DNA from: an uncultured Candidatus Saccharibacteria bacterium | GTDB taxonomy: Bacteria; Patescibacteriota; Minisyncoccia; UBA6257; Colwellbacteraceae | Direction: 5' to 3' | Assembly (NCBI GenBank): GCA_964360065.1 | Contig: CAYHTW010000002.1 | Location: forward strand, 2,251-66,250 | DNA length: 64,000 nt | Shown here: in pieces, positions 1 to 64,000 of the stretch | Layout: every line of letters begins with the position of its first letter | How positions within the stretch are numbered: the stretch's first letter is position 1 | The notes under the pieces: model-generated | Database searches by the model: none | Told to the model about the DNA's origin: nothing | The model's input: the letters and a program-made list of their open reading frames with translations, nothing else | Program-made: the position numbers and the translations under genes

Positions 1-1
1 T

Positions 2-226
2 AAAAAGGCCCAGACACTTTTAGATGAAGCTGACAAATTTCAGCAAGAAGCCGCGACTATAATACTGGCTCCCGAGCCTACACCAAATGAAGATACGACT
101 CAAACCACAAAAGAACCTAAAGACTCGGGAGATTTAACTTCACAGAGCCTCAAAAACGTTAAAGACGCTTACGGCATTTTCTTGCAAATAGGAAAAGATT
201 TAAAGAAATATCTCGGCCTGAAATAA
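2..226 (+). CDS. 3' end of an upstream gene (partial, unknown function); translated tail ...DAYGIFLQIGKDLKKYLGLK*
   Basis: Open frame from the window edge to TAA at 224-226, followed by a terminator hairpin. Confidence 0.35.
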   Translation, partial: KKAQTLLDEADKFQQEAATIILAPEPTPNEDTTQTTKEPKDSGDLTSQSLKNVKDAYGIFLQIGKDLKKYLGLK

Positions 227-228
227 AT

Positions 229-258
229 AATCCCGCATTGCTGCGGGATTATTTATTG
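229..258. terminator. Rho-independent terminator hairpin aatcccgca-ttgc-tgcgggatt followed by a T-rich tract; shared by convergent genes
   Basis: Perfect 9 bp stem, 4 nt loop and a T-run, lying between the partial + strand CDS and the - strand HU gene. Confidence 0.5.
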
Positions 259-365
259 CGGCTAACGAGGAAGGAAAATGGTCCGCCGTTAAGGCAGACC
301 ATTTTCTCCGAGTGACGACGCAACACAGGGTTTTAATACCCTTTATTGCAAAGTATTCTAGATAT

Positions 366-641
366 TTATTGGACAGCCTCCTTGAGGAGTTTGCCAGCTC
401 TAAACTTAGGAGCGATCTTAGCGGCTATCTGAATCTTCTCGCCAGTCTTTGGGTTGATGCCAGCCCTGGCAGCCCTCTTCACCACCTTAAAGGTGCCGAA
501 GCCAGTTACAGCGACTTCCTCGCCTTTACTGAGGCTCTTTACGATAGCATCGAAAAGACCTTCTACCGCCAATTCAGCTTGCTTCTTGGTCTCCAAGCCA
601 GCAGCGCTCATTACAGCTTCGACTAAATCTTGTTTCTTCAT
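366..641 (-). CDS. hup: HU family DNA-binding protein (start taken at MKKQDL rather than the longer ORF start)
   Basis: MKKQDLVEAV...GFGTFKVVKRAARAGINPKTGEKIQIAAK is a typical HU/IHF fold; ATG at 641. Confidence 0.85.
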   Translation of the reverse strand: MKKQDLVEAVMSAAGLETKKQAELAVEGLFDAIVKSLSKGEEVAVTGFGTFKVVKRAARAGINPKTGEKIQIAAKIAPKFRAGKLLKEAVQ

Positions 642-722
642 AATATTATTGTCTATAAATGTCTTCTTCCTCGACCTTTTAACTATGGGTAGATTATAGC
701 AAACAAGCGGGTTCAGGAGCAA

Positions 723-2246
723 TTACCTGGCATATTCAACAGCCCTGATCTCTCGGATGACATTAACTTTGATTTCTCCAGGGTACTTGAGCTCTGATTC
801 AATCTTAATAGCAATATCGCGAGCTAGTTGAAGGGCTTTAAAGTCATCAATCTTCTCGGGAACCACGAAAACACGCAGTTCACGACCCGCCGAGACGGCA
901 TAACACTCTTTGACTCCAGGGAAACTTGTGGCAATTTTTTCCAAGTCTTCCAGGCGCTTAACATAATTTTCCATGGTTCCACGTCTCGCACCTGGTCTGC
1001 CAGCCGATAAAACGTCTGCTGCGGTGACAATAAAAGACTCTGGACTAGCAAAAGGATATTCCTCATGGTGGGACTGCATAGCGGCTATAATGGCGTCACT
1101 AATGCCATATTTCTTAAGAATTTTCCTACCTAAATCAACGTGGGTACCAGCAACTTCGTGGTCTATAGCCTTACCAATGTCATGTAAGAGTGCTCCGGCT
1201 TTGGAGACTTCAACGTCGGCGCCAAGCTCGGCCGCGATCATACCGGAAATGTGAGCCATCTCCAAGGAGTGGGTCAAGACATTCTGTCCAAAACTGGTTC
1301 TGAAATTAAGCCGACCAAGCAACTGAATAATTTCTTTAGGTAAATTGTAGATGCCTACCTCGTAAGCGGCCTCTTCCCCGATTTCTTCCATTCTTTTTTC
1401 CATCTCGGCTTTAGCCTCTTCAACCTTTTCTTCAATCTTAGCGGGTTGAATTCTGCCGTCTTTAATAAGCTTCTCCAGCGTGAGACGAGCTATCTCGCGG
1501 CGTAGGGGGTCGAAAGAAGAAATAATAAGAGTATTAGGGCTCTCGTCTATGATGAGTTCTGTGCCAGTCAGTCTTTCTAAGGTTCTGATATTCCTGCCCT
1601 CACGGCCTATAATCTTACCTTTCAGATCCTCCGAGGGCAGAGTGTAAGCTGAGGTAGTTAAATCTGAGACATGTGTACGGGCATAGCGCTGGATGGCTGT
1701 AGTAATTACATCTAACCCTTTCTTTTCTACCTCTTCCTTTCTTTCGCGGGAGAGTTTTTGAATCATACTGGTCAACTCCTCCTTATGCCTGTCCTGTATT
1801 TCCTCTATAAGCTTGTTTTTAGCTTGTTCCGGAGTCAGCCCGCTGATTTTAGACAGCTCACCTTTCACCTGATCTCTCAAAAGGTCAACTGCCACACCAG
1901 CTTCTTCAAGTCTTTTGGATTCTTCGGAAAGCTTACTGGTTCCAGCCCGAAGCTCTTTTTCCAGACTACTAAGCTCGTCTTCTTTATTAACAAGTCTTCC
2001 CTCAACCTTATCCAGAGAGGATTTGCGTTCTTTTTCTTCCTTCTTCACTTCGTCGAGAAGTGAGTTGGCTTTGTTTTTGGCATCAAGAACAATATCCTGA
2101 GCCTCATTCTTAGCTTGAGAAAGATTTTCTTTTATTTTGTTTTCTAAGGAATTAGCCCGTCGGCTCGCTATTTGCTCTCGAACGAAGTAACCTATCGCTG
2201 CTCCTAAAATCGCTAAACCTGCCAGCACTAATGGTTGGTATGTCAT
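723..2246 (-). CDS. rny: Ribonuclease Y (N-terminal TM anchor, KH domain, HD domain)
   Basis: N-terminal hydrophobic helix, coiled-coil region, KH motif GKIIGREGRNIRTLE, HD motif HSLEMAHISG...LLHDIGK. Confidence 0.85.
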   Translation of the reverse strand: MTYQPLVLAGLAILGAAIGYFVREQIASRRANSLENKIKENLSQAKNEAQDIVLDAKNKANSLLDEVKKEEKERKSSLDKVEGRLVNKEDELSSLEKELRAGTSKLSEESKRLEEAGVAVDLLRDQVKGELSKISGLTPEQAKNKLIEEIQDRHKEELTSMIQKLSRERKEEVEKKGLDVITTAIQRYARTHVSDLTTSAYTLPSEDLKGKIIGREGRNIRTLERLTGTELIIDESPNTLIISSFDPLRREIARLTLEKLIKDGRIQPAKIEEKVEEAKAEMEKRMEEIGEEAAYEVGIYNLPKEIIQLLGRLNFRTSFGQNVLTHSLEMAHISGMIAAELGADVEVSKAGALLHDIGKAIDHEVAGTHVDLGRKILKKYGISDAIIAAMQSHHEEYPFASPESFIVTAADVLSAGRPGARRGTMENYVKRLEDLEKIATSFPGVKECYAVSAGRELRVFVVPEKIDDFKALQLARDIAIKIESELKYPGEIKVNVIREIRAVEYAR

Positions 2247-2370
2247 AGTTAAAGTAAATGAATATATTTCTCATTGGACTTTTAACATGATAAGCCAGTG
2301 CCCCATGGCTTGTCAAAAAAGCCCAGATGAGGTTAGGGTAGCCAGCGTAACCAAGTGTCTTACAAAGGTT

Positions 2371-3117
2371 CTAAGAGAGGCTCCAACGGGAGAAAATGAG
2401 GATGATGAGAGATAGAATTATAGCGGTGGCTATCTCCCAGCGTAAAGTTTTATCGGCAATAGTGTCCAACTTATAAGCCATAAGGATGTCATTAACTATA
2501 AAAACACCAGTAGTGACTATAATTGAAGCTGAAGAGGAAGAAAGGGGTAGCAACTCCAAGCCCCAGGCCAGCTCCACCACAATAAGAGAGGAAACCACTG
2601 AAACTAGTATTTGTCCGTTACGCGACCCATCTGATAAAAGAATATAGAGTTCCTTGAAGAGGAATAAAGAGAAGAAAAACAGCCCCACTTGTGAAGCTAG
2701 AGAAGCACTAGAGAAGTAGAGATAAACTCCAATAAAGAAAATCATGGAGTAAAGAAGCTGAGTGGTTTCTTTTCTCCTTATAAAAAGCAGGTCTTTAACC
2801 CCCACTAGCAGATACATCAGCACTCCTAAAGAGAAAGCAAAAAGCGCCTCCAAAGACCCGAGATCAGGGAAAAGGAAACAGTAAGCGAGAAGTGTAAAAG
2901 AAACTATGAGAAATTTGAAGCTCTGCGATATAGGACGAAAATAGGCGTAAGCAAAGAATAGTACTACTGCTAGTCCTGCCCAAAAACCTCCAGCAGATCT
3001 AAGCCAGTAAGCGGAGATAGCGAAGAGAAAAGACTCAAGCGCTAATCTTAACGTCTGATTCCTCGAAACTGATGCGAATACGACTGCCATCTTTAATATT
3101 TCCTCTGATAATACCAT
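2371..3117 (-). CDS. Polytopic membrane protein of unknown function (start uncertain; the annotated start overlaps clpB 3' end by 83 nt)
   Basis: Multiple hydrophobic helices and no recognisable motif. An alternative non-ATG start is possible. Confidence 0.4.
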   Translation of the reverse strand: MVLSEEILKMAVVFASVSRNQTLRLALESFLFAISAYWLRSAGGFWAGLAVVLFFAYAYFRPISQSFKFLIVSFTLLAYCFLFPDLGSLEALFAFSLGVLMYLLVGVKDLLFIRRKETTQLLYSMIFFIGVYLYFSSASLASQVGLFFFSLFLFKELYILLSDGSRNGQILVSVVSSLIVVELAWGLELLPLSSSSASIIVTTGVFIVNDILMAYKLDTIADKTLRWEIATAIILSLIILIFSRWSLS

Positions 3118-5674
3118 CGGCCAGCTTGTCCAAAATTGCTTTCTGGACTAGGCGTTTAATGGGACGGGCCCCATATTCCGGACTAAAGCCATTCTCTACA
3201 ATGTACTTTTTGAGTGATGGTTCGATAGTTACGGCAATACCTTTTTCTTTAAGCTTTTCTTTAACATCATTAAACTGGATATCCACTATCTGACCGATAT
3301 CATGTTTATTAAGCGGATGAAAAATCACAATGTCATCAATTCTGTTTAAGAACTCCGGCCTGAATTGGGATTTTAGGGCGTTGTCTAATCTTAGTTTATA
3401 ACCCTTCTCTTCACTCTCCGCTTGAGCAACGGATGTAGTCACAAAGCCGAGTTTAGCCATTTCTTTGGAGATTTCACTGCCGACGTTGGAGGTCATAATT
3501 ATGATGACGTTCTTAAAATTGACAGTCTTCCCCTTACCATCGGTCAGACGGCCGTTGTCCAGCACTTGAAGTAAGATATTAAAAACTTCCTGGTGAGCTT
3601 TTTCTATTTCATCGAAAAGAATGAGACTGTATGGGCGGTGACGAACTATCTCGGTAAGCTGTCCCCCTTCTTCGTAACCAACATAGCCCGGAGGAGAACC
3701 GATAAGACGGGATACTGAGTGACGTTCCATATATTCAGACATATCTATACGAATAAGAGACTTTTCGTCGTCAAATATAAAGTGAGACAAGGCTTTGGCG
3801 AGCTCTGTCTTGCCCACTCCGGTAGGGCCAAGGAACATAAACGATCCCAAAGGGCGATCAACTGGAGCTAAGCCTGCCCTAGCACGCCTTAAGGAGTTGG
3901 CTACTGCTTTAATAGCCTCGTCCTGGCCTACCACTCTTTCTCGGAGAGCTTCTTCAATACGCACTAATTTCTCCGATTCGGATTCCATAATGTTAGATAC
4001 AGGGATGCCGGTCCAACGGGAGACGATACGAGCAATATCTTCTTTATTGACACCTTCTCTCACAAAATAGTTCTTAGTTTTCTTTTTATCGGAAGAAAAA
4101 TATTTTTTCTCGTAGAGTTCGTACTCCTTTTTGGCAGCAGGCATCTCGCCGTAAATAATCTGAGCTACCCGCTCCAAATTATTTTCTCTCTCGGCAATGT
4201 CTTTAGCGCGCCTTAAACCATCAACCTTTTCGCGAAGATTGTTCAGTTTCTCAAAAATCATTTTCTCAGCCTGCCATTCGGTAGTAAGTTCTTCGTTTCT
4301 GTCCTTGATTAATTTAAGGGTTTTATCTATTTCTTTAACACGCTTAGAAGTCTTGGTTTCTCCCCCTTCGTTTAGCAGAGATGTCTTTTCAACTTCCATA
4401 GAAGTGATTTCCTTACGCAGCTTATCAATCTCGGCAGGCAGGCTTTCCATTTCAATCTTCCTCATAGCAGCGGCTTCATCTATGACATCAACTGCCTTAT
4501 CAGGTAAGAATCTGTCAGTAATATAGCGAGCTGATAAATTGACTGAGGCAATGACGGCTTCGTCATTAATACGGAGGCCATGATGAATCTCGTATTTTTC
4601 TTTAAGACCCCTTAGGATAGTTACGCTGTCTTCTAGAGACGGCTCCTCTACCATAACCGGCTGGAATCTCCTTTCTAAGGCCGGATCTTTCTCAATATGT
4701 CTCTGATATTCACGGGTAGTGGTGGCACCAATAGCATGCAGCTCGCCTCTGGCAAGAGCAGGCTTCAAAAGATTAGAAGCATCCACGGCTCCCTCGGCGG
4801 CACCGGCGCCCACAATCATGTGAATCTCGTCTATAAAAAGAATGATGTTGCCTGAAGAATTTTGTATCTCCTTAATGAAGGCTTTGAGTCTGTCCTCAAA
4901 CTCACCCCTGAACTTAGTGCCCGCGATTAAAGCCCCTAAATCAAGCATGATAACTTCCTTACCCTTTAAAGACTCTGGCACATCACCACTCAACATTTTC
5001 TGAGCCAAACCCTCAACGATGGCAGTTTTACCAACACCAGGCTCACCGATAAGCACAGGATTATTTTTAGTTCTGCGGGAAAGAATTTGAATCAGCCTCT
5101 TTAGCTCTTCGTCGCGGCCGATAACTGGGTCTAATTTTCCGGCTGCGGCTCTGGTAGTAAGATTAATGGCGTATTTTTCCAGAACCTGGAATTTACTTTC
5201 TGGAGTTTCATCGGTAATCCTAGTACTACCCCTTAACTTGGAAAAAGCCCGCAAGGCGCTTTCTCTCTTTAAACCGGATTGCTCAAGAACAGCCCTGGCT
5301 TGAGAATCAACATCCAGAATAGAGAGAAATAAATGTTCGCAAGAGATAAACTCGTCACGATTGTCGGTAGCGACTTTCCCGGCCCGATCAATAACTTTCA
5401 TTACTTCTTGAGAAAGATAAAGCTGGCCTACGGAATTCGCGGAAAAAACTTTAGGAAGTTTTTTAAGTTCGTTATTAATGTCCTTATCCAGCTTCTCAAT
5501 ATTAACTCCCGTAATCTTGATCACTGGGCTCACTAGAGAACTGGAATCATTAATAAGAGCGGAAAGAAGATGTAATGCCTTGAACTCACCGTGACTCTGG
5601 GCTGTAGCCAAGTCCTGGGCGTTTTGGAGCGCCTCTTGAGATTTAATTGTAAAGTTTTTATCAAAAGATCTCAT
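3035..5674 (-). CDS. clpB: ATP-dependent chaperone ClpB (two AAA+ modules with a middle coiled-coil domain)
   Basis: Clp N-domain, Walker [10 protein letters not shown] and GPTGVGKTE, a long coiled-coil insert, and an 879 aa length. Confidence 0.9.
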
Positions 5675-5718
5675 TATGATTAATTATACCTTTACTCTCT
5701 CGTTACTACTTACCAAAC

Positions 5719-7026
5719 TTAGATCCTTTCTTCAAGGGTCACCTTGAAATTGAGTGTCTCTGGCCCCCGGAGTATCTTCACATTAATAACGTCCCCAATG
5801 TTGTAGTTTTGGATAATATCGCCCAACTGATGATCTGAATTAATTTTCGTGTCACCAAATTGAGTTATAATATCTCCGCTTTGAATGCCCGCCTTAGAGG
5901 CCGGAGAGTTTGGTACGATAGCTGTATTCGCACCATCGGAACTAATTAATGCGCCTTCAGCAACCGCAAGTTTTTTGGACTTAGCGAGATCTGCGTCAAT
6001 AGTGATATATCTCACCCCAAGATATGGAACTTTAATGGAGCCTGTGGAGCTGACAGACTTAATATCTTTCTTGGCCCGATTGATAGGAATTGCAAAGCCG
6101 ATACTTTGAGCACCTGAAGCAATCGCGGTATTAATCCCTATAACCTCACCTTTGAGGTTTAGTAGTGGTCCCCCGGAATTGCCCGGATTAATGGCCGCGT
6201 CAGTTTGAATCACTCCCTGTAGGGTCTCTGTGCCAAATTGACTGCCAGAGGCGGTGATGGTTCTTGATAGACCTGAAATAACGCCGACGGAAACCGTGTT
6301 GCTAAATTCTCCCAAAGAATAGCCGATAGCTATAGCCGTTTGACCAAGTTTAATAGAATCCGAGTTTCCTATCTTAGCGGCGGTTAATCCGATACCATCA
6401 ATTTTAATAATAGCCAAGTCCTGGAAGGGGTCTCTAGCTAAAACTTTAGCTGGGTATTTTTTGCCATTATAGGTAATCACTGTATATTCGGCGGCGGTGT
6501 CTGCTACCACGTGTTTATTGGTAAGAACCAAGCCGTCGCTAGAAACTATAAAGCCGCTACCGCCGCCAATCTTTTGAAGTTGAGTGCCTTTCTGACAAGG
6601 CTGATAGTATTGAATGCCTCCTCCACCAAAAAGATTCTGTAAATCTGGAGAAAGATTAGAGAATGGGTCGTAGGGACACTGCTCAATAATGGGTATATTT
6701 TTAGAGATAATTATAGAAACAACGCTTTTAGAAGAATCATCAACTGCTTTTATTATCGCCTGTTCATAATCAACCGTGGGTGCATAAATAGTAACTGGGG
6801 TGTTTGCAGGAACAGGGGAAGGGTCAGGGGCTGGTTTAGGTGTGGGGGCTGGAGTAGGGACGGGGACAGGGCTGGCGTTTGGTTTAGGAGTAAGAAAGCT
6901 GGGGATGTATTTATTAAATAAATCTTGGATAAAGTTAGCTGAAGCTTGGGGGGAATTCAAAACTGACCCCAAAACAGCACCGAGGATAAAAATCGCGAAA
7001 ATAAAACCTGAAATTCTTTTATTCAT
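5719..7026 (-). CDS. HtrA/DegP-family trypsin-like serine protease with C-terminal PDZ domain and a Pro/Thr-rich N-terminal linker
   Basis: Catalytic triad motifs TNKHVV, DLAIIKI and GNSGGPL; a PDZ-like C-terminus; a signal-anchor. Confidence 0.85.
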   Translation of the reverse strand: MNKRISGFIFAIFILGAVLGSVLNSPQASANFIQDLFNKYIPSFLTPKPNASPVPVPTPAPTPKPAPDPSPVPANTPVTIYAPTVDYEQAIIKAVDDSSKSVVSIIISKNIPIIEQCPYDPFSNLSPDLQNLFGGGGIQYYQPCQKGTQLQKIGGGSGFIVSSDGLVLTNKHVVADTAAEYTVITYNGKKYPAKVLARDPFQDLAIIKIDGIGLTAAKIGNSDSIKLGQTAIAIGYSLGEFSNTVSVGVISGLSRTITASGSQFGTETLQGVIQTDAAINPGNSGGPLLNLKGEVIGINTAIASGAQSIGFAIPINRAKKDIKSVSSTGSIKVPYLGVRYITIDADLAKSKKLAVAEGALISSDGANTAIVPNSPASKAGIQSGDIITQFGDTKINSDHQLGDIIQNYNIGDVINVKILRGPETLNFKVTLEERI

Positions 7027-8309
7027 TTGAATAAAATTATAATTCTTTTTATGGTTTGGTCAAGCTGATTATATGTCACTGGTCTGCCTAAAGAAATACG
7101 AATACTGGAGCGGGAACGATTCTCTTTGTGCCCTAGGGCCGCTACTACATAAGAGTCTTCAAAACTCTTAGTGGAGCAAGCCGAACCAGATGACACTGCC
7201 ACGCCCGCCAAATCCATCTTTATAACGAGTTCCTGCAAGTCTCCCATCTCGGGGAAATATACATTGAGGTTGTTGGGCAATCTATGAACGTCTGACGAAG
7301 AACCGTTTAGCTCCAGGCGTGGTAAACTTGCTTTTAGCTTTTCCCAGAAGTAGTCCCGAAGAGAGGCAATGCGCGAAGACTCTTTATCTTTGTTTTTTAA
7401 AATCAGCTCCACGGCCTTGCCTAAGCCAACAATGGCTGGGACGTTTTCCGTGCCGGCTCGCAGACCGTACTCATGAGCCCCGCCAGTTATGATTGGGATT
7501 ATGAATGATGAATTATGAATTATGGACATTGTTTTTGATTCTTTATTCCTTATCCCTAATTCATTACTCTGGCGCACATACAGCACTCCGACTCCCTTTG
7601 GACCGTATATTTTATGGCCTGAAATAGTCATCATATCTACTCCCAGATGATCCACGTTACAATCCAAATATTGGAAGGCTTGAACAGCATCGGTGTGAAG
7701 CAATGGATACCTCTTGCCGCCTCTAAATTTTTTAATCACTTCGGCAATCTCTTTGATTGGCTCAACCGTGCCAATAACATTAGAGGCGAAGATAATAGAA
7801 ACCAAAACCGTGTTTTCGGTCAAATTGTTCTTTAGTGACTCTATATTTATAAAGCCCTCTTTATCAACCGGCAGATAAATTACTTCTACGCCTTCCTTTT
7901 CTAAATCTTTTGCTGTGTCTAAAACCGACTCGTGTTCAATGGAAGAAACAATAATACGAGGAATTACGAATTGTGAATTACGAATTGTGCTTTTATTTTT
8001 AACTCTTAACTCATAATTCCTTATTCCTTTTATACTCCCGCGAATAGCCAGGTTGTTAGCTTCGCTCGCAGAACCCGTAAAGATTATTTCATTAAACTTG
8101 GCTCCCAAGCTCCCCGCAACTATTTCTCTAGCTACATCGATTCCAGCCTGGGCACGCTGGCCAAAAGAATGCAGAGAACCGGCATTGCCGAAATCCACCG
8201 AAAAGTAAGGCTTCATAGCCTCTAAGACGCGTTTATCCATCGGCGAAGAAGCCGAGTAATCCAGATAAATTTCTTTTCTCTTCTTAGAAGAGTGTGTTAA
8301 CTTCTTCAA
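7023..8309 (-). CDS. Cysteine desulfurase (class V aminotransferase, IscS/NifS-like) carrying two in-frame AT-rich insertions
   Basis: PLP-lysine motif SGHKIYGPKG and active-site SSGSACS. Compared with canonical IscS spacing there are two extra segments of about 13-16 aa. Confidence 0.8.
   Translation of the reverse strand: MKKLTHSSKKRKEIYLDYSASSPMDKRVLEAMKPYFSVDFGNAGSLHSFGQRAQAGIDVAREIVAGSLGAKFNEIIFTGSASEANNLAIRGSIKGIRNYELRVKNKSTIRNSQFVIPRIIVSSIEHESVLDTAKDLEKEGVEVIYLPVDKEGFINIESLKNNLTENTVLVSIIFASNVIGTVEPIKEIAEVIKKFRGGKRYPLLHTDAVQAFQYLDCNVDHLGVDMMTISGHKIYGPKGVGVLYVRQSNELGIRNKESKTMSIIHNSSFIIPIITGGAHEYGLRAGTENVPAIVGLGKAVELILKNKDKESSRIASLRDYFWEKLKASLPRLELNGSSSDVHRLPNNLNVYFPEMGDLQELVIKMDLAGVAVSSGSACSTKSFEDSYVVAALGHKENRSRSSIRISLGRPVTYNQLDQTIKRIIILFK
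7494..7568. repeat. AT-rich palindromic mini-insertion (copy 1) inside the cysteine desulfurase ORF, kept in frame
   Basis: gaattatgaattatg...ttattccttatccctaattcattac with inverted termini; related to the copy at 7959-8030. Confidence 0.5.
7959..8030. repeat. AT-rich palindromic mini-insertion (copy 2) inside the cysteine desulfurase ORF, kept in frame
   Basis: aggaattacgaattgtgaattacgaattgtg...ctcataattccttattcc; the termini are inverted repeats (aggaattac / ataattcct). Confidence 0.5.
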
Positions 8310-8853
8310 CTTCGTCTTTAAACGTTAAAACGACTTTATTTAATTTATCACTCCACTTTTCCGGAACCATCAAGTACCCTTGATGCTTGGCCAGTTCGTA
8401 TAAATCACGGGTTATAAGAACATCGTGGAGACAATACTTCTCTAATGATTCCCAGTCGCCCGCATTATAGAAACGAACGGCATCCAAACCATGGTTCGTT
8501 TTGCCGATCCCCAGGTTAGCCTTAGCTAAAAGGTCTAAACCAATACGCCTGCCATAAGATTTTTCTATTTCTTCCAGTAAATCCAAGGTCGGTAGAGCAG
8601 TGACCTTGAAATTAAAATACTTGTCTAAAATCGGCATATCAAAACGGTTAATGGCAAAACCTATAACGAGACCGGCCTCCTGCAACATAGGAGAGAGTTT
8701 TTTGATCTTATCTTCCCTGAAAGAGAAAAACTCTTGCTTGTCGTAAGAATAAACACAAACCAAAGAGGCCTCTAAGTCTTTGAGATTTTTTTTACCTCCG
8801 ACGTCCATGAAGGTATTTTTAGTTTCAATGTCTATAACTAACCTGTCTTTCAT
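8284..8853 (-). CDS. RNase H-like 3'-5' exonuclease (DEDDy-type, PolB-exonuclease-like)
   Basis: Exo motifs LVIDIET, GFAINRFDMPIL and YCLHDVLITRDLY. Confidence 0.55.
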   Translation of the reverse strand: MKDRLVIDIETKNTFMDVGGKKNLKDLEASLVCVYSYDKQEFFSFREDKIKKLSPMLQEAGLVIGFAINRFDMPILDKYFNFKVTALPTLDLLEEIEKSYGRRIGLDLLAKANLGIGKTNHGLDAVRFYNAGDWESLEKYCLHDVLITRDLYELAKHQGYLMVPEKWSDKLNKVVLTFKDEVEEVNTLF

Positions 8854-8858
8854 GTCTC

Positions 8859-9365
8859 TTAAATATGTTTATCCGCCACCGATGAGGCTGCATAGCTTTC
8901 GGGCTTGGTGCGAACATCAAAGTTATTAGCTCTAATCATCCCGACGAGTTCCTGAATCATAACTTTAGTTTCACCGTTCTGGCCTATATCAATGTGGATT
9001 TCGAAACTCCAACCCAAGGCTGGTCCGCCTTTGGCTGGAAATTGAGGATATTGTTTCAACATTGCTAATATTTCTTTAGCTACATCCAAAGACATTAAAG
9101 CTTCACGAATCATCCTGTCTCTTAAAGTGTGGAACCCTGTGAGCTCTTCTCTCCTCCAGAAATACCTGCCGCCATTACCTATGCGGTGCACTACCACAGC
9201 AGTGACAAAGTCGGCCTTGGTCATACCATAAAGCTGAGAGTCGGTACCTATCATTACTTTATAGGCATAATCGGGAGCCTGATTCATAAAATCTATGACT
9301 TCACCAACTACCTCATCGGCAGTGAGTTTAATTCCTCCATAGCTGTTGAACTTAAGATTATCCAT
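8859..9365 (-). CDS. DUF458/YkuK-like RNase H-fold protein
   Basis: MIGTDSQ motif and a length and pattern typical of the YkuK family. Confidence 0.45.
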   Translation of the reverse strand: MDNLKFNSYGGIKLTADEVVGEVIDFMNQAPDYAYKVMIGTDSQLYGMTKADFVTAVVVHRIGNGGRYFWRREELTGFHTLRDRMIREALMSLDVAKEILAMLKQYPQFPAKGGPALGWSFEIHIDIGQNGETKVMIQELVGMIRANNFDVRTKPESYAASSVADKHI

Positions 9366-9435
9366 AAAAGGAAACGATACCAGTCACTATAGATTAAATA
9401 TAAAAGTCGGGCAAATCACCTGAAGAAGTCAGCAG

Positions 9436-10753
9436 TTACCTGAGTCTATAAGCTTTTTTCAGACGAACAAGCTCACGCTTGACCCCTATTTCATTCGTAC
9501 CTTTTAAGTGGACTCTGACTGATGCTTCTGTGTTGGAGGCGCGGATATTAACCCAAACTTGGTTATTATAAAAACTAAAACCGTCTTGCCGTGAAACTTT
9601 GAACTTCGAAGCCGGGTAAAGTTTTCTGACTCTGGAAATAAGACCATCTGGATCACTGGTTTTCAGATTCAGACCAACGCCAGTGTAAACATATGGCAAG
9701 TTGTCCACCCACTCGGAGAGTGAAAGTTTTTGAGATTTCATTTTAGAAATTTGGTTAATAACAAAAATCGCTGTCATGATTCCAGAATCTGCGAAGAAAA
9801 AGTCTTTGAAGTAATAATGGCCGGACTGCTCGCCCGCAAACTCAGTTTTTCTGCGTCTCATTTCTTTTTTAATGAAATAATGGCCGGTACGAGTTTCGTT
9901 TACCTTTATACCAGGCTTTAACCATCGCAAAGGCACCGAGCCTAGCGCAGTGTCCACGAGATGCGGCTCCTTAAAAAGAGGTGAAAGTAGAATAAAGATG
10001 ATGCCCGCATCTAGGGCCCTGCCTTCATTATCAACAAAGAAAATTCTATCTCCGTCTGCATCAAAGACAGCTCCAAAATCTGCCTTGTTGTTCAATACTG
10101 TACGCTGCAGTTGTTCTTTGGCATCCGGTGCTATTGGATTCGGACCGTGGGCTGGGAAATTACCATCGGGCTTAGCATTGATAAATATGGCTTTGATTTT
10201 TTTATGCTTATTTTTCTTTTGGCCGAAAAGTTCTTTCAGAACCGGGCCAGTCGAACCATTAGAAGAATCGAAGACAACCATTAGGGGGTTTTTAACTTCC
10301 AGAAACTTACTCAAAAAACTAACGTAACTTTTTGTATATCGCATAGATTTCTTCTCCGTTAACAGGATCGCCTTTTTCTTTAACTAATTTCAGACCGTTG
10401 TATTGTTTCGGATTGTGAGAAGCTGTAACCATCATTCCTCCGTCTGATTTCAAGTGGTTAACTAAAAATGACATTTCTGGAGTAGTAATAAGCCCCGATA
10501 AATGTAGTTTACATTTAGGGCTAGCCTTTTTAATTGATCTTATTAAGGTCCGGTAAAGTGAAACAGAACTAAGACGTGGGTCGTGACCCACCACCAAGCT
10601 CCCCATCTTATTACGTTTTTTATTTCCATTGAGAAGAAGCTTGGTGGCAACTAGGCCTAGTTTACCAATGACTTCTTCGTTAATATTTTTGGGGTAGATC
10701 CCTCTCACGTCGTAAACTCCAAAAATGTTGGATTTATTAAATTTGTTTTTCAT
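9436..10753 (-). pseudogene. Phosphomannomutase/phosphoglucomutase split by a frameshift into 144 aa N-terminal (10319-10753) and 302 aa C-terminal (9436-10344) ORFs
   Basis: The N-terminal fragment carries the active-site TASHNP motif; the C-terminal fragment carries the metal-binding DADGDR motif and domains II-IV. The two frames overlap by 26 nt at an A5 run. Confidence 0.6.
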
Positions 10754-10844
10754 ATGTCACCTTCGGCTTGAATTTAGACAAAGCACTTAATTGAATTTTA
10801 ACCTAATTTGATGTGTAATTTAAAGGTATAGTAAAAACTCCTTT

Positions 10845-12923
10845 ATGGCTAAGAAAAAACACCAGAATAAAAGACGGGAAGAAACTTTTCACATCATCCA
10901 TCCAGAAGCTAAGTCCAGTATCGTAGCCGTTTTCTCACTGGGATTAGCCGTGGTCTTTGTTTTATCTGGATTCCACGGGGCCGGACCCGTTGGAGAAATG
11001 ATTTTTAATGGGCTCACAAAACTGATGGGCTTGGGTTATTACCTGTTGCCGGCGACTCTCATTGCTATTAGTATCTCTCTTTTCACAAAAGACGCCAAAA
11101 GAATTGTTACGGCCACATTATTTGGCGGATTATTTGTGCTACTTTCCAGCCTCGGCATAATAGACGTTCTTGACCCCGGCCAAGGCGGCTGGCTCGGAGA
11201 AATACTAGGCAGCCTCAATTCCCTCTTCGGTTACTGGGCGGCGCTCACTATTAACTTCACAATATTGCTGGCGGCTCTCATCGCTACCTTCAACACTCCG
11301 ATTAAATTAAGTAAGGGACTGCTCTTCGGTGGTGGCGAGAAAAACGAAAAAGACAGGAAACCAGCCGAAGAACCCAAGTTAAGTTTACCAGAAAGCCCGG
11401 GCATAACCCCTATAGTTGGAGAACATACGGAAGCTACGGAATACAAGGAGAATAAAGAGAAAGAAAATAGAAAGGAGGATAAAGAAACATTTAAGCCTCG
11501 GCACGCTATTAAAACTAATTATGTTTTTCCGCCGCTTAGCCTACTCAAATCAACGAGTGAGAAACCAACCGTAGGAGATCTGAAGGCTAATGCCAATATT
11601 ATCAAAAGAACTTTGGAGAGTTTCGGTATGCCTGTAGAAATGGGAGAAATAACGATTGGGCCCAAAGTAACACGATACACTTTAAAGCCAGCTGAAGGAG
11701 TGAAGTTGTCCAGAATTACGGCCCTGAACCAAGACTTGGCGCTGGCCCTTGCTACCCACCCTATCAGAATAGAAGCTCCTATTCCCGGCAAGTCACTGGT
11801 GGGCATTGAGGTGCCAAATAAAGTAGGCAGTATTGTGCGCTTGGGAGGCTTGCTGAATTATTCGGAGTTCGCCAATTCTCCGTCACTCTGTTTCCCTTTG
11901 GGGCGCGATGTCTCTGGCGACCCGATATTTACTAACCTCTCTAAAATGCCCCACTTGCTCATCGCTGGCTCCACTGGGAGCGGTAAATCAGTAGCGATAC
12001 ACTCTCTTTTAATTTCTCTGCTTTATAAGAACTCACCCGAAACTCTAAGACTAATATTGATAGACCCGAAGCGCGTTGAACTTTCGGTTTATGAAGGTTT
12101 GCCACATTTGGTTTCATCCGTTATTACTGATGGCAAAAAAGCCGTGGCAGCTCTGAGGTTCGGCGTAAACGAGATGGAAAGACGCTACGAGGTTTTACTA
12201 AAAGCTGGTTGCCGCGATATTACGAGTTACAACGACAAAAAGAAAGAAGACCTAATGCCATACCTTGTTATTGTAATTGATGAGCTAGCTGATTTAATGA
12301 TCTCACACGGAAGAGATGTAGAGGGGCTTTCTGTTAGGCTGGCTCAAATGGCTAGGGCCACGGGTATACACTTAATAGTGTCAACGCAGCGACCGTCGGT
12401 AGAAGTCATTACCGGATTGATTAAAGCCAACATCACTTCCAGAATCGCCCTGCAAGTCGCCAGTCAGATTGATTCCAGAACTATTTTAGATATGGCTGGG
12501 GCCGAGAAACTTTTGGGAGGCGGCGATATGCTTTTCATCTCCGGAGAAATCTCCAAACCCAGGAGAATCCAAGGAACTTACGTAACTGATGAAGAAATTA
12601 AAAAAGTAGCCGACTTTATAACTCAAAATAATCTAGAAAATCCGGAAAACCTAAGCGGAGATAGAGAAGAAGGAATCCCGGAAAATAACGGCAAAGAAAC
12701 TTTCAGTAATTATATGGGAAGCGATGACGATGACGATCTGTTTGATGAAGCCCTGGAGGTAGTTAAAGAGGCTCAAAAGGCTTCGGCCTCCCTCCTTCAA
12801 AGAAGGCTTAAAGTCGGTTATGCTAGGGCTGCTAGGCTTCTGGATATAATGGAGTCTAAAAACCTGATTGGCCCCGGCGAAGGAGCTAAGCCTAGAGAGG
12901 TATATATAACTAAAGATGAATAG
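10845..12923 (+). CDS. ftsK: DNA translocase FtsK/SpoIIIE
   Basis: N-terminal TM helices, Walker A AGSTGSGKS, and a C-terminal winged-helix gamma-like domain. Confidence 0.9.
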   Translation: MAKKKHQNKRREETFHIIHPEAKSSIVAVFSLGLAVVFVLSGFHGAGPVGEMIFNGLTKLMGLGYYLLPATLIAISISLFTKDAKRIVTATLFGGLFVLLSSLGIIDVLDPGQGGWLGEILGSLNSLFGYWAALTINFTILLAALIATFNTPIKLSKGLLFGGGEKNEKDRKPAEEPKLSLPESPGITPIVGEHTEATEYKENKEKENRKEDKETFKPRHAIKTNYVFPPLSLLKSTSEKPTVGDLKANANIIKRTLESFGMPVEMGEITIGPKVTRYTLKPAEGVKLSRITALNQDLALALATHPIRIEAPIPGKSLVGIEVPNKVGSIVRLGGLLNYSEFANSPSLCFPLGRDVSGDPIFTNLSKMPHLLIAGSTGSGKSVAIHSLLISLLYKNSPETLRLILIDPKRVELSVYEGLPHLVSSVITDGKKAVAALRFGVNEMERRYEVLLKAGCRDITSYNDKKKEDLMPYLVIVIDELADLMISHGRDVEGLSVRLAQMARATGIHLIVSTQRPSVEVITGLIKANITSRIALQVASQIDSRTILDMAGAEKLLGGGDMLFISGEISKPRRIQGTYVTDEEIKKVADFITQNNLENPENLSGDREEGIPENNGKETFSNYMGSDDDDDLFDEALEVVKEAQKASASLLQRRLKVGYARAARLLDIMESKNLIGPGEGAKPREVYITKDE

Positions 12924-13605
12924 AGAAGGACAAATGGGGATATCGAAATTACTCGGAGAACTTTTAGAAGAAAGAGGTATTAACCCTGAGAAATTAAGCT
13001 ACGCTACTAACGTTCCGACTCGTTTTGTTACCGCTCTCTTAGAGGGCAACTTTAAAGAACTACCAGCTAAACCGTATGTCAGGGGTTATCTTATTAAGAT
13101 TGCCGCCGCGCTGGGCGTGGAAGACGAAGTTATTATGGAAGCTTACCGGGAAAGCACAGAAATCAGAAGCTCTGGGGGCAATGATAAGCTCCCTATGAAC
13201 CGTTTTGCTATTCAAAAAATAAATAAGAACTTTATAATCGTGGCTGTTGTCATTTTGGGGCTACTAATTTTCTTGGGACTTAGAATAAACGATATTATGG
13301 GTACCCCAACCCTGCAGGTCAATCTCCCAGAAAATCCATTTTCCACAAACGACCAGACTTTGAAGATAATCGGCAAGATGAGCGCTAAGGACAAACTCAC
13401 CCTCAATCAGGAAATAGTTTATACTAATCGGGACGGAACGTTCCAAAAAGACGTAACTCTCTCCCCTGGTTTGAACACTTTTGAGTTTGATGCCACTAGA
13501 TTTCTGGGACGCGAGACTAAAATCGTGAGACAAGTTGTCTACGAAGAACCTCAACCGGTTACTCCAGATAATCAAGGTAGTAATCAACAAAATAAACCAC
13601 AATAA
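12916..13605 (+). CDS. HTH (XRE-like) domain membrane protein, RodZ-like architecture
   Basis: N-terminal HTH, a single TM helix IIVAVVILGLLIFLGL and a C-terminal extracytoplasmic domain. Confidence 0.5.
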   Translation: MNREGQMGISKLLGELLEERGINPEKLSYATNVPTRFVTALLEGNFKELPAKPYVRGYLIKIAAALGVEDEVIMEAYRESTEIRSSGGNDKLPMNRFAIQKINKNFIIVAVVILGLLIFLGLRINDIMGTPTLQVNLPENPFSTNDQTLKIIGKMSAKDKLTLNQEIVYTNRDGTFQKDVTLSPGLNTFEFDATRFLGRETKIVRQVVYEEPQPVTPDNQGSNQQNKPQ

Positions 13606-13612
13606 AAAATAA

Positions 13613-14644
13613 ATGAGTCCAAAACAAAGTAAAAAAGAAATAAAGACTGACGAGAATAAAGAACTGGATAATCTTCTACAAAGTCTCCGAGACAAGTTCG
13701 GAGACGGAGCTATTATGCGCTTGGGTGACGTAAATAAGACTGGTGTTGCCGTCATACCAACAGGCTCTTTCTCCCTTGACCTTGCACTCGGCGTAGGAGG
13801 ATTACCACGCGGCAGAGTGGTAGAGATATTCGGTCCAGAATCCAGCGGTAAAACAACCTTAGCCTTAAATGTTGTGGCCCAGGCCCAGAAACAGGGTGGG
13901 AAGGCAGCGTTTATAGATGCCGAGCATGCTATGGATCCTGAATACGCCAAGAAGCTCGGAGTAAACATTAATAACTTACTTATCTCCCAGCCAGACAGCG
14001 GTGAGGAAGCTTTGAATATACTGGAAAGTTTAGTTCGTTCTGGAATGATATCTGTTGTAGTGGTTGACTCGGTGGCCGCCTTAACCCCAAAAGCGGAACT
14101 TGAAGGCGAAATGGGAGACCAGCACGTAGGTCGCCAAGCGAGAATGATGGGTCAGGCCCTAAGGAAGCTCACGGCTATCGCTAACAACAGCCAAACTCTT
14201 ATTATTTTTATCAATCAGATTAGAATGAAAATAGGCATCATGTTCGGCAACCCCGAAACAACTCCTGGCGGCAGGGCACTTCCTTTTGCCTCTTCAGTTA
14301 GAATTGATATCCGTAAAATTGCCCAGATAAAAAAGGGTGAAGCGGTTGTTGGTAACCGCGTTAGAGCTAAAGTAGTTAAAAATAAAGTTTCGGCTCCTTT
14401 CAGGTCAGCCGAGTTTGATATACTTTTCGGCGAAGGAATTTCTTACGAAGGAGACGTCTTGAATACCGGAGTTAATTATGGAGTGGTGACTAAATCCGGC
14501 GCCAGTTACACTTTTGAAGAAGAAAAGCTGGGTGTCGGCTTTGATAACGTCAGAGATAAACTCAAAGAAGATAAAAAGCTAGCCGAGGCCATCAAGAAAA
14601 AAGTTATGGCCACTATTGATTCTCAGCCTAAAACTCAGGCCTAG
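13613..14644 (+). CDS. recA: Recombinase RecA
   Basis: [17 protein letters not shown] Walker A with a canonical RecA core. Confidence 0.95.
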
Positions 14645-14808
14645 CTATTCTTTATTAAGAAGAAAAAAATTCTCCAGTAGTTTAGCTATTAAGATAGGCC
14701 CCGTACCGCCTGGGGTTGGTGTATAGAAGGAAAGTTTATCCAGTTGCCCCTTGTCATTTCCAGTATCAAAATCTCCGGATAACCTCCCGTCTGGAAAGTA
14801 ATAGTGTT

Positions 14809-15243
14809 TTATTTTTTAAGGATGGCGTCGTGGATTTCTTGTGTTAGTTGATTATTCACTTTGACAAGTCTATTAATCTCGTCTTGAAGTTTTAAAATAG
14901 CTTCGACGTCTTTAAAAGACTGCTCCGCCTGCTTGTCGGAGGCGCGGCTTAAAACCTGCTGGCCCACGGCCAATATTGGCAGAGCTAGAAGCTGGACTAT
15001 ATTGCTCAAGAAAAGCAGGAAAATGAAAGGATAAGGATCTTGCTTAAAAAAACCGATACTCAACGTAGCGAGAACTATCCAGCCAGTCATCCACAGCGAA
15101 AGGACATAGAAAGCCCCCATACTCCCAAACTTGTTAGTTATAAAAAGAGCTAAACGTCCATTGAAGCCGATGTGCTCGTTCTTAGTAAGCCGAGGGCCGG
15201 CTTTTTCTCTTTCTTTGATCCAAGGATGAGGAATATGTTCCAT
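14809..15243 (-). CDS. Small two-TM membrane protein (possibly DUF1003-like)
   Basis: Hydrophobic helices and a C-terminal coiled-coil; start placed at MEHIPHPW. Confidence 0.45.
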   Translation of the reverse strand: MEHIPHPWIKEREKAGPRLTKNEHIGFNGRLALFITNKFGSMGAFYVLSLWMTGWIVLATLSIGFFKQDPYPFIFLLFLSNIVQLLALPILAVGQQVLSRASDKQAEQSFKDVEAILKLQDEINRLVKVNNQLTQEIHDAILKK

Positions 15244-15299
15244 TAGGTTTATTATACACCAATTAAAACAAAGCCCGCCCAAAGGACGGGTGGGCCAGC

Positions 15300-15422
15300 C
15301 TACTTGCGTCGCTTCTTTTTCCTTCCCTCCAACATAAGCCTCTTTATCTCCAGTCGCTTCTTTGTTTTGTGTGAATGTGATTTTTTACGTTTACTTGTTA
15401 GTCCTGAAGTTCTTTTTGCCAT
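15300..15422 (-). CDS. Candidate 40 aa highly basic small protein MAKRTSGLTSKRKKSHSHKTKKRLEIKRLMLEGRKKKRRK
   Basis: Found by manual translation; absent from the ORF track because it is under 60 aa. Lys/Arg-rich, like small ribosome- or nucleic-acid-associated proteins. Confidence 0.25.
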   Translation of the reverse strand: MAKRTSGLTSKRKKSHSHKTKKRLEIKRLMLEGRKKKRRK

Positions 15423-15511
15423 ATTATAAATATATTAGTTAATTATTCTTTAATTAGGCGAAGTATAACAGAATTTACCGGCAAAGGGAAATATTCTTAT
15501 TAGCTTGTTTG

Positions 15512-15588
15512 GGTGCCCAACGGGATTCGAACCCGTGATGAGAGTTCCACAAACTCTAGTGTTACCACTACACCATGGGCACCATAAT
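15512..15588 (-). tRNA. tRNA-His (anticodon GTG)
   Basis: Cloverleaf with an extra 5' G-1, anticodon loop ttGTGga, T-loop ggttcgaatcc. Confidence 0.8.
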
Positions 15589-15790
15589 TACGGTCAAATA
15601 TTAGCTGCTCTAAACCATAAGAGCAAGTTCAATTAAAGTTGAGATCGTTAAGGGCCTCTATGTTCATAATGTGTGACGATTTCATTAATGAAACCGATAT
15701 CGTATCAAGCCTGAAAGTCTCAGACTCAATGAGCTCTAACTTGGTGCCGCAATAGGGAATTAAACACCTTTAGTCTTTCTTAATTTTTTG

Positions 15791-15862
15791 TGCCGGACCC
15801 CAGAGTCGAACTGGGCACGCCTGCCTCTTCAGGGCAGCGCTCTACCGATGAGCTAGTCCGGC
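15791..15862 (-). tRNA. tRNA-Phe (anticodon GAA)
   Basis: Acceptor gccggac/gtccggc, anticodon loop ctGAAga, T-loop gttcgactc. Confidence 0.8.
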
Positions 15863-15951
15863 TTAACGGACAAAATTGTAGCATCGGCTTTCCGTAAATT
15901 GCAATCAGAAAAAATTTCATATACTCTTCGTTAGAAATAGCCGCCCCGTAA

Positions 15952-16023
15952 GCCCTCATAGTTCAATGGATAGAACAATTCCGTCCTAAGGAAAAAATGG
16001 GAGTTCGATTCTCTCTGAGGGCA
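15952..16023 (+). tRNA. tRNA-Arg (anticodon CCT)
   Basis: Acceptor gccctca/tgagggc, anticodon loop gtCCTaa, T-loop gttcgattc. Confidence 0.75.
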
Positions 16024-16030
16024 CAAAATA

Positions 16031-16064
16031 AAATCACCCAGCCTAGGCTGGGTGATTTTATTTT
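16031..16064. terminator. Bidirectional rho-independent terminator (aaaatcacccagcc-ta-ggctgggtgatttt) between tRNA-Arg (+) and cspA (-)
   Basis: Perfect 14 bp stem flanked by A-run and T-run. Confidence 0.7.
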
Positions 16065-16072
16065 ATAGTATC

Positions 16073-16270
16073 TTAGGCGCGTGAAACATTCGTAGCGCTG
16101 GGTCCCTTTTCGGTATCCACCACTTCAAATGAGACAACATCGCCAACCTTGAGTTCATCGTACATAACGCCCTGCAACTCCTTGGAGTGAAAGAAAATAT
16201 CTTTCTGTCCGTCTTCGCGGGCGATAAATCCGAAACCCTTCTGGGTCAAGGTCTTTATTGTTCCTGTCAT
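16073..16270 (-). CDS. cspA: Cold-shock protein CspA family
   Basis: GTIKTLTQKGFGFIARED...VSFEV is a canonical cold-shock domain, 65 aa. Confidence 0.9.
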   Translation of the reverse strand: MTGTIKTLTQKGFGFIAREDGQKDIFFHSKELQGVMYDELKVGDVVSFEVVDTEKGPSATNVSRA

Positions 16271-16471
16271 TTATTTTTTTGTATTTTGTGTAAGAAACTC
16301 GACTTGTTGCTTAACTTGAACTAAGTATAGCATAAACGCTAATAGTTTGCAATCAGGCTCGACCTTTAAGCTAGCCTGGGGTTATAAATCTATGGATAAG
16401 GGGGGTAGGCGAACCAGAATGGTCAAGGGCCTCTTCTCCAGTTATAATCAGATTAAACTCTTACTCTACTA

Positions 16472-17023
16472 ATGCACCCTTTAAAGTTTTTTATGCGATC
16501 TATGCGGAATTGGAAAACTATTGGTACGCCAATGCCCTCTTCACTTATCGCCTCTAAAAAAATGGCCGATCCAGTTGATTTCGGTTCCGCAAGATGTGTA
16601 GTGGAACTCGGAGCAGGCTCGGGACCGATAACTAAAGAATTATTAAAGAGGTTGCATCCAGAGGCCAAGCTTTTTGTTTTTGAGAGAGTAAAAGATTTTT
16701 CGGACTTGATTAGAGATTTCAACGACCCGCGACTCACTGTCGTAAATGACTCAGCAGAGAAACTCATCCCTATTTTGAAATCTTATGGAGTAGAGATGGT
16801 GGACGCCGTGGTTTCAACGCTCCCGCTCGCTCTGATGGACAAAGAGGTTAAAGAAAATATATACTCCTCTATTTCCAAAATTCTGCGTCCTGGGAGTCCT
16901 TACGTTCAGATACAGTATTCTCTGCTTTCCAAACGTGAACTCAAAAAGAATTTTTCTAAAGTTAGTTTAAGATTTACTATACTTAATTTCCCTCCTTCTT
17001 TTTTCTACACCTGCAGAGTTTAA
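16472..17023 (+). CDS. Class I SAM-dependent methyltransferase
   Basis: Motif I VELGAGSGPITKELL. Confidence 0.55.
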   Translation: MHPLKFFMRSMRNWKTIGTPMPSSLIASKKMADPVDFGSARCVVELGAGSGPITKELLKRLHPEAKLFVFERVKDFSDLIRDFNDPRLTVVNDSAEKLIPILKSYGVEMVDAVVSTLPLALMDKEVKENIYSSISKILRPGSPYVQIQYSLLSKRELKKNFSKVSLRFTILNFPPSFFYTCRV

Positions 17024-17389
17024 GAAGAAAGCTTGGGAACGGTTTTTGATAATCAACACTAAGGCAATGGTAGCTATGGATACGTCTCTGAAAATCACTT
17101 GAAAATCACCTAAATCAAAGAAGACTATGGCGAATAATAGGATGAAGGCAGCTAAGCTCGGCCAAAAGACTTTCCAGCCCGAAAGAATCCATAAAGCTAT
17201 TATAATTTCTACAACTCCGAAAGAGTGCAAGAGAACTGCGTCAGGCACAAATCCCCGCATAAAAGCAGGGAAGTAGCCGATCCAAGAGTAAGGATCAAAG
17301 AAGGCATTGATAGGAGGGAAAAGGAAGGAAAAAGCCAATCCTCCCCTCAAAACCCAGTCGATAAGTTTATCTAGATTCATTACCGACAT
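16967..17389 (-). CDS. DoxX-like small membrane protein (start trimmed to MSVMNL)
   Basis: Four hydrophobic helices; the long upstream extension in the ORF track is probably not translated. Confidence 0.4.
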   Translation of the reverse strand: MSVMNLDKLIDWVLRGGLAFSFLFPPINAFFDPYSWIGYFPAFMRGFVPDAVLLHSFGVVEIIIALWILSGWKVFWPSLAAFILLFAIVFFDLGDFQVIFRDVSIATIALVLIIKNRSQAFFLNSAGVEKRRREIKYSKS

Positions 17390-17537
17390 TAGCAGCGCTG
17401 TCGTTGGTGGTTGCGGGTTGATTAGTGGCAGTGTCTGGAGCTTGAGTTGATTGTGGCTGGGCGTAAAGGACGTAGACAATTCCTACTACAACCGCCACAA
17501 CAATCACGGCTGCTATAATTTTGTTATTACTGTTCAT
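17367..17537 (-). CDS. Candidate 56 aa membrane-anchored small protein MNSNNKIIAAVIVVAVVVGIVYVLYAQPQ...
   Basis: Manual translation. An N-terminal TM helix, then a Thr/Asn-rich tail. Overlaps the DoxX-like start region in another frame. Confidence 0.2.
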   Translation of the reverse strand: MNSNNKIIAAVIVVAVVVGIVYVLYAQPQSTQAPDTATNQPATTNDSAANVGNESR

Positions 17538-17675
17538 TCTGAATATATTTGTTTTTTTAATAGCGACTTATTAATCTTACAGACTATAATTATAGCATAG
17601 ATGTAACCGCGAATTATGGAAGTTGCTAAGGAAGCTCCGATAAATTAGAATCAATTTATTCGTAAATGAGGCTAT

Positions 17676-17747
17676 GCCCTTGTAGCTCAATGGATAGAGC
17701 AGTGCTCTTCTAAGGCATTGATGCGGGTTCGATTCCTGCCGGGGGCA
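17676..17747 (+). tRNA. tRNA-Arg (anticodon TCT)
   Basis: Anticodon loop ctTCTaa, T-loop gttcgattc. Confidence 0.75.
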
Positions 17748-17752
17748 CATTT

Positions 17753-17823
17753 CGGGCCGTCGTATACCGGTAGTACGCTTGCTTTGGGAGCAAGATGACC
17801 GAGTTCGATTCTCGGCGGCCCGA
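17753..17823 (+). tRNA. tRNA-Pro (anticodon TGG)
   Basis: Anticodon loop ttTGGga, T-loop gttcgattc; lies 6 nt after tRNA-Arg. Confidence 0.75.
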
Positions 17824-17854
17824 CTAGATAGAAAATAAAAGATGGGTCCGATGG

Positions 17855-18487
17855 TTATTTGGTGAGGTTATCAAATTGACTCATTAAATCCTTATATTTA
17901 TTGTTTAAGTCGTTAATTGCTTTAGCTTCGTCATTCATTGAAGAGATTAATTCTTTCACCTTCTCCTTAGCATTAGGTACGCTTCCAGAATTACTGAACC
18001 TGCTTAGTAAGACGTCCAAGAGTTGACGAACGTCAGCGTTGTAGTTTATAAGCCTTTGCACTATTTGAGATTCGTTCAAAACAGCCTCCAGACCAATACG
18101 GGCTGCATTTTCCGGTTTAACAGAATTAAGATTATTAGTCATTACTCCTAGTTGCGTAGAGAGATCGTAGGCTTTAACGAAAGCTGCTTCGTTGTCCTGA
18201 ATTTCTTTTGAAACCAAGTTCAAGCCATCTGTATAATTCCCTCTTTCGTCGGCCTGTCTAATATTCTCCAAATTAGCTATTGATGTTTCGGAAGAAGCGA
18301 CAATTTCTTCGGCAATAATAGCTCCCCTACCACGGGCGTCAGTAAAGTCTTGGGGTACAAATGTCTTTGGGAAACTGATAACCAGGACGACTTTAACTAG
18401 AAAGTAAATGGCTACCAAGCCCACCACCATTACAGAGGCTGTCCTAAACCAGTATTTCTTCATTATGTGCATTGTCGGCATATCCAT
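17855..18487 (-). CDS. Membrane-anchored hypothetical protein with coiled-coil ectodomain
   Basis: N-terminal TM helix VMVVGLVAIYFLVKVVLVI and no known motif. Confidence 0.45.
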   Translation of the reverse strand: MDMPTMHIMKKYWFRTASVMVVGLVAIYFLVKVVLVISFPKTFVPQDFTDARGRGAIIAEEIVASSETSIANLENIRQADERGNYTDGLNLVSKEIQDNEAAFVKAYDLSTQLGVMTNNLNSVKPENAARIGLEAVLNESQIVQRLINYNADVRQLLDVLLSRFSNSGSVPNAKEKVKELISSMNDEAKAINDLNNKYKDLMSQFDNLTK

Positions 18488-18547
18488 AAAATCTATTCAA
18501 TTTCTTTACAAGAATCAAGCATTCAATTAAAATGACGTAGATTTAAA

Positions 18548-18621
18548 GCGGGATTAGTATAGTGGCAGTACGCTACCTTGCCAAGGTAATGGCGCCGGTT
18601 CGATTCCGGTATCCCGCTCCA
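18548..18621 (+). tRNA. tRNA-Gly (anticodon GCC), CCA encoded
   Basis: gcgggat...ttGCCaa...ggttcgattcc...atcccgc-t-cca. Confidence 0.85.
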
Positions 18622-18690
18622 GTATCAAACAGAGTCAGTACGATTCAAGATCCGTATAGTCATTCATGCTAGTTAAAATTTATTGGAAAG

Positions 18691-19647
18691 TTATGCATCA
18701 CATCTGTTTCCGCTTTGTGAACTGTTTGGCGCGGTAACCTGCGAAGCTATTTGCGCGTAACCAGACGCGCTGGAATAATTGGCTCCGAGAATTTCCTGCG
18801 GGTTCACGTCTTTCCAATCAACTCCTTTACTTTTCATGTAAGTTGCTATGGTGAGGTAGGTATCCGGGAACCAATAGGAATTCACGGTCAGAGCTGTCTT
18901 CCATATGACTTGCTCGCCAACTCCCTGCGAAGCCATAAGCTCTAGAAGTCCGAGCATAGCCATACCATGATTGCAGTCTGGAAAATAGGTTGAGTTATTA
19001 CAACACGGCCTGTATATGCCCCTTGATACTTTATCCACAAGAGCCTGCTGTTCCGGCGTCAATGTGAAAAACATATGCCGGCTATAGTGATCCATAGAAT
19101 CTCCCCTAGATATCGTCCATCCTCCGGTTGAGGCAAAATTCTGCACTCCGCCGTAAGCCGGATTTACCATCTCGCCTGATTCTAGTATCGGGTTTTTACT
19201 GGCGAGACCGAGTGCCCAAAATAGATTTAACAAATAGCCTGCGTTATCCTTTGTCATTTTAAGATTGCCATCGCTTTGCCCTAGAAGTAGGTTTTTGTAT
19301 TCATCTGTAAAAGCTCTTCTTTCTTCGTATATGGCTTTAAATCTATCGGCATCGATTGCGCCCACACTGACAAGTTTTACACCAAGATCGCCCCAGGTGA
19401 CCGGCAGAACAACTCCTCCAGGCGGAAATACTTTTTCTTCCAGCATGGATACCTGTGTTTTTTCCGATTCCGCCACGCCAGTCGATTTTTGCTGGATATT
19501 CTCGGCTTTGAACCCAGTTGTGTATACCAACGCGCTTGCCAAAATTACTGCTGAAATAAGAGTGCTGACAGGAAACGTATGGTTTTCTTTAGCCTGTTCA
19601 ACTGGCTGAGAATTTTCAATTATCTGTTTTGGTGTCTTGTCTTCCAT
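18691..19647 (-). CDS. Signal-anchored Cys-motif protein of unknown function (motif RPCCNNSTYFPDCNHGMAM)
   Basis: N-terminal TM anchor and a clustered Cys/His motif. Last gene of the copper-locus strand block. Confidence 0.45.
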   Translation of the reverse strand: MEDKTPKQIIENSQPVEQAKENHTFPVSTLISAVILASALVYTTGFKAENIQQKSTGVAESEKTQVSMLEEKVFPPGGVVLPVTWGDLGVKLVSVGAIDADRFKAIYEERRAFTDEYKNLLLGQSDGNLKMTKDNAGYLLNLFWALGLASKNPILESGEMVNPAYGGVQNFASTGGWTISRGDSMDHYSRHMFFTLTPEQQALVDKVSRGIYRPCCNNSTYFPDCNHGMAMLGLLELMASQGVGEQVIWKTALTVNSYWFPDTYLTIATYMKSKGVDWKDVNPQEILGANYSSASGYAQIASQVTAPNSSQSGNRCDA

Positions 19648-19655
19648 AGTTCTAT

Positions 19656-20174
19656 CTATTCATCACAGCAATCGGCCAGTTTGTTCACTAACTCTTCCAG
19701 CTGAGAACTGTCTTTTGCTGTTGTTTTTATTTTATGACCGCTGATTAAGTTAAGTTTAAGCGCCCAAAAGATCGAATAAATCTTATAAGCCTTCTCAAAC
19801 ATACTCTTTGCTTCGTCTTTTTTGTTTTCGGATTGCAATTTGTTGCCGACCTCAGTGAGCCGCATGGCGGTAGCCAAGAGGTGCTTGGAAATACACCACG
19901 TTTCTCCTTCGTGATTTGGCATGAGTTTTGCTAAAAGTTCTTTCCGAATACTCCGAATTTCCTGTGATGTGTCGAAATACTCGTCTTTTTTGGTTTTCAC
20001 GCCTGTAAAGAAAAAATGCTCTTCAAGACTGATGAGATTCATCACCGCCAAACTCAAATCTTCTGCAATAGATAAATCTACTCCGGCTTTTTCTTTAAGA
20101 GAGTTTATTTTTGCTAGGAATTTATCCATTGTTAATGTTTTAGTGTTCACCCCGTTAGAAATTTTTGTAGTCAT
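19656..20174 (-). CDS. Hypothetical cytoplasmic protein (C-terminal CCDE)
   Basis: Plausible codon usage and no recognisable domain. Confidence 0.4.
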   Translation of the reverse strand: MTTKISNGVNTKTLTMDKFLAKINSLKEKAGVDLSIAEDLSLAVMNLISLEEHFFFTGVKTKKDEYFDTSQEIRSIRKELLAKLMPNHEGETWCISKHLLATAMRLTEVGNKLQSENKKDEAKSMFEKAYKIYSIFWALKLNLISGHKIKTTAKDSSQLEELVNKLADCCDE

Positions 20175-20283
20175 GTTTTTTAATTCTTTTATTGCGGCCC
20201 CGCTAGCGACAACTGAATTTCTAGCGGGGTTCGTAAGTTTATGCTTCGATATGGCTCAGCATAATCCTGAACTTACTGAAGGA

Positions 20284-21063
20284 CTAGATGAAGAAAATTA
20301 AAATGCCTAGAATGATCATGGCGAGCCCAGCCCAAAACCGCACTCTTTTCATGTTTGTCTTTTTCCATTCCTGCATTTTGTCCACAATCGTTTTGTCTGC
20401 CGCGATCCAAAGCACTACGGCAAGCGGCAACGCAAGGATTAGGTTATAGAGCGCGAGGTAACCGAAGCCCGTGAAGTATGTTACTTGGTCGCGAAGCAAA
20501 CCAATGACCATGAGGTATGGTCCGCCCATACAGGGGAACTGGCAGATACCAACCAAAAGCCCCAACCCGAATGCGGCCGGGAACGACGCTTTTTCCATCA
20601 GCCGACCCATTGCAGTATGGGAAACTGACGGAATTTTTAGCTTGATCGGGAATCTTGGGAAAAACTCGTTGATGAGGTTAATTACTCCAAAAACGATGAG
20701 AATTGTCGCTCCAAGTTTACCCATGAAGTGGGGTGTGTTGAACAGGTGCAACACCTTGAGAATGCCGAGCCCAATCAAGAAATACGCTGCAAAAATCCCA
20801 GCGATATACGTACCGCCGATCTGAAGGATTCTTTTCCTTGTCATCTGCATCCCAAAGAGGAATGCGATAGTGATGAGAAGAATGGAGAATGAACACGGAT
20901 GAACGCTGTCGAGAAGAGCGGCGAGCAAGACGAGTGGCAGAAGCCACGCACCCTTATTACTTAAATCCCAGATGAGTGAGGCAGTTATAGCGCTATTCTT
21001 GAGTACCACAAGCCCGACAATGACTGCAACGACTACGGAAAGAATTATTAGTATTCTTTTCAT
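20284..21063 (-). CDS. CcdA/DsbD-family thiol-disulfide transmembrane electron-transfer protein
   Basis: Polytopic, with paired membrane cysteines (DSVHPCSF and GICQFPCMGGP). Confidence 0.55.
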   Translation of the reverse strand: MKRILIILSVVVAVIVGLVVLKNSAITASLIWDLSNKGAWLLPLVLLAALLDSVHPCSFSILLITIAFLFGMQMTRKRILQIGGTYIAGIFAAYFLIGLGILKVLHLFNTPHFMGKLGATILIVFGVINLINEFFPRFPIKLKIPSVSHTAMGRLMEKASFPAAFGLGLLVGICQFPCMGGPYLMVIGLLRDQVTYFTGFGYLALYNLILALPLAVVLWIAADKTIVDKMQEWKKTNMKRVRFWAGLAMIILGILIFFI

Positions 21064-21068
21064 GGGAG

Positions 21069-21569
21069 TTATGGAGTTACTACCGCTTTTATCTCAAGCC
21101 GTGTCGTTCCTCCATTCGCTTCAGTGAGATCAACGAATCTGTCTACCGATCCCACGCCTGCTGGTCCGTGAGCGTTCGGATCGTAAACAACCCTTACGTC
21201 CAGCGATTCTCCGGTCTTGATAACTTCATTTGCCTTGGCGACCTGTCCGCCGTGTCCTGGCATTCCAAACGGCCCCTTTTCTCTACCAGCATTTTCAGTA
21301 TACGCGATAGTGCACATACAGGAAGTTACGACACTTGAGAGTGTCACATCTTTATCTGTCGGATTGGTTACCTTAAATACCTTTTCTACTTTTCCATTAG
21401 TCATTGAAATCGTTCCGAAATCGTACGGCGTTTCTAAAGCGACTAAAGAACCTTTTTCGCTATTCTCGGCCACCGAAGGTACGATTGTCTGATTACTCCG
21501 ACCATAGAACATAAGGCCTATCAGCCCGAGCACGATAATCGCACCTATAATTATTGTTTTTTTATTCAT
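21069..21569 (-). CDS. Secreted DUF1573-like beta-sandwich protein with SCMCT (CxC) motif
   Basis: Signal anchor; FGTISMTNG...SCMCT pattern resembling DUF1573. Confidence 0.45.
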   Translation of the reverse strand: MNKKTIIIGAIIVLGLIGLMFYGRSNQTIVPSVAENSEKGSLVALETPYDFGTISMTNGKVEKVFKVTNPTDKDVTLSSVVTSCMCTIAYTENAGREKGPFGMPGHGGQVAKANEVIKTGESLDVRVVYDPNAHGPAGVGSVDRFVDLTEANGGTTRLEIKAVVTP

Positions 21570-21654
21570 GTTGTTAGTAGAAATTACAAAACCAGTTCGA
21601 CTTACCCGTCCGTAGTTTTATATGGAGGAGGGCAAACGGTTTTACATCGGCGCC

Positions 21655-22068
21655 TTAGTAAGTAGCGGGACTATTTTCGTGCAGAGCTAGCCAGCGCGTT
21701 ATCTCTCTTTTGTATGAAGTGTCGGGCGGAAAATTATAAAGAATACCGACAAGAGCAAGCGGCCTAAGTAAGGATGGACTTATAAAAACTACGAATGTCA
21801 TCCACGGAACAAGAAGTAAAGAAATTATGAGCGCTACGGTACCGAAATTTACGGGTACGTTGATAAATGACTGATAGGCAGAAATATGATGGAGAACTAT
21901 AGCCACAGTATCCTGTGGGCAAAGTGATGCTCCAATTGCTGAAAATGGGCAATCCCCTGATATGCGTCCGTCTGGTCCGTGCATCATAGTGGCAAAGCTA
22001 AAAAGTACGATCGCCATGAACGATAACAGAATAAGTGATGTAATAATTTTATTAAGTAAAGATGGCAT
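21655..22068 (-). CDS. Membrane protein with paired Cys motifs (GDCPFS...LCPQD)
   Basis: Three TM segments and no known family recognised. Confidence 0.4.
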   Translation of the reverse strand: MPSLLNKIITSLILLSFMAIVLFSFATMMHGPDGRISGDCPFSAIGASLCPQDTVAIVLHHISAYQSFINVPVNFGTVALIISLLLVPWMTFVVFISPSLLRPLALVGILYNFPPDTSYKREITRWLALHENSPATY

Positions 22069-22074
22069 ACTTGA

Positions 22075-22296
22075 TTAAATGGTTTCTCCGCGCCTCTCAA
22101 GCATCATGTGATGAATTGTTCCAATCGCAAGCCAAATTGCGATAAGAATAAGAATTCCGGCACAGAGCAGGGCATCAACCTTTGTAACCCCGAATACCAA
22201 GTTATCGGCACCGCCGAGAATAGCGGCCGCGAATGTAATGACTCCGGCGAAGCCTACGGTAACGCTGGTAATATGCATTAATTTTGATAATTTCAT
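22075..22296 (-). CDS. Small two-TM membrane protein
   Basis: 73 aa and hydrophobic, lying immediately downstream of copA. Confidence 0.35.
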   Translation of the reverse strand: MKLSKLMHITSVTVGFAGVITFAAAILGGADNLVFGVTKVDALLCAGILILIAIWLAIGTIHHMMLERRGETI

Positions 22297-22331
22297 AATA
22301 TTTTTTTAATTAATCCAGTAATTTCGACCTT

Positions 22332-24632
22332 TTATAATTTTTTACTTTTAATGCGGAGTGAATTGCCGACTACAGATACACTGGACATTGCCATCGCGAA
22401 TCCAGCGAATACCGGTGACAAGAGCCATCCGAAGACCGGATAAAAAATTCCGGCTGCAAGCGGAATGCCGACAATATTATATATAAAAGCCCAAAAAAGG
22501 TTTTGTTTGATTCCGCGCATGGTCATTTTAGAGAGTGAAATTGCTTTGACCAACTTTGAAATATCTCCGTGGAGAAGAGTGATGCCTGCCGACTCAATCG
22601 CCACGTCCGTGCCTGTGGCCATAGCAATGCCGATATCGGCTTGCGCGAGCGCTGGCGCGTCATTAACGCCGTCTCCATCCATCGCCACAATTTTACTCTC
22701 CGCCTGCAATTCTTTTATTTTATTTAACTTATCTTCCGGCATTACTTCCGCGACTACATCGTCTATTCCTACCTGTTTTGCTATCGCCAGAGCCGTATTT
22801 TTATCGTCTCCGGTAAGCATTACTATTTTAATGCCAAGCTTGTGAAGATTTTTCACCGCCTCTATCGCTTCCGGTTTTATGGCGTCCGCAACCATAAATA
22901 CACCAAGTACGGATTCTTTGGTAGCAAGTACAACCGGTGTTTTCCCTTCGGCGGTTTCTTTTTGAAGTTCTTCTTTATTAAAAGCGAGGTTTAAGTCAGA
23001 AATGAGTTTGATGTTGCCGGCAAAATATTCCGCGCCGGAAACCGTTCCCTTTAATCCCTTGCCTTTTATAATTTCAAAGCCCGAAACAGACGCAAGCTCA
23101 ATACTATTCTGCTTCGCGTATTCCGTAACAGCGTGGGCAATTGGATGCTCGGATTTATTCTCAAGCGAAGCCAAAATTGAGATTATTTCTTTTTCGCTTT
23201 TTGATGAATGATTTTTAATGCTTACCAATTCCGGCCTCCCGCGGGTCAATGTGCCTGTCTTATCAACTACCACCACATTCACCTTATGAAGCTTCTCAAG
23301 TGTGGCCGCGTCTTTTACCAGTATTCCTTCACCTGCACCCTTGCCTACTCCAACGATAATCGCTGTCGGTGTGGCCAACCCTAAGGCACACGGGCAGGCA
23401 ATGACCAAGACCCCGACAAATGAAACCAGCCCGTACGAAAGCGCCTGCGCGAACCCAAGATACTGCGAGCCAATAAGAAACCAGAGGCCAAGAGAAAGAA
23501 AGGCAATAACTAACACAATCGGCACAAACACACCGGAAATTTTATCCGCCAACGCCTGAATCGGCGCCTTTGACCCCTGCGCTTCCTCAACCATCCTTAT
23601 GATGTTCGCGAGCATGGTTTCGGAACCAACCTTTGTCGCTTTGAAAATAAAAGCGCCGCTTGTATTAATAGTCCCGGCGACAACGGTATCCCCAGGCATT
23701 TTCTCAACCGGCATCGGCTCACCGGAAATCATTGATTCGTCAACAAAGGACTGCCCTTCGGTAATTACACCATCAACTGGAATTTTCCCTGCTGGTTTTA
23801 CAATAATCAAATCACCGTGTACGACCTCGGTAATAGGAATTTCAACTTCTTTCCCGTCTCTTGTTACGAGCGCTGTTTTGGCCTGCAAATTTAAAAGTTT
23901 TTCTATCGCGTCTCCAGTCTTCAATTTTGAACTAGCTTCAAGATATTTGCCAAGCGTAATGAAAGCAATGACTATAATCGTCACATCAAAGTAGGACTGA
24001 TTAACATTTATGTAGGGCTTTAGAGTTTCCCCGAACGCCATAATAGCAAAGCTATATACAAAAGCCGCACTTGTTCCAATACCTATAAGCGTATCCATAT
24101 TAGCCTTGCCATAGCGGAGAAACCTGTAAAATCCCAAAAGATACGGCTTACCGACAACAAGAAGCATGTAAGTCGCCATGATTGGGAGCAAATATCGAAA
24201 AGCTCCTTCCCAAACCGGCGTAGCAGCTGGAATAATTTTGAACTGCGCCAAAATGTCCCATGCCAATATAACGGCACTAATAAAAGCAAGCGGCAGAGCG
24301 GATAAAACTTTCGTTCTCATATCAGCAAGTTCGGCCAGCTTTTCATTTTTCGTCTGATTAAGTCCCAAGTGCGCTGCGTGCTCGCCCTCGGACATTCCCA
24401 TTTCCGCCGCGGACCGCTCTTCTGGAACAACTAAAGAATATCCAAGTGGCTCAATGTGTTTGGAAAGAGCCTGAGGACTTGTTTTTGAAGGATCAAAAGA
24501 AACTTTTGCTTTTTCCGTGCCATAATTGACCTCAACGGATTCCACTCCTTCAACTTTTTTGAAAGTCTTTTCAATCATTGATGAGCACGAAGCGCAATGC
24601 ATTCCGCGAATCTTATATGTTTCTTTTTTCAT
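22332..24632 (-). CDS. copA: Copper-translocating P1B-type ATPase CopA
   Basis: N-terminal HMA domain [12 protein letters not shown] in TM6, DKTGTLT phosphorylation motif, GDGVNDAP. Confidence 0.9.
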
Positions 24633-24681
24633 AATATTTATATGGTGACTTGCCTTGAGTTTGTCGAATGGGTTTACTAAA

Positions 24682-24957
24682 TTATTTTCTCTTAAGTTTA
24701 TAGACTTTGAGGACTTCCTCTTTCGCCTTGCTTGTTTGCCCGGACCTTACTTGGTTCAAGATACAACTGCCCAAATGGTTTTCAAGCAATAAATCTTCCA
24801 CATTTGAGAGACCTTGTTTGACTGCCGATGTTTGGGTTATCACGTTTATGCAATAAGTGTTTTTTTCGACCATTTCCTGCAATCCCCGGATTTGGCCCTC
24901 AAGAATCTTAAGTCGGCGGACGATCTTAAGTTTCGCTTTGTCTTCCATATATTTCAT
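24682..24957 (-). CDS. csoR: CsoR/RcnR-family metal-sensing transcriptional repressor
   Basis: [23 protein letters not shown]...YCINVITQ...HLGSCI, with the conserved Cys/His sensor residues. Confidence 0.7.
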
Positions 24958-25084
24958 ACAGAAACAGTATATACCCCCTAGGGGTATAGTCAAATTTAAA
25001 AATAGAAATGATTAGAAATATACTCAAGTAGTAAAGAGCTATTTCCTATATAATTAATATGGGCTTATAAGGCCGTTAATTGTT

Positions 25085-25708
25085 ATGGCTTCACCAACAG
25101 ATCCGACGGGGGCAATGGAACTCCTCATTAATTATCGTTATTGGCTCCTCGTCCCCCTCTCCTTTATTGAAGGACCGGTAGTATCTTTCATCGCGGGGGC
25201 GTTATCGCGCCTCGGTTATTTTAATCCTTATTTAGCTTTCGTTATATTTTTTCTGAAAGATATTATTGTAGACGGCGTCTTCTATGTTGTCGGCCGTTTC
25301 GGTGAGAAAGCTTCACTTGTCAGAAGACTTCTAGCCAAAATAGGGATTAAGGAGGGGCACATCGACGAAGTGAGGATCTTATGGGCCAAGCACGGTTTTA
25401 GGACTATGCTTCTAAGTAAATTGTCATATGGCCTATCTCCCGGATTCCTTATGGCTGCTGGGATGGTGGGTATGCCGGTGGGAGTATTTTTCAAGTACGC
25501 AGTTTTGGTCAGTCTGGCTCAATATGGGGTATTATTTATGTTGGGATACTACTTCGGGAATGCTTTTGGAAACGCGACTAATGTGTTAGAGAATATACAG
25601 TATGTGATTGGGGCGGTACTCTTGGTGGCCACTGTCTACTATATACTTACCAGATATGTAAGCCGAAAACTGATAGAAGAAGAGAAAGAGGTTAAGAAAG
25701 AACTATAA
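25085..25708 (+). CDS. DedA/VTT-domain membrane protein
   Basis: DedA-like TM topology and motifs. Confidence 0.7.
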   Translation: MASPTDPTGAMELLINYRYWLLVPLSFIEGPVVSFIAGALSRLGYFNPYLAFVIFFLKDIIVDGVFYVVGRFGEKASLVRRLLAKIGIKEGHIDEVRILWAKHGFRTMLLSKLSYGLSPGFLMAAGMVGMPVGVFFKYAVLVSLAQYGVLFMLGYYFGNAFGNATNVLENIQYVIGAVLLVATVYYILTRYVSRKLIEEEKEVKKEL

Positions 25709-25712
25709 ACAT

Positions 25713-26840
25713 ATGAAAATAGCTTTTTGCACCGACATTTATCTCCCACAACTTAGCGGTGTAGCTGACTCAGTCAAGTTAATAACCGGCAACCTTAAGC
25801 ATGGGGGCCATAAGGTGAGAATCTACGCTCCGGATAGACCGGAGGCCAAGCCAGATCCGGAGATAATGAGATTAAGTTCTTGGGAAATTCCACAATCTCA
25901 CGGAGATTTGGCGTTTGTTGTGCCCGTAGGCATGACAAAAGACATGAGAGAATTTGCCCCAGACTTAATCCACGTTCACACTTTTTCAACTATAGGCGTG
26001 GCTACTCTTTACGCTAGACACGCCCTAGGAGTTCCATTAGTCGGAACTGACCACACCTTCCCAGCCGACTATATGCATTATTTTAAATTGGACTACGAAC
26101 CATTTAAAGATGGTGCCCGTAAATTCGCCGCCTGGTTTTATAACCACTGCGATCAGGTAACGGCGCCTAGCAAAAGCATGATTGAAGAACTTAAAAAGTA
26201 TGGACTGAAAGTTCCGACTAATGTTATTTCTAACATCATACCCACGGATATTTTTAAGCCATTAGGAGGGAAAGATTCCTTGAAAAAGAAATTTGGCGTT
26301 AATGGCAAGGGAGTGCTTATCTTCGGCAGGGTGGCTAAAGAAAAGAATCTGGATTTTGCTTTGGAGGTTTTCGCGGAAGCAGCTAAAGAGGAAGAAATGA
26401 CTTTTGTTGTTTTGGGGCATGGTCCTCACGCAGAAGAGCTGCAGCAGAAAGCGGAAAGTATGGGAGTGAATTCCAAGTTTCTGGGAGCCTTACGTGGTAA
26501 GGCTCTGGTAGAAGCTATCAACGCCTGCGATCTCTATTTAATTACGAGCACTTCGGACACCCAATCAATGACTACCCTGCAGTCTATGGCCTGTGAACTG
26601 CCGGTAGTTGGAGCTAAAGCCGGTGGACTCCCGGAGTATATTCTTGATGGTTTAACCGGCTTTGTGGTGGAACCGACCGACAAAAAGACTTATGTAGAGA
26701 GGGTTTTAAAATTGCTTAGGGACGATGAGATGTCTAAGGCTTTCGGAGAAGCAGGCAGAAAAAAGTCTATGGAGTTTTCTCCTGAATCTATCACTGATAA
26801 ATTTGAGGAGGTTTACAAGAAAGCTTTAGCGACCCAATAA
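25713..26840 (+). CDS. Glycosyltransferase family 4
   Basis: GT-B fold; C-terminal EX7E-type motif GGLPEYILDGLTGFVVEP. Confidence 0.8.
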   Translation: MKIAFCTDIYLPQLSGVADSVKLITGNLKHGGHKVRIYAPDRPEAKPDPEIMRLSSWEIPQSHGDLAFVVPVGMTKDMREFAPDLIHVHTFSTIGVATLYARHALGVPLVGTDHTFPADYMHYFKLDYEPFKDGARKFAAWFYNHCDQVTAPSKSMIEELKKYGLKVPTNVISNIIPTDIFKPLGGKDSLKKKFGVNGKGVLIFGRVAKEKNLDFALEVFAEAAKEEEMTFVVLGHGPHAEELQQKAESMGVNSKFLGALRGKALVEAINACDLYLITSTSDTQSMTTLQSMACELPVVGAKAGGLPEYILDGLTGFVVEPTDKKTYVERVLKLLRDDEMSKAFGEAGRKKSMEFSPESITDKFEEVYKKALATQ

Positions 26841-26846
26841 TAAAAT

Positions 26847-27566
26847 ATGAATGAAATGAAAATAAGCTTAGTTGTTCCCGCCTACAACGAAGAAAAATAC
26901 ATTAGTAGCTGCCTGGAAAGCGTTATCAAAAACGGCGGAGAATTATACGAAATTGTAGTTGTTGACAACGCAAGTACAGACAAGACTGCTGGAGTTGCCG
27001 CTCGCTTTAGGAGAGTGAGAGTTGTCACCGAACCCAAGAAGGGTGTCACCATAGCAAGACAGCGTGGCGTTCGGGAAAGTTCGGGAGACATCATTGCCTT
27101 TATTGACGCCGATACCAGGATGCCTGAACATTGGGTTAAGGAAGTAGTTAAGAATTTTAAGGTTGACGAGAAACTAGTTTGTCTAAGCGGACCTTATATT
27201 TTTTACGATGTCTCTCGGCTGGCTAAAGTCGGTGTTTGGCTTTACTGGAAAGTGCTCGCAAGACTGGCCTATTTATTTACCGGCTATATGGCGGTTGGAG
27301 GGAACTTCGCAGTACGGCGTGAAGCTTTAGAGAAAATAGGCGGGTTTAATCCGAATATTAGTTTCTACGGCGATGATACGGATACAGCAAGACGTTTATA
27401 TAAAGTTGGGAGAGTAAAATTCAACCAGAAGTTAGTCATGTATACTTCAGCCAGAAGACTCAGGGGGGAAGGATTCCTTCTGACTGCGTACCGGTATGCC
27501 ATTAATTTCCTCTCCGAAGTATTTACAAGTAAGCCCTTTACGAATGAGTATAAAGATGTACGTTAA
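26847..27566 (+). CDS. Glycosyltransferase family 2
   Basis: ISLVVPAYNEE...VVDNASTD...DAD motifs. Confidence 0.8.
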   Translation: MNEMKISLVVPAYNEEKYISSCLESVIKNGGELYEIVVVDNASTDKTAGVAARFRRVRVVTEPKKGVTIARQRGVRESSGDIIAFIDADTRMPEHWVKEVVKNFKVDEKLVCLSGPYIFYDVSRLAKVGVWLYWKVLARLAYLFTGYMAVGGNFAVRREALEKIGGFNPNISFYGDDTDTARRLYKVGRVKFNQKLVMYTSARRLRGEGFLLTAYRYAINFLSEVFTSKPFTNEYKDVR

Positions 27567-28225
27567 TGACTAAAAACTATCTTAAAATCCTATTGCTTCG
27601 TTATAAAGAGTGCTTTAACAGCACTTCTTACATAACAACTTTTACTTCTGGTGTCATACTTTTTATTGTCTCTTCCGTCGCTTACTTTTATTCAGCCATC
27701 TACGCCACCGAGAAGGCCAGTAACTATGTCACGGACATTATACTAAGCAACACCAGGGTTTTTGACGTGGACTTAGCCTTTATCTACGGGCCGGTAGTAC
27801 TTTGGGCCTTCGTACTTACTTTGCTTCTTAATGACCCGAAAAAGATCCCATTCACTCTTAAAGCCGTTTCTCTATTTATATTAATACGGTCTGTGTTCGT
27901 TAGCATCACTCACCTAGGCCCCTTCCCTACCCAGGTAGATATAGGACCTTCAAATTTCTTAGCAACCATTATGGCTGGCGGAGACTACTTCTTCTCTGGA
28001 CACACCGGACTTCCATATCTGCTCACCCTCCTTTTCTGGAACAATCTTTTCTTAAAAGTGTTTTTCTTTGCTTCCGCAATTTTCTTTGGGGCAGTGGTAC
28101 TCCTGGGACATCTACACTACTCCATAGACGTACTTGCGGCCTTCTTTATCACCTACAGCATTTACCGTCTCTCCGAGCTATTCTTCCCTAATGATAAGAA
28201 GATCTTTGGGGAGGGCTTCGTATAA
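27566..28225 (+). CDS. PAP2-superfamily membrane protein
   Basis: FSGHTG and HLHYSIDV motifs (PSGH / SRx5Hx3D-like). Confidence 0.5.
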   Translation: MTKNYLKILLLRYKECFNSTSYITTFTSGVILFIVSSVAYFYSAIYATEKASNYVTDIILSNTRVFDVDLAFIYGPVVLWAFVLTLLLNDPKKIPFTLKAVSLFILIRSVFVSITHLGPFPTQVDIGPSNFLATIMAGGDYFFSGHTGLPYLLTLLFWNNLFLKVFFFASAIFFGAVVLLGHLHYSIDVLAAFFITYSIYRLSELFFPNDKKIFGEGFV

Positions 28226-28330
28226 TTTTATCCTGCCCTAACCTGGCTTAATCTGTCCAAAAAACACTATTTCGGATAGAATGGACACGAACCTTTGGGG
28301 GCTTAGTTTAATGATAAAACTATCGTTTAT

Positions 28331-28401
28331 GGGTCTATAGTTCAATGGCAGAATGTCGGTCTCCAAAACCGATGATCGAGGTTCGAATCCTCGTGGACCC
28401 G
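28331..28401 (+). tRNA. tRNA-Trp (anticodon CCA)
   Basis: Anticodon loop ctCCAaa, T-loop gttcgaatc. Confidence 0.8.
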
Positions 28402-28408
28402 CATATAT

Positions 28409-29605
28409 TTATTTCTTATAAGAAACTTTGACAAAGTGGCGCTTTCCTACTTGAAGGATAGAACCATTTAAAATTTGATGCTTCGGATCTTTTACAACTT
28501 CGCTGTCTACTTTAACCGCACCCTGCCTAACTAAACGCCACGCATCGCTTTTACTGGATGCTAGTCTCACCTCCATTAAAATAGTGGCCAAATCTCGGCT
28601 TTTCGTCTTAGCTGTTTTTATATCTTGCGGCAATTCTTTTTTACCGAAAACCTTTGTAAACTCTTCCTCTGCTTTTTTCGCCGCGGCTTCTCCGTAAATT
28701 TTTTTGACTATCTCGAAAGCGACTCGCATCTTGGCCTCTTTTGGCCCTTTCTTTAAAATAGACTTGACTTCCGGCAGCGGCACGCGCGTGCAATTCACGA
28801 AAAAGATTTCTGTCATTTCATCTGGCTGAGCCATCACCGATCCGTACATTTCGTTCGGCGGAGAAGAAAGGAATACTCCTGTCCCACTGCTTTTTGACAT
28901 AAGTTCCCCGGTCTTCGGGTTTTCCATAAGATTGACGACGATGACGAATTTGTTCTTGTTCTTGAGACGCTTAACCAGCGTCCGACCCGCAAGAGCGTTG
29001 AAAGTCTGGTCGGTCCCACAAAGCTCGGCGTCGACATCCATCGCCACGCTGTCATAACCCTGCATAAGTGGGTAAAGGAACTCGTGGAGATGAATCGGCA
29101 GCTGGTCTTTCAGGCGCTTCTGGAACATATCCCTTTCGAGCATTTGCTGAACAGTAAAATTGGATGCGAGAGAAATAATATCTTTCAGGGACAACTTTGA
29201 AAGCCACTTACCATTATATAAAACTTTCGGCGGGTTTTTTTTGTCGTTAAAATCCAGAAGTGGTTTTATCTGTTTTAGCCAGTCTTTAACGTTTTCTTTT
29301 ACCCCATTTTCTGTAAGTTGTTTTCTGGCTTCTGTCCTGCCGCTGGGGTCTCCGATTCTCGCAGTGAAATCACCGAACAAAACAACCACTTCGTGCCCAA
29401 GCTGGCGCATCTCCTCGAGAAACATATAGTTTTTGGCATGACTAAGATGCAGTGCCGATGAAGTTGGGTCGGCGCCTATGTAAATTCTCAACGTGTCACC
29501 GGCAATCAACCTCTCAAGCAGGGCTTCTTTCGACGGCAGTATCTGGACAACAACTCCTCTGTCTAAAATTTCGTTTATACGTTTCTTGTCGGTAATCATC
29601 TTCAT
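28409..29605 (-). CDS. tyrS: Tyrosine--tRNA ligase (class I, C-terminal S4-like domain)
   Basis: HIGH-like ALHLSHA, KMSKS-like LMSKSSG, C-terminal S4 fold WRLVRQGAVKVD. Confidence 0.8.
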   Translation of the reverse strand: MKMITDKKRINEILDRGVVVQILPSKEALLERLIAGDTLRIYIGADPTSSALHLSHAKNYMFLEEMRQLGHEVVVLFGDFTARIGDPSGRTEARKQLTENGVKENVKDWLKQIKPLLDFNDKKNPPKVLYNGKWLSKLSLKDIISLASNFTVQQMLERDMFQKRLKDQLPIHLHEFLYPLMQGYDSVAMDVDAELCGTDQTFNALAGRTLVKRLKNKNKFVIVVNLMENPKTGELMSKSSGTGVFLSSPPNEMYGSVMAQPDEMTEIFFVNCTRVPLPEVKSILKKGPKEAKMRVAFEIVKKIYGEAAAKKAEEEFTKVFGKKELPQDIKTAKTKSRDLATILMEVRLASSKSDAWRLVRQGAVKVDSEVVKDPKHQILNGSILQVGKRHFVKVSYKK

Positions 29606-29679
29606 ATTAGATAAATTCTAACACAAAAGCCGCTTTTCGGCGGCCTTTGTCTTGATTCTTCATTTCTGCTTACGGCTTT

Positions 29680-30303
29680 TTACTGTTTGGCTTTCTTAAT
29701 AACTTCATCAATTAAACCGTATTGTTTAGCTTCTTCGGCGCTGAACCAGTAGTCTCTATCTATGTCTTTCTCAATCTTGGTTATAGGTTGACCGGTGGCT
29801 TTGGACATAATTTGAATTAACTTCTCCTTTGATTTCAAAATGTGTTTGGCTGTTATGGCAATATCTGTGGCCTGCCCCTCCACTCCGCCTAAGGGCTGGT
29901 GCAGCAAAACTTCTGCATTGGGCAATATATGTCTCTTCCCTTTGGCGCCGGAAGCCAAAACCCAGGCCCCGCCAGAAGCAGCCATGCCAACGCAGACAGT
30001 AGAAACATCGGGTTTAATGTGGTTCATAGTGTCTATAATGGCGAGAGTGCTGGAAACCGAACCTCCTGGAGAATTGATGTAAAGCTTAATATCTTCTTTG
30101 GAGTTTTCACCTTCCAGGAAAAATAGTTGTGCGATAACTAAGTTGCCGGACTGGTCGTCAATCGGACCGCTTAAGAAAACTACTCGGTCTTTTAGAAGAC
30201 GGGAATAGATATCGTAAGCTCTCTCGCCGTAACTGGATTTTTCTATAACTGTCGGAATTAAGTATTGTGCTCTGCTATCTCGGCTGTTTTTGGTATTTTC
30301 CAT
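29680..30303 (-). CDS. clpP: ATP-dependent Clp protease proteolytic subunit ClpP
   Basis: Catalytic Ser context GMAASGGAW and the ClpP fold. Confidence 0.9.
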
Positions 30304-30308
30304 ATGTT

Positions 30309-30779
30309 TTATTTGTTGAAAGAAGAGCTGACTATTTCTTCCGCTTCTTTAACATCTCCCCAGCCACGTACCTCCACGTATTTGCCTTTTTCGAGATTTT
30401 TGTAGGTCTTGAAGAACTCTTCTATTTCATCTCTCAAAGACTCTGGGATATCGTTGATATCTTTCCAGTGTCTATAGTGCGGGTCTTTTTCCGGAACGGC
30501 GATTATCTTTTCGTCATTGTCTCCCGAATCCACCATTCTAAAAACGGCGATAGGTCGCGATGGGACAATACAGCCTGGGACTACAGAAAAACGATTTAAG
30601 ATAAGAACATCCAACGGATCTCCGTCGGAATACAAAGTGTCTGGTATGTAACCGTAGTCGGCTGGATAGTGGACCGAACTGTGGATAACGCGATCCAGCA
30701 TAATACGGCCGCTATCTTTGTCCATTTCGTATTTATTTCTTGAGCCCCTTGGAGTTTCAACGATAACGTTAATGGTCAT
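30309..30779 (-). CDS. ppa: Inorganic pyrophosphatase (family I)
   Basis: [10 protein letters not shown] and YGYIP motifs. Confidence 0.9.
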
Positions 30780-30798
30780 ATATGTGATTTTAATTGAA

Positions 30799-32037
30799 TT
30801 ATTCTTCGCCTACCTTATGATAGACCGGCTTATCGCCATCTTCAACAATATCTTCAGCTTTGGGTTTTACGGCAGCAATGCCCTCGGCGGAGGCGATGCC
30901 TCCCTCTAAGGCCACATCCGGCTTGGATTGAGAACGAACATCTATCTTCCAACCAGTAAGCTTAGCTGCTAGCCTAACATTCTGCCCACCTTTGCCGATA
31001 GCTAAAGATTGCTGATCATCTGGTACAAAGGCTTTGGCTTCTCTTTCTCCAGAAAGCTCAACTGACCTTACTTTAGCGGGAGACAACGAGTACGCAATAA
31101 ACTTAGCGGGGTCTTCGGACCATTCAATGATATCAAGTTTCTCCTGACCTAATTCGCTATTAACCGCCATAACGCGAGTACCACGCTGACCCACACAGCT
31201 TCCTACCGGATCAACTCCGTCTACATTAGAGGCCACGGCAATTTTAGTGCGGCTGCCCGGTTCTCTGGCGATAGCTTTTATCTCTACAACTTTATCGGCA
31301 ATTTCTGGGACTTCCATTTCAAAAAGCTTGCTGACAAATTTCGGGTGAGCCCTGGACAGCACTATGCCCGCATTTCTGCTTTCGGTCTGGACAGAAAGAA
31401 CGTAAAACTTCATTCTCTCCATGGCTTTATAGTACTCACCGGGGATAGCTTCATTTGGGAACATAATACCTATAGTTCGGCCAAGGTCTATGAAAACATT
31501 ACCTCTTTCAAAGCGCTGAATAATACCGGAAACAACTTGCCCTTCTTTATTTTTAAACTCCGCTGTAATCGATTCCCTTTCAGCTTCCCTTATTTTCTGG
31601 ATGATGACTTGTTTAGCGGTCTGAGCGGCAATACGGCCGAAGTCAGTCTTGGCCTCCAAGGGGAACTCAAATTCATCACCCACTTTAACATCTTTTTTCA
31701 TTTTTTTAGCTTCACCAACCAATAAGTGTCTCTCGGAATTGTAGCGGGGTAAAGGAGCTTCTTCTCCTTCAATCCTTTCTGTCACTTCTTCTACATCAAC
31801 GCTCTCGGGATCAACTATTTTAACAGTAGTCTCGTCTACTACCTCTTTGACCTGTGTAAACTTGATGTCACCTTGGTCCATATCCAACTTGGCTTTAACG
31901 ACGACGCCACGGGTCATATACTCCTTTTTGTAGGCAGCAGCGAGGGCGCCTTCAATAGCCTCGAAAACTTTTGCGGCTTCTATTTTTTTATCTTCAGTGA
32001 TTTGGGCCACGCCCTGTATTAATGCTTTTAAGTCCAT
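30799..32037 (-). CDS. nusA: Transcription termination/antitermination factor NusA (start at MDLKALIQ)
   Basis: N-terminal domain, S1 and tandem KH domains (GQRGTRV). Confidence 0.8.
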   Translation of the reverse strand: MDLKALIQGVAQITEDKKIEAAKVFEAIEGALAAAYKKEYMTRGVVVKAKLDMDQGDIKFTQVKEVVDETTVKIVDPESVDVEEVTERIEGEEAPLPRYNSERHLLVGEAKKMKKDVKVGDEFEFPLEAKTDFGRIAAQTAKQVIIQKIREAERESITAEFKNKEGQVVSGIIQRFERGNVFIDLGRTIGIMFPNEAIPGEYYKAMERMKFYVLSVQTESRNAGIVLSRAHPKFVSKLFEMEVPEIADKVVEIKAIAREPGSRTKIAVASNVDGVDPVGSCVGQRGTRVMAVNSELGQEKLDIIEWSEDPAKFIAYSLSPAKVRSVELSGEREAKAFVPDDQQSLAIGKGGQNVRLAAKLTGWKIDVRSQSKPDVALEGGIASAEGIAAVKPKAEDIVEDGDKPVYHKVGEE

Positions 32038-32118
32038 ACTAATTAATCTAAAGACCCGAATAACTTCGGGTCTTTCATTGCAAGAGATTGTACTTCTTCC
32101 CTGTTGAGCCGTCAAATC

Positions 32119-33354
32119 TTATAATGGCAACCCGAGGAGCTTCATTGCTTCTTTAAGACCGTTGAAAGAAGTGCTAACGACAAGATAATTATTGAACCGG
32201 GCGTAATTAAAAGAGGCTCCTATGGTGGAATAATTAATATATCTGGCCTTAGCGTCGCCAATGGTTATACCGTCCTTGAAAACTCCTATAGCTGCTCCAG
32301 GAGAAGTTAAGAATAAATTAGGCAAGTTGTCGGAAGACTCTATACTTTTTATGTCGGCAGAGACGGTAGCGGGGTTTGCCGAATCGTTTAGTTTAAAGAT
32401 ATAACCCGGCCTAGAACCATTAGCATCTTTGTAAACGAAAGCGGTCATGTCTCTATCGAAGGCGGTCAAAATTGTCGTTGGGTTCAGTTCCGGGAAGGCA
32501 ATAGCCATAAAAGCTGTGGCATCAACCGGAGAATTATTTACATTAAGGTTGATTTCGGTGAGAGTCTTGGGTTGAGCACCGAAAACAGCCGCAGTAAAAG
32601 CCGTTTGGATTTCGCCGAGAGTTAAAGTGGTCAGATTAACTGTGGAAGTAGAGGTCGGGGCAGTAATGAAAAAGGTTTGATGAGTTAACTGGGTGACTAC
32701 GGGGGGGGTGTTAGTGGTTGCTGAGGTTTGATCTCCGGTAGTATCAGTTGTGACGGAAACGGGGGTATTATTTCCCACTGGGAAAATAAGAGGCATGATA
32801 AAGAAGTAAATAACGAGTCCTGCTATAACAACAAGCGCGGCTGAAGCAGCTACTATAAGTAACGAACTTGGGCTATGTGCTGGTAGAACTACTTTAGTAG
32901 TGGCTCCTGGTGCCGAAGTGACCGCAGAAGGGTTGAAAACTGGCGCCTTAGAAAAATCAGCAGGCTGGAAAGTAGTTGGTTTAGTCTCAAGTCCTCCAGT
33001 TGATTTCAGAGAGGAAAGGTCGCTGGCCATAGTTCTGATGCCAATATCTGGAGCTGGAGGTGGAGGAACCGGAGAAGAGGTCCTGGCGGAAAAATTAGGA
33101 GGCGTAGTAAAAGAAACGGGGGGAGCCATAGGTGGACCCTGTTGGATCGGGGTAGTAGGTGTTACCGGAGAAATTGGTTTTGGCGCTATTGGAGATATTG
33201 GTGGGGCTACCGGCGGAGGTGGCGGTGGCGGTGGAGGAGGAGGCGGCGGTACTGGAGAACTATCAGGTATTCCAGCTGGCGGAACCGGCGGTTTATATTC
33301 GTTGTTGTCCGGCAAAGGAGCCGGACCTTGTAAGTTGTCTTGGTTACCGTTCAT
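32119..33354 (-). CDS. Proline-rich membrane-anchored protein (13-residue polyPro tract, single TM)
   Basis: Low-complexity Pro/Thr-rich N-terminal half, a TM helix, and a folded C-terminal domain. Confidence 0.5.
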   Translation of the reverse strand: MNGNQDNLQGPAPLPDNNEYKPPVPPAGIPDSSPVPPPPPPPPPPPPPVAPPISPIAPKPISPVTPTTPIQQGPPMAPPVSFTTPPNFSARTSSPVPPPPAPDIGIRTMASDLSSLKSTGGLETKPTTFQPADFSKAPVFNPSAVTSAPGATTKVVLPAHSPSSLLIVAASAALVVIAGLVIYFFIMPLIFPVGNNTPVSVTTDTTGDQTSATTNTPPVVTQLTHQTFFITAPTSTSTVNLTTLTLGEIQTAFTAAVFGAQPKTLTEINLNVNNSPVDATAFMAIAFPELNPTTILTAFDRDMTAFVYKDANGSRPGYIFKLNDSANPATVSADIKSIESSDNLPNLFLTSPGAAIGVFKDGITIGDAKARYINYSTIGASFNYARFNNYLVVSTSFNGLKEAMKLLGLPL

Positions 33355-33417
33355 ATGAGCTAATTATACACCCTTAACCCTACAACAGCACGTGTGGATA
33401 AGTAGGCTTGTCGCTTG

Positions 33418-35514
33418 CTATTTATTAAGCTGCTTTAAAGAAAGGCCTATCTTACCTTTTTCGGTTTTAATGACTTTGGCCCTAACTATTTCGCCGAGTT
33501 TCACTACATCAGACACTTTTTCCACGAAACCGTCTTTGAGTTCAGAAACATGAATCATTCCGTCCCGGCCTCCTCCTAAATCAACAATGGCTCCAAAATC
33601 CAACATTTTTATAATCGCCCCCTCTACAATTTCTCCAATCTCAAACTCTTTAACGATGTTTTTAACTTCTGCCATGGCCGCCTCCGCTGATTCTTTGGAA
33701 CCGGCAACATAAACCAAGCCGGCCTGCTCTATATCAATACTAATGGCTCCGGTACGTGCAATAATACCGTTGATCATTTTCCCTCCAGGACCGATGACTT
33801 CTCCGATCTTTTCCGGATCAATGGTAATAGTAAGAACACGCGGGGCATATTCTGAAAGTTCCGATTTGGGAGTTTTAATAACGCCGTCAATAAAATCCAA
33901 AATATGGAGCCTGGCTTGTTTAGCCTGTTGAAGCGATTTCTCCAAAATTTCAAAACTCACTCCGTCAATCTTTACGTCCATTTGAATAGCGTTAACACCA
34001 TCCCGTGTGCCAGCTACTTTAAGATCCATATCTCCATAATGATCTTCCGGTCCTTGAATGTCGGTTAAAACTTTATATTTACCGGCTTCGCCTGTCATCA
34101 AGCCCATAGCGATACCAGCCGCAGACTTTTTGACCGGGACTCCTGCATCCATCAAGGCCATAACAGAGGCGCAGACGGTAGCCATAGAAGAGGAGCCGTT
34201 AGAAGAAAGGACTTCCGAAACAACTCTAATGGTGTAGGGGAAATCTTCTTTACTTGGGATTAAGGGGCGGACAGCTTTTTCGGCTAAGGCGCCATGACCA
34301 ATTTCACGCCTGCCCGGAGCTCCAACTCGGCCAGTTTCCCCTACAGAGTAAGGCGGGAAGTTGTAGTGAAGCATAAATCTTTTCTTGCCGGACTGCTCTA
34401 TGGTTTCAATAAGTTGCTCCGAGCCAGGAGCGGCAAGCGTCACAACTCCCAAAGCCTGCGTGTTTCCTCTTATAAACAGCGCCGAGCCATGAGCACGTGG
34501 AAGAAAGCTTATTTCTCCATAAAGCTCCCTGACCTCATCTAACTTCCTGCTATCGGGTCTCTTGTCTTCTTTTAATATTTTCTCGTGCACCATAGCGTCA
34601 ACCGCTTCTTCAAAAAGGTGATTAATGGCTGCTGAATCGGCTTCAACGACTCTGGATTCATTAAGATAAGCTTCCAAAGTTTCTTTAACTTCTGCAAGAT
34701 TAACTTCTCTTTCGGTTTTGTCTTTGACATAGATAGCTTTATCCAGTTTACCGGATAGAAAATCGCTAACAGTTTTTTTCAAATCCGCTGAAGGTTCTTT
34801 TAAATGGAAATCTGATTTTTTGCTGCCAACTTCTTTTTGGAACTTTTCCTGGAAATCAAGAATTTTATTTATTTCTTTTGAAGCGAGCTTGAAGGCTTCC
34901 ATAATATCGCCTTCTTTAGCGTCATCACCGCTAAGTTCAATCATATTGATTTTATCTCTGGATCCGGCTACGAAAGTTTCAAACTCAACTTTGCCTTTGG
35001 AGAGTTCGCTAAGCTTGGGATTAATAATAATTTTGCCGTCAATTTTAGCCACTTTAACTCCCCCCACCGGCCCTTTCCAGGGAATGTTAGAGCTCAAGAT
35101 GGCGGCTGAAGCAGTATTAAGAGCCACCAAATCTGGGTCGTGTTCTTCGTCAAATGACATGATGGTGACTACTATCTGTATATCTTTCCTTATTCTATTA
35201 TTAAATAAAGGGCGAATGGCGCGGTCCACGAGACGTCCCGAGAGAATCGCTTCATCTGATGGCCTACCCTCTCTTCTTAAGAAACGGCTGCCCAATATCT
35301 TACCAACAGCATAGAATCTCTCTTCGTAATCAACGCTTAGTGGCATGTAATCTATATCCCTGTCCTCTCCCCCCACTACAACGGTAGCTAGGACAGTTGT
35401 ATCTCCATACCTGCCGATAACGGCAGCATTGGCCTGCTCGGCAATTTTTGATACTTCCAGTTTTAGAATCTTGCCACCTACTTCAGTTTCAAAAGATTTT
35501 CTATGCAATTCCAT
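33418..35514 (-). CDS. pnp: Polyribonucleotide nucleotidyltransferase (PNPase)
   Basis: Two RNase PH domains, KH and S1 domains. Confidence 0.9.
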   Translation of the reverse strand: MELHRKSFETEVGGKILKLEVSKIAEQANAAVIGRYGDTTVLATVVVGGEDRDIDYMPLSVDYEERFYAVGKILGSRFLRREGRPSDEAILSGRLVDRAIRPLFNNRIRKDIQIVVTIMSFDEEHDPDLVALNTASAAILSSNIPWKGPVGGVKVAKIDGKIIINPKLSELSKGKVEFETFVAGSRDKINMIELSGDDAKEGDIMEAFKLASKEINKILDFQEKFQKEVGSKKSDFHLKEPSADLKKTVSDFLSGKLDKAIYVKDKTEREVNLAEVKETLEAYLNESRVVEADSAAINHLFEEAVDAMVHEKILKEDKRPDSRKLDEVRELYGEISFLPRAHGSALFIRGNTQALGVVTLAAPGSEQLIETIEQSGKKRFMLHYNFPPYSVGETGRVGAPGRREIGHGALAEKAVRPLIPSKEDFPYTIRVVSEVLSSNGSSSMATVCASVMALMDAGVPVKKSAAGIAMGLMTGEAGKYKVLTDIQGPEDHYGDMDLKVAGTRDGVNAIQMDVKIDGVSFEILEKSLQQAKQARLHILDFIDGVIKTPKSELSEYAPRVLTITIDPEKIGEVIGPGGKMINGIIARTGAISIDIEQAGLVYVAGSKESAEAAMAEVKNIVKEFEIGEIVEGAIIKMLDFGAIVDLGGGRDGMIHVSELKDGFVEKVSDVVKLGEIVRAKVIKTEKGKIGLSLKQLNK

Positions 35515-35524
35515 CTATTTAAAT

Positions 35525-36058
35525 TTATTGCTTCTTCGCTTTCTTAAAAACTTTAAAAACAACTCCCGGGGTTTTACCTAAATCTATAAAAGAATCCGCA
35601 GTGTCTTCCAACTTGGAGGAAGCGGTCCTATCAAAAGCGGCTACTTCCACGGTCCTGCCCAGCCCCCACTTTAAATATTCGACTAAAGGGATAAAATCCC
35701 CGTCACCGCTTACTATAATAACTACATCTACTAAGCTCGCCATTCTGATAGCGTCAACGGCGAGCCCCACATCCCAATCGGCTTTTTTCATGCCATCCGG
35801 GAAAATCTGGATGTCTTTAATACGAAGTTCTATACCGGCCTTGTTTAGAGCATCAAAAAAAGCGCCCTCACCTGTAGCGGGATCGCTTTTAACAACATAA
35901 CCAAGAGCCCGAACAAGACGTCTGCCGTTAACGAGACGTTTTAAGAGATTATCAAAATTGACACGTCCGCCATATAAATTCTTGGCGGAATGATAAAGGT
36001 TCTGGATATCAATGAAGACTCCAACTCGCTGTTCCTTATTGGCTTGCACTACAGACAT
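35525..36058 (-). CDS. NYN/LabA-like (PIN-fold) putative RNase, translationally coupled to rpsO
   Basis: VGVFIDIQNLYH ... VVIIVSGDGDF acidic-residue pattern of NYN domains; the ATG overlaps the rpsO stop (TAATG). Confidence 0.65.
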   Translation of the reverse strand: MSVVQANKEQRVGVFIDIQNLYHSAKNLYGGRVNFDNLLKRLVNGRRLVRALGYVVKSDPATGEGAFFDALNKAGIELRIKDIQIFPDGMKKADWDVGLAVDAIRMASLVDVVIIVSGDGDFIPLVEYLKWGLGRTVEVAAFDRTASSKLEDTADSFIDLGKTPGVVFKVFKKAKKQ

Positions 36059-36324
36059 TATCTCTTAAGGCCAAGCTTTTTGATAAGCTTAGCGTAACCC
36101 TCCAAAGAATTAATAGAGAGGTACTGCAAAAGCTTCCTTCTCTTGGCAACCATACCTAGTAAACCTTTTCTAGAGTGATTATCCTTGGGGTTTTTCTTTA
36201 AATGAGAGGCTAACTTTTCCATTTCCTTACTGATAACGGCTACCTGTACTTCCGCGGATCCAGTGTCTTTATCGTGAGCTTGATGCTCGTCAATTACCTT
36301 TTTCTTTTGTTTAGTAGTTAACAT
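36058..36324 (-). CDS. rpsO: 30S ribosomal protein S15
   Basis: Canonical bS15 sequence, 88 aa. Confidence 0.9.
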   Translation of the reverse strand: MLTTKQKKKVIDEHQAHDKDTGSAEVQVAVISKEMEKLASHLKKNPKDNHSRKGLLGMVAKRRKLLQYLSINSLEGYAKLIKKLGLKR

Positions 36325-36458
36325 ATTTCACCCAATTTAGCAGGTTTGGCTTGATTTGTAAAGGCTGACCGGCTCGTTTTTAGTGTCGCAAAATATTCCT
36401 TGTTACAACTTGAATAGATTCAAATCGTAAAAGGACAAAATATTATGCAACAGTATAT

Positions 36459-37382
36459 GTGTCGCATAATATTTTGATGTATAATCTAAGCATGGATTTA
36501 CAAAAAACCGTAAAGGACTATCTAGACTATCTGGAGGTGGAGAAAAACCGCTCTCCTCTGACGCGTAAGTCCTACGAAAGATGTCTTAGAAAGTTCCTCC
36601 TTATTACGGGAGCCAAAAAGATTAGCGACGTGACCGAAGAAAGCATCAGAGAGTTCAGAGTTAAGCTTGCCGACATGCCCGGCATTAAGAAAGGAACGCA
36701 GGCCTACCACATAATAGTCATAAGAAACTTCCTGAAATATTTGGCTAAGCGCGGGATTGCCTCTGTTTCCGCCGACAAGATTGAGTTGCCTAAGGTACCG
36801 CAACGGCAGATAAGTGTTCTGGAATATGCTGATTTAGAAAGACTCCTTGCAGCACCTAAGGGCAATGATTTAAAGAGTTTGAGAGATAGGGCAATACTGG
36901 AGACATTTTTTTCCACGGGCCTCCGTATTTCCGAGCTATGTTCTATGGACCGATTTACTAATTTTGACAGAGGTGAGCTCACTATAAGAGGCAAGGGTGA
37001 AAAATTACGTACAGTATTCCTATCCGAACGAGCTAAAAAGACAATTAAAGAATATTTAGACAAGCGAACTGACACAGACCAGGCGCTTTTCATCAGCATT
37101 TCTAAAGGGAAAAGCCCTAAAGTTCTGGGGCGTATTATCCCCCGCACTATTCAAAGAATGGTGGATTATTACGGCCGGGCAGCCGGCATTCCAAATAGGA
37201 TTACCCCACATAAGTTGCGCCACCAATTCGCAACCGACTTATTAATGAATGGAGCGGACTTAAGAAGTGTGCAGGAACTTTTAGGCCACGCCAATATCAC
37301 CACTACCCAGATTTATACCCACGTTACAAACAAAGAACTCCACGAAGTCCACGACGCCTTCCACGGACGGAGGAGGAAGTAA
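36459..37382 (+). CDS. Tyrosine site-specific recombinase XerC/XerD family
   Basis: R...HKLRHQFAT...LGHANITTTQIYTHV catalytic motifs. Confidence 0.85.
   Translation: MSHNILMYNLSMDLQKTVKDYLDYLEVEKNRSPLTRKSYERCLRKFLLITGAKKISDVTEESIREFRVKLADMPGIKKGTQAYHIIVIRNFLKYLAKRGIASVSADKIELPKVPQRQISVLEYADLERLLAAPKGNDLKSLRDRAILETFFSTGLRISELCSMDRFTNFDRGELTIRGKGEKLRTVFLSERAKKTIKEYLDKRTDTDQALFISISKGKSPKVLGRIIPRTIQRMVDYYGRAAGIPNRITPHKLRHQFATDLLMNGADLRSVQELLGHANITTTQIYTHVTNKELHEVHDAFHGRRRK
37308..37382. repeat. Direct repeat copy 1 (3' terminal 75 nt of the recombinase gene)
   Basis: 50/50 identical and then 19/25 identical to 38137-38211; every difference is synonymous in the recombinase frame. Confidence 0.8.
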
Positions 37383-37438
37383 CTATCCACAAGCCTTTGA
37401 CATGATATGACTTCTGTCTTAAACTAACACAGAAGTCA

Positions 37439-37473
37439 CCTGCGCCCGCCGAAAGGCTGTGTGCAGGTTTTTT
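37439..37473 (+). terminator. Probable rho-independent terminator after the recombinase gene (GC stem plus T6)
   Basis: cctgc...gcagg stem followed by tttttt. Confidence 0.4.
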
Positions 37474-37511
37474 ATTTACAAACGAATAAATAGGCCATAG
37501 AATCTCCATAT

Positions 37512-38357
37512 ATGGAGACCGAACGCGTTTGTATATTTATAGATGGCGGGAATTTTTATCATCTTGCGTTACAAAGACTTGGATTGCATGAAGTAGATTT
37601 TGATTTTGATAAATTCGCCACGTTTCTAGCTAATGGGAGGACTATAGCTAAAGAAGGAAAAAGATTTTATATAGGGACTGTAAGAGAGATACATGATGGG
37701 CACGAAAATAAACAGGCGATGATGCACCAAACAGCTCTTTTCCGTGAATTAATAGAGAAGGGTAATTGGGGAATTAAAACGAGTAAGCTAAGAACTAGAT
37801 TAGAGAGAATTAAAATTGATGATAGGTTTATAGATTATCAAAAACTACTTAAGGCTGGCTTTAAGGAAGTTGCTTATACTAGATCTAGAGAAAAAGGCAT
37901 TGATGTCAAAATGGCTACTGATATAATTGTTGGCGCAATAGATAAGAAATATGACACAGCTATCGTAGTTAGTTCAGATACAGATATTATACCAGCAATA
38001 GATTGGGTACGGATGAGGCTACATAAAAAAGTAGAATACGTTGGATTCTCTATGCCAGAAACCAAAACAAAAGAGGCTATTAAGCCTACAAAGACCATGA
38101 TTTATAAAACCGATGTACAGAGGGTTCTAATTGACTCAGATTTATACCCACGTTACAAACAAAGAACTCCACGAAGTCCACGACGCTTTCCACGGCAGAA
38201 GGAGAAAGTAATTTATTTTCTAGAAAGTTTGGCGCGCGCCAGCTCCATAGCTACCAACCGGGGATTCTTTTTCTCGGCAACTGATTTTCGAAGCACTGCC
38301 TGGGTGGTTTTCTTGATTTTTTTCTCCACTAAATCAAGCATCCGTTTCGGATTGTAA
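37512..38357 (+). CDS. NYN-domain (PIN-like) protein; the ORF reads through the downstream repeat copy, so the last ~70 aa are probably non-native
   Basis: CIFIDGGNFYH, KGIDVKMATD and VSSDTDIIPA motifs. The C-terminal tail is encoded by the duplicated recombinase 3' end and by gdh antisense sequence. Confidence 0.6.
   Translation: METERVCIFIDGGNFYHLALQRLGLHEVDFDFDKFATFLANGRTIAKEGKRFYIGTVREIHDGHENKQAMMHQTALFRELIEKGNWGIKTSKLRTRLERIKIDDRFIDYQKLLKAGFKEVAYTRSREKGIDVKMATDIIVGAIDKKYDTAIVVSSDTDIIPAIDWVRMRLHKKVEYVGFSMPETKTKEAIKPTKTMIYKTDVQRVLIDSDLYPRYKQRTPRSPRRFPRQKEKVIYFLESLARASSIATNRGFFFSATDFRSTAWVVFLIFFSTKSSIRFGL
38137..38211. repeat. Direct repeat copy 2 (displaced duplicate of recombinase 3' end, still ending in TAA)
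   Basis: See copy 1. Confidence 0.8.
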
Positions 38358-39358
38358 CCGCGGTGTTCGGCATAGGATGAGATGACTCCACCGGCGTTAG
38401 CTATCATGTCCGGCACTATCATAATTCCTTTCTGCCAGAGCCAATGCTCCACGTTTTCCCGCATAGGGATATTGGCTCCCTCAACTATGATTTTCGCTTT
38501 AATACTGCTTTTGTTTTTGTCGTTAATGACATCTGTAACAGAAGCTGGAATCAAAATATCAACCTTCAGACCGAAAATAGCATCACGGCTTATTTTTTTG
38601 CCAGGCTTGTAGTCAGCTACAGACTTTCTCTCTTTTTTGAGTCCCATCAGTTTTTTGTAATCCAAACCGTCGGCGTTATAGACACCGCCACGGCTGTCAG
38701 CCACTGCCACAATTTTCGCTCCAATCTCTGCCAAATACTTGAAAGCAAAAGTTCCCACATTACCAAAGCCCTCTATGGCCACCGTAGCTCCTTTAATATT
38801 GAGCCCGTAAACTTCGGCGGCTACTGCCGTAGCTTGGGCTACGCCAAAACCCGTGCTGCCAAACTCATGCGGGATGCCGCATCGTTCCCCCTTTTTGCCG
38901 AAAATTTTCATACATAGGTCTGCCGGCTTGCCAGTAGCGGAATGCCAATTGCCGGTTGCCTCCACAAACCATTTCATTTCTCGCTCTCCTGTATTAACAT
39001 CGGGACCCGCGATATACATTTTAGGAGTCAGAGGTTTTATGGCCCGGGCAAAGCTTTGTATGTATTCTTTCTTTAACTCTTCCGAGCCGCCTGACCAAAC
39101 TATTCCAGCTTTAGCCCCGCCGAAAGGAATGTCGGCTAAAGCATTTTTAAAAGTCATGGTTCTCGCTAAACGAGCCACTTCGGTTTCTGTAACATCGGGT
39201 GTCATGCGAATACCGCCCTTACCTACACCCAAAGTCGTGTTATCAATAACCAAAAATCCACGCATACCGAGCAAAGGATCATAAACCTTAACGACTACTT
39301 CGGGACCAATTTTATCTTCGCCAGTTTTATTTTTTGTTTTAATTTGCTCCTGTTTCAT
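38213..39358 (-). CDS. Glu/Leu/Phe/Val dehydrogenase family (short form)
   Basis: KGGIRMTPD...GGAKAGI and GFGNVG Rossmann motifs. Confidence 0.8.
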   Translation of the reverse strand: MKQEQIKTKNKTGEDKIGPEVVVKVYDPLLGMRGFLVIDNTTLGVGKGGIRMTPDVTETEVARLARTMTFKNALADIPFGGAKAGIVWSGGSEELKKEYIQSFARAIKPLTPKMYIAGPDVNTGEREMKWFVEATGNWHSATGKPADLCMKIFGKKGERCGIPHEFGSTGFGVAQATAVAAEVYGLNIKGATVAIEGFGNVGTFAFKYLAEIGAKIVAVADSRGGVYNADGLDYKKLMGLKKERKSVADYKPGKKISRDAIFGLKVDILIPASVTDVINDKNKSSIKAKIIVEGANIPMRENVEHWLWQKGIMIVPDMIANAGGVISSYAEHRGYNPKRMLDLVEKKIKKTTQAVLRKSVAEKKNPRLVAMELARAKLSRK

Positions 39359-39365
39359 TTTTTTG

Positions 39366-39447
39366 TGCCCCCGAGAGGATTTGAACCTCTAACCCTTGCA
39401 GGACGTGCTCCTAAGGCACGCGCGTATGCCAATTCCGCCACGGGGGC
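39366..39447 (-). tRNA. tRNA-Leu (anticodon TAG), long variable arm
   Basis: 82 nt, anticodon loop ctTAGga, T-loop ggttcaaatcc. Confidence 0.8.
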
Positions 39448-39629
39448 AGTTATATAGATAAATACTAGTATAACTTGACTATTTATTCAAAATATGGTAT
39501 TAATTAAGGAATGGAGAGGGAGTGAAAATAACCCGCCAGCTGGCGAACTATTCCCCTTCTTCTTCGCTAGCCACAATAAAAACCCGTCTTACAAAAAACG
39601 GGTTTTTAAATTGCGCATTAAAGCACTTA

Positions 39630-39983
39630 CTACGCTCCTGGGAAAAGCCCTTTAACTACTATAGGTATGGCCTTAGCGATAAGAGCCACAAAGATGGCAA
39701 TAATAGCGTAGAGCATGTAGTGCTTGGCTTTAGTCAAGTTGTCTTCTATGGCGCCGGCAGTCAGGTACATATAGGCCGCCCAAAGGATAAAGATGGCAGC
39801 TAGCGCAACTAAAAGGGCGACTCCGAAGTTCATGATATTCTCAATTATCCTGGGAATATCTATGCTATTGGTGGTGTTGACTGGTGGAAGATTGCCTGGC
39901 AGTGCCTGAGCATAAACGGTGGCTGCCTGTGAAGCAAAGAGTAGGGCAGTGGAAACTATTTTTGAATTAAATTTATTTATCAT
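39630..39983 (-). CDS. VirB2/TrbC-like mini-pilin (signal peptide plus two hydrophobic helices), paralog 1
   Basis: Signal peptide ending AQA, then two TM helices separated by a short charged loop. Confidence 0.45.
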   Translation of the reverse strand: MINKFNSKIVSTALLFASQAATVYAQALPGNLPPVNTTNSIDIPRIIENIMNFGVALLVALAAIFILWAAYMYLTAGAIEDNLTKAKHYMLYAIIAIFVALIAKAIPIVVKGLFPGA

Positions 39984-40044
39984 ATTTTAGTGCTAAACTT
40001 CGACCTTTTTGTTTTTAATAAGATACCATAAAGGCCATTATTTG

Positions 40045-40431
40045 TTAAGTGAGGGGGGCGGGACAGAAACCGATATCACCAGCTCCCAATAGTCCGGTGA
40101 TAAGAACGACTAATCCTTTAGCGAGCAGAATTATCGCTAATCCTATTACAGTGTAAAGAATGGTGTTCTTCCCGGCTTCAAATCTTTGAGGACTCTCGGC
40201 GGCTGTCAGTATCAGGAAAGCGCCATAGAGTATCATTAAGCCTGCTATAGGAATAGAAACGGCTATTATGAAGTCTGTAACACTATAGATAATAGGGCAG
40301 ATGTCCTGGGGCAATAGCGTCCCGTCGGGTAATCTAGGAGGTTGGATGCTTAAACCACCACCGGAAGAATTTGAGCCGCTATCTCCCGGAAAAACAGTAT
40401 CGGCTAAAACTTTTTGTATTAAAAAATTCAT
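40045..40431 (-). CDS. VirB2/TrbC-like mini-pilin paralog 2
   Basis: Shared motif ILYGAFLILTAAESPQRFEAGKNTILYTVIGLAI with the neighbouring genes. Confidence 0.4.
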   Translation of the reverse strand: MNFLIQKVLADTVFPGDSGSNSSGGGLSIQPPRLPDGTLLPQDICPIIYSVTDFIIAVSIPIAGLMILYGAFLILTAAESPQRFEAGKNTILYTVIGLAIILLAKGLVVLITGLLGAGDIGFCPAPLT

Positions 40432-40434
40432 AAT

Positions 40435-40761
40435 TTATCCCGATAAAGCCCTGGTCACCAATGTTACTAGAATGTATGACCCGAAGACTATAAATAAACC
40501 TATCACAGCTCCTATAATAGCATCTTTACCTTTTTCGTACCTACTTTCTGAACCGCCTGAAGTGAGTATGGTGAAACCTCCGTAGAGAATAACGAGAACC
40601 GCTAAGGGAATGGCGCCATAAAGCAATAAAGTCATTAAATTAGTAATCGTCTGAGACAATTCGGGCCAGCCGTAACCGCCGCTTGGGGATTGCGGCACTA
40701 TAGGAAAAATCGTTAACAAAATCCCTTTAAACTTATCTCTACTTGTGTCTACTTTTATCAT
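40435..40761 (-). CDS. VirB2/TrbC-like mini-pilin paralog 3
   Basis: ILYGGFTILTSGGSESRYEKGKDAIIGAVIGLFI, the same architecture. Confidence 0.4.
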   Translation of the reverse strand: MIKVDTSRDKFKGILLTIFPIVPQSPSGGYGWPELSQTITNLMTLLLYGAIPLAVLVILYGGFTILTSGGSESRYEKGKDAIIGAVIGLFIVFGSYILVTLVTRALSG

Positions 40762-42029
40762 TGAATAGAGTTCAGCGCATTTTGGGCTCCACGCAAAGCT
40801 TTATCTGGAGTCAATCTACCTGATAATACTGATTCTATCATATCATCAAAAGCTTTTTTTACTTCCACGTCATCCGGTTGAAGCCAGCTTTTGGCGGTTA
40901 GCGCCTGACCAGCAAAAACTCCAAGGGTAGGGCTGTTAAGATATTGGCCGATAAGACTTCTTAGTGCAGGCGGCTTAGCTCCGGCGGTAGCATAGGCGGA
41001 AGCAGTAGTCGGATCGGTAGTAGCGAATAAAACGAAGTTCCAGGCCGCATCTTTAGCCGCAGTCTTAGAAGAAACGGCTAGCCCCCAATAGTTAGGGAAA
41101 TTCACGGATTCTTTTTTATTCATTTGTGGAGCCGAGGTAATGGCAAAGTTTAAAGAAGGGTTTTTGGCTTTGATTTCCGGAATTTGAGAAGCGTAACCCA
41201 ACATCATAGCCAATTGTTTCGTTGCAAAAGAGTCTATGTCGGGCCCAGAAGTGCTTGCCCAGGTGTAATAAAGATTTCCGTACTTGGCAAACTGCGTATA
41301 AAAGTTAAGAGCTTTAAGGCCCTCGTTGTTAGAAATAGATACATCACCAATACTATTTCTCATGGCCGTTCCGAATTGTAGAAAAAGCAAATTAAGAATG
41401 TCTGTGGCGTTAGTAACCGACTTGGAAGTCGCTCCGATGCCAAGCCCCGATTTAACAATGGCGCCCTTACTCCCGAATTCGCGGGTACGCAAAATATCGG
41501 CTTTAAGTTCATCCCAAGTAACCGGGGGCACGGCGATTTTCTTATTATCAAAAATGTCTCTGTTGTAGAAAAGAGCGAGTGTGTCAATTGACAAGGGGAG
41601 GGAATAAATCTTGCCCTGATAGACAAAATCTTCTTCAGCTACTTCGGGGAAGAGCTTTTTGAAAGCAGAAAGAGTGATAGCTGTATCTGTAGTTGGAACA
41701 ATTTTGTTGCCGTGCTTTAAAAGCCAGGAGTTTTTGAAAAAGAAAATATCTGGGCCTTTGTCGGCGGCGAGACTATTCAAAAGCTGCTTCTCATAGCTGG
41801 CTTCCGGTAGTTGCGTGTATTTAACAGCGTTGCCTGGGTATTTATTCTCAAAAGAACTAATGGTGTTGCTCCAAAGCTTGGAGTCATCAATCCCCCAAAC
41901 CTGCAGAGTCGCCCGGCCTCCTATGTCTTCGCGTAATCCAGGGACGACACCAAAGAAAACAAGCAGGAAGAAAAGGATTATGAATCCTGCCGTACTTAAT
42001 ATAACTAGTTGTGGTCGGGTGAATTGCAT
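40758..42029 (-). CDS. ABC-transporter extracellular solute-binding protein (family 1, sugar-type)
   Basis: Signal anchor and SBP_bac_1-like pattern. No cognate permease or ATPase genes are adjacent. Confidence 0.7.
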   Translation of the reverse strand: MQFTRPQLVILSTAGFIILFFLLVFFGVVPGLREDIGGRATLQVWGIDDSKLWSNTISSFENKYPGNAVKYTQLPEASYEKQLLNSLAADKGPDIFFFKNSWLLKHGNKIVPTTDTAITLSAFKKLFPEVAEEDFVYQGKIYSLPLSIDTLALFYNRDIFDNKKIAVPPVTWDELKADILRTREFGSKGAIVKSGLGIGATSKSVTNATDILNLLFLQFGTAMRNSIGDVSISNNEGLKALNFYTQFAKYGNLYYTWASTSGPDIDSFATKQLAMMLGYASQIPEIKAKNPSLNFAITSAPQMNKKESVNFPNYWGLAVSSKTAAKDAAWNFVLFATTDPTTASAYATAGAKPPALRSLIGQYLNSPTLGVFAGQALTAKSWLQPDDVEVKKAFDDMIESVLSGRLTPDKALRGAQNALNSIQ

Positions 42030-42043
42030 ATGACTAATCTTAC

Positions 42044-44467
42044 CTAGAAACAGACCGTTCCAGCAATCTTGTCGCCGGCTTTCAGTCTCATAATGCGAAC
42101 TCCTTGGGCCGCCCTGCCGGTTAATCTCACGCTCGACAATTCAGTACGCAACATCTGGCCTTTAACGGAAATTGCCAATATTTCTTTCTCTTCGGAGATC
42201 ATATGAGAAGAAACTAGTTCGCCAGTTTTCGGAGTAACCTTGGCAGTCAAGATTCCCTTGCCTCCCCTTTTCTGAACTTTATATTCTTTGAGTTCGGTGA
42301 GTTTAGCAAAGCCGTTATCCATTACTACCAGAACTTTATAACCCAGCTTATCGGGAGAAATAACATCAAAGGCGCCCACAAAATCTCCTTTTCTCAAAGA
42401 AATACCCCTGACTCCTGCGGCCGTTCTCCCCATCGGACGAACTTCGCTTTCTTTAAATCTAATGGCTTGCCCTTTAATTGTGGTGAGAATTAATTCTTCT
42501 TTTCCAGTGGAAAGTTTCACCCAGCCTAAACTGTCTCCTTTCTTAAGACTCACGGCGATGATGCCCGTACGTCTCACGTTTTCAAATTCGGAGATAGCCG
42601 TCTTCTTAACCACGCCTTGTTCGGTCATCATAACGATATACCCTGGAGCTTTACCGCGCACAGTGGAGTAAGTGATGATAGCGCTGATTTTTTCAGCCGG
42701 AGGGATTTCCAGGAAGTTGTGGATGGCCTTTCCCTTACTGACACGGCTGCCAACCGGAAGTTCGTAAACTTTTGTTTGGTAAGCCTTGCCGCTAGCGGTA
42801 AAGAATAGAATATTGTCATGTGTGTTGGCGGCCAAGAAATGACCTACCACGTCTTCTTCTCCGACTTCACTGCCCATAAGACCCTTGCCACCTCTTTTTT
42901 GCTTCTTAAAGGTGTCTGGCGAAAGACGTTTAATGTAACCGTCACCGGACATAGTAACAATGGCGTCTTCGGACAGAATCAAATCTTCAACGTTCAGTTC
43001 TTTAAGGCCGCTTACGTGTAGCTTTGTTTTTCTCTCGTCTCCAAACCTTTTTCTAATGTCAGCGAGTTCTTCTCCCACTACTTTAAGCATTTTGGCCGGA
43101 CTTTTTAAAAGGATTATCAGTTCCTCAATAAGTTTTTGTTTTCCCTTAAGCTCGTCTTCTATCCTCTGGGTCTCCAGAGCAGCTAGGGTCTGCAACTTCA
43201 TTTCTAAAATAGCTGTGGCTTGTAAATCGCTGAGCTTGAAGCCAGACATCAACTTCTTATGGGCGTCTTCTTTATTTTCCGACTTCTTGATGGTGGAGAT
43301 TATCTTATCAATAACAGAGAGGGCCTTAACCAACCCTTCTAATATATGGGCTCTCTCGCGGGCCTTATTTAAATCAAACTCGGCCCTCCGCCTGATTACT
43401 TCCTGCCTGTGGGCTACGAAGTTCTCCAAGACGTCTTTAATAGACATAATCTTTGGCTTCAAACCACCGCTTAAGGCCAGCATGTTTAAATGGAAATCTT
43501 TCTGAAGGTCGGTCCAGTTGTAAAGTTGGTTCAAAACCTTCTGCGGCACAGCGTCGGACTTCAAGTCTATAACTACTCTTAAGCCGTCCTTGTCGGACTC
43601 GTCTCTTAAGTCTCTGATGCCCTCAATTCTTTTTTCCGTTACCAGCTCGGCAATTTTAATAATCATTTCGGCCTTGTTAACCTGGTAAGGAATTTCTGTG
43701 ATGACTATTTTCTTTTCTTCTATTTCAGCTACACCGCGAACTGTAATCCTGCCTCGGCCGGTGGCATAAGCTTCGTTGATTTCTTTTTTGTTATAAATAA
43801 TTCCTCCGGTCGGGAAATCCGGTCCTTGGATAAATTTCATCAAATCTTCCGAGGAGGCCTTGGGATTGTCTATTAATTTGTAAGTTGCATCAATAATCTC
43901 AGTCAGATTGTGTGGAGGAATCTTAGTAGCCATACCGACAGCGATACCATCAGAACCGTTTATCAAAAGTTGTGGGATTTTAGCCGGCAGAACCTTAGGC
44001 TCGGACCTCGTAGTGTCATAGTTCGGCATAAAATCCACAGTTTCTTTCTCAATATCAACGAGAAGCTCTTCGGCTAAAGCCGATAAACGACACTCTGTGT
44101 AACGCATGGCCGCGGGTGAGTCTCCATCAACACTGCCCCAGTTCCCTTGCCCCTCAATAAGCGGATATCTCAAGGAGAAGTTCTGTGCCATACGAGCTAA
44201 GGCATCATAAACAGATTGGTCGCCGTGAGGGTGGTAACGGCCCAAGACTTCTCCGACTACATTAGCTGACTTTCTTAATTTAGCGGAATGTGTGATACCC
44301 GACTCCCACATAGCCCAAAGGATTCTGCGGTGTACCGGTTTTAAACCATCGCGGACATCGGGCAAGGCGCGGCCGACGATAACCGACATAGCATAGTCCA
44401 GATAAGACTGCTTAAGTTCCTCGGTTATTTCCTTTTTCTCTATTTTTTCTATTTCTCCTTGAGCCAT
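42044..44467 (-). CDS. gyrA: DNA gyrase subunit A
   Basis: [29 protein letters not shown], active-site Tyr region, C-terminal beta-pinwheel repeats. Confidence 0.95.
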
Positions 44468-45048
44468 ATTAATTTAGTACCTTCCCCTTCAATGTCTTTT
44501 CTTTTGAAAGAAACCTTATCCACCGGCTCTACCGACTGACCCAGTTCCCCGGATAAAACTTTGGTGTTTTTATCCGAACCGCAAATCACAATTTTCGGTT
44601 CTATGTTTTTAATTAAAGTTAGCGCTTCTTTAGGGTCAGCCTCGCCGGAAACAAAAAATAAATCTATCTCGCCAATATCTTCTAGAAAATCTTCGCCCAA
44701 ATCTGCCTTAACGTCTCCAGGGAAAAAGAGACTCATATCGTCCATAGTCACTATATAAGCAGTGCGGAGACTTTTAGTGTCTGATTCTTTATTTAAGGGG
44801 ATGCCCAAAATTTTAATTTCCGAAACTTCGTAGTCGCCCGCTCCCTGAATTAAATTCAGGGGAGTGTAAGATGGAAATGGTAACTTAGTCGCAGTCTTTA
44901 AAGTTAAGCTAATTTTGTCGTTATTTTTCTCATTGTTCTTATCATTATTTTCGTCGGGGTCAACGGCCAATTTAAATTCGCCGGCCTCAAGGGCAGACGA
45001 ACGAGCTTCGCAAATGAAGCCGAGTGATTTAGAAGCTTTTATAACCAT
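44449..45048 (-). CDS. Hypothetical protein (degenerate MBL-fold-like C-terminal region)
   Basis: No catalytic His motif and an Asn/Lys-rich low-complexity segment. Confidence 0.35.
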
Positions 45049-45105
45049 AGGATTAAACGTTTGGAGCTTTTAATAAGTATTAAGTTCATTTTAGCAGAGA
45101 AAAGG

Positions 45106-45135
45106 TTGATTTTCAATCCGTGTTTGCCCTATAAT
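45106..45135 (+). promoter_or_regulatory. Sigma70-like promoter TTGATT-18-TATAAT upstream of rpsA
   Basis: Hexamers with 18 bp spacing; the ATG lies 10 nt after the -10 element. Confidence 0.4.
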
Positions 45136-45144
45136 GCGGCTCAT

Positions 45145-46239
45145 ATGCAGTTAGCTACTATCAAGGCACAGGAGTCAATTGAGCTCCAGATGTTAAAGTC
45201 CGAGCCTGGTTTAATGCCCATTTTAAAGCCGGGCGATTTAATCCAGGTAAAACTATTAGAGAAAGCCCCAAGAGCGGTCTATTTTGAGGTGCCCAGAGTC
45301 GGTACTGGAATAATTTATGGCTCTGAACTGACCAACGCTAGAGAGGCTATAAAGAAAATGGAGATAGGAGATGAAGTGGCCGCCAAGGTAGTAGTGTCCG
45401 AAAACGACGAGGGTTTAATAGAATTATCGCTCACCGAGGCCGGCAGACAGAAGGTCTGGCAGGAATTGAATTATCTTAAAGAAAAGGACGAGCCCTTTAA
45501 GGTTAAGATTGTTGACGCCAACGCCGGAGGTTTAATCGCTCAGCTTAATGGAATTTCCGCTTTCCTACCCGGTTCTCAACTCGCTAATGACAAATATCCG
45601 AAGAATGCTGAAGGAGACAGGGCCAAAATGATAGAGGCTTTTCAGAAATTCGTAGGCGAAGAGATAACGGTCAAAATCCTTAACCTTAACCCAAGAACAA
45701 ACAAGCTCATCATTTCTGAAAGAGAAGCTTCCAGTGTCAACATTAAAGAACTATTAAATAAATATAAGGCAGGGGATATAATCTCCGGCATCATTTCCGG
45801 CGTAGCCAACTTCGGCGCCTTCTTCAGGTTTGCCGATACCCCGGAAGTAGAAGGCTTAATACACATCTCTGAATTGGACCACCGCTTGATAGATAACCCA
45901 AAAGAAGTGGTTAATGTAGGGGATATGGTGAACGCCAAGGTCTTGGAGATTAAAGACGGTCGCGTGACACTATCCTTAAAGGCTCTTAAAGCCGATCCTT
46001 GGGATGGTATAGATGAGAAATTCAAGGCTGGGATGACGATCAGCGGCAGGGTTTATAAACTTAGTCCTTTCGGCGCTTTCATTAAATTAACCGAAGACAT
46101 TATCGGACTAATCCATGTTTCAGAATTCGGATCTCTGGAAGAACTGAAGAAGAACTTGGAGAAAGACTCTATCCATGATTTTGTGATAGACTCTATAAAG
46201 TTGGAGGACAAAAGAATTGTCCTTAAATTCAAAGCTTAA
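45145..46239 (+). CDS. rpsA: 30S ribosomal protein S1 (four S1 domains)
   Basis: Repeated S1 OB-fold motifs; start placed at MQLATIK after the promoter. Confidence 0.7.
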   Translation: MQLATIKAQESIELQMLKSEPGLMPILKPGDLIQVKLLEKAPRAVYFEVPRVGTGIIYGSELTNAREAIKKMEIGDEVAAKVVVSENDEGLIELSLTEAGRQKVWQELNYLKEKDEPFKVKIVDANAGGLIAQLNGISAFLPGSQLANDKYPKNAEGDRAKMIEAFQKFVGEEITVKILNLNPRTNKLIISEREASSVNIKELLNKYKAGDIISGIISGVANFGAFFRFADTPEVEGLIHISELDHRLIDNPKEVVNVGDMVNAKVLEIKDGRVTLSLKALKADPWDGIDEKFKAGMTISGRVYKLSPFGAFIKLTEDIIGLIHVSEFGSLEELKKNLEKDSIHDFVIDSIKLEDKRIVLKFKA

Positions 46240-46242
46240 GAC

Positions 46243-48078
46243 TTGAAAAACCAAATATATAAAAATTTCTTTTGGGTGGTCTCCATCCTCCTAACTTTTA
46301 CTTTACTTCTCTCGTTAGCCTACGAATTGCAGCAACCGATAAAGGAGGTTAATTTAAGCGACTTAGCTAACAAGATAAACGCCGGTGAGGTGCAGGGTAT
46401 TGTAGTATCGGGTAACGATTTAAGTATCTCCCTAAAAGACGGCGAGAAACTGACTTCTAAGAAAGAGGATGGAGTAGGTATTACCGAAACTTTGAAGAAC
46501 TACAGCATTGCCTCCGATAAAATGTCTGCGATTTCGCTGGAGATCCGCGAACAATCTGGTTTAAGTTTTTGGCTGTCCATTATCATTCCCGCCGTCTTGC
46601 CGCTTCTCATTATTGGAGTTTTATTCTGGCTCTTTACCAGACAAGCTAAGGGCGGCATTAACCAGGCCTTCAGTTTCGGCAAGGCCAATTTGAAACCTTT
46701 TGCAGGATTCAGGGATAAAATAACTTTTGCAGATGTAGCAGGCTTGAAAGAGGCCAAAGAAGAACTCCGGGAAATAGTAGATTTCCTAAAAACCCCCAAA
46801 AAATATATAGACATGGGGGCCAAGATCCCGAGAGGTGTTCTTCTAATGGGGTCTCCGGGAACCGGCAAGACATTGCTGGCGAGAGCCGTTGCCGGAGAGG
46901 CTGGTGTGCCTTTCTTCCACATTTCAGCCTCGGAGTTCGTGGAAATGTTTGTCGGTGTAGGAGCATCGCGTACCAGAGACGCTTTTGCGACAGCTAAGCG
47001 AGCCGCTCCATCAATACTATTTATAGACGAGATTGACGCAGTTGGCCGAGAAAGAGGTACCGGTATGGGCGGGGGGCACGACGAAAGAGAGCAGACCTTA
47101 AACCAGATTCTCGTTGAAATGGACGGTTTTGAAAAAGAGACCAGACTAATAGTATTAGCGGCTACCAACAGACCCGATGTTTTAGACCCGGCTCTCTTAC
47201 GACCAGGAAGATTTGATAGACGAGTAACTCTAGACCTACCAGACATCATTGAAAGAGAAGAAATTGTAAAGATTCACTCCAAGGGAAAACCTTTAGACAA
47301 AAATGTTGATTTAAAAAGGTTTGCCGCGAGAACCCCGGGATTTTCCGGAGCAGACTTGGCTAATGTCATGAACGAAGCGGCCATCTTAGCAGCTAAAGAA
47401 GGCAGGAAAACAATTTTGCAGGACGATTTTTACAAGTCTATAGAAAAAGTGATGATGGGACCCGAAAGAAGAAGCCGTGTTATCTCCGATAAAGAAAAAG
47501 AAAAAGTAGCCTACCACGAGGCTGGCCACGCTGTTACGGCTGCAGCGCTTAAAGATTCTGACCCGGTCCATAAGATTTCTATAGTGAGTCGCGGCAGAAT
47601 GGGAGGCTATACCCTTAAACTTCCTTTAGACGAAGACAGACTTAAGACTAAATCTCAATTTATGGCCGACTTAGCGGTTATGATGGGTGGCTATGCTTCG
47701 GAGAAAATTTTCTTTGGTGATATTTCGACAGGCGCTTCTAATGACTTGAAAGAAGCGACATCATTAGCCCGCGCCTTAGTAACTCGTTTTGGTATGAGTG
47801 ATCTTGGCCCAATAACTTTCGGGAGAGGGGAAGAAATGGTCTTCTTAGGCAGAGAAATGACAACTGAAAGAAACTATTCCGAAAACGTTGCCTCTAAAAT
47901 AGACGATGAAGTTAAGAAATTTATAGATACCGGTTATAAGAGAGCTATTAAGATACTTACTACATACAAGGCAGCCGTTAAAAAGGTGTCCGAAGAACTT
48001 ATTAAGAAGGAGGCCTTGGAACAAGAAGAGTTCTACGCGCTTATCAAAGAATTCAATTTGAAACCTATTAGCGCCTGA
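46243..48078 (+). CDS. ftsH: ATP-dependent zinc metalloprotease FtsH
   Basis: Two TM helices, AAA with Walker A GSPGTGKT, zinc motif HEAGHAV. Confidence 0.9.
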   Translation: MKNQIYKNFFWVVSILLTFTLLLSLAYELQQPIKEVNLSDLANKINAGEVQGIVVSGNDLSISLKDGEKLTSKKEDGVGITETLKNYSIASDKMSAISLEIREQSGLSFWLSIIIPAVLPLLIIGVLFWLFTRQAKGGINQAFSFGKANLKPFAGFRDKITFADVAGLKEAKEELREIVDFLKTPKKYIDMGAKIPRGVLLMGSPGTGKTLLARAVAGEAGVPFFHISASEFVEMFVGVGASRTRDAFATAKRAAPSILFIDEIDAVGRERGTGMGGGHDEREQTLNQILVEMDGFEKETRLIVLAATNRPDVLDPALLRPGRFDRRVTLDLPDIIEREEIVKIHSKGKPLDKNVDLKRFAARTPGFSGADLANVMNEAAILAAKEGRKTILQDDFYKSIEKVMMGPERRSRVISDKEKEKVAYHEAGHAVTAAALKDSDPVHKISIVSRGRMGGYTLKLPLDEDRLKTKSQFMADLAVMMGGYASEKIFFGDISTGASNDLKEATSLARALVTRFGMSDLGPITFGRGEEMVFLGREMTTERNYSENVASKIDDEVKKFIDTGYKRAIKILTTYKAAVKKVSEELIKKEALEQEEFYALIKEFNLKPISA

Positions 48079-48098
48079 TATAGAATCTCGGCAGGCAG

Positions 48099-48174
48099 GC
48101 GCCCATAGCTCAGCTGGTTAGAGCACAGTCCTTATAAGGCTGGGGTCCTTGGTTCGAGTCCAAGTGGGCGCACC
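48099..48174 (+). tRNA. tRNA-Ile with anticodon TAT (UAU), CCA encoded
   Basis: Anticodon stem-loop cagtc-ctTATaa-ggctg, T-loop ggttcgagtcc. Confidence 0.7.
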
Positions 48175-48180
48175 AGATAA

Positions 48181-48207
48181 AAACAGACCTGCCTCGGTCT
48201 GTTTGTT
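48181..48207 (+). terminator. Rho-independent terminator (aaacagacc-tgcctc-ggtctgttt)
   Basis: 9 bp stem followed by a T-rich tail after tRNA-Ile. Confidence 0.55.
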
Positions 48208-48248
48208 ACTCATGTAATTAAGAATACTTATACTTGGCTTATCAAGCT

Positions 48249-49049
48249 CTAGTTTTTGCGATTCTTCATGAATAAGACGAGGAAAACAGCTAACATAACG
48301 AGAACGATGGTTCCTCCAGTAGAGAGATTGAAGTAGAAAGAAGTAATAATGCCGGCAATGACAGATAAAACAGAAATTAATTCTGCATAAAATATAGTTT
48401 CAGAAAAACTTTTTTTGAGCTGCAAAGAAGCCACAACGGGAACGACTATTAAGGCAGCTATAAGAAGAACGCCGACAACTGGAATAGAGAGTGAAACGGT
48501 AAAGGCGGCTAAAATAATGAGAACGGCGTTTATGAGTTTAGTGGGAAGACCGCTCACTCTCGCGGCTTCCTCATCAAAAGTTATGTAGACCAGTTCTTTA
48601 TAGAAAAGTAAAAGAGTAACGCTAACAATAATCGCCAAAACTCCCATAGTATAGACGTCCGTTGTGGTAACTGTAACAATACTGCCAAAAAGATAGCTGA
48701 AAAGATTAGTATTAAAACCCTTAGCTAAACTAAGCAGAACGATTGCTAAGGCTAAGCTTCCGGAAAGAAAAAGCGCCAAAGCAGATTCCCCATATATTCT
48801 TTTAGTATCTCTTAAGCGCTCTATGCCTAAAGAAGAAACAACCGTAACTCCCAAGGCCGTGAGAATCGGATTTAAACCGAAAAGCAACCCAATGGCTATG
48901 CCAGCTAAAGAGACGTGAGCCAAGGTATCGGCTATCAAAGAGTATCTCCGCAGGACAAGGAAGATGCCGATTAGTGGAGCGACGAAAGCCACTATTAAAC
49001 CTGCCTCCAGCCCCCTTAAAACAAAACTATACTGGAATAGGTTAAGCAT
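48249..49049 (-). CDS. Metal (Zn/Mn) ABC transporter permease
   Basis: ABC-3 family polytopic membrane protein. Confidence 0.75.
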   Translation of the reverse strand: MLNLFQYSFVLRGLEAGLIVAFVAPLIGIFLVLRRYSLIADTLAHVSLAGIAIGLLFGLNPILTALGVTVVSSLGIERLRDTKRIYGESALALFLSGSLALAIVLLSLAKGFNTNLFSYLFGSIVTVTTTDVYTMGVLAIIVSVTLLLFYKELVYITFDEEAARVSGLPTKLINAVLIILAAFTVSLSIPVVGVLLIAALIVVPVVASLQLKKSFSETIFYAELISVLSVIAGIITSFYFNLSTGGTIVLVMLAVFLVLFMKNRKN

Positions 49050-49800
49050 TATGGTGATGATTTGCTACTCTCCCGTCTTTGGCAGAATGTAATTTTTCTT
49101 TAAGAAAATCTTCTAATGTGCCGTAGAAAAAAAGTGTGCGATCAAGGCAAGCAACGTGCATGGCCTCATAAGCGATGTCCTCAATGTCGTGAGTGATCAA
49201 AACTACAGTGAGATCTAAGTCCTGGTTAAGTTTTTTAAGTAAAACATAAAAGTCGTCTCTCGCGGCCTTGTCCACTCCTGTAGTCGGTTCGTCCAAAAAG
49301 ATTATCTCCGGTTCCGCCGCTAGTGCCCTCGCTATAAAAACTCTCTGTTGCTCTCCGCCGGAAAGTTCTCCAATAAGCCTATCTTCGTATTTTCCCATCT
49401 CCACTCGTTCTAAAGCGTGACGAGCCGCCAATCTATCTCGGCTAATTAATTTCCTAAATAGGCCGCGCTTGGCATAACGACCCATCAAGACTACTTCCAT
49501 AACGGTGGCAGGAAAATTAGCGTCAAAATTAGTGACTTTCTGAGGTACGTAGCCTATCTTGGAACGACTTTTAAAGTCGTTGTCCTCTACGCCGAATAAC
49601 TTGATTGATCCCGAGGAAGGTTTAAGCAGGCCTAAAATTATTTTTAGAAGTGTTGTTTTGCCGGAACCATTAGAACCGACAATTCCCAAATAATCCCCGC
49701 GATGAATATTGAAATTTATGTTTTTTAAAATTTCGTTCTCGCCGTAAGAGAAAGAAACATTTTTAACCTCAACTATATTTTCTTTATGGTTTACTCGCAC
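49042..49800 (-). CDS. Metal ABC transporter ATP-binding protein
   Basis: Walker A GSNGSGKTT, signature LSGGEQQR, Walker B IIFLDEP. Confidence 0.8.
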   Translation of the reverse strand: MRVNHKENIVEVKNVSFSYGENEILKNINFNIHRGDYLGIVGSNGSGKTTLLKIILGLLKPSSGSIKLFGVEDNDFKSRSKIGYVPQKVTNFDANFPATVMEVVLMGRYAKRGLFRKLISRDRLAARHALERVEMGKYEDRLIGELSGGEQQRVFIARALAAEPEIIFLDEPTTGVDKAARDDFYVLLKKLNQDLDLTVVLITHDIEDIAYEAMHVACLDRTLFFYGTLEDFLKEKLHSAKDGRVANHHHNA

Positions 49801-50714
49801 TCTAATGCAACTTTAAGATTATTTAGATTATCTCTCATCTCTGTAAAATAGTTTTTACCGGCGTTGGTCTCGGCTCTCGTAAGTCCTTCCAATGGATTAA
49901 GCACTAAGGTTTTAGCTTCTATCTCTGTAGCTATGGTTTCTGATAACTTGGGATTCACCAAGCTCTCAAAGAAAATATACTTTACCTTGTTTTCTTTGGC
50001 GAATTTTACTATTACTCCGATTTCTTTAGAGGAGGGCTCGGCATCGGGAGAAAGACCGGCGATGGATATTTGCCGTAAACTATAAGTCGCAGCCAGATAA
50101 CCAAAGAAGGCGTGGGATGTAATAATGTCTTTAAGGGCGCAGTTTTTAAGCCCGGCTGAATAGTCGGCGTTAAGATTTTTAAGATCATTACTTAAAGCCT
50201 CCGCGTTAGTAGCGTAGTAAGAAGTGTTAACTGGATCGGACGCTTGAAAACCGCTCAATATCTTGTTGGCCATCTCTTCAGCCAAAAGAGGAGAAAGCCA
50301 AACGTGTGGGTCAACTACGTTTTCACCTTCCTCAACCAATCGCTGGTTAAAAAGACCCCCTCCGGCCACAACTAAGACAGTCCGCTTATGGTTTAAATTA
50401 CTCTTTATGTTATCTCCCCAAACTTCCAGGTTGCCTCCGTTAAGGACTAGTAAATTACTTGATTCAATGAGCGCCATATCCTGGGCAGTTGGTTCGTAAT
50501 CGTGTGGTTCAACCCCGGCTGGGGTGATGTTGTAAACATCTGCCTTATCTCCGCCTATTCGTTCCGAGAAGTAATAAAGAGGGTAGAAACTGGCTACCAC
50601 AGTGATCTTTGCTCCATTATTTTCTGGAGAACTCACCCGATTGTTAAGCAGGGCAAGTCCGCCCAGTAAACTGAATAGGAAAATTATCGCTATTAAATAT
50701 TTGGTTTTTGTCAT
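49791..50714 (-). CDS. Metal ABC transporter substrate-binding protein (ZnuA/TroA-like)
   Basis: Signal anchor and the cluster-9 SBP pattern. Confidence 0.75.
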   Translation of the reverse strand: MTKTKYLIAIIFLFSLLGGLALLNNRVSSPENNGAKITVVASFYPLYYFSERIGGDKADVYNITPAGVEPHDYEPTAQDMALIESSNLLVLNGGNLEVWGDNIKSNLNHKRTVLVVAGGGLFNQRLVEEGENVVDPHVWLSPLLAEEMANKILSGFQASDPVNTSYYATNAEALSNDLKNLNADYSAGLKNCALKDIITSHAFFGYLAATYSLRQISIAGLSPDAEPSSKEIGVIVKFAKENKVKYIFFESLVNPKLSETIATEIEAKTLVLNPLEGLTRAETNAGKNYFTEMRDNLNNLKVALECE

Positions 50715-50854
50715 TACTTAAGAGTTTAAACTAACCGCAACTTATTTGCCTAGTTAAGTGCCACTTCCTAAGAGCGGGGTGTTTCGGATAAAATAGAGGA
50801 TATATCTGATATTCAAGAAAAGATGTTTCCTATAGAATGCGCCAGAGTAGTATA

Positions 50855-50874
50855 GCGCGCTTAGCTCAGTGGTA
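50855..50874 (+). repeat. Duplicated 5' end of tRNA-Val (20 nt, gcgcgcttagctcagtggta), immediately followed by a GC-rich hairpin (50875-50912)
   Basis: Identical to 51158-51177 at the start of the intact tRNA-Val. Confidence 0.8.
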
Positions 50875-50927
50875 CCCGCCCGAACGACTGAGCGTCGTTC
50901 AGTCGGGCGGGGAACGATATAACTACG

Positions 50928-51167
50928 ATGTTTACGGTTTATGTTTTAAAAGATGGTGTTGGTAAATTTTACAAAGGGTTGACCAATAACATAGAGAGAA
51001 GATTGAAAGAGCATAAAAACGGTCATACAATTACTACATCAAGAATGCCAAATCTTGAAGTGGTGTACACAGAGACTTTTGAAGACTTCAAAACTGCCAG
51101 AAAACGAGAGCTATATCTAAAGTCAGCGGCTGGCAGAAGATTTCTTAAAAGGGTATTGCGCGCTTAG
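50928..51167 (+). CDS. GIY-YIG nuclease, YhbQ/UPF0213-like (79 aa); the ORF ends inside the tRNA-Val gene
   Basis: VYVLKDGVGKFYKGLTNNIERRLKEH GIY-YIG motif; last codons VLRA* are encoded by the tRNA acceptor stem. Confidence 0.75.
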   Translation: MFTVYVLKDGVGKFYKGLTNNIERRLKEHKNGHTITTSRMPNLEVVYTETFEDFKTARKRELYLKSAAGRRFLKRVLRA

Positions 51168-51232
51168 CTCAGTGGTAGAGCGACTCGTTTACACCGAGTA
51201 GGCCGGGGGTTCAATCCCCTCAGCGCGCACCA
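51158..51232 (+). tRNA. tRNA-Val (anticodon TAC), CCA encoded
   Basis: Anticodon loop ttTACac, T-loop ggttcaatccc. Confidence 0.85.
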
Positions 51233-51351
51233 AGAGAGTAGGCGTAGGCTTCTTTTATACTTTGGAGTGTAAATCTGGAGACAAAATGTATAGTAAATTT
51301 GTTGAAGTAGATGTTGAGTAAACAAAGATTATCCTGCTATCATTTATACAC

Positions 51352-51954
51352 ATGCCACAAACTCTAAAGCGTATATGGAGAATAGCCCGTATTCCATTGG
51401 GCGTTGTTTTGCTTCTTTATGTCGGGCTTGTCATATATCGCGTTCCTGCCGCATTTGAAAGGCAAAAGACACAAGATGTCGTTGCGCAAATTCACGCGCA
51501 AAAGCTGACGCTTGCCGACGTGAACGGCGAGAATCTTCCGCCCGTGCCCGACCCCGCTTTGGTAGATACAACGATTGAGGGTGTGGATGCGAACAAGAAC
51601 GGAATTCGCGACGATGTTGAGCTGGCGATTTTCAAAAAGTATCCCGACTCCGCAAGAATCCGCGCGGCGGAGTTGCAGTACGCGATGGCGTTACAGAACG
51701 AGATGACAAGCAATGTGTTCAATTCGGAGACACTTATAGCAGTTATGCAACAGGAGGATAGAGCATATTTTTGTATCGGCGATGCCGTCCCCAATCAATC
51801 GCCAGACATTCTTTCTAAGAAAACTGATGATTTAGCTTTTAATATCACTACTCGAAAACAGAGACATCAAGATATTTTCAGTAGCTACATGTCCTCGTTT
51901 AAGAGTGTGGGGGGGCTTCACTGTGATATTGATTTAACATCTCTACCTAACTAA
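51352..51954 (+). CDS. Membrane-anchored hypothetical protein in a compositionally distinct (GC-richer) segment
   Basis: N-terminal TM helix. Local GC looks about 50%, against roughly 42% in the flanking sequence (estimated by eye). Confidence 0.45.
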   Translation: MPQTLKRIWRIARIPLGVVLLLYVGLVIYRVPAAFERQKTQDVVAQIHAQKLTLADVNGENLPPVPDPALVDTTIEGVDANKNGIRDDVELAIFKKYPDSARIRAAELQYAMALQNEMTSNVFNSETLIAVMQQEDRAYFCIGDAVPNQSPDILSKKTDDLAFNITTRKQRHQDIFSSYMSSFKSVGGLHCDIDLTSLPN

Positions 51955-52163
51955 GCTCAAAAAATCTTCCGCTTTCTCCGCTATCACTCTCCCGCCATTC
52001 CCGAAAACCTCAAACGAAGCAGAAAAAGATACTGTTTTGCGAGGAGGCAGGGGCATAAACGCCAGCATTGAAGCCAGAAATGGAGAGACGTACCCCTACA
52101 AACGGGGCATGCCGGATTGAAGGGGTGATTGAAGGGGTAAACGTCAGCAATTTCTGCTAAAAT

Positions 52164-52751
52164 ATGTTCGAACAGAGACACGGATACACACCAACACAGA
52201 GGATAGGTCAGAATTTCCACCTAACTATAAAAATGATAAGAACTTTTTCGGAAAATATTGTTTTCTTTGATACCGAGTTTTCGGATCTGGATTCGGAGAC
52301 CGGCAAGTTGTTATCCATAGGTATGGTCAGACCGGACGGTGAGGAACTCTATTTAGAAATAGAGTACGAAGTGGAACCCAACGACTGGGTTAAAGAAAAT
52401 GTAGTCCCCTTCCTTAAGGGCAAGAAAGTAAGCGAAGAAGAAGCCAGAGACAAGATAAGAAGTTTCCTTGGAGACACCTCTCCATACCTGCTTTCTTACG
52501 TTAACCAGTTTGATGCGATTTATTGGTACAAACTATTTGGAGCCAGAACCCATCCAGCCGCTAAGATTCCATTAGATTTTTCTTCAATGCTATTTACCTT
52601 GGGGTTCAATCCAGGAAGCTTGTCTAACGACGATTTTCTTGATGACTTAGGCATAGACGCCAGCAAATACCAAAAACACAACGCCTTGGATGACGCGAAG
52701 CTTCTTAAAGAAGTTTATGTAAAATTTTTTAAGAGATACGGTAACTATTGA
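52164..52751 (+). CDS. DEDDh 3'-5' exonuclease (DnaQ-like); the true start may be M at 52233
   Basis: Exo I FFDTEFSDLD, Exo II YVNQFDAIYW, Exo III HNALDDAKLL. Confidence 0.65.
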   Translation: MFEQRHGYTPTQRIGQNFHLTIKMIRTFSENIVFFDTEFSDLDSETGKLLSIGMVRPDGEELYLEIEYEVEPNDWVKENVVPFLKGKKVSEEEARDKIRSFLGDTSPYLLSYVNQFDAIYWYKLFGARTHPAAKIPLDFSSMLFTLGFNPGSLSNDDFLDDLGIDASKYQKHNALDDAKLLKEVYVKFFKRYGNY

Positions 52752-52998
52752 GCGCCCTTGACCTGCTGAGGGTAAGCTTGGAACCGTTTTCGTATTAACA
52801 CATATGGAGCTCCCAACTCATTCGGCAAAATCAATCGGCAATTTTTTAGAATTGCCGATTGAGGTTTTAAGCGGTTTCCTGGTAAGCCCATGAATACTAC
52901 ATCTGTGCATAAAGTGTGAAACATTTGACAAAAAGCGTAAAACATCGTGAACATCAAAACGCCAGATAACCGCATGAATACTACACTTCGTAAAAGTG

Positions 52999-53016
52999 AA
53001 GTTTCACGTGAAACTT
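52999..53016. promoter_or_regulatory. 18 bp perfect palindrome aagtttcacgtgaaactt, just 3' of the LAGLIDADG gene
   Basis: Perfect dyad centred on CACGTG; one of three related sites within 600 bp. Confidence 0.6.
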
Positions 53017-53034
53017 TTAGATTAAAATGGCTAA

Positions 53035-53472
53035 CTAAAATTTTGGATTCTTATCGTAATATCCCGATTTATAAAGGCGCCATATAACCTTATAATTTTT
53101 AGGCACGTTCGTGTCTCTTCCAATATTTTCTAACCATTCCTCAAACTGTATGCCCTTATGTCCATAAAGCCTTTTATAGAAGAACGGTACAATTGTATTT
53201 TTAAGCGTTCCAAGGTCCCTAACCATCAACCTAACTATTGCGCCTCTATTATGACCGTCTTTCCTATACGGGCCGAGCCTATACATTCTAGTCTTTATAT
53301 TAAGATGATTTCTTACGGCTTCTACGAGATCACCATCTCTCTCATTCATGGTGATAGTGAACATAGGAAGTCTTGGTTTCATTGATTGGCCATTCTTCAA
53401 TGGTACATTACAAAAACTAAAACATCCCTCTCCTTCTATAAGTCCCCTAATGTAATCGTTAGTTAAAATCAT
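53035..53472 (-). CDS. Free-standing single-motif LAGLIDADG homing-endonuclease-like protein (145 aa)
   Basis: YIRGLIEGEGCFSF is a LAGLIDADG-type motif; its size matches homodimeric single-motif enzymes. Confidence 0.7.
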   Translation of the reverse strand: MILTNDYIRGLIEGEGCFSFCNVPLKNGQSMKPRLPMFTITMNERDGDLVEAVRNHLNIKTRMYRLGPYRKDGHNRGAIVRLMVRDLGTLKNTIVPFFYKRLYGHKGIQFEEWLENIGRDTNVPKNYKVIWRLYKSGYYDKNPKF

Positions 53473-53494
53473 AGCTTATCACTGTTCCTTATTT

Positions 53495-53518
53495 GCAAAG
53501 TTTCACGTGAAACTTTGC
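53495..53518. promoter_or_regulatory. 24 bp perfect palindrome gcaaagtttcacgtgaaactttgc, 23 bp upstream of the LAGLIDADG start codon
   Basis: Perfect dyad in the divergent intergenic region shared with yraN. Confidence 0.65.
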
Positions 53519-53567
53519 AAGATAGGCTCTGGATGTATGCCGGGTAAACACTTATAATCTTATTATA

Positions 53568-53582
53568 AAGTTTTTCGTGAAA
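53568..53582. promoter_or_regulatory. Degenerate third copy agtttttcgtgaaac, between a TATAAT-like box and the yraN start codon
   Basis: Right half-site CGTGAAAC conserved; left half altered. Confidence 0.45.
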
Positions 53583-53584
53583 CA

Positions 53585-53962
53585 ATGCCTTCAAAATCGG
53601 AAACTGGTAAATTAGGAGAAGATCTAGCCTCTCGGTATCTCAAGGGTAAGGGATATAAGATTATTGAAAGAAACTACCGGAAGCCCTGGGGAGAGCTGGA
53701 TATGGTGGCTTATTCTGAAACTGGGGTGTTGGTTTTTGTAGAGGTTAAAACCGTTACGTCGCATAATGTGGATAAGATGTTGATAACTGCCGAGGATCAG
53801 ATGACTCGTCAGAAGATAGAAAAGCTAAAAAGAGTATCTGCCATGTATGCCCAAAGCTTCCCCGAAAAAATAAACGAAGCTCTTGGATGGAGGATAGATG
53901 TTTTAGCCTTGACAATAAACGGAAAAGATTGTGTTGTGAAACATTACGAAAATATAAGTTAA
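53585..53962 (+). CDS. yraN: YraN/UPF0102 family endonuclease
   Basis: GELDMVAYSETGVLVFVEVKT pattern. Confidence 0.75.
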   Translation: MPSKSETGKLGEDLASRYLKGKGYKIIERNYRKPWGELDMVAYSETGVLVFVEVKTVTSHNVDKMLITAEDQMTRQKIEKLKRVSAMYAQSFPEKINEALGWRIDVLALTINGKDCVVKHYENIS

Positions 53963-54004
53963 GGTTTTTTGACATAAAGATTATTTTGTAAGAGAATAGA
54001 GCTT

Positions 54005-54283
54005 ATGCCTAGAACAAAATCAGCCAAGAAAGCTTTAAGACAGAGTGCAAGAAGGAGAGTCAGAAACATAGAAGGCGCCGATAATTTGAAGGCTACTGTT
54101 AAAAATTATAAAAAACTACTTCTGGAGGGTAAGTTGAAAGAGGCCGAACAGTCTCTCTCTTCTGTTTATAAACTCTTAGATAAGTCAGCTAATAAGAATC
54201 TTATTAAAAAGAATAAAGCTTCCAGAATGAAGTCGCGTTTTTCTCGTCAGCTTAAGACGAAATCAAGCAAGACCTCTTCGTAA
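54005..54283 (+). CDS. rpsT: 30S ribosomal protein S20
   Basis: MPRTKSAKKALRQSARRR is the canonical bS20 N-terminus. Confidence 0.9.
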   Translation: MPRTKSAKKALRQSARRRVRNIEGADNLKATVKNYKKLLLEGKLKEAEQSLSSVYKLLDKSANKNLIKKNKASRMKSRFSRQLKTKSSKTSS

Positions 54284-55020
54284 TCCAGCTTGCCCGATTT
54301 AACCGCTACGTCATAGTTGGCAAAAACTTCGGCTTCTTTTTTGTTTGATAAACGATAACTCAAACTATTAAAGACTCTCGCTGGGTCATCTCTTCTGTCG
54401 CTAAGTATTATCTCTAGGGCTGAGAGCTTTCTTTTGAAATCGCCATAACCTTTTAACGCGTTAATCAAAGAGAAGTAATCATCATTGCGTTTTTTCTGGA
54501 TATCCCGGCTGCTACTCAAGGAAAGTTTTTCCAGTTCAGTTACGATCCCCCATGTGTCTCCGCTAAATAGTTCTCTAATGGATTTAACTGTCTCCGCAGA
54601 CAATTTCAGGCCCAGCCTTTCGGCTTCTTTGCTTATAAAGCTGTTCAGCTGTGAATCGGAGAGAGCCGCGAACTCTTGGGCTTGGACCGGCACATCTACC
54701 AGAAACTTAAACTTAACGGGGGGGGTTTTATCGGCGATTATGAGAAGAACTGATTCTTTCCCGTCCACCTCATTTTTTAGATATTCTTTAAGGTCTTTAT
54801 TACCTTCGGCTTCATAGAGATTATTAATGACCGCTAACTTCTTATCCTCAAACATAGAACGATTAACCAAGAAGTTTCTTAATCTTACTACTTCATTCGG
54901 GTCCGATAAATCAAAGCGTTCTTTAGATAGATTACCCCTCTTGGCCTCGTAAGCTGTCTCTATCGCCAGTTGTTTTTTAAGCCTCCTATAAGAGTCTTCG
55001 CCGTATAAAAATATAATCAT
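54247..55020 (-). CDS. DNA polymerase III delta subunit-like (HolA-like)
   Basis: MIIFLYGEDSY N-terminus typical of HolA; weak overall. Confidence 0.5.
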   Translation of the reverse strand: MIIFLYGEDSYRRLKKQLAIETAYEAKRGNLSKERFDLSDPNEVVRLRNFLVNRSMFEDKKLAVINNLYEAEGNKDLKEYLKNEVDGKESVLLIIADKTPPVKFKFLVDVPVQAQEFAALSDSQLNSFISKEAERLGLKLSAETVKSIRELFSGDTWGIVTELEKLSLSSSRDIQKKRNDDYFSLINALKGYGDFKRKLSALEIILSDRRDDPARVFNSLSYRLSNKKEAEVFANYDVAVKSGKLDYEEVLLDFVLS

Positions 55021-56363
55021 TATTGGGACTCGTCGTAGAATACTTCTTTGGGGGGGACAAGAGTTGGATCGGTTGGCAAGGTAATATAAACCTTAGTACC
55101 TCGGCCCACTTCAGACTCCAACCAAATATTGCCACCGTGTCTATTAATAATATTTTTGGCGATATAAAGCCCCAAACCAGTTCCTTCAGTCCTGATTCTC
55201 GTGGCGTTTTCGGCCCTAAAGAACTTTTTAAAGAGCTTTTTTACGTCACTAGCCGGGATGCCCATGCCTGTATCAGCAACGCTAATCTGGGCGTAGGACT
55301 TATCTTGCAGTTTCTCCAGCTTCACCGTTACGCTACCGTTTTTAATGTTATACTTGATGGCGTTATCGATAATATTAGATAAGGCCATACCCAACTTGGC
55401 TGGGTCTATTCTAACTACTATTGAGGGGTCTGCTCCTTTATCAAAATACAGATTCACGCCGTACTCTTTAGCCATCAAATTGGCATTGGTTAAGAGATCG
55501 GACAGGAAAGAGACCAAATCCGCATTCCCAATATTGTAACCAAAGCGTCCTTCCTCAATCATAGAAACGTCAAGAAGGTCATTAACAATCTTGAGCGTTT
55601 TCCCTGCCGCCAGAGCTCCATTTTGTACTAATTCTTTATCGCTAGGTTCTAGAGAAGTTATTTTACTCAAAGCTTCAAATGTCCAATTGATACCGGTTAG
55701 AGGAGTTCTCAGTTGGTGGGCCGCCACGGCAATGAACTCTGACTTTGATTTATAAAGCTCAACTTCCCTAGTTCTGTCATGAATAATTTTTACGAAGCCG
55801 CTTACCTCGCCATTAGACAGTATCATCTTAATGGTAGTGACGGTTAAATTCATTTCCGGATTATCAAAGGTGACATCAAAGACCTGTGGATAGCCATCTC
55901 CTTCGCTTCTTTTAATAACCATGGGGGCGAGAGATGGGAAGAGGATTTGAGCCAGCATCCTAAACTTTTCTTCTTTAGCTCTTTCCGGTCCGAAATATTG
56001 TCCAATAATACCCTCTCTTTTGAGACCCAAGAGTTTCTCGGCGGCAATATTTATTATTGTTATCTTGAAATTATTATCGTAGGAGACAACCGCATCGGAT
56101 AAGCCAGAGACTATATCATTAAGCCTTAAGGCGCTGGATTTCATCTCTTTGTTAGACTTAGCAGTCCGTAAGTTATTCCAGAAGATGAGGAGAATTATGA
56201 CTAAAACAATGGAGCTCTTAACGGCCCAGTTAAGTGAAGTAAAGAAATAATCTGAAGCGAAGAGTAGAACAACGAGAACCAGAAATACCCATAAAGACCT
56301 CATTTCGGGAAGTTTTAAGTCGGCTACCCTGAAATTCACATTTTCTTTGAGTTTTTGGGACAT
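55020..56363 (-). CDS. Sensor histidine kinase (TM, PAS-like, HisKA, HATPase_c); no adjacent response regulator
   Basis: H-box AHQLRTPLTGI and G-boxes DTGMGIP / GTGLGLYIAK. Confidence 0.8.
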   Translation of the reverse strand: MSQKLKENVNFRVADLKLPEMRSLWVFLVLVVLLFASDYFFTSLNWAVKSSIVLVIILLIFWNNLRTAKSNKEMKSSALRLNDIVSGLSDAVVSYDNNFKITIINIAAEKLLGLKREGIIGQYFGPERAKEEKFRMLAQILFPSLAPMVIKRSEGDGYPQVFDVTFDNPEMNLTVTTIKMILSNGEVSGFVKIIHDRTREVELYKSKSEFIAVAAHQLRTPLTGINWTFEALSKITSLEPSDKELVQNGALAAGKTLKIVNDLLDVSMIEEGRFGYNIGNADLVSFLSDLLTNANLMAKEYGVNLYFDKGADPSIVVRIDPAKLGMALSNIIDNAIKYNIKNGSVTVKLEKLQDKSYAQISVADTGMGIPASDVKKLFKKFFRAENATRIRTEGTGLGLYIAKNIINRHGGNIWLESEVGRGTKVYITLPTDPTLVPPKEVFYDESQ

Positions 56364-56372
56364 TAGGTTTAA

Positions 56373-57299
56373 TTATAGCCCGCTTACGCGTTCAATTAAA
56401 CTATTGAAGCCAAGCTCTTTAAACTCTTTAGAGATTTTCTTCGTATTCAACTCACCACGATCTAAGTCCCGAAGCGAAACAACAAGAGGTAAATCAAAGC
56501 GTAAAGTGGCTAGTTTTTTGGACAGAACGCCCTTGTCCCGTCCCAATGAGAGCTTGTCCTGAACTTTAAGTTCAGGGAGCCCCACTTCATCTATCTCCTT
56601 GTAGATATTTTCCAATGAGCCAAACTTATTGAGTAGGGCCACGGCGGTCTTGGGCCCAATACCCTGAACGCCTGGGATGTTGTCGGACTTATCTCCAACT
56701 AATCCTTTGTAGTCGGCCAAAAGAGATGAAGGGAGGCCAAATCTGGCCTGGACCGCCGCTTCGTCGTAAATGACGGTGCTGCTAATTCCTTTTTGAGGAG
56801 ACATTACTACTACCTTATCGCCTCTAACAGCCTGAAGCATATCTAAGTCTCCAGATAGAATGCAGATTTTCCCTAAAGATTCTTCGGTTATGAATTTTTG
56901 AGAAAAAGTAGCTACAACATCATCCGCTTCCCAGCCTGCGAATCCAAAAGACTTAATACCAAACAGAGTCAATAAGTTTTTAGCTTCTATAAGTTGGGAG
57001 ACAAGTTCTGGGTCGGCGGGACCCCTGGTGCCTTTATATTCTTTGTATTCCTGTTTTCTGAAGGTTGGCTCGGGGGTGTCAAAGGCGGCGGCAATATAAC
57101 GGGGGGCGCCATTGCCAACTATTCCTTCCCTCAAGACTTTAATAAGGATACTGGAAACACCGTAAAGAGCACCAGTGGGCTCGCCAGTAGGGGAAGTAAA
57201 GGGGGGTAGGGCGTGATAAGCCCGATGAATAAGGGAGTTAGCGTCTATTAAAAGTAAGGTGTCTTTCATTCTGATGATTGCTGTCTCGGCTATGGGCAA
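56373..57299 (-). CDS. Stand-alone 5'-3' exonuclease (Pol I N-terminal / FEN-like domain only)
   Basis: LLLIDANSLIHRAYHALPP...GEPTGALYG, H3TH region; 308 aa with no polymerase domain. Confidence 0.8.
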   Translation of the reverse strand: MPIAETAIIRMKDTLLLIDANSLIHRAYHALPPFTSPTGEPTGALYGVSSILIKVLREGIVGNGAPRYIAAAFDTPEPTFRKQEYKEYKGTRGPADPELVSQLIEAKNLLTLFGIKSFGFAGWEADDVVATFSQKFITEESLGKICILSGDLDMLQAVRGDKVVVMSPQKGISSTVIYDEAAVQARFGLPSSLLADYKGLVGDKSDNIPGVQGIGPKTAVALLNKFGSLENIYKEIDEVGLPELKVQDKLSLGRDKGVLSKKLATLRFDLPLVVSLRDLDRGELNTKKISKEFKELGFNSLIERVSGL

Positions 57300-57675
57300 A
57301 TTTTATCCAGATAGTGCCTTTAGGAAGAATATGCCTAACTTTATCGGCCCACTCTATTACTACTATATTAGGGGATTTAAAAATCTCTTTAGCTCCCAGA
57401 TGCACGAGGTCGTAAGCCGCTACCCGGTAAGCGTCAATATGGTACACGTTCCTCTTACTTTTTAAAACGAACCTCCGCATAACGAGAAACGTCGGACTAG
57501 TGACTTTTTTCTTACTGCCCAAGGCTTTAATCAAACTCTTAGTGAAAGTAGTTTTGCCTGCGCCCAGATCGCCGACCAACCCGAGGACAACGAGAGATTC
57601 AGTTTTTATAATCTCGCTCCCTAAAACTTCGGCTAGATAGGAAGTTTCCTTGGGGTTTAAAGATTTGATTCTCAT
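57238..57675 (-). CDS. tsaE: tRNA t6A37 biosynthesis ATPase TsaE
   Basis: GDLGAGKTTFTK P-loop, about 145 aa. Confidence 0.8.
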   Translation of the reverse strand: MRIKSLNPKETSYLAEVLGSEIIKTESLVVLGLVGDLGAGKTTFTKSLIKALGSKKKVTSPTFLVMRRFVLKSKRNVYHIDAYRVAAYDLVHLGAKEIFKSPNIVVIEWADKVRHILPKGTIWIKFAHSRDSNHQNERHLTFNRR

Positions 57676-58175
57676 TATTTATCCGCCGGCTGGCGGAACA
57701 ATTTAAATATATGGACACTCGCGAGACCAGAGAGAACTGCTAGAAAAAGTCCAAGGACGATGGGCCAGAAATCATAAGTTTCTTTGAAATTGAATCCCAC
57801 AGCCGGGGCGCTTTGAGTAACTGTAGAAACGATGGACGCCTCGGCGCGTGCGGTTCGAAACCTAGCAGCTATTACAATCTGCCCCTCGGTAATTCCATTG
57901 TAGCCTAACTTATCAACTTCCTTGCCAGAGACATCGGAGATGTAAACAGAGTCGGAGTCATTGTTTAAAGTTATTCTTGTTTCATTGTAAGACAGCTTTA
58001 AATCCCCAGAAGGGGGAATAGTTTGCCCATCTAATTTAAAAACTTTCCCACCCGCATCTCTAAGTGCCCAGCCATTTAAAACAACTGGAGAAGAGCTGTC
58101 GTTAAAAAGTTTTATCCATTCACCGTCTGCGTCTTTACCAGCCGGATTGGGCAAAAGCTCTTTAAAGTAAATCAT
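57675..58175 (-). CDS. Lamin-tail-domain (LTD) protein with C-terminal TM anchor
   Basis: ELLPNPAGKDADGEWIKLFN is a typical LTD start. Confidence 0.55.
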   Translation of the reverse strand: MIYFKELLPNPAGKDADGEWIKLFNDSSSPVVLNGWALRDAGGKVFKLDGQTIPPSGDLKLSYNETRITLNNDSDSVYISDVSGKEVDKLGYNGITEGQIVIAARFRTARAEASIVSTVTQSAPAVGFNFKETYDFWPIVLGLFLAVLSGLASVHIFKLFRQPADK

Positions 58176-59206
58176 AAAAGTCTGTCGGGCTGTTTTTTGC
58201 CTAAGTGAGAATAAGCCAGAGGCTCGGCAGTACGACCGGCCGCGGTTCTCCTAATGAGGCCTAGTTTTAGCAGATATGGCTCGTAAACGTTCTCTACTAT
58301 GGCCCTGTCTTCGTTAATGGAGGCTGCAATAGTGCCGACGCCTACAGGGCCACCATTAAATTTCTCTATAATTGCCGAGAGTAAAAGCCTGTCGTGAGCC
58401 TCTAACCCAAGTTTGTCCACCTGTAAAATATCCAGAATCTTTTCGGCCACCTCTTCATCTACGCTGGGTTTGCCGTGAACCTCCATAAAGTCTCGGGCCC
58501 GTTTTAATAAACGGTTCGCCACCCTGGGGGTGAAACGAGAAGCCTTGGCCAAGATTTTCACCGCGCCGTCCGTTATTCTCAACCTCAGAATAGAAGCAGA
58601 TCTTTTGATAATAGCCTCTATGTCTTTCTCTTCGTAGTAATCGAGCCTGAAGGTGGCGCCGAAGCGAGACCTTAAGGGTTCCGAAAGTAAATCCATTCTA
58701 GTTGTGGCTGCCACAAGAGTGAAGGGAGGAATATCTAAAGAAATAGTTCTGGCTCCCGCACCTTTACCTATAATGATATGTAACTTACGCGACTCCATGG
58801 CGGGGTAGAGAACTTCTTCCACCATTCTATTTAAGCGATGGGCTTCATCTATAAAGAGGACGTCGCCTGATTCCAGGTTGCTTAAAATAGAAGCTAGGTC
58901 CCCCATTTTTTCTATAGCCGGGCCAGATGTAATTTTCATTACGGAATTCATTTCTCTGGAGACTAGTTTGGCTAAAGTGGTTTTACCTAAACCTGCCTGG
59001 CCGTAGAAAAGAAGATGGTCTGACACCTCACCGCGAGATTTGGCGGCGTCAATAATAATTTTAAGACTTATTTTTATTTTCTCCTGACCAATATATTCAT
59101 CCCACTTACTGGGGCGGAGAATAGTATCAACGGTTTCGTCCATCTCCTCGGGATGGAGGGAGGTTTTAGTTATCTCTTTATCTTTGTTGTTGGTTCTTTT
59201 GGGCAT
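58172..59206 (-). CDS. ruvB: Holliday junction branch-migration ATPase RuvB
   Basis: GQAGLGKTTLA Walker A, an AAA+ core and a winged-helix C-terminus. Confidence 0.9.
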   Translation of the reverse strand: MPKRTNNKDKEITKTSLHPEEMDETVDTILRPSKWDEYIGQEKIKISLKIIIDAAKSRGEVSDHLLFYGQAGLGKTTLAKLVSREMNSVMKITSGPAIEKMGDLASILSNLESGDVLFIDEAHRLNRMVEEVLYPAMESRKLHIIIGKGAGARTISLDIPPFTLVAATTRMDLLSEPLRSRFGATFRLDYYEEKDIEAIIKRSASILRLRITDGAVKILAKASRFTPRVANRLLKRARDFMEVHGKPSVDEEVAEKILDILQVDKLGLEAHDRLLLSAIIEKFNGGPVGVGTIAASINEDRAIVENVYEPYLLKLGLIRRTAAGRTAEPLAYSHLGKKQPDRLL

Positions 59207-59255
59207 ATTGACAAAGCTTATTCATTATGTTATGCTTAATCTAAGTTAGAAAGCG

Positions 59256-59398
59256 TAGGCCTGCGGGCAGAGAATCTATTGAGGCAGGACAATCTGGTTT
59301 CGGCTGGGTTACTCCCCACAACAGATTCTAAGCTTTTTTAGATTTAATTTAAAAGAGCATCATCCCTCCAAGGAATTGCCCGCAGACCTACTTTTTTT
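59256..59398. other. Nested long-range inverted repeats (15 bp gtaggcctgcgggca / tgcccgcagacctac and 7 bp agaatct / agattct) followed by T7; candidate structured RNA or terminator
   Basis: Outer stem with one mismatch spanning about 105 nt, an inner helix, and a terminal ttttttt. Confidence 0.35.
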
Positions 59399-61067
59399 AG
59401 CCCATCCAATCTATGGGGCCAGTGATACGTTCCACCTCTTTAAGCGTCGTGAGTCCCGAAACAGCTTTTAAGACGCCGTCTCCCTGCATTTCCACCATGC
59501 CCTGGGACCTGCCCAGTTTTTTAATAGCTTCTTCGGTGGCTTCATGAGCAATAAGAGCCTCCATCTCGTCGCCGCACTTCAGGAACTCAAATATACCTAT
59601 CCTTCCTTTAAACCCTTCGTGACATTTAGGACATCCCTTGGCTTCGTAGAACTTTGGAGTCAGATTGGCGTAAAGCAACTTGGTTCTCTCTGGGAGTCCG
59701 TCTATAAAACCTTTTATTTTATTAAAAGCTACTTCATCTGGGGCAACTTCCACCTTACAGTAGTCGCAAAGTTTCCTAATTAATCTTTGGGCGATAATAA
59801 TATTTATAGCTGGGCCTATAATTGAAGTCTTGGCCCCTAGGTCCACTAGTCTCGGCACGGCGCCAGCAGCATCGTTGGTGTGTAGGGTTGAAAAAACCAA
59901 GTGACCGGTTAGAGCCGCGTTCATACCTATTTCGGCAGTTTCCAAATCTCTGATTTCTCCGACTAAAATAATATCCGGGTCTTGTCTTAAAATAGAACGA
60001 AGTCCGGACGCGAAGGTGTAGCCACTGCCTGGATCAACTTGGGTTTGCTCAATTCCATCCAAATGGTATTCAATCGGGTCTTCTATGGTGATTATTTTAA
60101 GCTCCGAGCTTTTAACAGCTTTCAAAAAAGCATAAAGGGAGGTGGTCTTGCCGCTTCCCGTTGGGCCGGTCACAAGAATAGTTCCGTTGGGACGTTTTAG
60201 TTCTCTATCAATAGTTTCTCTGTCGTCTTGTCGTAATCCCAAGTCAGTAAGACTCAATAAAATAGTTTTGGGGTCCAAAACGCGCATAACTACAGTTTCT
60301 CCGTACTCGGAAGGAATGACGGAAGTTCTTATTTCTATATTTTCTTGTTTGATGGTGGTAGTGAACCTGCCATCTTGAGCTGCATCAGAAACATTAATCT
60401 TAAGACCTGAAACTAGTTTCAAACGATTTAGAACAAAAGTATAAGATGGCTTTTCTAGGCGGCAAATGTCGTAAAGTAAGCCATCTATTCTAAATCTAAC
60501 CAGTGAGTTTTCTTTAGTTGGCTCAAGGTGAATGTCGGAGGCGCCGGTTGTGATAGCCGAGCCCAGTATGAAGTCCAGTAGGCCGGTGGTCTCTGTGGAT
60601 GATTTCTCCAGTTGTTTTATCTGACTACCAATGTGGGCTAAGTCTAAGCCGACAAAAGACTCGGTTTCTTTAATATTAACTCCCTCCAAGGCTCCCTCAC
60701 GCGGAGCCTCTTTGACTTCCCGATATCGGCCCCAAGTGTGTTGTAGTCCCCTTATAGAGGAAATAAATAAGGAGACTGATATTCCCGCTTGATTAAGTTC
60801 TTCCACCAACTTCTTTAGTTCGGGATTATTTTCGTCAAAGATAGCGATAGCCAGCCTGTTATGCTTGGAGTCTACGACAGCAGCTTCGGCAAGTCTGGCT
60901 CGTTCTTCGGGTATTTTTTTAAGAAAATCTAGATTAACCGAGGTGGAAAAGAGATTAATATGGGGGAGTTTGGCCTCCACTGCGCGACGCTCGGCGTCTC
61001 TCTCTTCAGCTTCGTGGTTAAGGCGCTCTAAGTCTTCACTGATGTTTTTCTTCCCGAATAAATCCAT
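59397..61067 (-). CDS. Type II/IV secretion ATPase GspE/PilB family
   Basis: Walker A GPTGSGKTT, Asp and His boxes, a C-terminal tetracysteine motif. Confidence 0.85.
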   Translation of the reverse strand: MDLFGKKNISEDLERLNHEAEERDAERRAVEAKLPHINLFSTSVNLDFLKKIPEERARLAEAAVVDSKHNRLAIAIFDENNPELKKLVEELNQAGISVSLFISSIRGLQHTWGRYREVKEAPREGALEGVNIKETESFVGLDLAHIGSQIKQLEKSSTETTGLLDFILGSAITTGASDIHLEPTKENSLVRFRIDGLLYDICRLEKPSYTFVLNRLKLVSGLKINVSDAAQDGRFTTTIKQENIEIRTSVIPSEYGETVVMRVLDPKTILLSLTDLGLRQDDRETIDRELKRPNGTILVTGPTGSGKTTSLYAFLKAVKSSELKIITIEDPIEYHLDGIEQTQVDPGSGYTFASGLRSILRQDPDIILVGEIRDLETAEIGMNAALTGHLVFSTLHTNDAAGAVPRLVDLGAKTSIIGPAINIIIAQRLIRKLCDYCKVEVAPDEVAFNKIKGFIDGLPERTKLLYANLTPKFYEAKGCPKCHEGFKGRIGIFEFLKCGDEMEALIAHEATEEAIKKLGRSQGMVEMQGDGVLKAVSGLTTLKEVERITGPIDWMG

Positions 61068-61123
61068 AATTACTTATAATAATACTACATAAAAAGGGGC
61101 CTTTATACTACACTAATGGCACT

Positions 61124-61648
61124 ATGTCAGGACACAGTAAGTGGAAACAAATAAAACACAAAAAGGAGATAACCGATAAAAAACGGAGTCAAAATTTCAG
61201 TAAACTTCTGAAGGCTATTAAGGTGGCGGCCAAGGGTAACCCCAACCCTGAATTTAACCCCAAGCTCCGCTCGGCTATTGATAAGGCTAAAGAATTTCAG
61301 GTTCCACAAGACAATATTGAACGTGCTGTAGAACAAATTGGAGAAAAAGATTTAGAAGATGTTACTATTGAGGCTTATGGCCCCAGTGGATCGGCCTTAA
61401 TTATCGAAGCCGTAACTGATAATACCAACAGAACTATCAACGAAATTAAGAATATATTAAAGAATATGGGCGCCAAATTTGCCGAACCTGGAAGCGTACG
61501 TTGGTCTTTTAATCTACCCGCGGGGGAAGTCGGCTGGACTCCTAAGTTTGAACAGGAACTAAATGAAATTGATTTGAAAAAATTAAATGAACTCGTAGAA
61601 ACGCTTGAAGAACATGATGATGTACAAGAAGTCTTTAAGAACGCCTAG
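61124..61648 (+). CDS. YebC/PmpR-family protein (short form, 174 aa)
   Basis: MSGHSKWKQIKHKK N-terminus is characteristic of the family. Confidence 0.7.
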   Translation: MSGHSKWKQIKHKKEITDKKRSQNFSKLLKAIKVAAKGNPNPEFNPKLRSAIDKAKEFQVPQDNIERAVEQIGEKDLEDVTIEAYGPSGSALIIEAVTDNTNRTINEIKNILKNMGAKFAEPGSVRWSFNLPAGEVGWTPKFEQELNEIDLKKLNELVETLEEHDDVQEVFKNA

Positions 61649-62123
61649 TATAACCATCCTCGGAGTAGATCCCGGGACGATGAGAATAGGCTACGGGGTT
61701 ATAAGCAAGAGTGGTAGCCACTTTGAAGCTCTCACTTATGGAGTCATTGAGCCTGTTAGTGGGAACGGCCGCTTTAAAGATATAGGTCAAGGGCTTAATA
61801 AACTCATTAAAAAATATAAGCCGAATGTAGCGGCAGTAGAGAAAATATTTTTCTCCAAGAACAAGAAGACAGCCATGGCAGTGGCAGAAGCTAGGGGAGT
61901 AATTCTATTTATTTTAGAGCAACACAGCATTAAAACGCTGGAATTTTCACCCAACGAGATTAAGGCAGCCGTGACCGGCTCTGGAATGAGTGATAAGAAA
62001 ACAGTGTCTCAGTTCACAGCCTCTGCCTTAGGACTGAAAAAGATTTCTGGATACGACGATGCGGCTGATGCTTTGGCCGTAGCCGTCCGGGCAGCTTTCG
62101 AAAGGGGGGTTGACACAATATGA
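61605..62123 (+). CDS. ruvC: Crossover junction endodeoxyribonuclease RuvC (start uncertain, overlaps yebC-like 3' end)
   Basis: ILGVDPGTMRIGYGVI catalytic Asp context and the RNase H-like fold. Confidence 0.8.
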   Translation: MKNMMMYKKSLRTPSITILGVDPGTMRIGYGVISKSGSHFEALTYGVIEPVSGNGRFKDIGQGLNKLIKKYKPNVAAVEKIFFSKNKKTAMAVAEARGVILFILEQHSIKTLEFSPNEIKAAVTGSGMSDKKTVSQFTASALGLKKISGYDDAADALAVAVRAAFERGVDTI

Positions 62124-62207
62124 TGTTCGTATATACTGGGCGTGTAATAAAAAGTGTTCAAACGTTTTTAGCCAGAAAATTAAAAGGTCGTTAACTTAAA
62201 ATAGGAA

Positions 62208-62399
62208 ATGATCGCAAAGATAAAAGAAATTCTTCTTAGCCCAGACGAGGAACCGGGCAGCGAAGGGGAAGTATTAGGAGACGATGAAGAGGATATTAAG
62301 AAAAAGAAGAAGAGTGGAGACGAAGACGGTCTCTTGGACGACGAAGAAGAGAAATTGGACTTCGGCACAGACGACATAGAGGACGAAGAGGAGTCTTAG
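62208..62399 (+). CDS. Small highly acidic protein (63 aa, Asp/Glu-rich)
   Basis: Low-complexity acidic sequence followed by a strong terminator. Confidence 0.35.
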   Translation: MIAKIKEILLSPDEEPGSEGEVLGDDEEDIKKKKKSGDEDGLLDDEEEKLDFGTDDIEDEEES

Positions 62400-62424
62400 T
62401 TGATAGGTATTATTAACTTTTACG

Positions 62425-62470
62425 AACCCAGCGCCACTTTTAACATATTGCTTAAAAGTGGCGCTGGGTT
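62425..62470 (+). terminator. Rho-independent terminator (17 bp stem aacccagcgccactttt / aaaagtggcgctgggtt, 12 nt loop)
   Basis: Perfect long stem followed by tttat. Confidence 0.6.
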
Positions 62471-62491
62471 TATAAATGAATCGTACTTTCT

Positions 62492-64000
62492 ATGAGGCTT
62501 ATAGGTAAATTCGTTCTGGTTTCAATAACTTTTCTCATCTTCGGGGTGGGTTTCTTTTTTTATATTATCAAAACCCTGCCCACTACTGACGAAATAACCC
62601 AAAGACAAGTAATAGAATCTACCAAAATATATGACCGAACCGGGGAAAATTTGCTTTACGAAATCCACGGTGAAGAAAAAAGGACTGTAATTCCTTTTGA
62701 CCAAATCCCCGACATGATGAAAGAGGCCACTATCAGTATTGAGGACAGCTCTTTTTATAGTCATCCGGCCTTTGATTGGAGGGCTATATTGCGGGCTGTT
62801 TTCGTTGATATTACTACCGGCACTAGGGCCCAAGGAGCCTCAACTATAACCCAGCAACTCGCCAAGAAAGCCTTTTTGAGTTCCGAAAAAACTATTACCA
62901 GAAAAATAAAAGAGCTGGCTCTCGCTCGGAGGTTAGAAAACACTTACACCAAAGACCAAATACTTAGTCTCTATTTAAACCAGGTGCCTTACGGAGGAAA
63001 TGCTTACGGAGTAGAGGCTGCTTCACAAGCTTATTTTAACCACGACGCCGAGAAGCTAAGCCTGGGCGAGTCCGCAATGCTCGCCGCCCTTACACAGGCT
63101 CCGAGTTATTACTCTCCTTGGGGCAGCCACGCCGATGAACTGGAGGATAGAAGGAAGTTGGTTTTAAAAAGAATGTTGGATTTGGGTTATATAGACCAAG
63201 CTCAGCTTGACTTTGCTTCGGCCAATAAGCCGGAGGTGGTTTCCCAACCTACTTCAAGTATCAGGGCTCCCCATTTTGTTTTTTACGTCCAGGATTATCT
63301 AAGGGAAAAATACGGTGAGGACGCCCTGGAGGCTGGCGGGTTAAAAGTTATAACCACTTTGGATTGGAACTTACAGCAGGCGGCTGAATTGGCGATAGAA
63401 AACGGTGTTAAGAGAAATAGCGAGCTTTACGGAGGAGAAAATGCGGCCATGGTGGTAGAGGATCCTACCACCGGGCAGATACTGGCCATGGTCGGTTCTA
63501 AAGATTATTTTGCCGATCCGGTGCCTAGGGGCTGTACCCCGGGGAAGAACTGTAGGTTTGAGGGTAATTTTAACGTTGCCACTCAGGGCCAGAGACAACC
63601 AGGCTCGGCTTTAAAGCCCTTTGTCTACATGACACTGCTGCAGCAGGGATTCTTGCCGGAAACTATTCTCTGGGACGTACCTACTGAATTTGCGACCGGC
63701 CGATCAGACTGTCCCGCCGATGTTAGTTTCGCCAACGAAAACACAAAATGTTACCATCCCAAAAATTTTGATGGTAAGTTCAGGGGGCCAGTAATGGTTC
63801 GGGAGGCTCTGGCCCAATCCATTAACGTCCCGGCCGTGAAGGCGCTTTATTTAGCTGGCCTCAAGAATGTATTGGATAATCTTTCGGCTTTCGGGATAAC
63901 AACCTTAAGCGACTCAAGTCGTTTCGGCTTATCACTGACCCTTGGAGGAGGGGAAGTTAAACTCACCGAACTAGTTGGAGCTTATTCGGTTTTAGCTAAC
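62492..64000 (+). CDS. Penicillin-binding protein 1A-type bifunctional transglycosylase/transpeptidase (partial, continues past the window end)
   Basis: N-terminal TM helix and GT51 motifs EDSSFYSHPAFDW, GASTITQQLAK, QVPYGGNAYGVEAAS. It is not in the ORF track because it has no stop within the window. Confidence 0.8.
   Translation, partial: MRLIGKFVLVSITFLIFGVGFFFYIIKTLPTTDEITQRQVIESTKIYDRTGENLLYEIHGEEKRTVIPFDQIPDMMKEATISIEDSSFYSHPAFDWRAILRAVFVDITTGTRAQGASTITQQLAKKAFLSSEKTITRKIKELALARRLENTYTKDQILSLYLNQVPYGGNAYGVEAASQAYFNHDAEKLSLGESAMLAALTQAPSYYSPWGSHADELEDRRKLVLKRMLDLGYIDQAQLDFASANKPEVVSQPTSSIRAPHFVFYVQDYLREKYGEDALEAGGLKVITTLDWNLQQAAELAIENGVKRNSELYGGENAAMVVEDPTTGQILAMVGSKDYFADPVPRGCTPGKNCRFEGNFNVATQGQRQPGSALKPFVYMTLLQQGFLPETILWDVPTEFATGRSDCPADVSFANENTKCYHPKNFDGKFRGPVMVREALAQSINVPAVKALYLAGLKNVLDNLSAFGITTLSDSSRFGLSLTLGGGEVKLTELVGAYSVLAN

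Follow-up and report, generated by a model that had tools for sequence, protein, structure and literature searches.

A conserved cassette of a MalE-like solute-binding protein and three VirB2-like pilins in a Paceibacteria genome

The window analysed here, a stretch of 64 kb, carries a gene for a membrane-tethered family-1 solute-binding protein (SBP) followed on the same strand by three small tandem genes, designated pilC, pilB and pilA. Together with gyrA upstream, these genes are best explained as an operon, (gyrA-)SBP-pilC-pilB-pilA, that is native to the chromosome and passed on vertically in an ultra-small groundwater bacterium of the Paceibacteria (Patescibacteria/CPR). In the best 80 of more than 580 relatives, a fixed set of three pilin classes accompanies an SBP that is assigned to the oligosaccharide-binding proteins with high confidence. 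The balance of probability leans slightly towards pilins that are made at this locus for a type IV secretion system (T4SS) encoded elsewhere on the chromosome and are co-expressed with a glycan receptor, the SBP. The pilin array itself is already known (PMC10633639; PMC12102498; PMC12857230); its operon link to an SBP appears to be undescribed before.

The locus and its encoded proteins

The SBP gene (40758..42029, minus strand, 423 aa) lies directly downstream of gyrA (42044..44467, minus strand, 807 aa, assigned from its translation). It is followed by pilC (class C, 40435..40761, 108 aa), pilB (class B, 40045..40431, 128 aa) and pilA (class A, 39630..39983, 117 aa), all on the minus strand, and the three consecutive small ORFs of 117, 128 and 108 aa listed in an earlier note on this DNA proved exact in both coordinates and length. 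The stop codon of the SBP gene and the start codon of pilC share the sequence ATGA, a 4-nt overlap, while 14 nt separate gyrA from the SBP start and the gaps between the three pilin genes are 3 and 61 nt. At the operon end, RNA folding places an intrinsic-terminator-like hairpin with a U-run 3' of pilA (39578..39607, minus strand; -16.7 kcal/mol, z = -5.5), and none of 200 shuffled sequences folds as well. The genes are read as one operon because of the overlap of SBP and pilC, the short gap after gyrA and the terminator after pilA, and gyrA is probably the first gene of the transcription unit. A scan for consensus promoters and terminators returned sites no more numerous than in shuffled sequence and missed the hairpin. 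Native origin is indicated by the GC content of the cassette (0.41-0.45, against 0.43 for the window) and by its flanking genes, which are housekeeping genes by ORF reading.

The three small proteins are tandem paralogues, as had been claimed. BLASTP aligns pilB with pilC at 38% identity (E 2e-14), pilA with pilB at 30% (E 3e-11) and pilA with pilC at 28% (E 1e-7), the range across the three being 27-38%; an HMM built from them found no fourth paralogue in a six-frame translation of the window. All three exceed the curated gathering cut-off of T4SS_pilin (PF18895, 26.6 bits), with 41.3 bits for pilC, 40.1 bits for pilB and 28.0 bits for pilA, the last 1.4 bits above it. Against TrbC (PF04956, cut-off 27.9 bits) pilC narrowly fails with 27.0 bits, 0.9 short, pilB scores 18.8 bits and pilA has no match. 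A weak match of pilB to the NCBIfam Mbov_0395 pilin-like conjugal transfer protein (E 4e-5) was also found. On sequence grounds the proteins belong to the VirB2/TrbC pilin superfamily, outside PF04956 in the strict sense, and the profile searches bear out the membership proposed in the earlier note.

In each pilin a leader peptide precedes a hairpin of membrane helices. Hydropathy shows two hydrophobic stretches in all three, joined by a polar loop that is 9-12 residues long and contains K/R/E, and the AF2 model of pilC is a helical hairpin (H31-65 and H71-106), in keeping with the two helices and short charged loop described before; the loop motif and the helix register are kept across 248 homologues. 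Two features credited to the whole trio hold only in part. The ILYG core is conserved in pilB (MILYGAFLILT...GKNTILYTVIGLAI) and pilC (VILYGGFTILT...GKDAIIGAVIGLFI) and is degenerate in pilA (FILWAAYMYLT...AKHYMLYAIIAIFV). Conversely, a Sec signal of classical form is confined to pilA (MINKFNSK-IVSTALLFASQAATVYA/QA, predicted cleavage VYA/QA), whereas the leaders of pilB (MNFLIQKVLA/DT) and pilC are unusually short, below the length of an ordinary Sec signal; orthologues in most other species have full signals ending in AxA. In addition, pilB carries an exposed Gly/Ser/Pro-rich N-terminal segment and a 13-residue C-terminal tail, and pilC is without the Cys pair of its class C orthologues.

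Foldseek comparison of the pilC model with the PDB gave 8dfu, a conjugative pilin of solved structure, the top probability (0.91; target-normalised TM 0.64; E 0.67, non-significant), and T-pilus VirB2 (8exh) was ranked 13th at 26% identity and a target-normalised TM of about 0.58, likewise non-significant. All E-values in this comparison exceed 0.1 because a bare helical hairpin is too simple a fold. A search of pilC against the sequences of PDB chains returned no match even at E 10.

The SBP passed the Pfam cut-offs of SBP_bac_8 (90 bits) and SBP_bac_1 (86 bits), which agrees with the family-1 assignment made earlier for the gene beside the pilins. A full-length profile match to PDB 5ci5 was obtained (E 2e-28), and the AF2 model (pLDDT 91.6) matched by Foldseek the SBPs for cyclo/maltodextrin, sophoro-oligosaccharide and mannobiose (E 7e-27, TM 0.7-0.8). 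From the N-terminus, the predicted layout comprises a TM helix at residues 4-25, then a flexible linker, and finally two lobes in a MalE-like fold for oligosaccharide binding, and invariant aromatic columns are numerous among 19 homologues. By profile and predicted structure, the SBP is a membrane-tethered MalE-like oligosaccharide-binding protein.

All ORFs of at least 190 aa in the window were read, and 20 smaller or unassigned ORFs were scanned against Pfam. VirB4, VirB6, VirB3, TrsD and VirD4 were all absent from these ORFs of the 64 kb window, so that the reported lack of nearby VirB4, VirB6 and VirD4 genes stands, and the window ORFs likewise include no MalF/G-type permease or MalK-type ATPase for the SBP, which had been described as lacking both. 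The sole ABC transporter of the window is a complete ZnuABC set (48249-50714), and its sole secretion ATPase is the PilB/GspE at 59397-61067 already singled out as such; both were assigned by eye and from labelled relatives. Two relatives (L001 and L035) carry a PilB/PilC cluster after the cassette or the SBP. The Pfam scans of 20 window ORFs and 20 neighbour families gave housekeeping families, e.g. Band_7, PaaX/Cas2-like and Trp-repressor-like, as well as SHMT, FolD, RNase J, a peptide SBP and others.

Conservation and pilin classes in relatives

A relative of the SBP is present in more than 580 species-level genomes, and the cassette was examined in the best 80 of these, where SBP identity is 37-84%. 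In 77 of these 80 GTDB species loci the SBP gene is directly followed by one to six same-strand pilin ORFs, and two of the three exceptions are contig ends; the co-occurrence of SBP and pilins in relatives, raised earlier as a check, is thereby affirmed. The gap between SBP and first pilin has a median of 13 nt, with a 4-nt overlap in 12 loci, and independent gene calls with precomputed Pfam labels agree on the cassette. Directly upstream on the same strand, gyrA (labelled DNA_topoisoIV and DNA_gyraseA_C) occurs in 73 of the 80 loci at a median gap of 41 nt, and about 73 share the whole block S1-MBL-gyrA-SBP-pilins in synteny. Downstream of the pilins the flank differs freely from one relative to the next, while the junction of SBP and pilins is constant. 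One relative (L076) keeps the SBP-pilin unit together without gyrA upstream; a second apparent case (L052) was set aside, as its upstream 1057-aa ORF may be gyrA with an insertion. T4SS machine genes are absent from the recurrent neighbour families within 10 kb in the 80 relatives, and a single T4CP-like ATPase lies near the cassette of one of them (L033).

The pilins of these arrays fall into three anciently diverged classes. Classes C, B and A are each orthologous, and stand in the same order, across species whose SBPs are just 37-50% identical. The order is C-B-A or C-B-A-A in 41 arrays; C-B opens 53 of the 77. Class-specific N-terminal motifs are found in class C (LVPCG..C..C) and class B (NPLG), and a natural fusion of a class C with a class B pilin exists (P0146). 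Copy number ranges from one to six per species and varies mostly by duplication of class A, the class most often duplicated. An N-terminal adhesin domain was considered for the long "pilins" of 270-390 aa in relatives and rejected, since in Pfam the pilin module is the N-terminal part and the extension that lies C-terminal to it is unannotated.

Possible functions of the cassette

If the pilins serve a T4SS in trans, they would be inserted in the membrane with both termini outside and trimmed at the AxA site, and would then be extracted and polymerised by an MPF-FATA-like machine encoded elsewhere on the chromosome. Such a machine would consist of VirB4, TrsD, VirB3 and VirB6, usually near dnaA in this class, and it would build a pilus for contact with the host cell or a conduit leading to it. 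Each of the three classes would represent a distinct subunit (e.g. major, minor and tip-proximal) rather than an interchangeable antigenic variant. The SBP would be located at the same cell-surface site as the pilins and would most likely recognise a host-derived or host-surface glycan, either handing it to an ABC importer encoded elsewhere or assisting the pilus, as a lectin-type receptor, in engaging the host.

As neither the window nor the surroundings of the relatives' cassettes hold a T4SS gene set, the coupling to a T4SS is drawn from other genomes. VirB4 is entered as "Yes" for all five cassette-bearing relatives present in Table S1 of PMC12102498. The same study finds a pilin near virB4 in 1135 of 1948 assemblies, and about 40% of pilin-bearing genomes are without one near virB4 (PMC12102498). 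Linkage to a T4SS is defined by VirB4 plus other machine genes, usually within 20 genes, and the array described here has no such genes beside it. The minimal surface appendage suggested in the earlier note, if taken as self-sufficient and working without a T4SS, lacks support, in view of the frequent separation of pilins from virB4 in Patescibacteria and of the five VirB4-positive relatives; the note's "substrate-capture module" is a possibility that gains some weight from the conserved operon. Two other Wolfebacteria genomes, taken irrespective of the cassette, have in the available part of Table S3 a T4SS locus with its own single VirB2, three genes from virB4 (PMC12102498). Given that entry, the SBP-linked pilins may not be the primary pilin.

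An alternative, although an unlikely one, is that the SBP and the pilins are neighbours without a functional link. The SBP would then be the receptor of a sugar ABC importer encoded elsewhere, the pilins would independently serve a T4SS, and their adjacency would be the inherited gene order of one clade, maintained because SBP and pilins alike are constitutively expressed envelope proteins encoded after gyrA. The adjacency of SBP and pilins is about as conserved as that of gyrA and SBP, which counts against a functional link, and since the whole block is kept beside gyrA, plain inherited synteny is possible. The wholly canonical MalE-like fold of the SBP and its many invariant aromatics are typical of true sugar receptors, and the SBP genes of monoderms are often found apart from their permeases. 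Against mere neighbourhood stand the very tight spacing with its frequent start/stop overlap, the SBP-pilin unit that is intact in a relative without gyrA upstream, and the fixed junction next to a freely varying downstream flank. Furthermore, no MalF/G-type permease or ABC ATPase is found among the neighbour families scanned, namely those recurring in about 5 or more of the 80 loci. If the linkage is mere synteny, the locus becomes an ordinary case of a published phenomenon.

With low probability, and tentatively, the SBP and the three pilin classes can also be read as one Paceibacteria-specific surface machine, in which a tethered receptor for oligosaccharides is linked to a pilus or membrane stalk of T4SS type. 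This receptor would then be the host-recognition lectin of the pilus, in the role of the missing VirB5 or PrgB adhesin, or would capture host-derived glycans at the mouth of an import-directed T4SS. Were this true, it would offer a first concrete hold on a substrate or ligand of the Patescibacteria T4SS.

It is improbable that the paralogues are versions of a single pilin that can replace one another and serve to widen host range or to escape host defences, an interpretation proposed for the VirB2 paralogues of Bartonella and Anaplasma and offered for Patescibacteria (PMC12102498). The low identity among the paralogues and the variable copy number, chiefly due to class A, are consistent with it. 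The orthology of classes C, B and A, their constant order across distantly related SBPs and the conserved N-terminal motif of each class argue instead for old differentiated subunits under purifying selection and against rapid diversification. The extra copies of class A may nonetheless be subject to variation. The C-B-A order and the C-B fusion argue that the published "pilin arrays" consist of distinct subunits, at least in this class, which changes how such arrays are to be modelled.

A T4SS-independent module, in which the hairpin proteins would be membrane-resident partners that anchor or organise the SBP or transduce for it (as a scaffold like the bindosome, or as a complex for uptake or sensing of an unconventional kind) and not pilus subunits, is very doubtful. 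In the Sulfolobus bindosome, sugar SBPs with class III signal peptides require BasABC, a set of three small pilin-like proteins, and BasEF belong to the system too; the present locus is alike in the genetic association of an SBP with small pilin-like membrane proteins, again three in number. The cassette is never beside T4SS machine genes in the 80 loci, and the fixed classes and order together with the C-B fusion protein would fit an obligate hetero-complex. However, 89 SBP N-termini open directly with M-x-[FL]-[TS]-[RK]-x-Q-I-I-I, a plain signal anchor without a preceding leader, and none has a class III prepilin signal, since there is no Gly at -1 and Gln is found where Glu is expected at +5. 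The small proteins are VirB2-type and not type IV-pilin type, with no N_methyl match in Pfam, there are no adjacent BasE/F-like genes, and three 2-TM proteins without an ATPase are unlike any known importer. The bindosome reading was therefore rejected on the 89 N-termini and is kept solely as a loose analogy. The same pilin family is moreover essential, and inside the T4SS locus, in Saccharimonadia (PMC12857230; PMC10633639).

That the small ORFs are holins or generic membrane proteins matching the pilin model through hydrophobic composition is hardly credible: they are short 2-TM proteins, pilA stands close to the PF18895 cut-off and it shows weak compositional matches to DctQ and ABC2_membrane_3, but no holin family was matched, pilB and pilC lie 13-15 bits over the cut-off and also match TrbC and a pilin-like family of mycoplasma ICEs, the homologues keep both the loop motif and the helix register, orthologues in relatives are independently labelled PF18895 by Pfam, and the context is chromosomal without phage genes. 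This reading is largely refuted by the profile scores together with the labels of the orthologues. DctQ, the TRAP small subunit, was rejected for pilA (E 0.011, 16 bits against a cut-off of 28.3) as a compositional match absent from pilB and pilC, and the DctQ, ABC2_membrane_3, CKI and Saf_2TM matches in the Pfam scan of the small ORFs are all far under their cut-offs. The combination that the earlier note had set against itself, another well-known family together with an unconserved cluster, did not appear, the triplet and SBP being conserved as a cluster.

Comparison with known systems

In Patescibacteria, 441 arrays of 2-11 VirB2-like pilins have been described, with a mean identity of 25% and a maximum of 54% (Quinonero-Coronel et al., 2025; PMC12102498). 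An array is defined there as 2-11 PF18895/VirB2-like genes, in tandem or one gene apart, with low mutual identity, and pilA-pilB-pilC, three tandem genes at 27-38% identity, form such an array. They resemble the published arrays also in being chromosomal, in a monoderm CPR bacterium, without relaxase context. VirB2-like pilins set the T4SS of Patescibacteria apart from every other monoderm T4SS (PMC12857230), and in Southlakia epibionticum, a cultured species and the one species tested, both its pilin array and its T4SS proved essential (Wang et al., 2023; PMC10633639; PMC12857230). The Southlakia array lies inside its T4SS locus, whereas the present array is unlinked to any T4SS gene and shares its operon with the MalE-like SBP, behind gyrA. 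The text of PMC12102498 and its available supplements make no mention of an SBP link or of a fixed C-B-A order. A 2024 perspective called the role of the T4SS in Saccharibacteria completely unknown (PMC11665869). The ligand of the SBP would show what epibionts recognise on, or take from, their hosts; since the SBP would be soluble once its anchor is removed, it could be expressed and screened on glycan arrays.

The pilins share with VirB2, TrbC and TraA (Agrobacterium T-pilus, RP4 and F) the leader, the two hydrophobic helices, the short basic loop and a size of about 70-130 aa, and a profile relation exists through PF04956, which pilC approaches. Unlike these diderm systems, the present locus is from a monoderm, has no adjacent virB operon and no VirB5, and encodes three differentiated classes rather than one major pilin, with leaders that are short or atypical in the subclade. 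The highest-probability fold match of the pilC model, non-significant by its E-value, is CedA1 of Aeropyrum pernix (8dfu), from the crenarchaeal Ced DNA import system. CedA1 is a VirB2-like pilus of an envelope without an outer membrane and serves import rather than export. In contrast to the Ced system, pilC has no match at the sequence level, and CedA and CedB genes are not present here.

MalE-like SBPs of ABC importers are similar to the SBP in full-length profile and fold and in the membrane tethering usual in monoderms. They differ in having MalF/G/K partners, usually encoded next to them, which are absent here from the window and from the scanned recurrent neighbours of the 80 relatives. 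The anchor of the present SBP is an uncleaved-looking TM helix with the M-x-[FL]-[TS]-[RK]-x-Q motif and not a lipobox, and its gene, unlike those of importer SBPs, is tightly spaced with a pilin gene, stop and start codons overlapping.

Gene order and conservation of the cassette

Five consecutive minus-strand genes span 39630-44467, comprising gyrA (42044-44467), the gene for a solute-binding protein (SBP) of 423 aa (40758-42029) and, 3' of it in turn, the small ORFs pilC (108 aa, 40435-40761), pilB (128 aa, 40045-40431) and pilA (117 aa, 39630-39983). The intergenic spacing from gyrA to pilA is operon-like, with gaps of 14 nt between gyrA and the SBP gene, 3 nt between pilC and pilB and 61 nt between pilB and pilA, and the pilC start codon overlaps the SBP stop (ATGA). 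A strong hairpin with a U-run lies 3' of pilA (39578-39607, minus strand; RNA fold -16.7 kcal/mol, z -5.5, 0 of 200 shuffles as stable), and a tRNA-Leu gene follows beyond it. At 0.41-0.45, GC content in the cassette agrees with that of the window (0.43), and the surroundings are all housekeeping genes (RNase Y, ClpB, FtsK, RecA, NusA, PNPase, S15, XerC, S1, FtsH, RuvB). The earlier note had described three tandem mini-pilins beside an SBP here, and the positions of the ORFs, their paralogy and their context are borne out.

Conservation of the cassette is deep. The identical SBP (P0018) and the three pilin genes also occur in Hainich groundwater assemblies, and the window most likely comes from that groundwater lineage. 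When one genome was scanned for each GTDB species, at least 580 species had an SBP relative. The best 80 of these at least 580 loci (SBP identity 37-84%), which cover Wolfe-, Colwell-, Lipton-, Harrisonbacteria and other Paceibacteria, were compared with 10-kb flanks. The SBP-pilin unit is kept in 77 of the 80, where an iterated HMM from the window pilins found one to six pilin ORFs directly 3' of the SBP gene on the same strand. Among the three exceptions, two contigs end at the SBP gene, and in one locus (L035) the place of the pilins is taken by a type IV pilus cluster led by PilB (11329 onward). The SBP-to-pilin gap has a median of 13 nt and is below 100 nt in 71 of the 77 loci, and the 4-nt overlap seen in the window recurs in 12. 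Arrays hold three pilins in 36 loci, four in 16, two in 8, one in 8, five in 6 and six in 3, some of them shortened by contig ends. Eight further contigs carry the same cassette according to independent gene calls and precomputed Pfam labels, and direct Pfam scans found PF18895 (T4SS_pilin) in 8 of 10 pilin ORFs from relatives' loci, 5 of which reach the curated cut-off. In one relative (L001), the cassette is followed after about 1.7 kb by a PilB-PilC-prepilin cluster (12820-18319).

The upstream block of S1, MBL-fold gene, (small ORF) and gyrA is about equally conserved, with gyrA directly upstream in 73 of the 80 loci, and the downstream flank varies freely. Between the MBL-fold gene and gyrA, 45 of the 80 relatives have an ORF of about 103 aa without a Pfam family ("f5", e.g. 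L028:6816-7127); it is absent from the window, where the two genes overlap by 19 nt. Functional coupling of the SBP to the pilins, beyond mere synteny, is a tentative reading. The alternative is that they are simply neighbours by inherited synteny, and gyrA and the SBP gene are indeed kept together as well as the SBP gene and the pilins, which weakens any functional argument from their linkage. One locus (L076) keeps the SBP-pilin unit without gyrA. Inherited synteny alone is considered rather unlikely.

The three pilins and their classes

The three small proteins are in all probability pilins of the VirB2 family. They are paralogous (27-38% identity, BLASTP E 1e-7 to 2e-14), and an HMM built from the three finds no fourth copy in the six-frame translation of the window. 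All three pass PF18895 (28.0, 40.1 and 41.3 bits against a curated threshold of 26.6), pilC falls 0.9 bits below the threshold of TrbC/VirB2 PF04956, and pilB weakly matches the mycoplasma ICE "pilin-like conjugal transfer protein" family. In each, a polar loop of 9-12 residues, many of them K, R or E, lies between two hydrophobic helices. The two-helix, charged-loop architecture and the VirB2/TrbC assignment proposed in the earlier note both hold. An AlphaFold2 model of pilC (18 sequences) is a helical hairpin (helices 31-65 and 71-106) with a mean pLDDT of 75.5 and values above 90 in the helices. Foldseek against the PDB gave the top probability (0.91) to 8dfu, a conjugation-type pilus of Aeropyrum pernix, and also listed the Agrobacterium T-pilus VirB2 8exh (26% identity); no E-value of the search is significant, as expected because the hairpin fold is so simple.

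The leader of pilA is a classical Sec signal with the predicted site VYA|QA. Those of pilB (MNFLIQKVLA|DT) and pilC are very short, about 10 residues in this subclade. Since most members of all three classes in the 80 related species have full n-h-c signals ending in AxA, the short leaders are a trait of the window's subclade. Small hairpin proteins can insert into the membrane without a long signal, and pilB and pilC may do so. The segments that follow the signal are class-specific. Class C has an exposed segment before helix 1, LVPCG..C..C with two to three cysteines, in most species; the window's pilC has lost these cysteines, as has P0002, the relative closest to it (FPIVPQSPSGGYGW). The class B segment is Gly/Ser-rich and ends in NPLG, and that of class A is Pro-rich.

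With every pilin assigned to class A, B or C according to which of the window's three it matches best, the array order is C-B-A in 29 loci and C-B-A-A in 12, 53 of 77 arrays begin C-B, and surplus copies are mostly class A. As judged by sequence comparison, this fixed order and the class-specific N-terminal motifs show the three genes to be ancient, differentiated paralogues whose order has been maintained, and rule out recent duplication. Variation in pilin arrays has been suggested as a possible aid to adapting to different hosts (PMC12102498). An array for antigenic or host-range variation is improbable here, the orthologous classes of the core trio being fixed, although the extra class A copies may still vary.

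The pilC family is very large: of a library of 1.84 billion proteins, 80,732 cluster representatives match a profile of pilC and its relatives at E <= 1e-3. The results of this search are headed by what looks like a natural fusion of a class C and a class B hairpin (P0146, near kin of the window's pilC-pilB pair) and by longer "poly-pilins", P0138 with seven hairpins in 606 aa behind a single signal peptide and P0149 with 17 matched stretches in 1775 aa; the available portions of the Patescibacteria T4SS papers make no mention of such proteins. The pilin that comes first (or second) after the SBP is 270-390 aa long in several species, with PF18895 at the N-terminus and a C-terminal extension of 180-270 aa that has no Pfam match (L032:11320-12246; L055:10048-10938; L061:11139-12032; L074:11403-12299; L051:8395-9579 and 9626-10792; L019:11051-11917; L087:11749-12615). 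Given an N-out/C-out topology the extension would be extracellular, making it a candidate for an adhesin or tip domain.

The solute-binding protein and probable assembly of the pilins

The SBP passes both SBP_bac_8 (90 bits) and SBP_bac_1 (86 bits). A 19-sequence profile gave full-length matches to sugar SBPs in the PDB (5ci5, E 2e-28), trehalose/maltose and maltodextrin binders among them. In a confident AlphaFold2 model (pLDDT 91.6), an N-terminal TM helix (residues 4-25) and a disordered linker (28-35) tether a two-lobe MalE-like fold, which superposes on binders of cyclo/maltodextrin, cycloalternan, sophoro-oligosaccharide and mannobiose (TM 0.7-0.8, E ~1e-24 to 1e-27). Many aromatic positions are invariant. 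The protein has no lipobox, and its anchor opens with a conserved M-x-[FL]-[TS]-[RK]-x-Q-I-I-I, which does not fit a class III prepilin signal. No MalF/G/K-type partner is encoded in the window, whose sole ABC system is a complete ZnuABC (48249-50714). Recurrent neighbour families in the 80 loci (Band_7/SPFH, PaaX/Cas2-like, Trp-repressor-like, SHMT, FolD, RNase J and similar) include no ABC permease, ABC ATPase or T4SS machine gene; L033 has a lone T4CP-like ATPase 9.6 kb off. Within the 64-kb window it was therefore correct to describe the SBP as lacking a local permease and ATPase, and the pilins as lacking a nearby T4SS machine gene.

Episymbiont-type genomes with VirB2-like mini-pilins in tandem and no T4SS close to them are already known. 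A series of essential predicted pilins lies inside an essential T4SS locus in Southlakia epibionticum (Wang et al., 2023; PMC10633639). A search of 3,035 Patescibacteria genomes with profiles including PF18895 and PF04956 found VirB2-like pilins in 1,948 VirB4-positive assemblies, near virB4 in only 1,135, and described 441 arrays in which 2-11 pilin genes share 25% identity on average (Quinonero-Coronel et al., 2025; PMC12102498). In Paceibacteria, virB4 is usually near dnaA and dnaN. The window's triplet, unlinked from virB4, therefore exemplifies something already published. The SBP-pilC-pilB-pilA cassette, in which the SBP gene overlaps or nearly abuts the pilin genes and the classes keep a fixed order, appears undescribed. 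The text of PMC12102498 (where "solute", "substrate-binding" and "ABC" are absent) and the accessible parts of its supplements do not mention an SBP association, and an incomplete search, in which absence is not proof of novelty, found no paper combining Patescibacteria, a solute-binding protein and a pilin.

All five cassette-bearing relatives of this set that are present in Table S1 of PMC12102498 are VirB4-positive (L050 GCA_001000675.1; L024 GCA_001793825.1; L032 GCA_001793855.1; L016 GCA_001817765.1; L031 GCA_002784365.1), and the accessible part of Table S3 lists two other Wolfebacteria genomes that have a T4SS locus with TrsD and one VirB2 gene three genes from virB4. A T4SS machine is thus very likely present in the window's lineage. 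As this machine may own a separate pilin, the three pilins linked to the SBP could serve as extra or minor subunits. A T4SS-independent, bindosome-like membrane complex that organises the SBP is very doubtful, since the SBP lacks a class III signal and the small proteins are of VirB2 type. That the ORFs are holins or compositional false positives is hardly credible, as a profile search with the three pilins found no competing holin or other small-membrane-protein family.

Assembly of the pilins by a T4SS encoded elsewhere is the reading that is considered probable. The pilins would be inserted into the membrane, trimmed at AxA and polymerised in trans by a chromosomal MPF-FATA-like T4SS, with a distinct structural role for each of the three classes. 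The SBP would bind oligosaccharide at the same surface, and would either supply a distant ABC importer or act as a lectin-type receptor in host contact. A 2025 review describes the Patescibacteria systems as unique among monoderms in their potential for building conjugative pili (PMC12857230), and a 2024 perspective considers what the T4SS does in Saccharibacteria to be completely unknown, with uptake suggested as one possibility (PMC11665869). Through its ligand, the SBP offers a tractable route into a question that the field regards as open.

Other features of the window

The PilB/GspE ATPase gene of the window (59397-61067, minus strand) is solitary: its neighbours are ruvB and a YebC-family gene, and neither PilC nor pilins adjoin it. 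A tRNA-Ile with anticodon TAT (UAU) lies at 48099-48175 (plus strand). In most bacteria AUA is read by a lysidine-modified CAU tRNA and a UAU tRNA-Ile is uncommon; its presence may be a sign of TilS-independent decoding. An NYN-domain ORF of 281 aa (37512-38357, plus strand), whose tail is basic and then hydrophobic and not domain-like in appearance, overlaps by 145 nt at its 3' end with a convergent Glu/Leu/Phe/Val dehydrogenase gene (38213-39358, minus strand). A second NYN gene lies at 35525-36058, and the two flank rpsO and xerC. A free-standing LAGLIDADG homing-endonuclease ORF (145 aa, 53035-53472, minus strand; PF00961, E 5e-9) sits among small genes, and no gene nearby is an evident host for an intron or intein.

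Between nusA and pnp, a gene for a 411-aa membrane protein (32119-33354, minus strand) encodes 13 consecutive prolines within a product that has a long Pro/Thr/Ser-rich N-terminal half and no Pfam match; relatives have an unannotated gene at the same position. An apparent copper-handling and disulfide-chemistry cluster, identified mostly by eye, occupies 18691-24632 on the minus strand and comprises a CopA-type P-type ATPase (22332-24632), a DUF1573 protein (21069-21569), a CcdA-like membrane protein (20284-21063) and two unannotated proteins (19656-20174 and the Cys-rich 18691-19647). Between ruvB and tsaE lies the gene for a lamin tail domain protein of 166 aa (57675-58175, minus strand; PF00932, 54 bits), a domain that is unusual for a reduced genome.

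Follow-up and report, generated by a model that had tools for sequence, protein, structure and literature searches.

The segment at positions 50855–51232 of the window, the whole 64-kb stretch of DNA analysed here, is probably a copy of an old and widespread selfish nuclease-plus-tRNA module of Patescibacteria, the redundant tRNA copy of which has been colonised by palindromes. This reading draws on the architecture of the locus, its recurrence, the precision with which palindromes are inserted, their dispersal, and the occurrence of remnants of foreign tRNA alleles. Many different tRNA genes of these ultra-small bacteria show the three-part layout, which appears to be undescribed; full-text searches of the literature found no description of tRNA-fused GIY-YIG genes or of these palindromes. 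The parts in the window are as follows.

50855..50874, + strand: 5′ remnant of tRNA-Val, part 1, equal to tRNA nt 1–20 (exact 20-nt repeat)
50875..50911, no strand given: 37-nt GC-rich palindromic mini-element (fold and family membership)
50912..50917, + strand: 5′ remnant of tRNA-Val, part 2, GAACGA against GAGCGA of tRNA nt 21–26 (5/6)
50918..50927, + strand: 10-nt leader TATAACTACG between remnant and start codon
50928..51167, + strand: 79-aa minimal GIY-YIG nuclease gene, UPF0213/YhbQ/Slx1-like (Pfam, PDB profile, AlphaFold2)
51158..51232, + strand: intact tRNA-Val(TAC) with CCA encoded (ARAGORN; Rfam RF00005, 71.7 bits)

An exact 20-nt duplicate of the tRNA-Val 5′ end had been noticed in the initial annotation, and GCGCGCTTAGCTCAGTGGTA indeed has two exact occurrences in the 64-kb window, at 50855–50874 and 51158–51177, with zero occurrences of a second copy expected in shuffled sequence. 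With one mismatch allowed, the repeat grows to 25 nt (50850–50874 versus 51153–51177, spacing 303, 96% identity), the 5 nt preceding the remnant, GTATA (50850–50854), resembling the GTATT that precedes the intact tRNA-Val. Homology to the tRNA resumes past the hairpin at 50912–50917, and the remnant therefore comprises tRNA nt 1–26; minus the hairpin, the upstream copy aligns to these nucleotides at 25/26, the hairpin sitting precisely between remnant nt 20 and 21, in the D-loop, without target duplication. The leader TATAACTACG has no similarity to tRNA-Val nt 27–36 and is 7/10 identical to CCTAACTACT, the leader of a related locus from a Colwellbacteria genome (L001). Between the two repeats lies an insert of 283 nt, in which the GIY-YIG gene is the sole ORF and no recombinase is found. 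No stop codon belongs to the gene itself, and its frame continues for 10 nt inside tRNA-Val (51158–51167), an overlap made up of a single base of the Leu77 codon, the codons for Arg78 and Ala79, and the stop; the TAG (51165–51167) is the tRNA's U8-A9-G10 and lies just past the acceptor stem, which corrects the earlier placement of the last four codons plus stop within that stem. Further copies are to be found not in the window, where hairpin and GIY-YIG gene are each single-copy and one of ten tRNAs has a module, but in relatives, which carry modules at many tRNAs. No Rfam family other than tRNA was detected in the window at gathering scores or in 50000–52000 at E <= 1, and the hairpin, remnant and trailer motif matched no known RNA family. 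A tRNA-like decoy, formerly suggested for the fragment plus hairpin, is not borne out: ARAGORN and Rfam call nothing on the fragment, and 50855–50930 folds only as the hairpin.

By family, the protein is predicted to be a minimal, single-domain UPF0213/YhbQ-type (COG2827) GIY-YIG nuclease, in agreement with its first identification as a 79-aa YhbQ-like protein. Residues 2–68 match Pfam PF01541 (49.1 bits, cut-off 22.6, E = 6.9e-13), and the only PDB sequence matches in a profile search are to UPF0213 proteins, EF2693 (E = 2.6e-07) and BH0048 (E = 2.8e-06), with 1ywl and 1zg2 as the entries. The AlphaFold2 model (pLDDT 93.2) comprises E2-8, E14-19, H22-30, E44-51, H54-65 and H67-77, in line with the β-β-α-β-α core fold of the GIY-YIG superfamily, and Foldseek matches it to 1zg2, 6seh, 1ywl and 1yd5, with Slx1 (6seh) at TMq 0.71 and 30–32% identity. 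Residues Y5, Y15, R24/R25, H29 and E61 are invariant across 34 relatives, the conserved Tyr pair, the Arg and the metal-binding Glu presumably having the catalytic roles known from the family. No NCBIfam model is specifically matched by the 79-aa protein, and with TIGR01453 (group I intron endonuclease), for which the cut-off is 56.05, it reaches 15.6 bits. All 79 residues belong to the catalytic core; a DNA-binding domain is absent, and site-specific homing as in I-TevI or SegB is therefore unlikely, while the likeness to Slx1 and UPF0213 suggests, by analogy, that the enzyme recognises branched or stem-loop DNA for cutting and not a sequence. Identity of the ORF to that of L001 by codon position is 0.84/0.92/0.71, and the gene is under purifying selection. 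A phage origin was considered and set aside, with no relative in IMG/VR contigs and only one weak PHROG endonuclease match; PADLOC reported no defence match.

Across species-representative genomes, 482 relatives were confirmed, 80 loci of these were read, and 80 modules (79 relatives plus the window) were scored for palindromes. A same-strand tRNA begins within 60 nt of the ORF stop, or overlaps the ORF, in 77/80 loci, the stop falling inside the tRNA in 61/80 and its TAG coinciding with tRNA nt 8–10 in 47/80; the adjoining tRNAs are of eight types (Ala, Thr, Asp, Val, Ile, Phe, Lys and His). The distance from the conserved GRRF codon to tRNA +1 is 14 nt in 28/78 loci, and the in-frame classes sum to 50/78. 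With hairpins stripped, a remnant of >=15 nt with >=90% identity to the adjoining tRNA lies upstream of the ORF in 43/79, beginning at tRNA nt 1–2 in 35 of these 43 and having a length N of 15–49, with one case of 73. Palindromes of the form CCCGCCCG...CGGGCGGG occur upstream of the ORF in 65/80 modules, mostly within the same-tRNA remnant, and in most relatives the tRNA sequence (GAGC or GCTC) continues past the hairpin.

Several loci preserve traces of replacement. In L006, a unit of ORF and intact tRNA-Thr (GCCGGAG...CTCCGGC) is bracketed by two tRNA remnants, one 5′ (GCCAGCG...) and one 3′ (...CGCTGGC), and remnants of a different allele are also present in L005, L023, L052, L056 and L037; the remnant allele differs in several loci, where ORF and tRNA have therefore taken the place of a resident gene. 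Either tRNA copy can be the intact one (L055, L014), two tandem hairpin–ORF units precede one tRNA-Arg in L164, and some loci hold layered remnants. Hairpin-bearing 5′ remnants occur without an ORF (L063, ~5690–5850; L079, 1–200) and a clean ORF–tRNA pair occurs without a remnant (L010); the parts are therefore separable. Nearest-neighbour ORFs adjoin tRNAs of the same amino-acid type in 37/80 cases versus 15.8 ± 3.9 expected, tRNA types mixing among ORFs below about 80% identity, and single genomes may hold several modules at different tRNAs (L002/L033, L042/L063), such paralogous modules being only 66–71% identical. The tRNA-His, tRNA-Phe and tRNA-Ile(TAT) genes are free in the window and occupied in other genomes; tRNA-Arg(TCT) is likewise free in the window, and L139 has a distantly related GIY-YIG ORF next to that tRNA, on its downstream side. 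The mobile nuclease cassette first envisaged finds support, as a selfish unit mobile over evolutionary time, in the occupied and free tRNAs and in the layered and foreign-allele remnants; its single insertion with a 20-nt target duplication does not.

The hairpin at 50875–50911 is a member of a dispersed family of precisely inserting palindromes and not a part of the cassette. It is compositionally alien to its surroundings, as initially described (73% G+C versus about 35% in the flanks and ORF), although its length is 37 nt rather than 38; its predicted DNA fold has −15.8 kcal/mol (z = −5.2), and it is of type A, CCCGCCCG-AACG-ACTGA...TCAGT-CGGGCGGG. About 100 copies were found in the 80 loci, and the family comprises 118 distinct sequences of 27–48 nt, with a covarying inner stem of 6 pentamer types; palindromes occur in both orientations and nested in one another, number 0–3 per module with varying position and orientation, and in some loci lie downstream of the tRNA. 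Their density reaches 94 copies per 56.5 kb in module zones versus 5 per 385 kb elsewhere (128-fold). Insertion points in tRNA remnants follow nt 9 (11 cases), 13 (4), 20–22 (29), 31/32 and 37, and 46/50 mapped insertions are at D-stem borders, that is, at junctions of single and double strand; hairpin orientation depends on the site, being the same in 11/11 at nt 9|10 and reversed in 4/4 at 13|14.

Beyond the modules, the family is dispersed in metagenomes (>120 stretches at least), where about 90% of a hairpin-selected sample is far from any GIY-YIG gene and most dispersed palindromes lie far from both GIY-YIG genes and tRNAs. Long open frames hold 26/78 dispersed copies, almost always of a length divisible by 3, as exemplified by a palindrome that adds 12 codons in frame (L073, 2072–2107). 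Direct-repeat flanks show no excess over chance at k = 2–3, and the few longer ones lie in naturally repetitive genes; a search for a target motif gave no more than a faint preference for T at −2 and for A at +2. The family has no REP tag, and no HUH transposase was seen beside the palindrome copies inspected. The hairpin has no T-run and is found inside coding frames, so it is not a terminator: of the conserved unit with a common terminator hairpin that had been named as a contrary outcome, the shared arrangement (in L001) and the commonness of the hairpin were found, whereas the terminator was not. A hairpin-like site at 15274 proved to be an ordinary terminator-like stem outside the family. 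Pairing of nuclease clades with hairpin subtypes was also rejected, as differing subtypes occur in single loci (L040, L063, L078), so there is no sign of nuclease–hairpin specificity. With most dispersed hairpins remote from any GIY-YIG gene, the link between nuclease and palindromes is only statistical.

In the reading preferred here, a minimal Slx1/UPF0213-type nuclease gene runs into the 5′ end of a functional tRNA gene, with which it is presumably co-transcribed, and usually ends on the tRNA's own U8-A9-G10 as TAG. The dead upstream 5′ copy (nt 1 to N, N about 20–49), of the same isoacceptor, may be left over from the placement of the ORF–tRNA unit into or beside a resident gene, so that only one copy must stay intact. 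Palindromes have inserted precisely into the redundant copy without target duplication, at D-arm stem/loop junctions (after nt 9, 13 and 20–22) or in the anticodon loop. Comparison of loci suggests that ORF and tRNA move as a cassette, possibly by break-stimulated recombination in which tRNA sequence provides portable homology, and the tRNA cargo would make the cassette indispensable after the resident copy decays. A structure-specific nuclease may cut stem-loop junctions, and may either mobilise the palindromes or be exploited by them. Several points speak against this reading: its parts are separable, its link to the palindromes is statistical, the protein has no DNA-binding domain, and, if the nuclease cuts tRNA genes, there is no reason for the intact neighbour to be immune, since in most loci it has the sequence of the remnant.

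A two-component mobile system, so far undescribed, in which the Slx1-like nuclease cuts stem-loop junctions in folded tRNA-gene DNA, drives conserved GC-rich palindromes in, thereby inactivates the resident tRNA gene, and travels with a spare tRNA as a replacement drive, is unlikely. Rather unlikely, too, is a natural ‘cleave-and-rescue’, in which the nuclease cuts the resident tRNA gene or drives palindromes into it while the cassette carries a spare intact tRNA, so that the cell becomes dependent on the cassette, the palindromes acting as non-autonomous partners of the nuclease rather than passengers. The 128-fold density of hairpins beside the nuclease gene, the 46/50 insertions at D-stem borders, the site-dependent orientation, and foreign-allele remnants that hold hairpins while the cassette tRNA is intact are all in keeping with cutting of this kind, as is the nearest characterised structural relative, Slx1, an enzyme that cuts branched and stem-loop DNA. 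However, the ORF-adjoining copy can itself hold hairpins (L014, L055), so the cassette tRNA is not immune. The distance of about 90% of the hairpin-selected metagenome sample from GIY-YIG genes also speaks against it, as does the divergence of paralogous modules, with no sign of recent activity; moreover, GIY-YIG enzymes hydrolyse DNA without rejoining, so insertion would need other factors.

Comparison with L001 bears on the age of the module. The same remnant, ORF and tRNA are present there with the same hairpin flipped: the remnant is 26/27 identical and the hairpin 37/37 as reverse complement at the same site, at a synonymous divergence of the ORF of about 30%, remnant and hairpin thus having changed much less than synonymous sites (P about 8e-9). 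This excess needs gene conversion, re-insertion or selection; it is not predicted by a purely ‘dead’ remnant and counts against the cassette reading. Since the window and L001 have the entire module in common, its turnover is slow, and the module is old. Neither metagenome contigs nor homologues of the downstream gene yielded a filled-versus-empty pair of otherwise identical loci; the nearest homologues of the downstream 200-aa gene are 69% identical, with other neighbours and no tRNA, and are uninformative as to an empty site.

The same conservation would be explained by a domesticated, vertically inherited operon, in which a housekeeping nuclease is co-expressed with certain tRNAs and the remnant plus hairpin forms a conserved leader, regulating or stabilising the transcript, for example through a 5′ stem-loop or by offering the 3′ acceptor strand of the tRNA an alternative partner; remnant nt 1–10 can indeed pair with that strand as an inverted repeat, the paralogues are old, and 1,299 clusters at E <= 1e-10 make the family a very large one. 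This alternative is nonetheless improbable: only one in ten of the window's tRNAs has the module, the occupied tRNA varies by genome, and remnant length and hairpin number, position and orientation vary. Foreign-allele and 3′ remnants, tandem ORFs and ORF-less remnants exist, and the same hairpins occur within protein-coding frames. All of these are traits of selfish DNA and not those of a regulatory leader.

Very improbable is the single cassette of hairpin plus ORF first proposed, with a 20-nt target-site duplication and the hairpin as cassette end. An exact 20-nt direct repeat does flank hairpin and ORF; yet with the return of tRNA homology at nt 21–26 the duplicate proves to be a remnant of 26 nt into which unrelated DNA has inserted, rather than a one-off target duplication, and in relatives remnants reach nt 49 and further, hairpins lie elsewhere in the remnant, in 0–3 copies, nested, or downstream of the tRNA, and their family is dispersed independently of the ORF. 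A split or intron-containing tRNA gene, with the upstream fragment as 5′ exon and the rest up to downstream nt 21 removed from the RNA, can hardly be credited: although the insertions are precise and intron-like and coincide with positions that introns also occupy in archaeal tRNAs, splicing is made unnecessary by the complete, high-scoring, CCA-bearing tRNA downstream, the upstream copy stops at nt 26, no intron of group I or II is detected by Rfam, and an intact copy accompanies the hairpin-bearing copies in every locus inspected.

Among known systems, fungal mitochondria harbour mobile ORFs that supply a substitute for part of the host gene, as well as GC clusters. The likeness lies in a GIY-YIG insertion tolerated through an accompanying duplicate of the interrupted gene part, and in GC-rich palindromes spread in an AT-rich genome; in contrast, the mitochondrial ORFs usually replace the 3′ end of a protein gene by in-frame fusion, whereas a whole tRNA is carried here, and the palindromes described here have their own conserved sequence. 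Rickettsia palindromic elements (RPE) and REP/MITE-like repeats are short dispersed palindromes in reduced genomes, and share with the present family the many dispersed copies with conserved ends and, in the case of RPE, the in-frame location of one third of dispersed copies within long ORFs, in multiples of three. The present palindromes, at 27–48 nt, are much shorter than RPE, lack the GTAG/CGTC tag, nearby RAYT transposase and target duplication of REP/MITE, and differ from all of these in their strong concentration in dead tRNA copies beside a GIY-YIG gene. Genomic islands at tRNA genes likewise have partial-tRNA direct repeats flanking the insert and keep an intact tRNA, but theirs involve the 3′ part and a tyrosine or serine recombinase, whereas here the 5′ part flanks 283 nt. 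Slx1, the structure match, partners with Slx4 and has a RING domain; we know of no link between UPF0213 proteins and tRNA genes.

Also comparable are insertion sequences in the rRNA genes of CPR bacteria, which encode GIY-YIG proteins, resemble neither group I nor group II introns and lie at the top or base of stem-loops, many short ORF-less ones being uncharacterised (J Bacteriol 2024, PMC11270868). That report covers 16S and 23S rRNA and leaves tRNA unmentioned (PMC11270868). The bacterial group is the same and GIY-YIG ORFs again occur in structural-RNA genes, but here the ORF is fused to the 5′ end of the RNA gene rather than placed inside it, with a dead duplicate upstream and a defined palindrome family. 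Phage T4 SegB, a free-standing GIY-YIG homing endonuclease, is reported to be located in a tRNA gene cluster and co-inherited with flanking markers (PMC2330249). SegB, by that account situated among tRNA genes, and I-TevI share the GIY-YIG domain and the character of a small selfish gene; unlike the 79-aa catalytic core alone found here, they have a DNA-binding domain and long sites, and their homing involves neither gene duplication nor a stop codon inside a tRNA. As for occupancy of the homing type, a given isoacceptor may be occupied in one genome and free in another, and no near-identical pair of loci with and without the gene was found.

The genomes of Patescibacteria are very small and are so far known to hold, as a rule, one copy of each tRNA. 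If the preferred reading is true, they carry a widespread class of selfish element living on tRNA genes, in which one transcript and one stop codon serve both a nuclease gene and an essential tRNA, the gene arriving with a tRNA copy and the displaced copy filling with precisely inserted palindromes. A concrete, testable function would then be available for the large UPF0213/YhbQ family, which to our knowledge has no assigned role; a possible source would be indicated for short CPR rRNA-gene insertions that have lacked an explanation; and attention would be drawn to a family of 27–48-nt palindromes that also occurs in frame inside proteins. Were the two-component drive true, it would represent natural gene replacement among the most reduced bacteria, directed at RNA genes that are essential. 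The modules also call for caution in annotation, since these ORFs are extended by gene callers and split tRNAs are miscalled, with effects on tRNA counts of metagenome-assembled genomes.

Two minor candidates at the locus were rejected. A putative 3′ remnant of tRNA-Val at 51236–51252 aligns locally no better than shuffles (p = 0.2), and a sigma-70-like promoter inside the ORF (51003–51031, 10/12 match), considered as a new promoter for the tRNA, has its hexamers kept in only 10/76 relatives and is regarded as incidental. Of the four metagenome contigs that encode the identical protein, three are identical to the window over the compared region, and the fourth is 100% identical apart from the 22 nt with which the contig starts.

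The window holds an old copy of a widespread, apparently undescribed tRNA-linked nuclease module, in which a small GIY-YIG open reading frame (ORF) is fused to the 5′ end of a tRNA gene and preceded by a dead partial copy of that gene (the remnant) and a GC-rich palindrome. The component parts are as follows.

50855-50874, first copy of the 20-mer GCGCGCTTAGCTCAGTGGTA
50875-50911, palindrome, 37 nt, directly 3′ of the first GCGCGCTTAGCTCAGTGGTA copy
50928-51167 (+), GIY-YIG ORF, 79 aa (Pfam GIY-YIG, 49.1 bits; cut-off 22.6)
51158-51232 (+), tRNA-Val(TAC) (ARAGORN; Rfam tRNA, 71.7 bits)
51158-51177, second copy of the 20-mer, forming the first bases of tRNA-Val(TAC)

The 20-mer occurs exactly twice in the 64-kb window, with no matches expected in shuffled sequence, confirming the exact duplication of the tRNA start described in the initial annotation; the 5 nt upstream are also repeated with one mismatch (GTATA on the remnant side, GTATT on the tRNA side). 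The hairpin reported after the duplicate is present and GC-rich (73% G+C versus ∼35% in the flanks; −15.8 kcal/mol folded as DNA, z = −5.2), with a length of 37 nt, not quite the 38 nt first given. Likewise, the ORF does end within the tRNA, which encodes its stop codon TAG (U8-A9-G10), the overlap being 10 nt where four codons plus stop had been counted. Between palindrome and ORF lie the six bases GAACGA, which correspond to tRNA-Val nt 21-26 (GAGCGA), and a further 10 bases to the ORF start; with the palindrome taken out, the upstream piece matches tRNA-Val nt 1-26 at 25 of 26 positions. Because tRNA homology resumes after it, the palindrome is, on this alignment, a precise insertion into a longer dead 5′ copy of the tRNA, and not a part or the end of a nuclease cassette, a reading also at odds with the dispersal of the palindrome family. 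The observation stands, its interpretation in part. Only one copy of the family occurs within the 64-kb window, to which a Hainich groundwater metagenome contig could be matched.

The closest relative, locus L001 (Colwellbacteria), has tRNA-Val(TAC) as in the window, an ORF 84% identical and a remnant spanning nt 1-27, in which the window's 37-nt palindrome occupies an identical site as its exact reverse complement; the flanking genes are unrelated. With remnant, palindrome, ORF and tRNA all shared, the module is therefore old and inherited as a block, so that the ancient conserved unit which the initial annotation set against its own reading is partly borne out. Identities to L001 of 0.84/0.92/0.71 by codon position are consistent with purifying selection on the protein. 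Given the third-position identity of 0.71, the probability of one change or fewer in 64 remnant-plus-palindrome sites is ∼8e-9; such conservation must, by this estimate, involve gene conversion (from the adjacent tRNA and from other palindrome copies), independent re-insertion or selection on the remnant and palindrome, and is the main reason that the remnant is not called simply junk.

Scanning a single genome for each species yielded 482 confirmed relatives, and 80 of these loci (L001-L080, Patescibacteria) were inspected. In 77 of the 80, a same-strand tRNA begins at most 60 nt from the ORF stop; the stop lies inside the tRNA in 61, and in 47 is a TAG formed by tRNA nt 8-10, as in the window. 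At 28 of 78 loci, 14 nt separate the conserved GRRF codon from tRNA position +1, with in-frame distances (14, 17, 20 and so on) totalling 50 of 78. Linked tRNAs comprise Ala (three anticodons), Thr (two), Asp, Val (three), Ile (two), Phe, Lys and His. ORFs of at least 84% identity always share a tRNA type, and types mix below ∼80%; nearest-neighbour ORFs agree in type at 37 of 80 loci versus 15.8 ± 3.9 expected. Several modules can occupy different tRNAs in one genome, such paralogues being only 66-71% identical, and tRNA-His, Phe and Ile(TAT), unoccupied in the window, are occupied in other genomes. The window's tRNA-Ile(TAT) was called by ARAGORN at 48099-48175 (+); this tRNA is module-linked in five relatives (L012, L014, L019, L031 and L034). 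Bacteria seldom have an Ile(UAU) tRNA, relying mostly on a tRNA with a modified CAU anticodon. More distant GIY-YIG relatives (36-49% identity) adjoin tRNA-Arg genes at metagenome loci L164, L129 and L139: L164 (7771-8457, −) follows the window's plan with two tandem palindrome-ORF units ahead of one tRNA-Arg(TCG), and L139 (4004-4392) has the ORF downstream of tRNA-Arg(TCT), an isoacceptor unoccupied in the window.

At least one palindrome (CCCGCCCG...CGGGCGGG) lies upstream of the ORF in 65 of 80 modules (79 relatives and the window), and nearly all mapped insertions fall at D-stem borders or in the anticodon loop.

Palindrome insertion sites in tRNA remnants (last tRNA nucleotide before the insertion, number of cases)
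nt 9, 11 cases
nt 10, 1 case
nt 13, 4 cases
nt 20-22 (GGTA/GAGC junction), 29 cases
nt 27, 1 case
nt 31/32, 2 cases
nt 37, 2 cases

Excision restored the tRNA sequence without a duplicated base in all cases inspected. The palindromes comprise several subtypes in both orientations, and are nested one within another at five loci, identifying them as insertion elements in their own right. Across L001-L080 orientation depends on the site: AACG is on the 5′ side in 11/11 insertions at nt 9|10, the reverse holds in 4/4 at 13|14, and those in the D-loop divide 34 to 16; in the first two classes, the palindrome end lacking AACG/CGTT abuts the GCTC strand of the D-stem. Pattern matches in the 80 loci number 94 in 56.5 kb of module zones versus 5 in the other 385 kb, a 128-fold enrichment. 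TCAGTCGG is present in the right arm of type A palindromes (window 50896-50907) and TCGGTA in type B; each matches the canonical D-loop sequence of bacteria (GCTCAGTCGGTAGAGC) exactly, which could be chance, or a hint at palindrome origin or targeting.

A metagenome scan for the palindrome alone returned at least 120 stretches, of which 80 loci (L085-L164) were analysed; among the matches listed, about one-tenth of copies adjoin a GIY-YIG gene or tRNA, and 26 of 78 dispersed copies lie in frame within long ORFs (for example, L099 7841-7876, L137 5667-5702 and L160 2628-2660), as does one in a protein-coding ORF of the module-bearing locus L073 (2072-2107). These in-frame copies, which resemble Rickettsia palindromic elements, are almost all 27, 30, 33, 36, 39 or 48 nt long, adding ∼9-16 codons. 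The ends and the AACG/CGTT pair are conserved in sequence, and the inner 5-nt stem covaries (ACTGA, ACCGA, TACCG, ACCGG, ACTGG and TTCCG, each with its matching partner; no matches in a shifted-partner control). No target duplication was found at the insertions, flank preference is weak, and Rfam holds no family for the palindrome. The hairpin regarded as compositionally alien is thus, by sequence, one member of a widespread family of precisely inserted palindromes; a common terminator, the other reading raised against the initial annotation, is right as to commonness and fails on the absence of a T-run and the occurrence in coding frames.

Approximately 30 loci have an exact 20-28-nt copy of the adjacent tRNA's start 70-130 nt ahead of the ATG; with the palindromes removed, 43 of 79 show, upstream of the ORF, a stretch of 15 nt or more that is 90% or more identical to the neighbouring tRNA, beginning at nt 1-2 in 35 of the 43 and ending between nt 15 and 49 (nt 73 in L055), 0-20 nt ahead of the ATG. 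Some remnants derive from a foreign allele. In L006, two remnants, one 5′ (GCCAGCG...) and one 3′ (nt 13-76, ending ...CGCTGGC), bracket the ORF and its intact tRNA-Thr (GCCGGAG...CTCCGGC); they pair with one another and not with the intact tRNA, and together carry four palindromes; in L005 the remnant's acceptor strand is unlike the adjacent tRNA, with more debris upstream and downstream; and in L023, L052, L056 and L037 an intact tRNA is followed by a truncated, palindrome-bearing tRNA of another allele. L055 is the reverse case, the upstream copy being intact and that adjoining the ORF dead, and in L014 two palindromes sit in the ORF-adjacent copy, and it is a third copy that is intact. Exactly one copy is intact in each locus inspected; which one varies. 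Many relatives have a second small element 3′ of the intact tRNA and terminator (L018 2264-2430; L001 3304-3480; L065 3304-3420; L071, L020, L045), consisting of the tRNA T-arm in reverse complement, a GC-rich motif of 75-110 nt that is conserved (GGGGTCGGGAAAC...GTTTCCCGYGKWGGAAGGA), an exact 3′ tRNA remnant (starting at ∼nt 56-60 and running through the 3′ end, nt 73-77) and a second copy of the terminator. The element matches nothing in Rfam, and looks like another mini-element, T-loop-targeting and duplicating the tRNA 3′ end.

The 79-aa GIY-YIG ORF was correctly assigned as UPF0213/YhbQ-like: by sequence, a profile of 34 relatives matches just two proteins of solved structure, EF2693 and BH0048, each of them UPF0213, and the confident AlphaFold2 model (pLDDT 93.2) best matches BH0048 and the Slx1 nuclease domain (TMq 0.71, 30-32% identity). 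On the NCBIfam model for group I intron endonucleases the protein reaches 15.6 bits, the cut-off being 56, and all 79 residues form the catalytic core, with no DNA-binding domain of the kind behind long I-TevI/SegB targets. Residues Y5, Y15, R24/R25, H29 and E61 are invariant in the 34 relatives. The wider family comprises 1,299 clusters (E <= 1e-10) among 1.84 billion representatives, close relatives being Patescibacteria by source name, including Paceibacterota, Nomurabacteria, Kaiserbacteria and Colwellbacteria. In L074, a very divergent UPF0213-like GIY-YIG ORF (1207-1470) lies ∼150 nt downstream of a tmRNA gene (664-1052).

The foreign-allele remnants, mixing of tRNA types below ∼80%, old paralogues, and free versus occupied isoacceptors indicate that ORF and tRNA form a selfish unit of slow turnover that displaces a resident gene, inherited along with its tRNA over short times and relocating over long ones. 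Architecture, recurrence, precise insertion at stem-loop borders, palindrome dispersal and foreign-allele remnants are directly observed. The unit would enter a genome by recombining with the resident tRNA for that isoacceptor, for which the conserved tRNA sequence would act as portable homology, with one junction sometimes illegitimate (the L006 join uses a GCT microhomology). Of the two resulting copies, the redundant one would decay through truncation and palindrome insertion, and a genome with a dead resident copy could no longer lose the cassette. Reading into the tRNA would keep the ORF on the tRNA transcript, from which RNase P processing would strip the stop codon, keeping nuclease levels low. 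Since Slx1, the nearest relative to have been characterised, cleaves branched and stem-loop DNA, the nuclease is a plausible agent of the cuts at D-stem borders and palindromes, that link being statistical only. The sparing of the intact tRNA is not accounted for by this mechanism, nor are the palindrome-bearing 5′ remnants that directly precede an intact tRNA, no nuclease ORF intervening (L063 5690-5850; L079 1-200, where leader plus tRNA nt 1-27 is repeated in tandem) and clean ORF-tRNA pairs without remnant (L010); a true two-component gene-replacement system is given a modest chance.

The module was rated as related to two known things, free-standing selfish GIY-YIG genes and palindromic mini-repeats. 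Individual parts have analogies in fungal mitochondrial ORFs, which bring along a substitute for part of a gene, in mitochondrial GC clusters and in Rickettsia palindromic elements. The published case that comes closest concerns CPR rRNA genes, in which insertion sequences that encode GIY-YIG proteins and are unlike any intron sit at stem-loop tops or bases, beside many short uncharacterised insertions, tRNA not being mentioned (PMC11270868). Phage T4 SegB, a GIY-YIG homing endonuclease within a tRNA cluster, differs in having a DNA-binding domain (PMC2330249). Neither the tRNA-linked GIY-YIG module nor the palindrome sequence is described in the full-text literature covered, which omits most subscription journals, and prior description is possible. 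A free-standing LAGLIDADG-type ORF of 145 aa (53035-53472, −; Pfam LAGLIDADG_1 in the source's precomputed annotation), near which neither rRNA nor intron was called, lies between a 195-aa ORF and a UPF0102/YraN-like gene and, 1.8 kb from the GIY-YIG module, adds a second gene resembling those of homing endonucleases.

Follow-up and report, generated by a model that had tools for sequence, protein, structure and literature searches.

The window, i.e., the whole 64-kb stretch of DNA analysed here, contains a free-standing gene for a LAGLIDADG protein that lies among three related palindromes and is divergent from the gene yraN. The question is whether the palindromes belong to the protein. The initial annotation, made from the letters of the window, offered two answers: a domesticated DNA-binding protein that regulates itself and yraN through the palindromes as its own operators, or a selfish module of nuclease and sites. 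We consider it probable (roughly 0.6) that the gene is an optional, free-standing homing endonuclease gene that occupies a fixed slot in a parS-type array. The gene is a lodger in the array, not its master.

Palindromes and repeats upstream of yraN

The features of the locus were located in the window (Table 1). The two perfect palindromes described in the initial annotation were recovered; the one read as 24 bp (53495-53518) in fact extends to 28 bp, and the degenerate third copy before yraN is present, one base further along than had been given. Site 1 ends 18 bp past the stop codon of the LAGLIDADG gene, and site 2 starts 20 bp upstream of its start codon, inside the 112-bp spacer common to yraN. 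The exact 14-mer GTTTCACGTGAAAC occurs in the whole 64-kb window at sites 1 and 2 only, and matches with two mismatches add only the third copy; as had been claimed, the palindromes are not explained by chance. The direct repeats catgaatactaca at 52889-52901 and 52973-52985 were also present and belong to a 24-nt repeat, the copies of which are 83% identical. Motif M, which includes them, has a partial inverted copy at about 52861-52875. The heptamer GTTTCAC occurred 16 times against 6.9 expected, and seven of the 16 fell within 52916-53942.

Table 1. Features of the LAGLIDADG-yraN locus, in window positions
Feature	Position	Strand	Description
'T' repeats, short	52815-52863	.	ATTCGGCAA / AATCGGCAA / TTGCCGATT; far end of the conserved non-coding module
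Motif M copy 2	52871-52903	-	~30 nt, consensus about ATGTAGGTTTCATGCGNTTATCGGGTTTT; includes the first catgaatactaca
parS half-site cluster	52916-52954	.	GTGAAAC at 52916-52922, then GTAAAAC and GTGAAC variants
Motif M copy 1	52955-52987	-	includes the second catgaatactaca
parS-type site 1	52999-53016	.	18-bp perfect palindrome; 16-mer AGTTTCACGTGAAACT at 53000-53015
LAGLIDADG endonuclease gene	53035-53472	-	free-standing, single-domain, 145 aa
parS-type site 2	53493-53520	.	28-bp perfect palindrome; 16-mer AGTTTCACGTGAAACT at 53499-53514
parS-type site 3, degenerate	53569-53584	.	AGTTTTTCGTGAAACA; abuts the yraN ATG at 53585, ending one base short of it
yraN (UPF0102), PD-(D/E)xK nuclease	53585-53962	+	

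A tataat box can be read at 53553-53558, in agreement with the TATAAT-like element of the initial annotation; the promoter scan called no promoter there. Scans for terminators and promoters at the palindromes gave nothing above shuffle expectation. A structured RNA or an intron around the LAGLIDADG gene was rejected, as Rfam searches gave only tRNAs at gathering scores, with nothing in its flanks, and only chance-level matches at E values up to 10; loci without the gene gave the same outcome.

The 16-mer in both perfect sites is identical at 16 of 16 positions to the parS site of S. pneumoniae (AGTTTCACGTGAAACT) and agrees at 14 of 16 with the general ParB-site consensus TGTTNCACGTGAAACA (PMC7022226); i.e., each is a 16-bp palindrome that fits the consensus. 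In P. aeruginosa, ParB binds the half-parS sequences GTTTCAC and GTTCCAC (PMC7022226), and GTTTCAC half-sites stand alongside the sites here, while the canonical TGTTTCACGTGAAACA is found in relatives. The palindromes appear to be binding sites of the ParB family that form a centromere-like array. Motifs of parB, parA and dnaA were found neither in the 64-kb window nor within 3-6 kb of the array in the fetched sequence; thus, the argument for ParB binding is drawn from the sequence of the sites. The ParB box II motif was absent from the window and from all 943 kb of fetched sequence scanned (143 records, window included), a difference from known chromosomal parS systems. Literature searches on ParB or parS in these bacteria returned nothing.

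The array also differs from chromosomal parS in its arrangement. The sites stand in tight arrays that reach 10 copies in about 650 bp, their association is with the yraN upstream region and not with parAB or oriC genes, and two further conserved repeat classes lie beside them. The site centre differs among genomes (CACGTG, CGCGCG, AGCGCT and ATCGAT, among others), a variation greater than that normally seen in chromosomal parS, which counts against the parS reading; the variant centres resemble those of other ParB-family sites, e.g., gTTTATGCGCATAAAc of Burkholderia chromosome II. When an origin-proximal location was checked, the window showed no clear skew turn and the skew difference across 27 loci gave p = 0.10.

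The LAGLIDADG protein and YraN

By profile and predicted structure, the 145-aa protein is a genuine single-domain member of the LAGLIDADG homing endonucleases; the initial annotation had recognised its LAGLIDADG-type motif (YIRGLIEGEGCFSF). The ORF matched Pfam LAGLIDADG_1 over residues 9-115 with 37.4 bits against a cutoff of 23.1, and the family profile matched structures of the I-OnuI family (I-LtrWI, I-PanMI and I-OnuI) with E = 3e-23 to 1e-14. The AlphaFold2 model (pLDDT 95.2) showed elements in the order alpha-beta-beta-alpha-beta-beta-alpha (H5-15, E16-22, E34-43, H44-56, E63-66, E79-84 and H87-98). The top Foldseek matches were I-PanMI, I-OnuI and I-TnaI; in the PDB, the top matches were all LAGLIDADG enzymes, with TM of about 0.62-0.68. 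Besides profile and core fold, the metal-binding acid and the active-site lysine were found: position 15 is E in 72 and D in two of 76 family members, E15 lines up with the GE(G/A) glutamate of each I-LtrWI domain, and K106 is present in 76 of 76. Since the catalytic residues are kept and dN/dS of the family is 0.03-0.09, the protein is judged functional, with family, fold and the pair E15 and K106 as in the I-OnuI/I-LtrI family. It would act as a homodimer, the sole argument being its single-domain size of 145 aa. Residues on the beta-sheet face that alternate with conserved core positions vary within the family; this is presumably the DNA-contacting face.

Single-domain homodimeric LAGLIDADG homing enzymes have been documented in bacteria of the candidate phyla radiation (CPR), e.g., I-ShaI (PMC11270868). 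The protein resembles I-CreI, I-TnaI and I-ShaI in having a single LAGLIDADG_1 domain, about 145 aa long and of the same fold, in keeping the catalytic acid at the motif end and the conserved lysine, and in its occurrence in CPR genomes. Unlike those enzymes, it is encoded by a free-standing intergenic gene and not within a group I intron or insertion of an rRNA gene, and its flanks match no Rfam family. A defence system was rejected, as PADLOC gave only generic 'homing endonuclease' matches for the LAGLIDADG protein and none for YraN.

The neighbour matched Pfam UPF0102 with 75.6 bits against 23.6; matches to the NCBIfam YraN equivalog models fell below their curated cutoffs (best NF009154, 85.5 bits against 109). 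Residues D39, E53 and K55 were invariant in 17 relatives, in line with a PD-(D/E)xK nuclease. YraN is a transformation D-loop nuclease and a partner of the ComM helicase (bioRxiv 10.1101/2024.02.06.579203). In 49 of the 54 GTDB species loci, yraN was the neighbour of the LAGLIDADG gene, with a median mid-to-mid offset of 482 bp; the two genes were divergent in 46 of these 49 loci. Each other neighbouring gene family was present in at most 18 of the 54.

Arrays with and without the LAGLIDADG gene

A total of 80 metagenomic yraN loci were searched for a LAGLIDADG match, which was found in 20 and absent from 60. Many of the gene-free loci had the same sites in larger arrays before yraN: 10 sites in L090, eight canonical parS (TGTTTCACGTGAAACA) in L117, seven sites in L082, six sites in L115, and four sites in L063, the closest YraN relative (66% identity). 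Gene-free arrays of 3-10 sites were seen in L063, L066, L081, L082, L090, L105, L115 and L117. Therefore, the sites belong to the yraN upstream region; the palindromes exist independently of the LAGLIDADG gene, and the site array is tied to yraN. A site near the yraN ATG, 16-45 bp upstream as counted to its first base, was also common without the gene (L063, L071, L115, L117, L099, L106 and L124). Sites that accompany the gene and vanish with it, as operators would, were not observed. The initial annotation had suggested a comparison of homologous loci and had named a common motif unrelated to the gene as evidence against its proposal; such a motif is what the comparison revealed, i.e., canonical parS arrays that persist where the gene is absent, and the claim that the protein has the palindromes as cognate sites or operators of its own was not supported. 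Its remark that no described system joins such a protein to such palindromes is moot because the pairing is not a system.

In the LAGLIDADG-bearing loci, the 200 bp upstream of the gene had a site density of 0.82 per kb and the 450 bp downstream of it one of 0.59 per kb, compared with 0.004 per kb in the rest of each locus. The sites were fewer and more degenerate than in gene-free loci: by statistics that ignore phylogeny, occupied loci held 0.52 sites per locus vs 1.87 in empty loci (p = 0.001) and 0.16 perfect palindromes vs 0.97 (p = 0.005). A perfect GTTT-N6-AAAC palindrome was found in the flanks of only 6 of 61 LAGLIDADG-bearing loci; i.e., bracketing by perfect palindromes is not general to this gene family.

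The other repeats of the locus also recurred with and without the gene. The 'T' class (ATCGGCAA / ATCCGGCAA / ATCCTGCAA) was present in three to five copies at the equivalent place in L001, L004, L063, L067, L071, L090 and L117, whether or not the gene was there. Motif M stood in one to three copies beside the array in roughly two-fifths of related loci, gene-free loci included, and half-box runs equivalent to the half-site cluster of the window were seen in L001, L004, L006 and L063.

Mobility of the gene and alternative explanations

The presence of the gene at one site is patchy, its divergence agrees only weakly with that of its neighbour yraN, and decayed copies occur. Truncated remnants were found in the same slot in L059, L061 and L064, and pairwise identities of the LAGLIDADG and YraN proteins correlated weakly (r = 0.37). 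L031 and L035 represent one clear horizontal replacement of the gene: their LAGLIDADG proteins are 91% identical vs 57-71% for YraN, ComM and a third neighbour, and at synonymous sites the LAGLIDADG gene is far less diverged (pS 0.47) than these neighbours (pS 0.76-0.87, saturated). DNA identity in this pair stayed at about 74-90% from the 5' part of yraN until about 110 bp past the LAGLIDADG stop, where it collapsed abruptly at an ATGTTTGTC box; upstream, it decayed inside yraN, and protein conservation could account for that decay. With these results, the selfish-element reading of the initial annotation proved reasonable. The closest pairs of occupied and empty loci have only 66-71% YraN identity, so that their flanks are unalignable at the nucleotide level. 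A phage origin was rejected, since searches of IMG/VR viral contigs gave one weak partial match and no relative able to act as a vector.

According to the preferred reading, the region upstream of yraN in this Paceibacteria-type CPR genome is a conserved non-coding module of parS-type palindromes (TGTTT-N6-AAACA), half-sites and the two further repeat classes. In this module, the LAGLIDADG gene takes a slot that is flanked by two sites and lies about 110 bp upstream of yraN, and the gene is in most cases divergent from yraN. A catalytically competent enzyme, putatively homodimeric, would cut a sequence of roughly 20 bp in or beside unoccupied arrays, and the gene would be copied with short flanks from an occupied allele into the break. 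Between such homing events, it would be inherited vertically and would occasionally decay. Phage free-standing homing genes (the 'intronless homing' of T4 seg/mob) are similar in their fixed intergenic position and patchy presence and in the high-identity tract centred on the gene, seen here in one species pair. They differ in that the T4 nucleases are of the GIY-YIG or HNH type and not LAGLIDADG; in addition, the present gene lies on a cellular chromosome with no phage relatives found, and its cleavage activity is putative.

We regard it as unlikely, though deserving some weight, that the nuclease was recruited to a YraN-linked host function or to the array and is kept by host-level selection instead of homing. 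Such a role might be to process intermediates of transformation or recombination; YraN is a transformation nuclease. At least 50 species-level genomes from many Paceibacteria groups carry the gene, and its link to yraN survives rearrangement, as yraN lies directly downstream and co-directional in L046 and L054/L056. The dN/dS values stay low even at saturated dS; in the seemingly vertically inherited pair L054/L056, dS was 2.2 and dN/dS 0.03. Such strong purifying selection in vertical-looking pairs exceeds what simple invasion, decay and loss would predict, and thus leaves room for a host function. However, the gene is missing from most array-carrying yraN loci, including the closest relative, truncated copies and at least one horizontal replacement exist, and site-specific insertion explains the yraN link equally well.

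The enzyme may, in a doubtful variant, target the parS-type palindrome itself; such a selfish nuclease would home on the centromere array, the sites of which would be eroded or diversified as a result. The gene always stands between array sites, the occupied loci hold fewer and less palindromic sites, the high-identity tract of L031/L035 stops downstream at a site-like box, and a homodimer would have an ideal target in a 16-bp palindrome that is conserved across bacteria. By contrast, the window retains two perfect sites immediately next to a gene that seems functional, the difference in site counts ignores phylogeny, and the variability of the presumed DNA-contacting face does not suggest one conserved target. 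Equally tentative, and unlikely as a whole, is the wider picture that Paceibacteria carry a compact, plasmid-like parS-type array directly upstream of yraN, and that this LAGLIDADG family has specialised in homing into it, possibly by cutting the palindromes, leaving its carriers with fewer, degenerate sites. If true, a selfish nuclease would be a parasite of the chromosome's own centromere.

That the non-coding module is a replication origin, with the GTTTCAC-type boxes as variant DnaA boxes, seems improbable. Several repeat classes do crowd into about 300 bp, across loci the vicinity of the gene is about nine-fold enriched in perfect TTATCCACA boxes, and an origin-type skew change was seen in 18 of 27 loci; however, the combined test of skew and strand was non-significant (p = 0.10), with the opposite sign in the window. 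Neither dnaA nor dnaN lies near any locus, most genes to either side of the locus in the window lie on the minus strand, and the window region holds a single DnaA box with one mismatch. Taken over the window and the 27 loci, DnaA boxes, dnaA/dnaN, GC skew and strand switches were weak or contradictory, and the origin was rejected; parS is the better explanation for full 16-bp sites that are identical to it.

A domesticated LAGLIDADG protein that uses the palindromes as operators for itself and yraN is very unlikely. A homodimeric LAGLIDADG enzyme would suit a 22-bp palindrome, sites lie beside both start codons in the divergent spacer, a site abuts the LAGLIDADG ATG in several loci, and the pairing with yraN is conserved. 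This explanation is nevertheless largely refuted by the arrays, including the site at the yraN ATG, of gene-free loci; moreover, gene-bearing loci have fewer sites, the closest relative lacks the gene, and others have it in truncated form. In WhiA, two degenerate LAGLIDADG domains are combined with a helix-turn-helix domain, and the catalytic residues are missing. The present protein shares with WhiA-type domesticated regulators a LAGLIDADG fold on a bacterial chromosome; unlike them, it has one domain, no extra domain and retained catalytic residues.

Finally, it is hardly credible that the palindromes form RNA hairpins, as terminators or attenuators would, or that they are the terminal inverted repeats of a gene-carrying transposon: a site lies about 20 bp past the stop codon in many loci and each flanking site of L001 is an exact 21-nt inverted copy of the other, but no terminator was called at the sites, arrays of 8-10 copies have no gene between the copies, and the transposon was rejected because site orientation differs among loci (direct in L010, inverted in L001, with no full palindrome in L004) and no transposase is present.

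For the initial annotation, the outcome is deflationary: the striking palindrome is a standard bacterial partition site by its sequence and not a private operator of the nuclease. The homing endonuclease gene belongs to a familiar kind of element, met here in a new setting. In a large CPR group, parS-type sites are concentrated in a tight array at the yraN promoter region, which may offer a handle on segregation in tiny genomes and possibly on its tie to DNA-uptake genes. The free-standing LAGLIDADG family has a single conserved landing slot, outside the rRNA genes in which such genes were known in these bacteria, and supplies a 145-aa enzyme in roughly 75 natural forms, the target of which could be found by simple cleavage assays.

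The palindromes at the LAGLIDADG-yraN locus

An initial annotation had described a LAGLIDADG ORF bracketed by palindromes and offered, as one of two plausible readings, a protein with its own operator-like sites controlling yraN; the other was a selfish nuclease-and-site module. ORF listing and a profile match showed that the 145-aa ORF is real, and its divergent neighbor encodes a 125-aa protein with a UPF0102/YraN Pfam match of 75.6 bits. The downstream palindrome and the degenerate copy before the yraN start codon were found as described; the upstream palindrome is also present, but the 24 bp assigned to it was too short. The exact 14-mer GTTTCACGTGAAAC has no further occurrence in the 64-kb window, and the heptamer GTTTCAC is over-represented in the window and concentrated at this locus.

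Features of the yraN locus and its flank in the window
Feature	Position	Strand	Remarks
tRNA-Ile, anticodon TAT	48099-48175		
GIY-YIG domain ORF with tRNA-Val(TAC)	50928-51232		ORF of 79 aa, Pfam 49 bits, ends inside start of tRNA
tRNA-Val(TAC)	51158-51232		
DEDDh/RNase T-like 3'-5' exonuclease	52164-52751		convergent neighbor; Pfam 24 bits, PADLOC DEDDh 32.6 bits
Third-class repeats	52815-52863		
~30-nt motif	52861-52987		
Half-sites of GTTTCAC/GTTCCAC kind	52916-52954		
Downstream palindrome	52999-53016		18 bp
Exact S. pneumoniae parS 16-mer	53000-53015		
LAGLIDADG ORF	53035-53472	minus	145 aa; from reading of 52700-54200 and ORF listing
Upstream palindrome	53493-53520		28 bp
Exact S. pneumoniae parS 16-mer	53499-53514		
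Degenerate copy AGTTTTTCGTGAAACA	53569-53584		abuts yraN ATG
yraN (UPF0102) ORF	53585-53962	plus	125 aa; divergent from LAGLIDADG ORF, 112-bp spacer

The repeat module alone separates the DEDDh exonuclease from the LAGLIDADG gene, and the position of the exonuclease is conserved in L063 (1011-1532), a homologous locus from another genome. Farther out lies the tRNA-Ile gene; in most bacteria, this tRNA has a CAT anticodon modified to lysidine instead of TAT.

The general chromosomal ParB-site consensus is TGTTNCACGTGAAACA, the S. pneumoniae parS is AGTTTCACGTGAAACT, and ParB binds the half-sites GTTTCAC and GTTCCAC (PMC7022226). Each of the two window palindromes contains the S. pneumoniae 16-mer exactly; judged by their sequence, they are sites of the parS type and belong to a conserved array linked to yraN. 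In the large arrays of L090 (~560-1215) and L117 (~2500-3000), many parS copies are embedded in perfect palindromes of greater length (22-36 bp), the outer arms of which differ from copy to copy (e.g., TTGCAAATTGTTTCACGTGAAACAATTTGCAA); the 28-bp window site (TTGCAAAG...CTTTGCAA) is of the same extended kind. For ParB, 16 bp suffice.

Site arrays with and without the LAGLIDADG gene

In the first six homologous loci (54-72% protein identity), the LAGLIDADG gene was always divergent from yraN with a spacer of 111-125 bp, followed by ~300 bp of non-coding DNA rich in GTTTCAC-type boxes and a variable far flank. A scan of GTDB species genomes then yielded 56 loci from Colwell-, Harrison-, Jorgensen-, Wolfe- and Liptonbacteria and relatives. 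By ORF clustering, YraN adjoins the LAGLIDADG gene in 49 of 54 loci (median mid-to-mid offset, 482 bp; divergent in 46 of the 49), and every other neighbor family, named by eye as NusA, ComM, FtsH, HolA, RpsT, FtsK and RecA, occurs in at most 18. In one report, YraN acts with the ComM helicase as the nuclease resolving the transformation D-loop (bioRxiv 10.1101/2024.02.06.579203); the comM gene is found downstream of the module in 11/54 loci. In L046 (~6440-6830), L054 and L056, yraN is directly downstream of and co-directional with the LAGLIDADG gene, with the repeat module upstream; therefore, the link survives rearrangement. In two near-genome-length Harrisonbacteria contigs, L011 (608,392 bp) and L022 (601,890 bp), the locus is almost mid-contig (~52% and ~49%).

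The density of TGTTT-N6-AAACA was 0.82 per kb in the 200 bp upstream of the gene and 0.59 per kb in the 450 bp downstream, versus 0.004 per kb in the remainder of the LAGLIDADG-bearing loci. Copies are usually identical within one genome, and the central six bases vary between genomes. These position data alone were compatible with sites private to the LAGLIDADG protein as well as with sites bound by some other lineage-specific factor.

The gene-free loci decided between the two. Searching metagenome contigs with a YraN alignment gave 80 loci, only 20 of which had a LAGLIDADG match of any kind. Many LAGLIDADG-free loci carry the same sites upstream of yraN in higher number: ten in L090, eight canonical TGTTTCACGTGAAACA in L117, seven in L082, six in L115 and four in L105. 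L063, whose YraN is closest to that of the window (66% identity), has four sites without the gene and shares the gene order exonuclease ... yraN-rpsT. Occupied loci had 0.52 GTTT-N6-AAAC sites per locus versus 1.87 in empty loci (p = 0.001) and 0.16 versus 0.97 perfect palindromes (p = 0.005), both without phylogenetic correction. Both other repeat classes of the window, the ~30-nt motif containing 'catgaatactaca' and the TTGCCGAAT-type repeats, also occur without the gene. Therefore, the array is a feature of the DNA upstream of yraN, into which the LAGLIDADG gene has inserted between two sites. The sites occur independently of the gene; what the initial annotation described is real, but the protein-operator system it proposed does not hold.

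The ~30-nt motif (~ATGTAGGTTTCATGCGNTTATCGGGTTTT) is present in 2-3 copies beside the array in the window and in L023, L024, L030, L044, L051, L070, L081 and L115, with the gene present or absent. A partial inverted repeat of the motif frequently accompanies the last copy, so that the two could form a hairpin; the arms differ in compensatory ways from genome to genome. The third class comprises short, lineage-specific repeats closing the module: ATCGGCAA / ATCCGGCAA / ATCCTGCAA, frequently accompanied by a CAATTG-centered palindrome, with GGAAAAAC / GGTTTTTCA taking their place in other lineages. Besides the window, the class was seen in L063 (~2200-2300), L071 (~2480-2570) and L081 (~580-650); the repeats resemble iterons or phased A-tracts.

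Across loci, perfect DnaA boxes are over-represented in the vicinity of the LAGLIDADG gene. A replication origin is unlikely: no DnaA/DnaN motifs were found in the window or the whole 943 kb of fetched sequence, the window has no DnaA-box cluster, and the skew/strand switch was inconsistent across 27 loci (p = 0.10), with the opposite sign in the window. No known Rfam family covers the region around the gene, and terminator and promoter scans called nothing at the sites. A transposon fails because site orientation differs between loci.

The LAGLIDADG protein and the probable mobility of its gene

The 145-aa protein matched LAGLIDADG_1 with 37.4 bits (cutoff 23.1). A search of 5.8 billion proteins yielded 75 relatives, 128-194 aa in length, almost all of which bear LAGLIDADG_1; the named ones belong to Parcubacteria/Paceibacteria groups. 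The family profile matched each of the two domains of the I-OnuI/I-LtrI/I-PanMI structures, indicating that the protein corresponds to one domain of a two-domain enzyme. The AlphaFold2 model was confident (pLDDT 95.2) with the expected helix/strand order, and its Foldseek matches were exclusively LAGLIDADG enzymes, including the homodimeric 147-aa I-TnaI. The motif-closing acidic residue E15 is E or D in 74/76 members, K106 is invariant among the 76, and pairwise dN/dS was 0.03-0.09. Therefore, the protein is a functional single-domain LAGLIDADG enzyme and probably catalytic; we infer that it dimerizes and cleaves. CPR bacteria were already known to have homodimeric LAGLIDADG enzymes of a single domain, I-ShaI being the characterized example (PMC11270868); whereas those lie inside rRNA-gene insertions, the gene described here occupies a slot in a yraN-linked array.

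Gene presence is patchy relative to YraN similarity, and LAGLIDADG and YraN pairwise identities correlate weakly (r = 0.37). Remnants occupy the same slot in L059 (C-terminal 69 residues only), L061 (N-terminal 62 only) and L064 (a C-terminal fragment). The LAGLIDADG proteins of loci L031 and L035 share 91% identity (pS 0.47), whereas YraN, ComM and a third neighbor share 57-71% and are saturated at synonymous sites (pS 0.76-0.87). At the DNA level, the two loci keep ~74-90% identity over a stretch running from within the 5' portion of yraN to ~110 bp past the LAGLIDADG stop, where identity collapses abruptly at a ATGTTTGTC box; upstream it decays within yraN, where protein conservation could explain the similarity. 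Such a pattern would be expected if a foreign copy had replaced the cassette at its existing site. Meanwhile, the L054/L056 and L045/L052 pairs look vertically inherited, and IMG/VR viral contigs held no relatives beyond one weak partial match. Together, these findings are consistent with a site-specific homing endonuclease gene that is inherited vertically for long periods; the strong purifying selection would be compatible with a host function as well.

The LAGLIDADG gene is thus an optional, probably mobile occupant of the yraN-tied array. In L063, the slot between two parS-type sites contains 426 nt (2490-2915) that fold into two long, almost perfect hairpins (MFE -178 kcal/mol, z = -11.6) with no Rfam match and may be a MITE-like insertion; if so, this would suggest that the array is an insertion hotspot.
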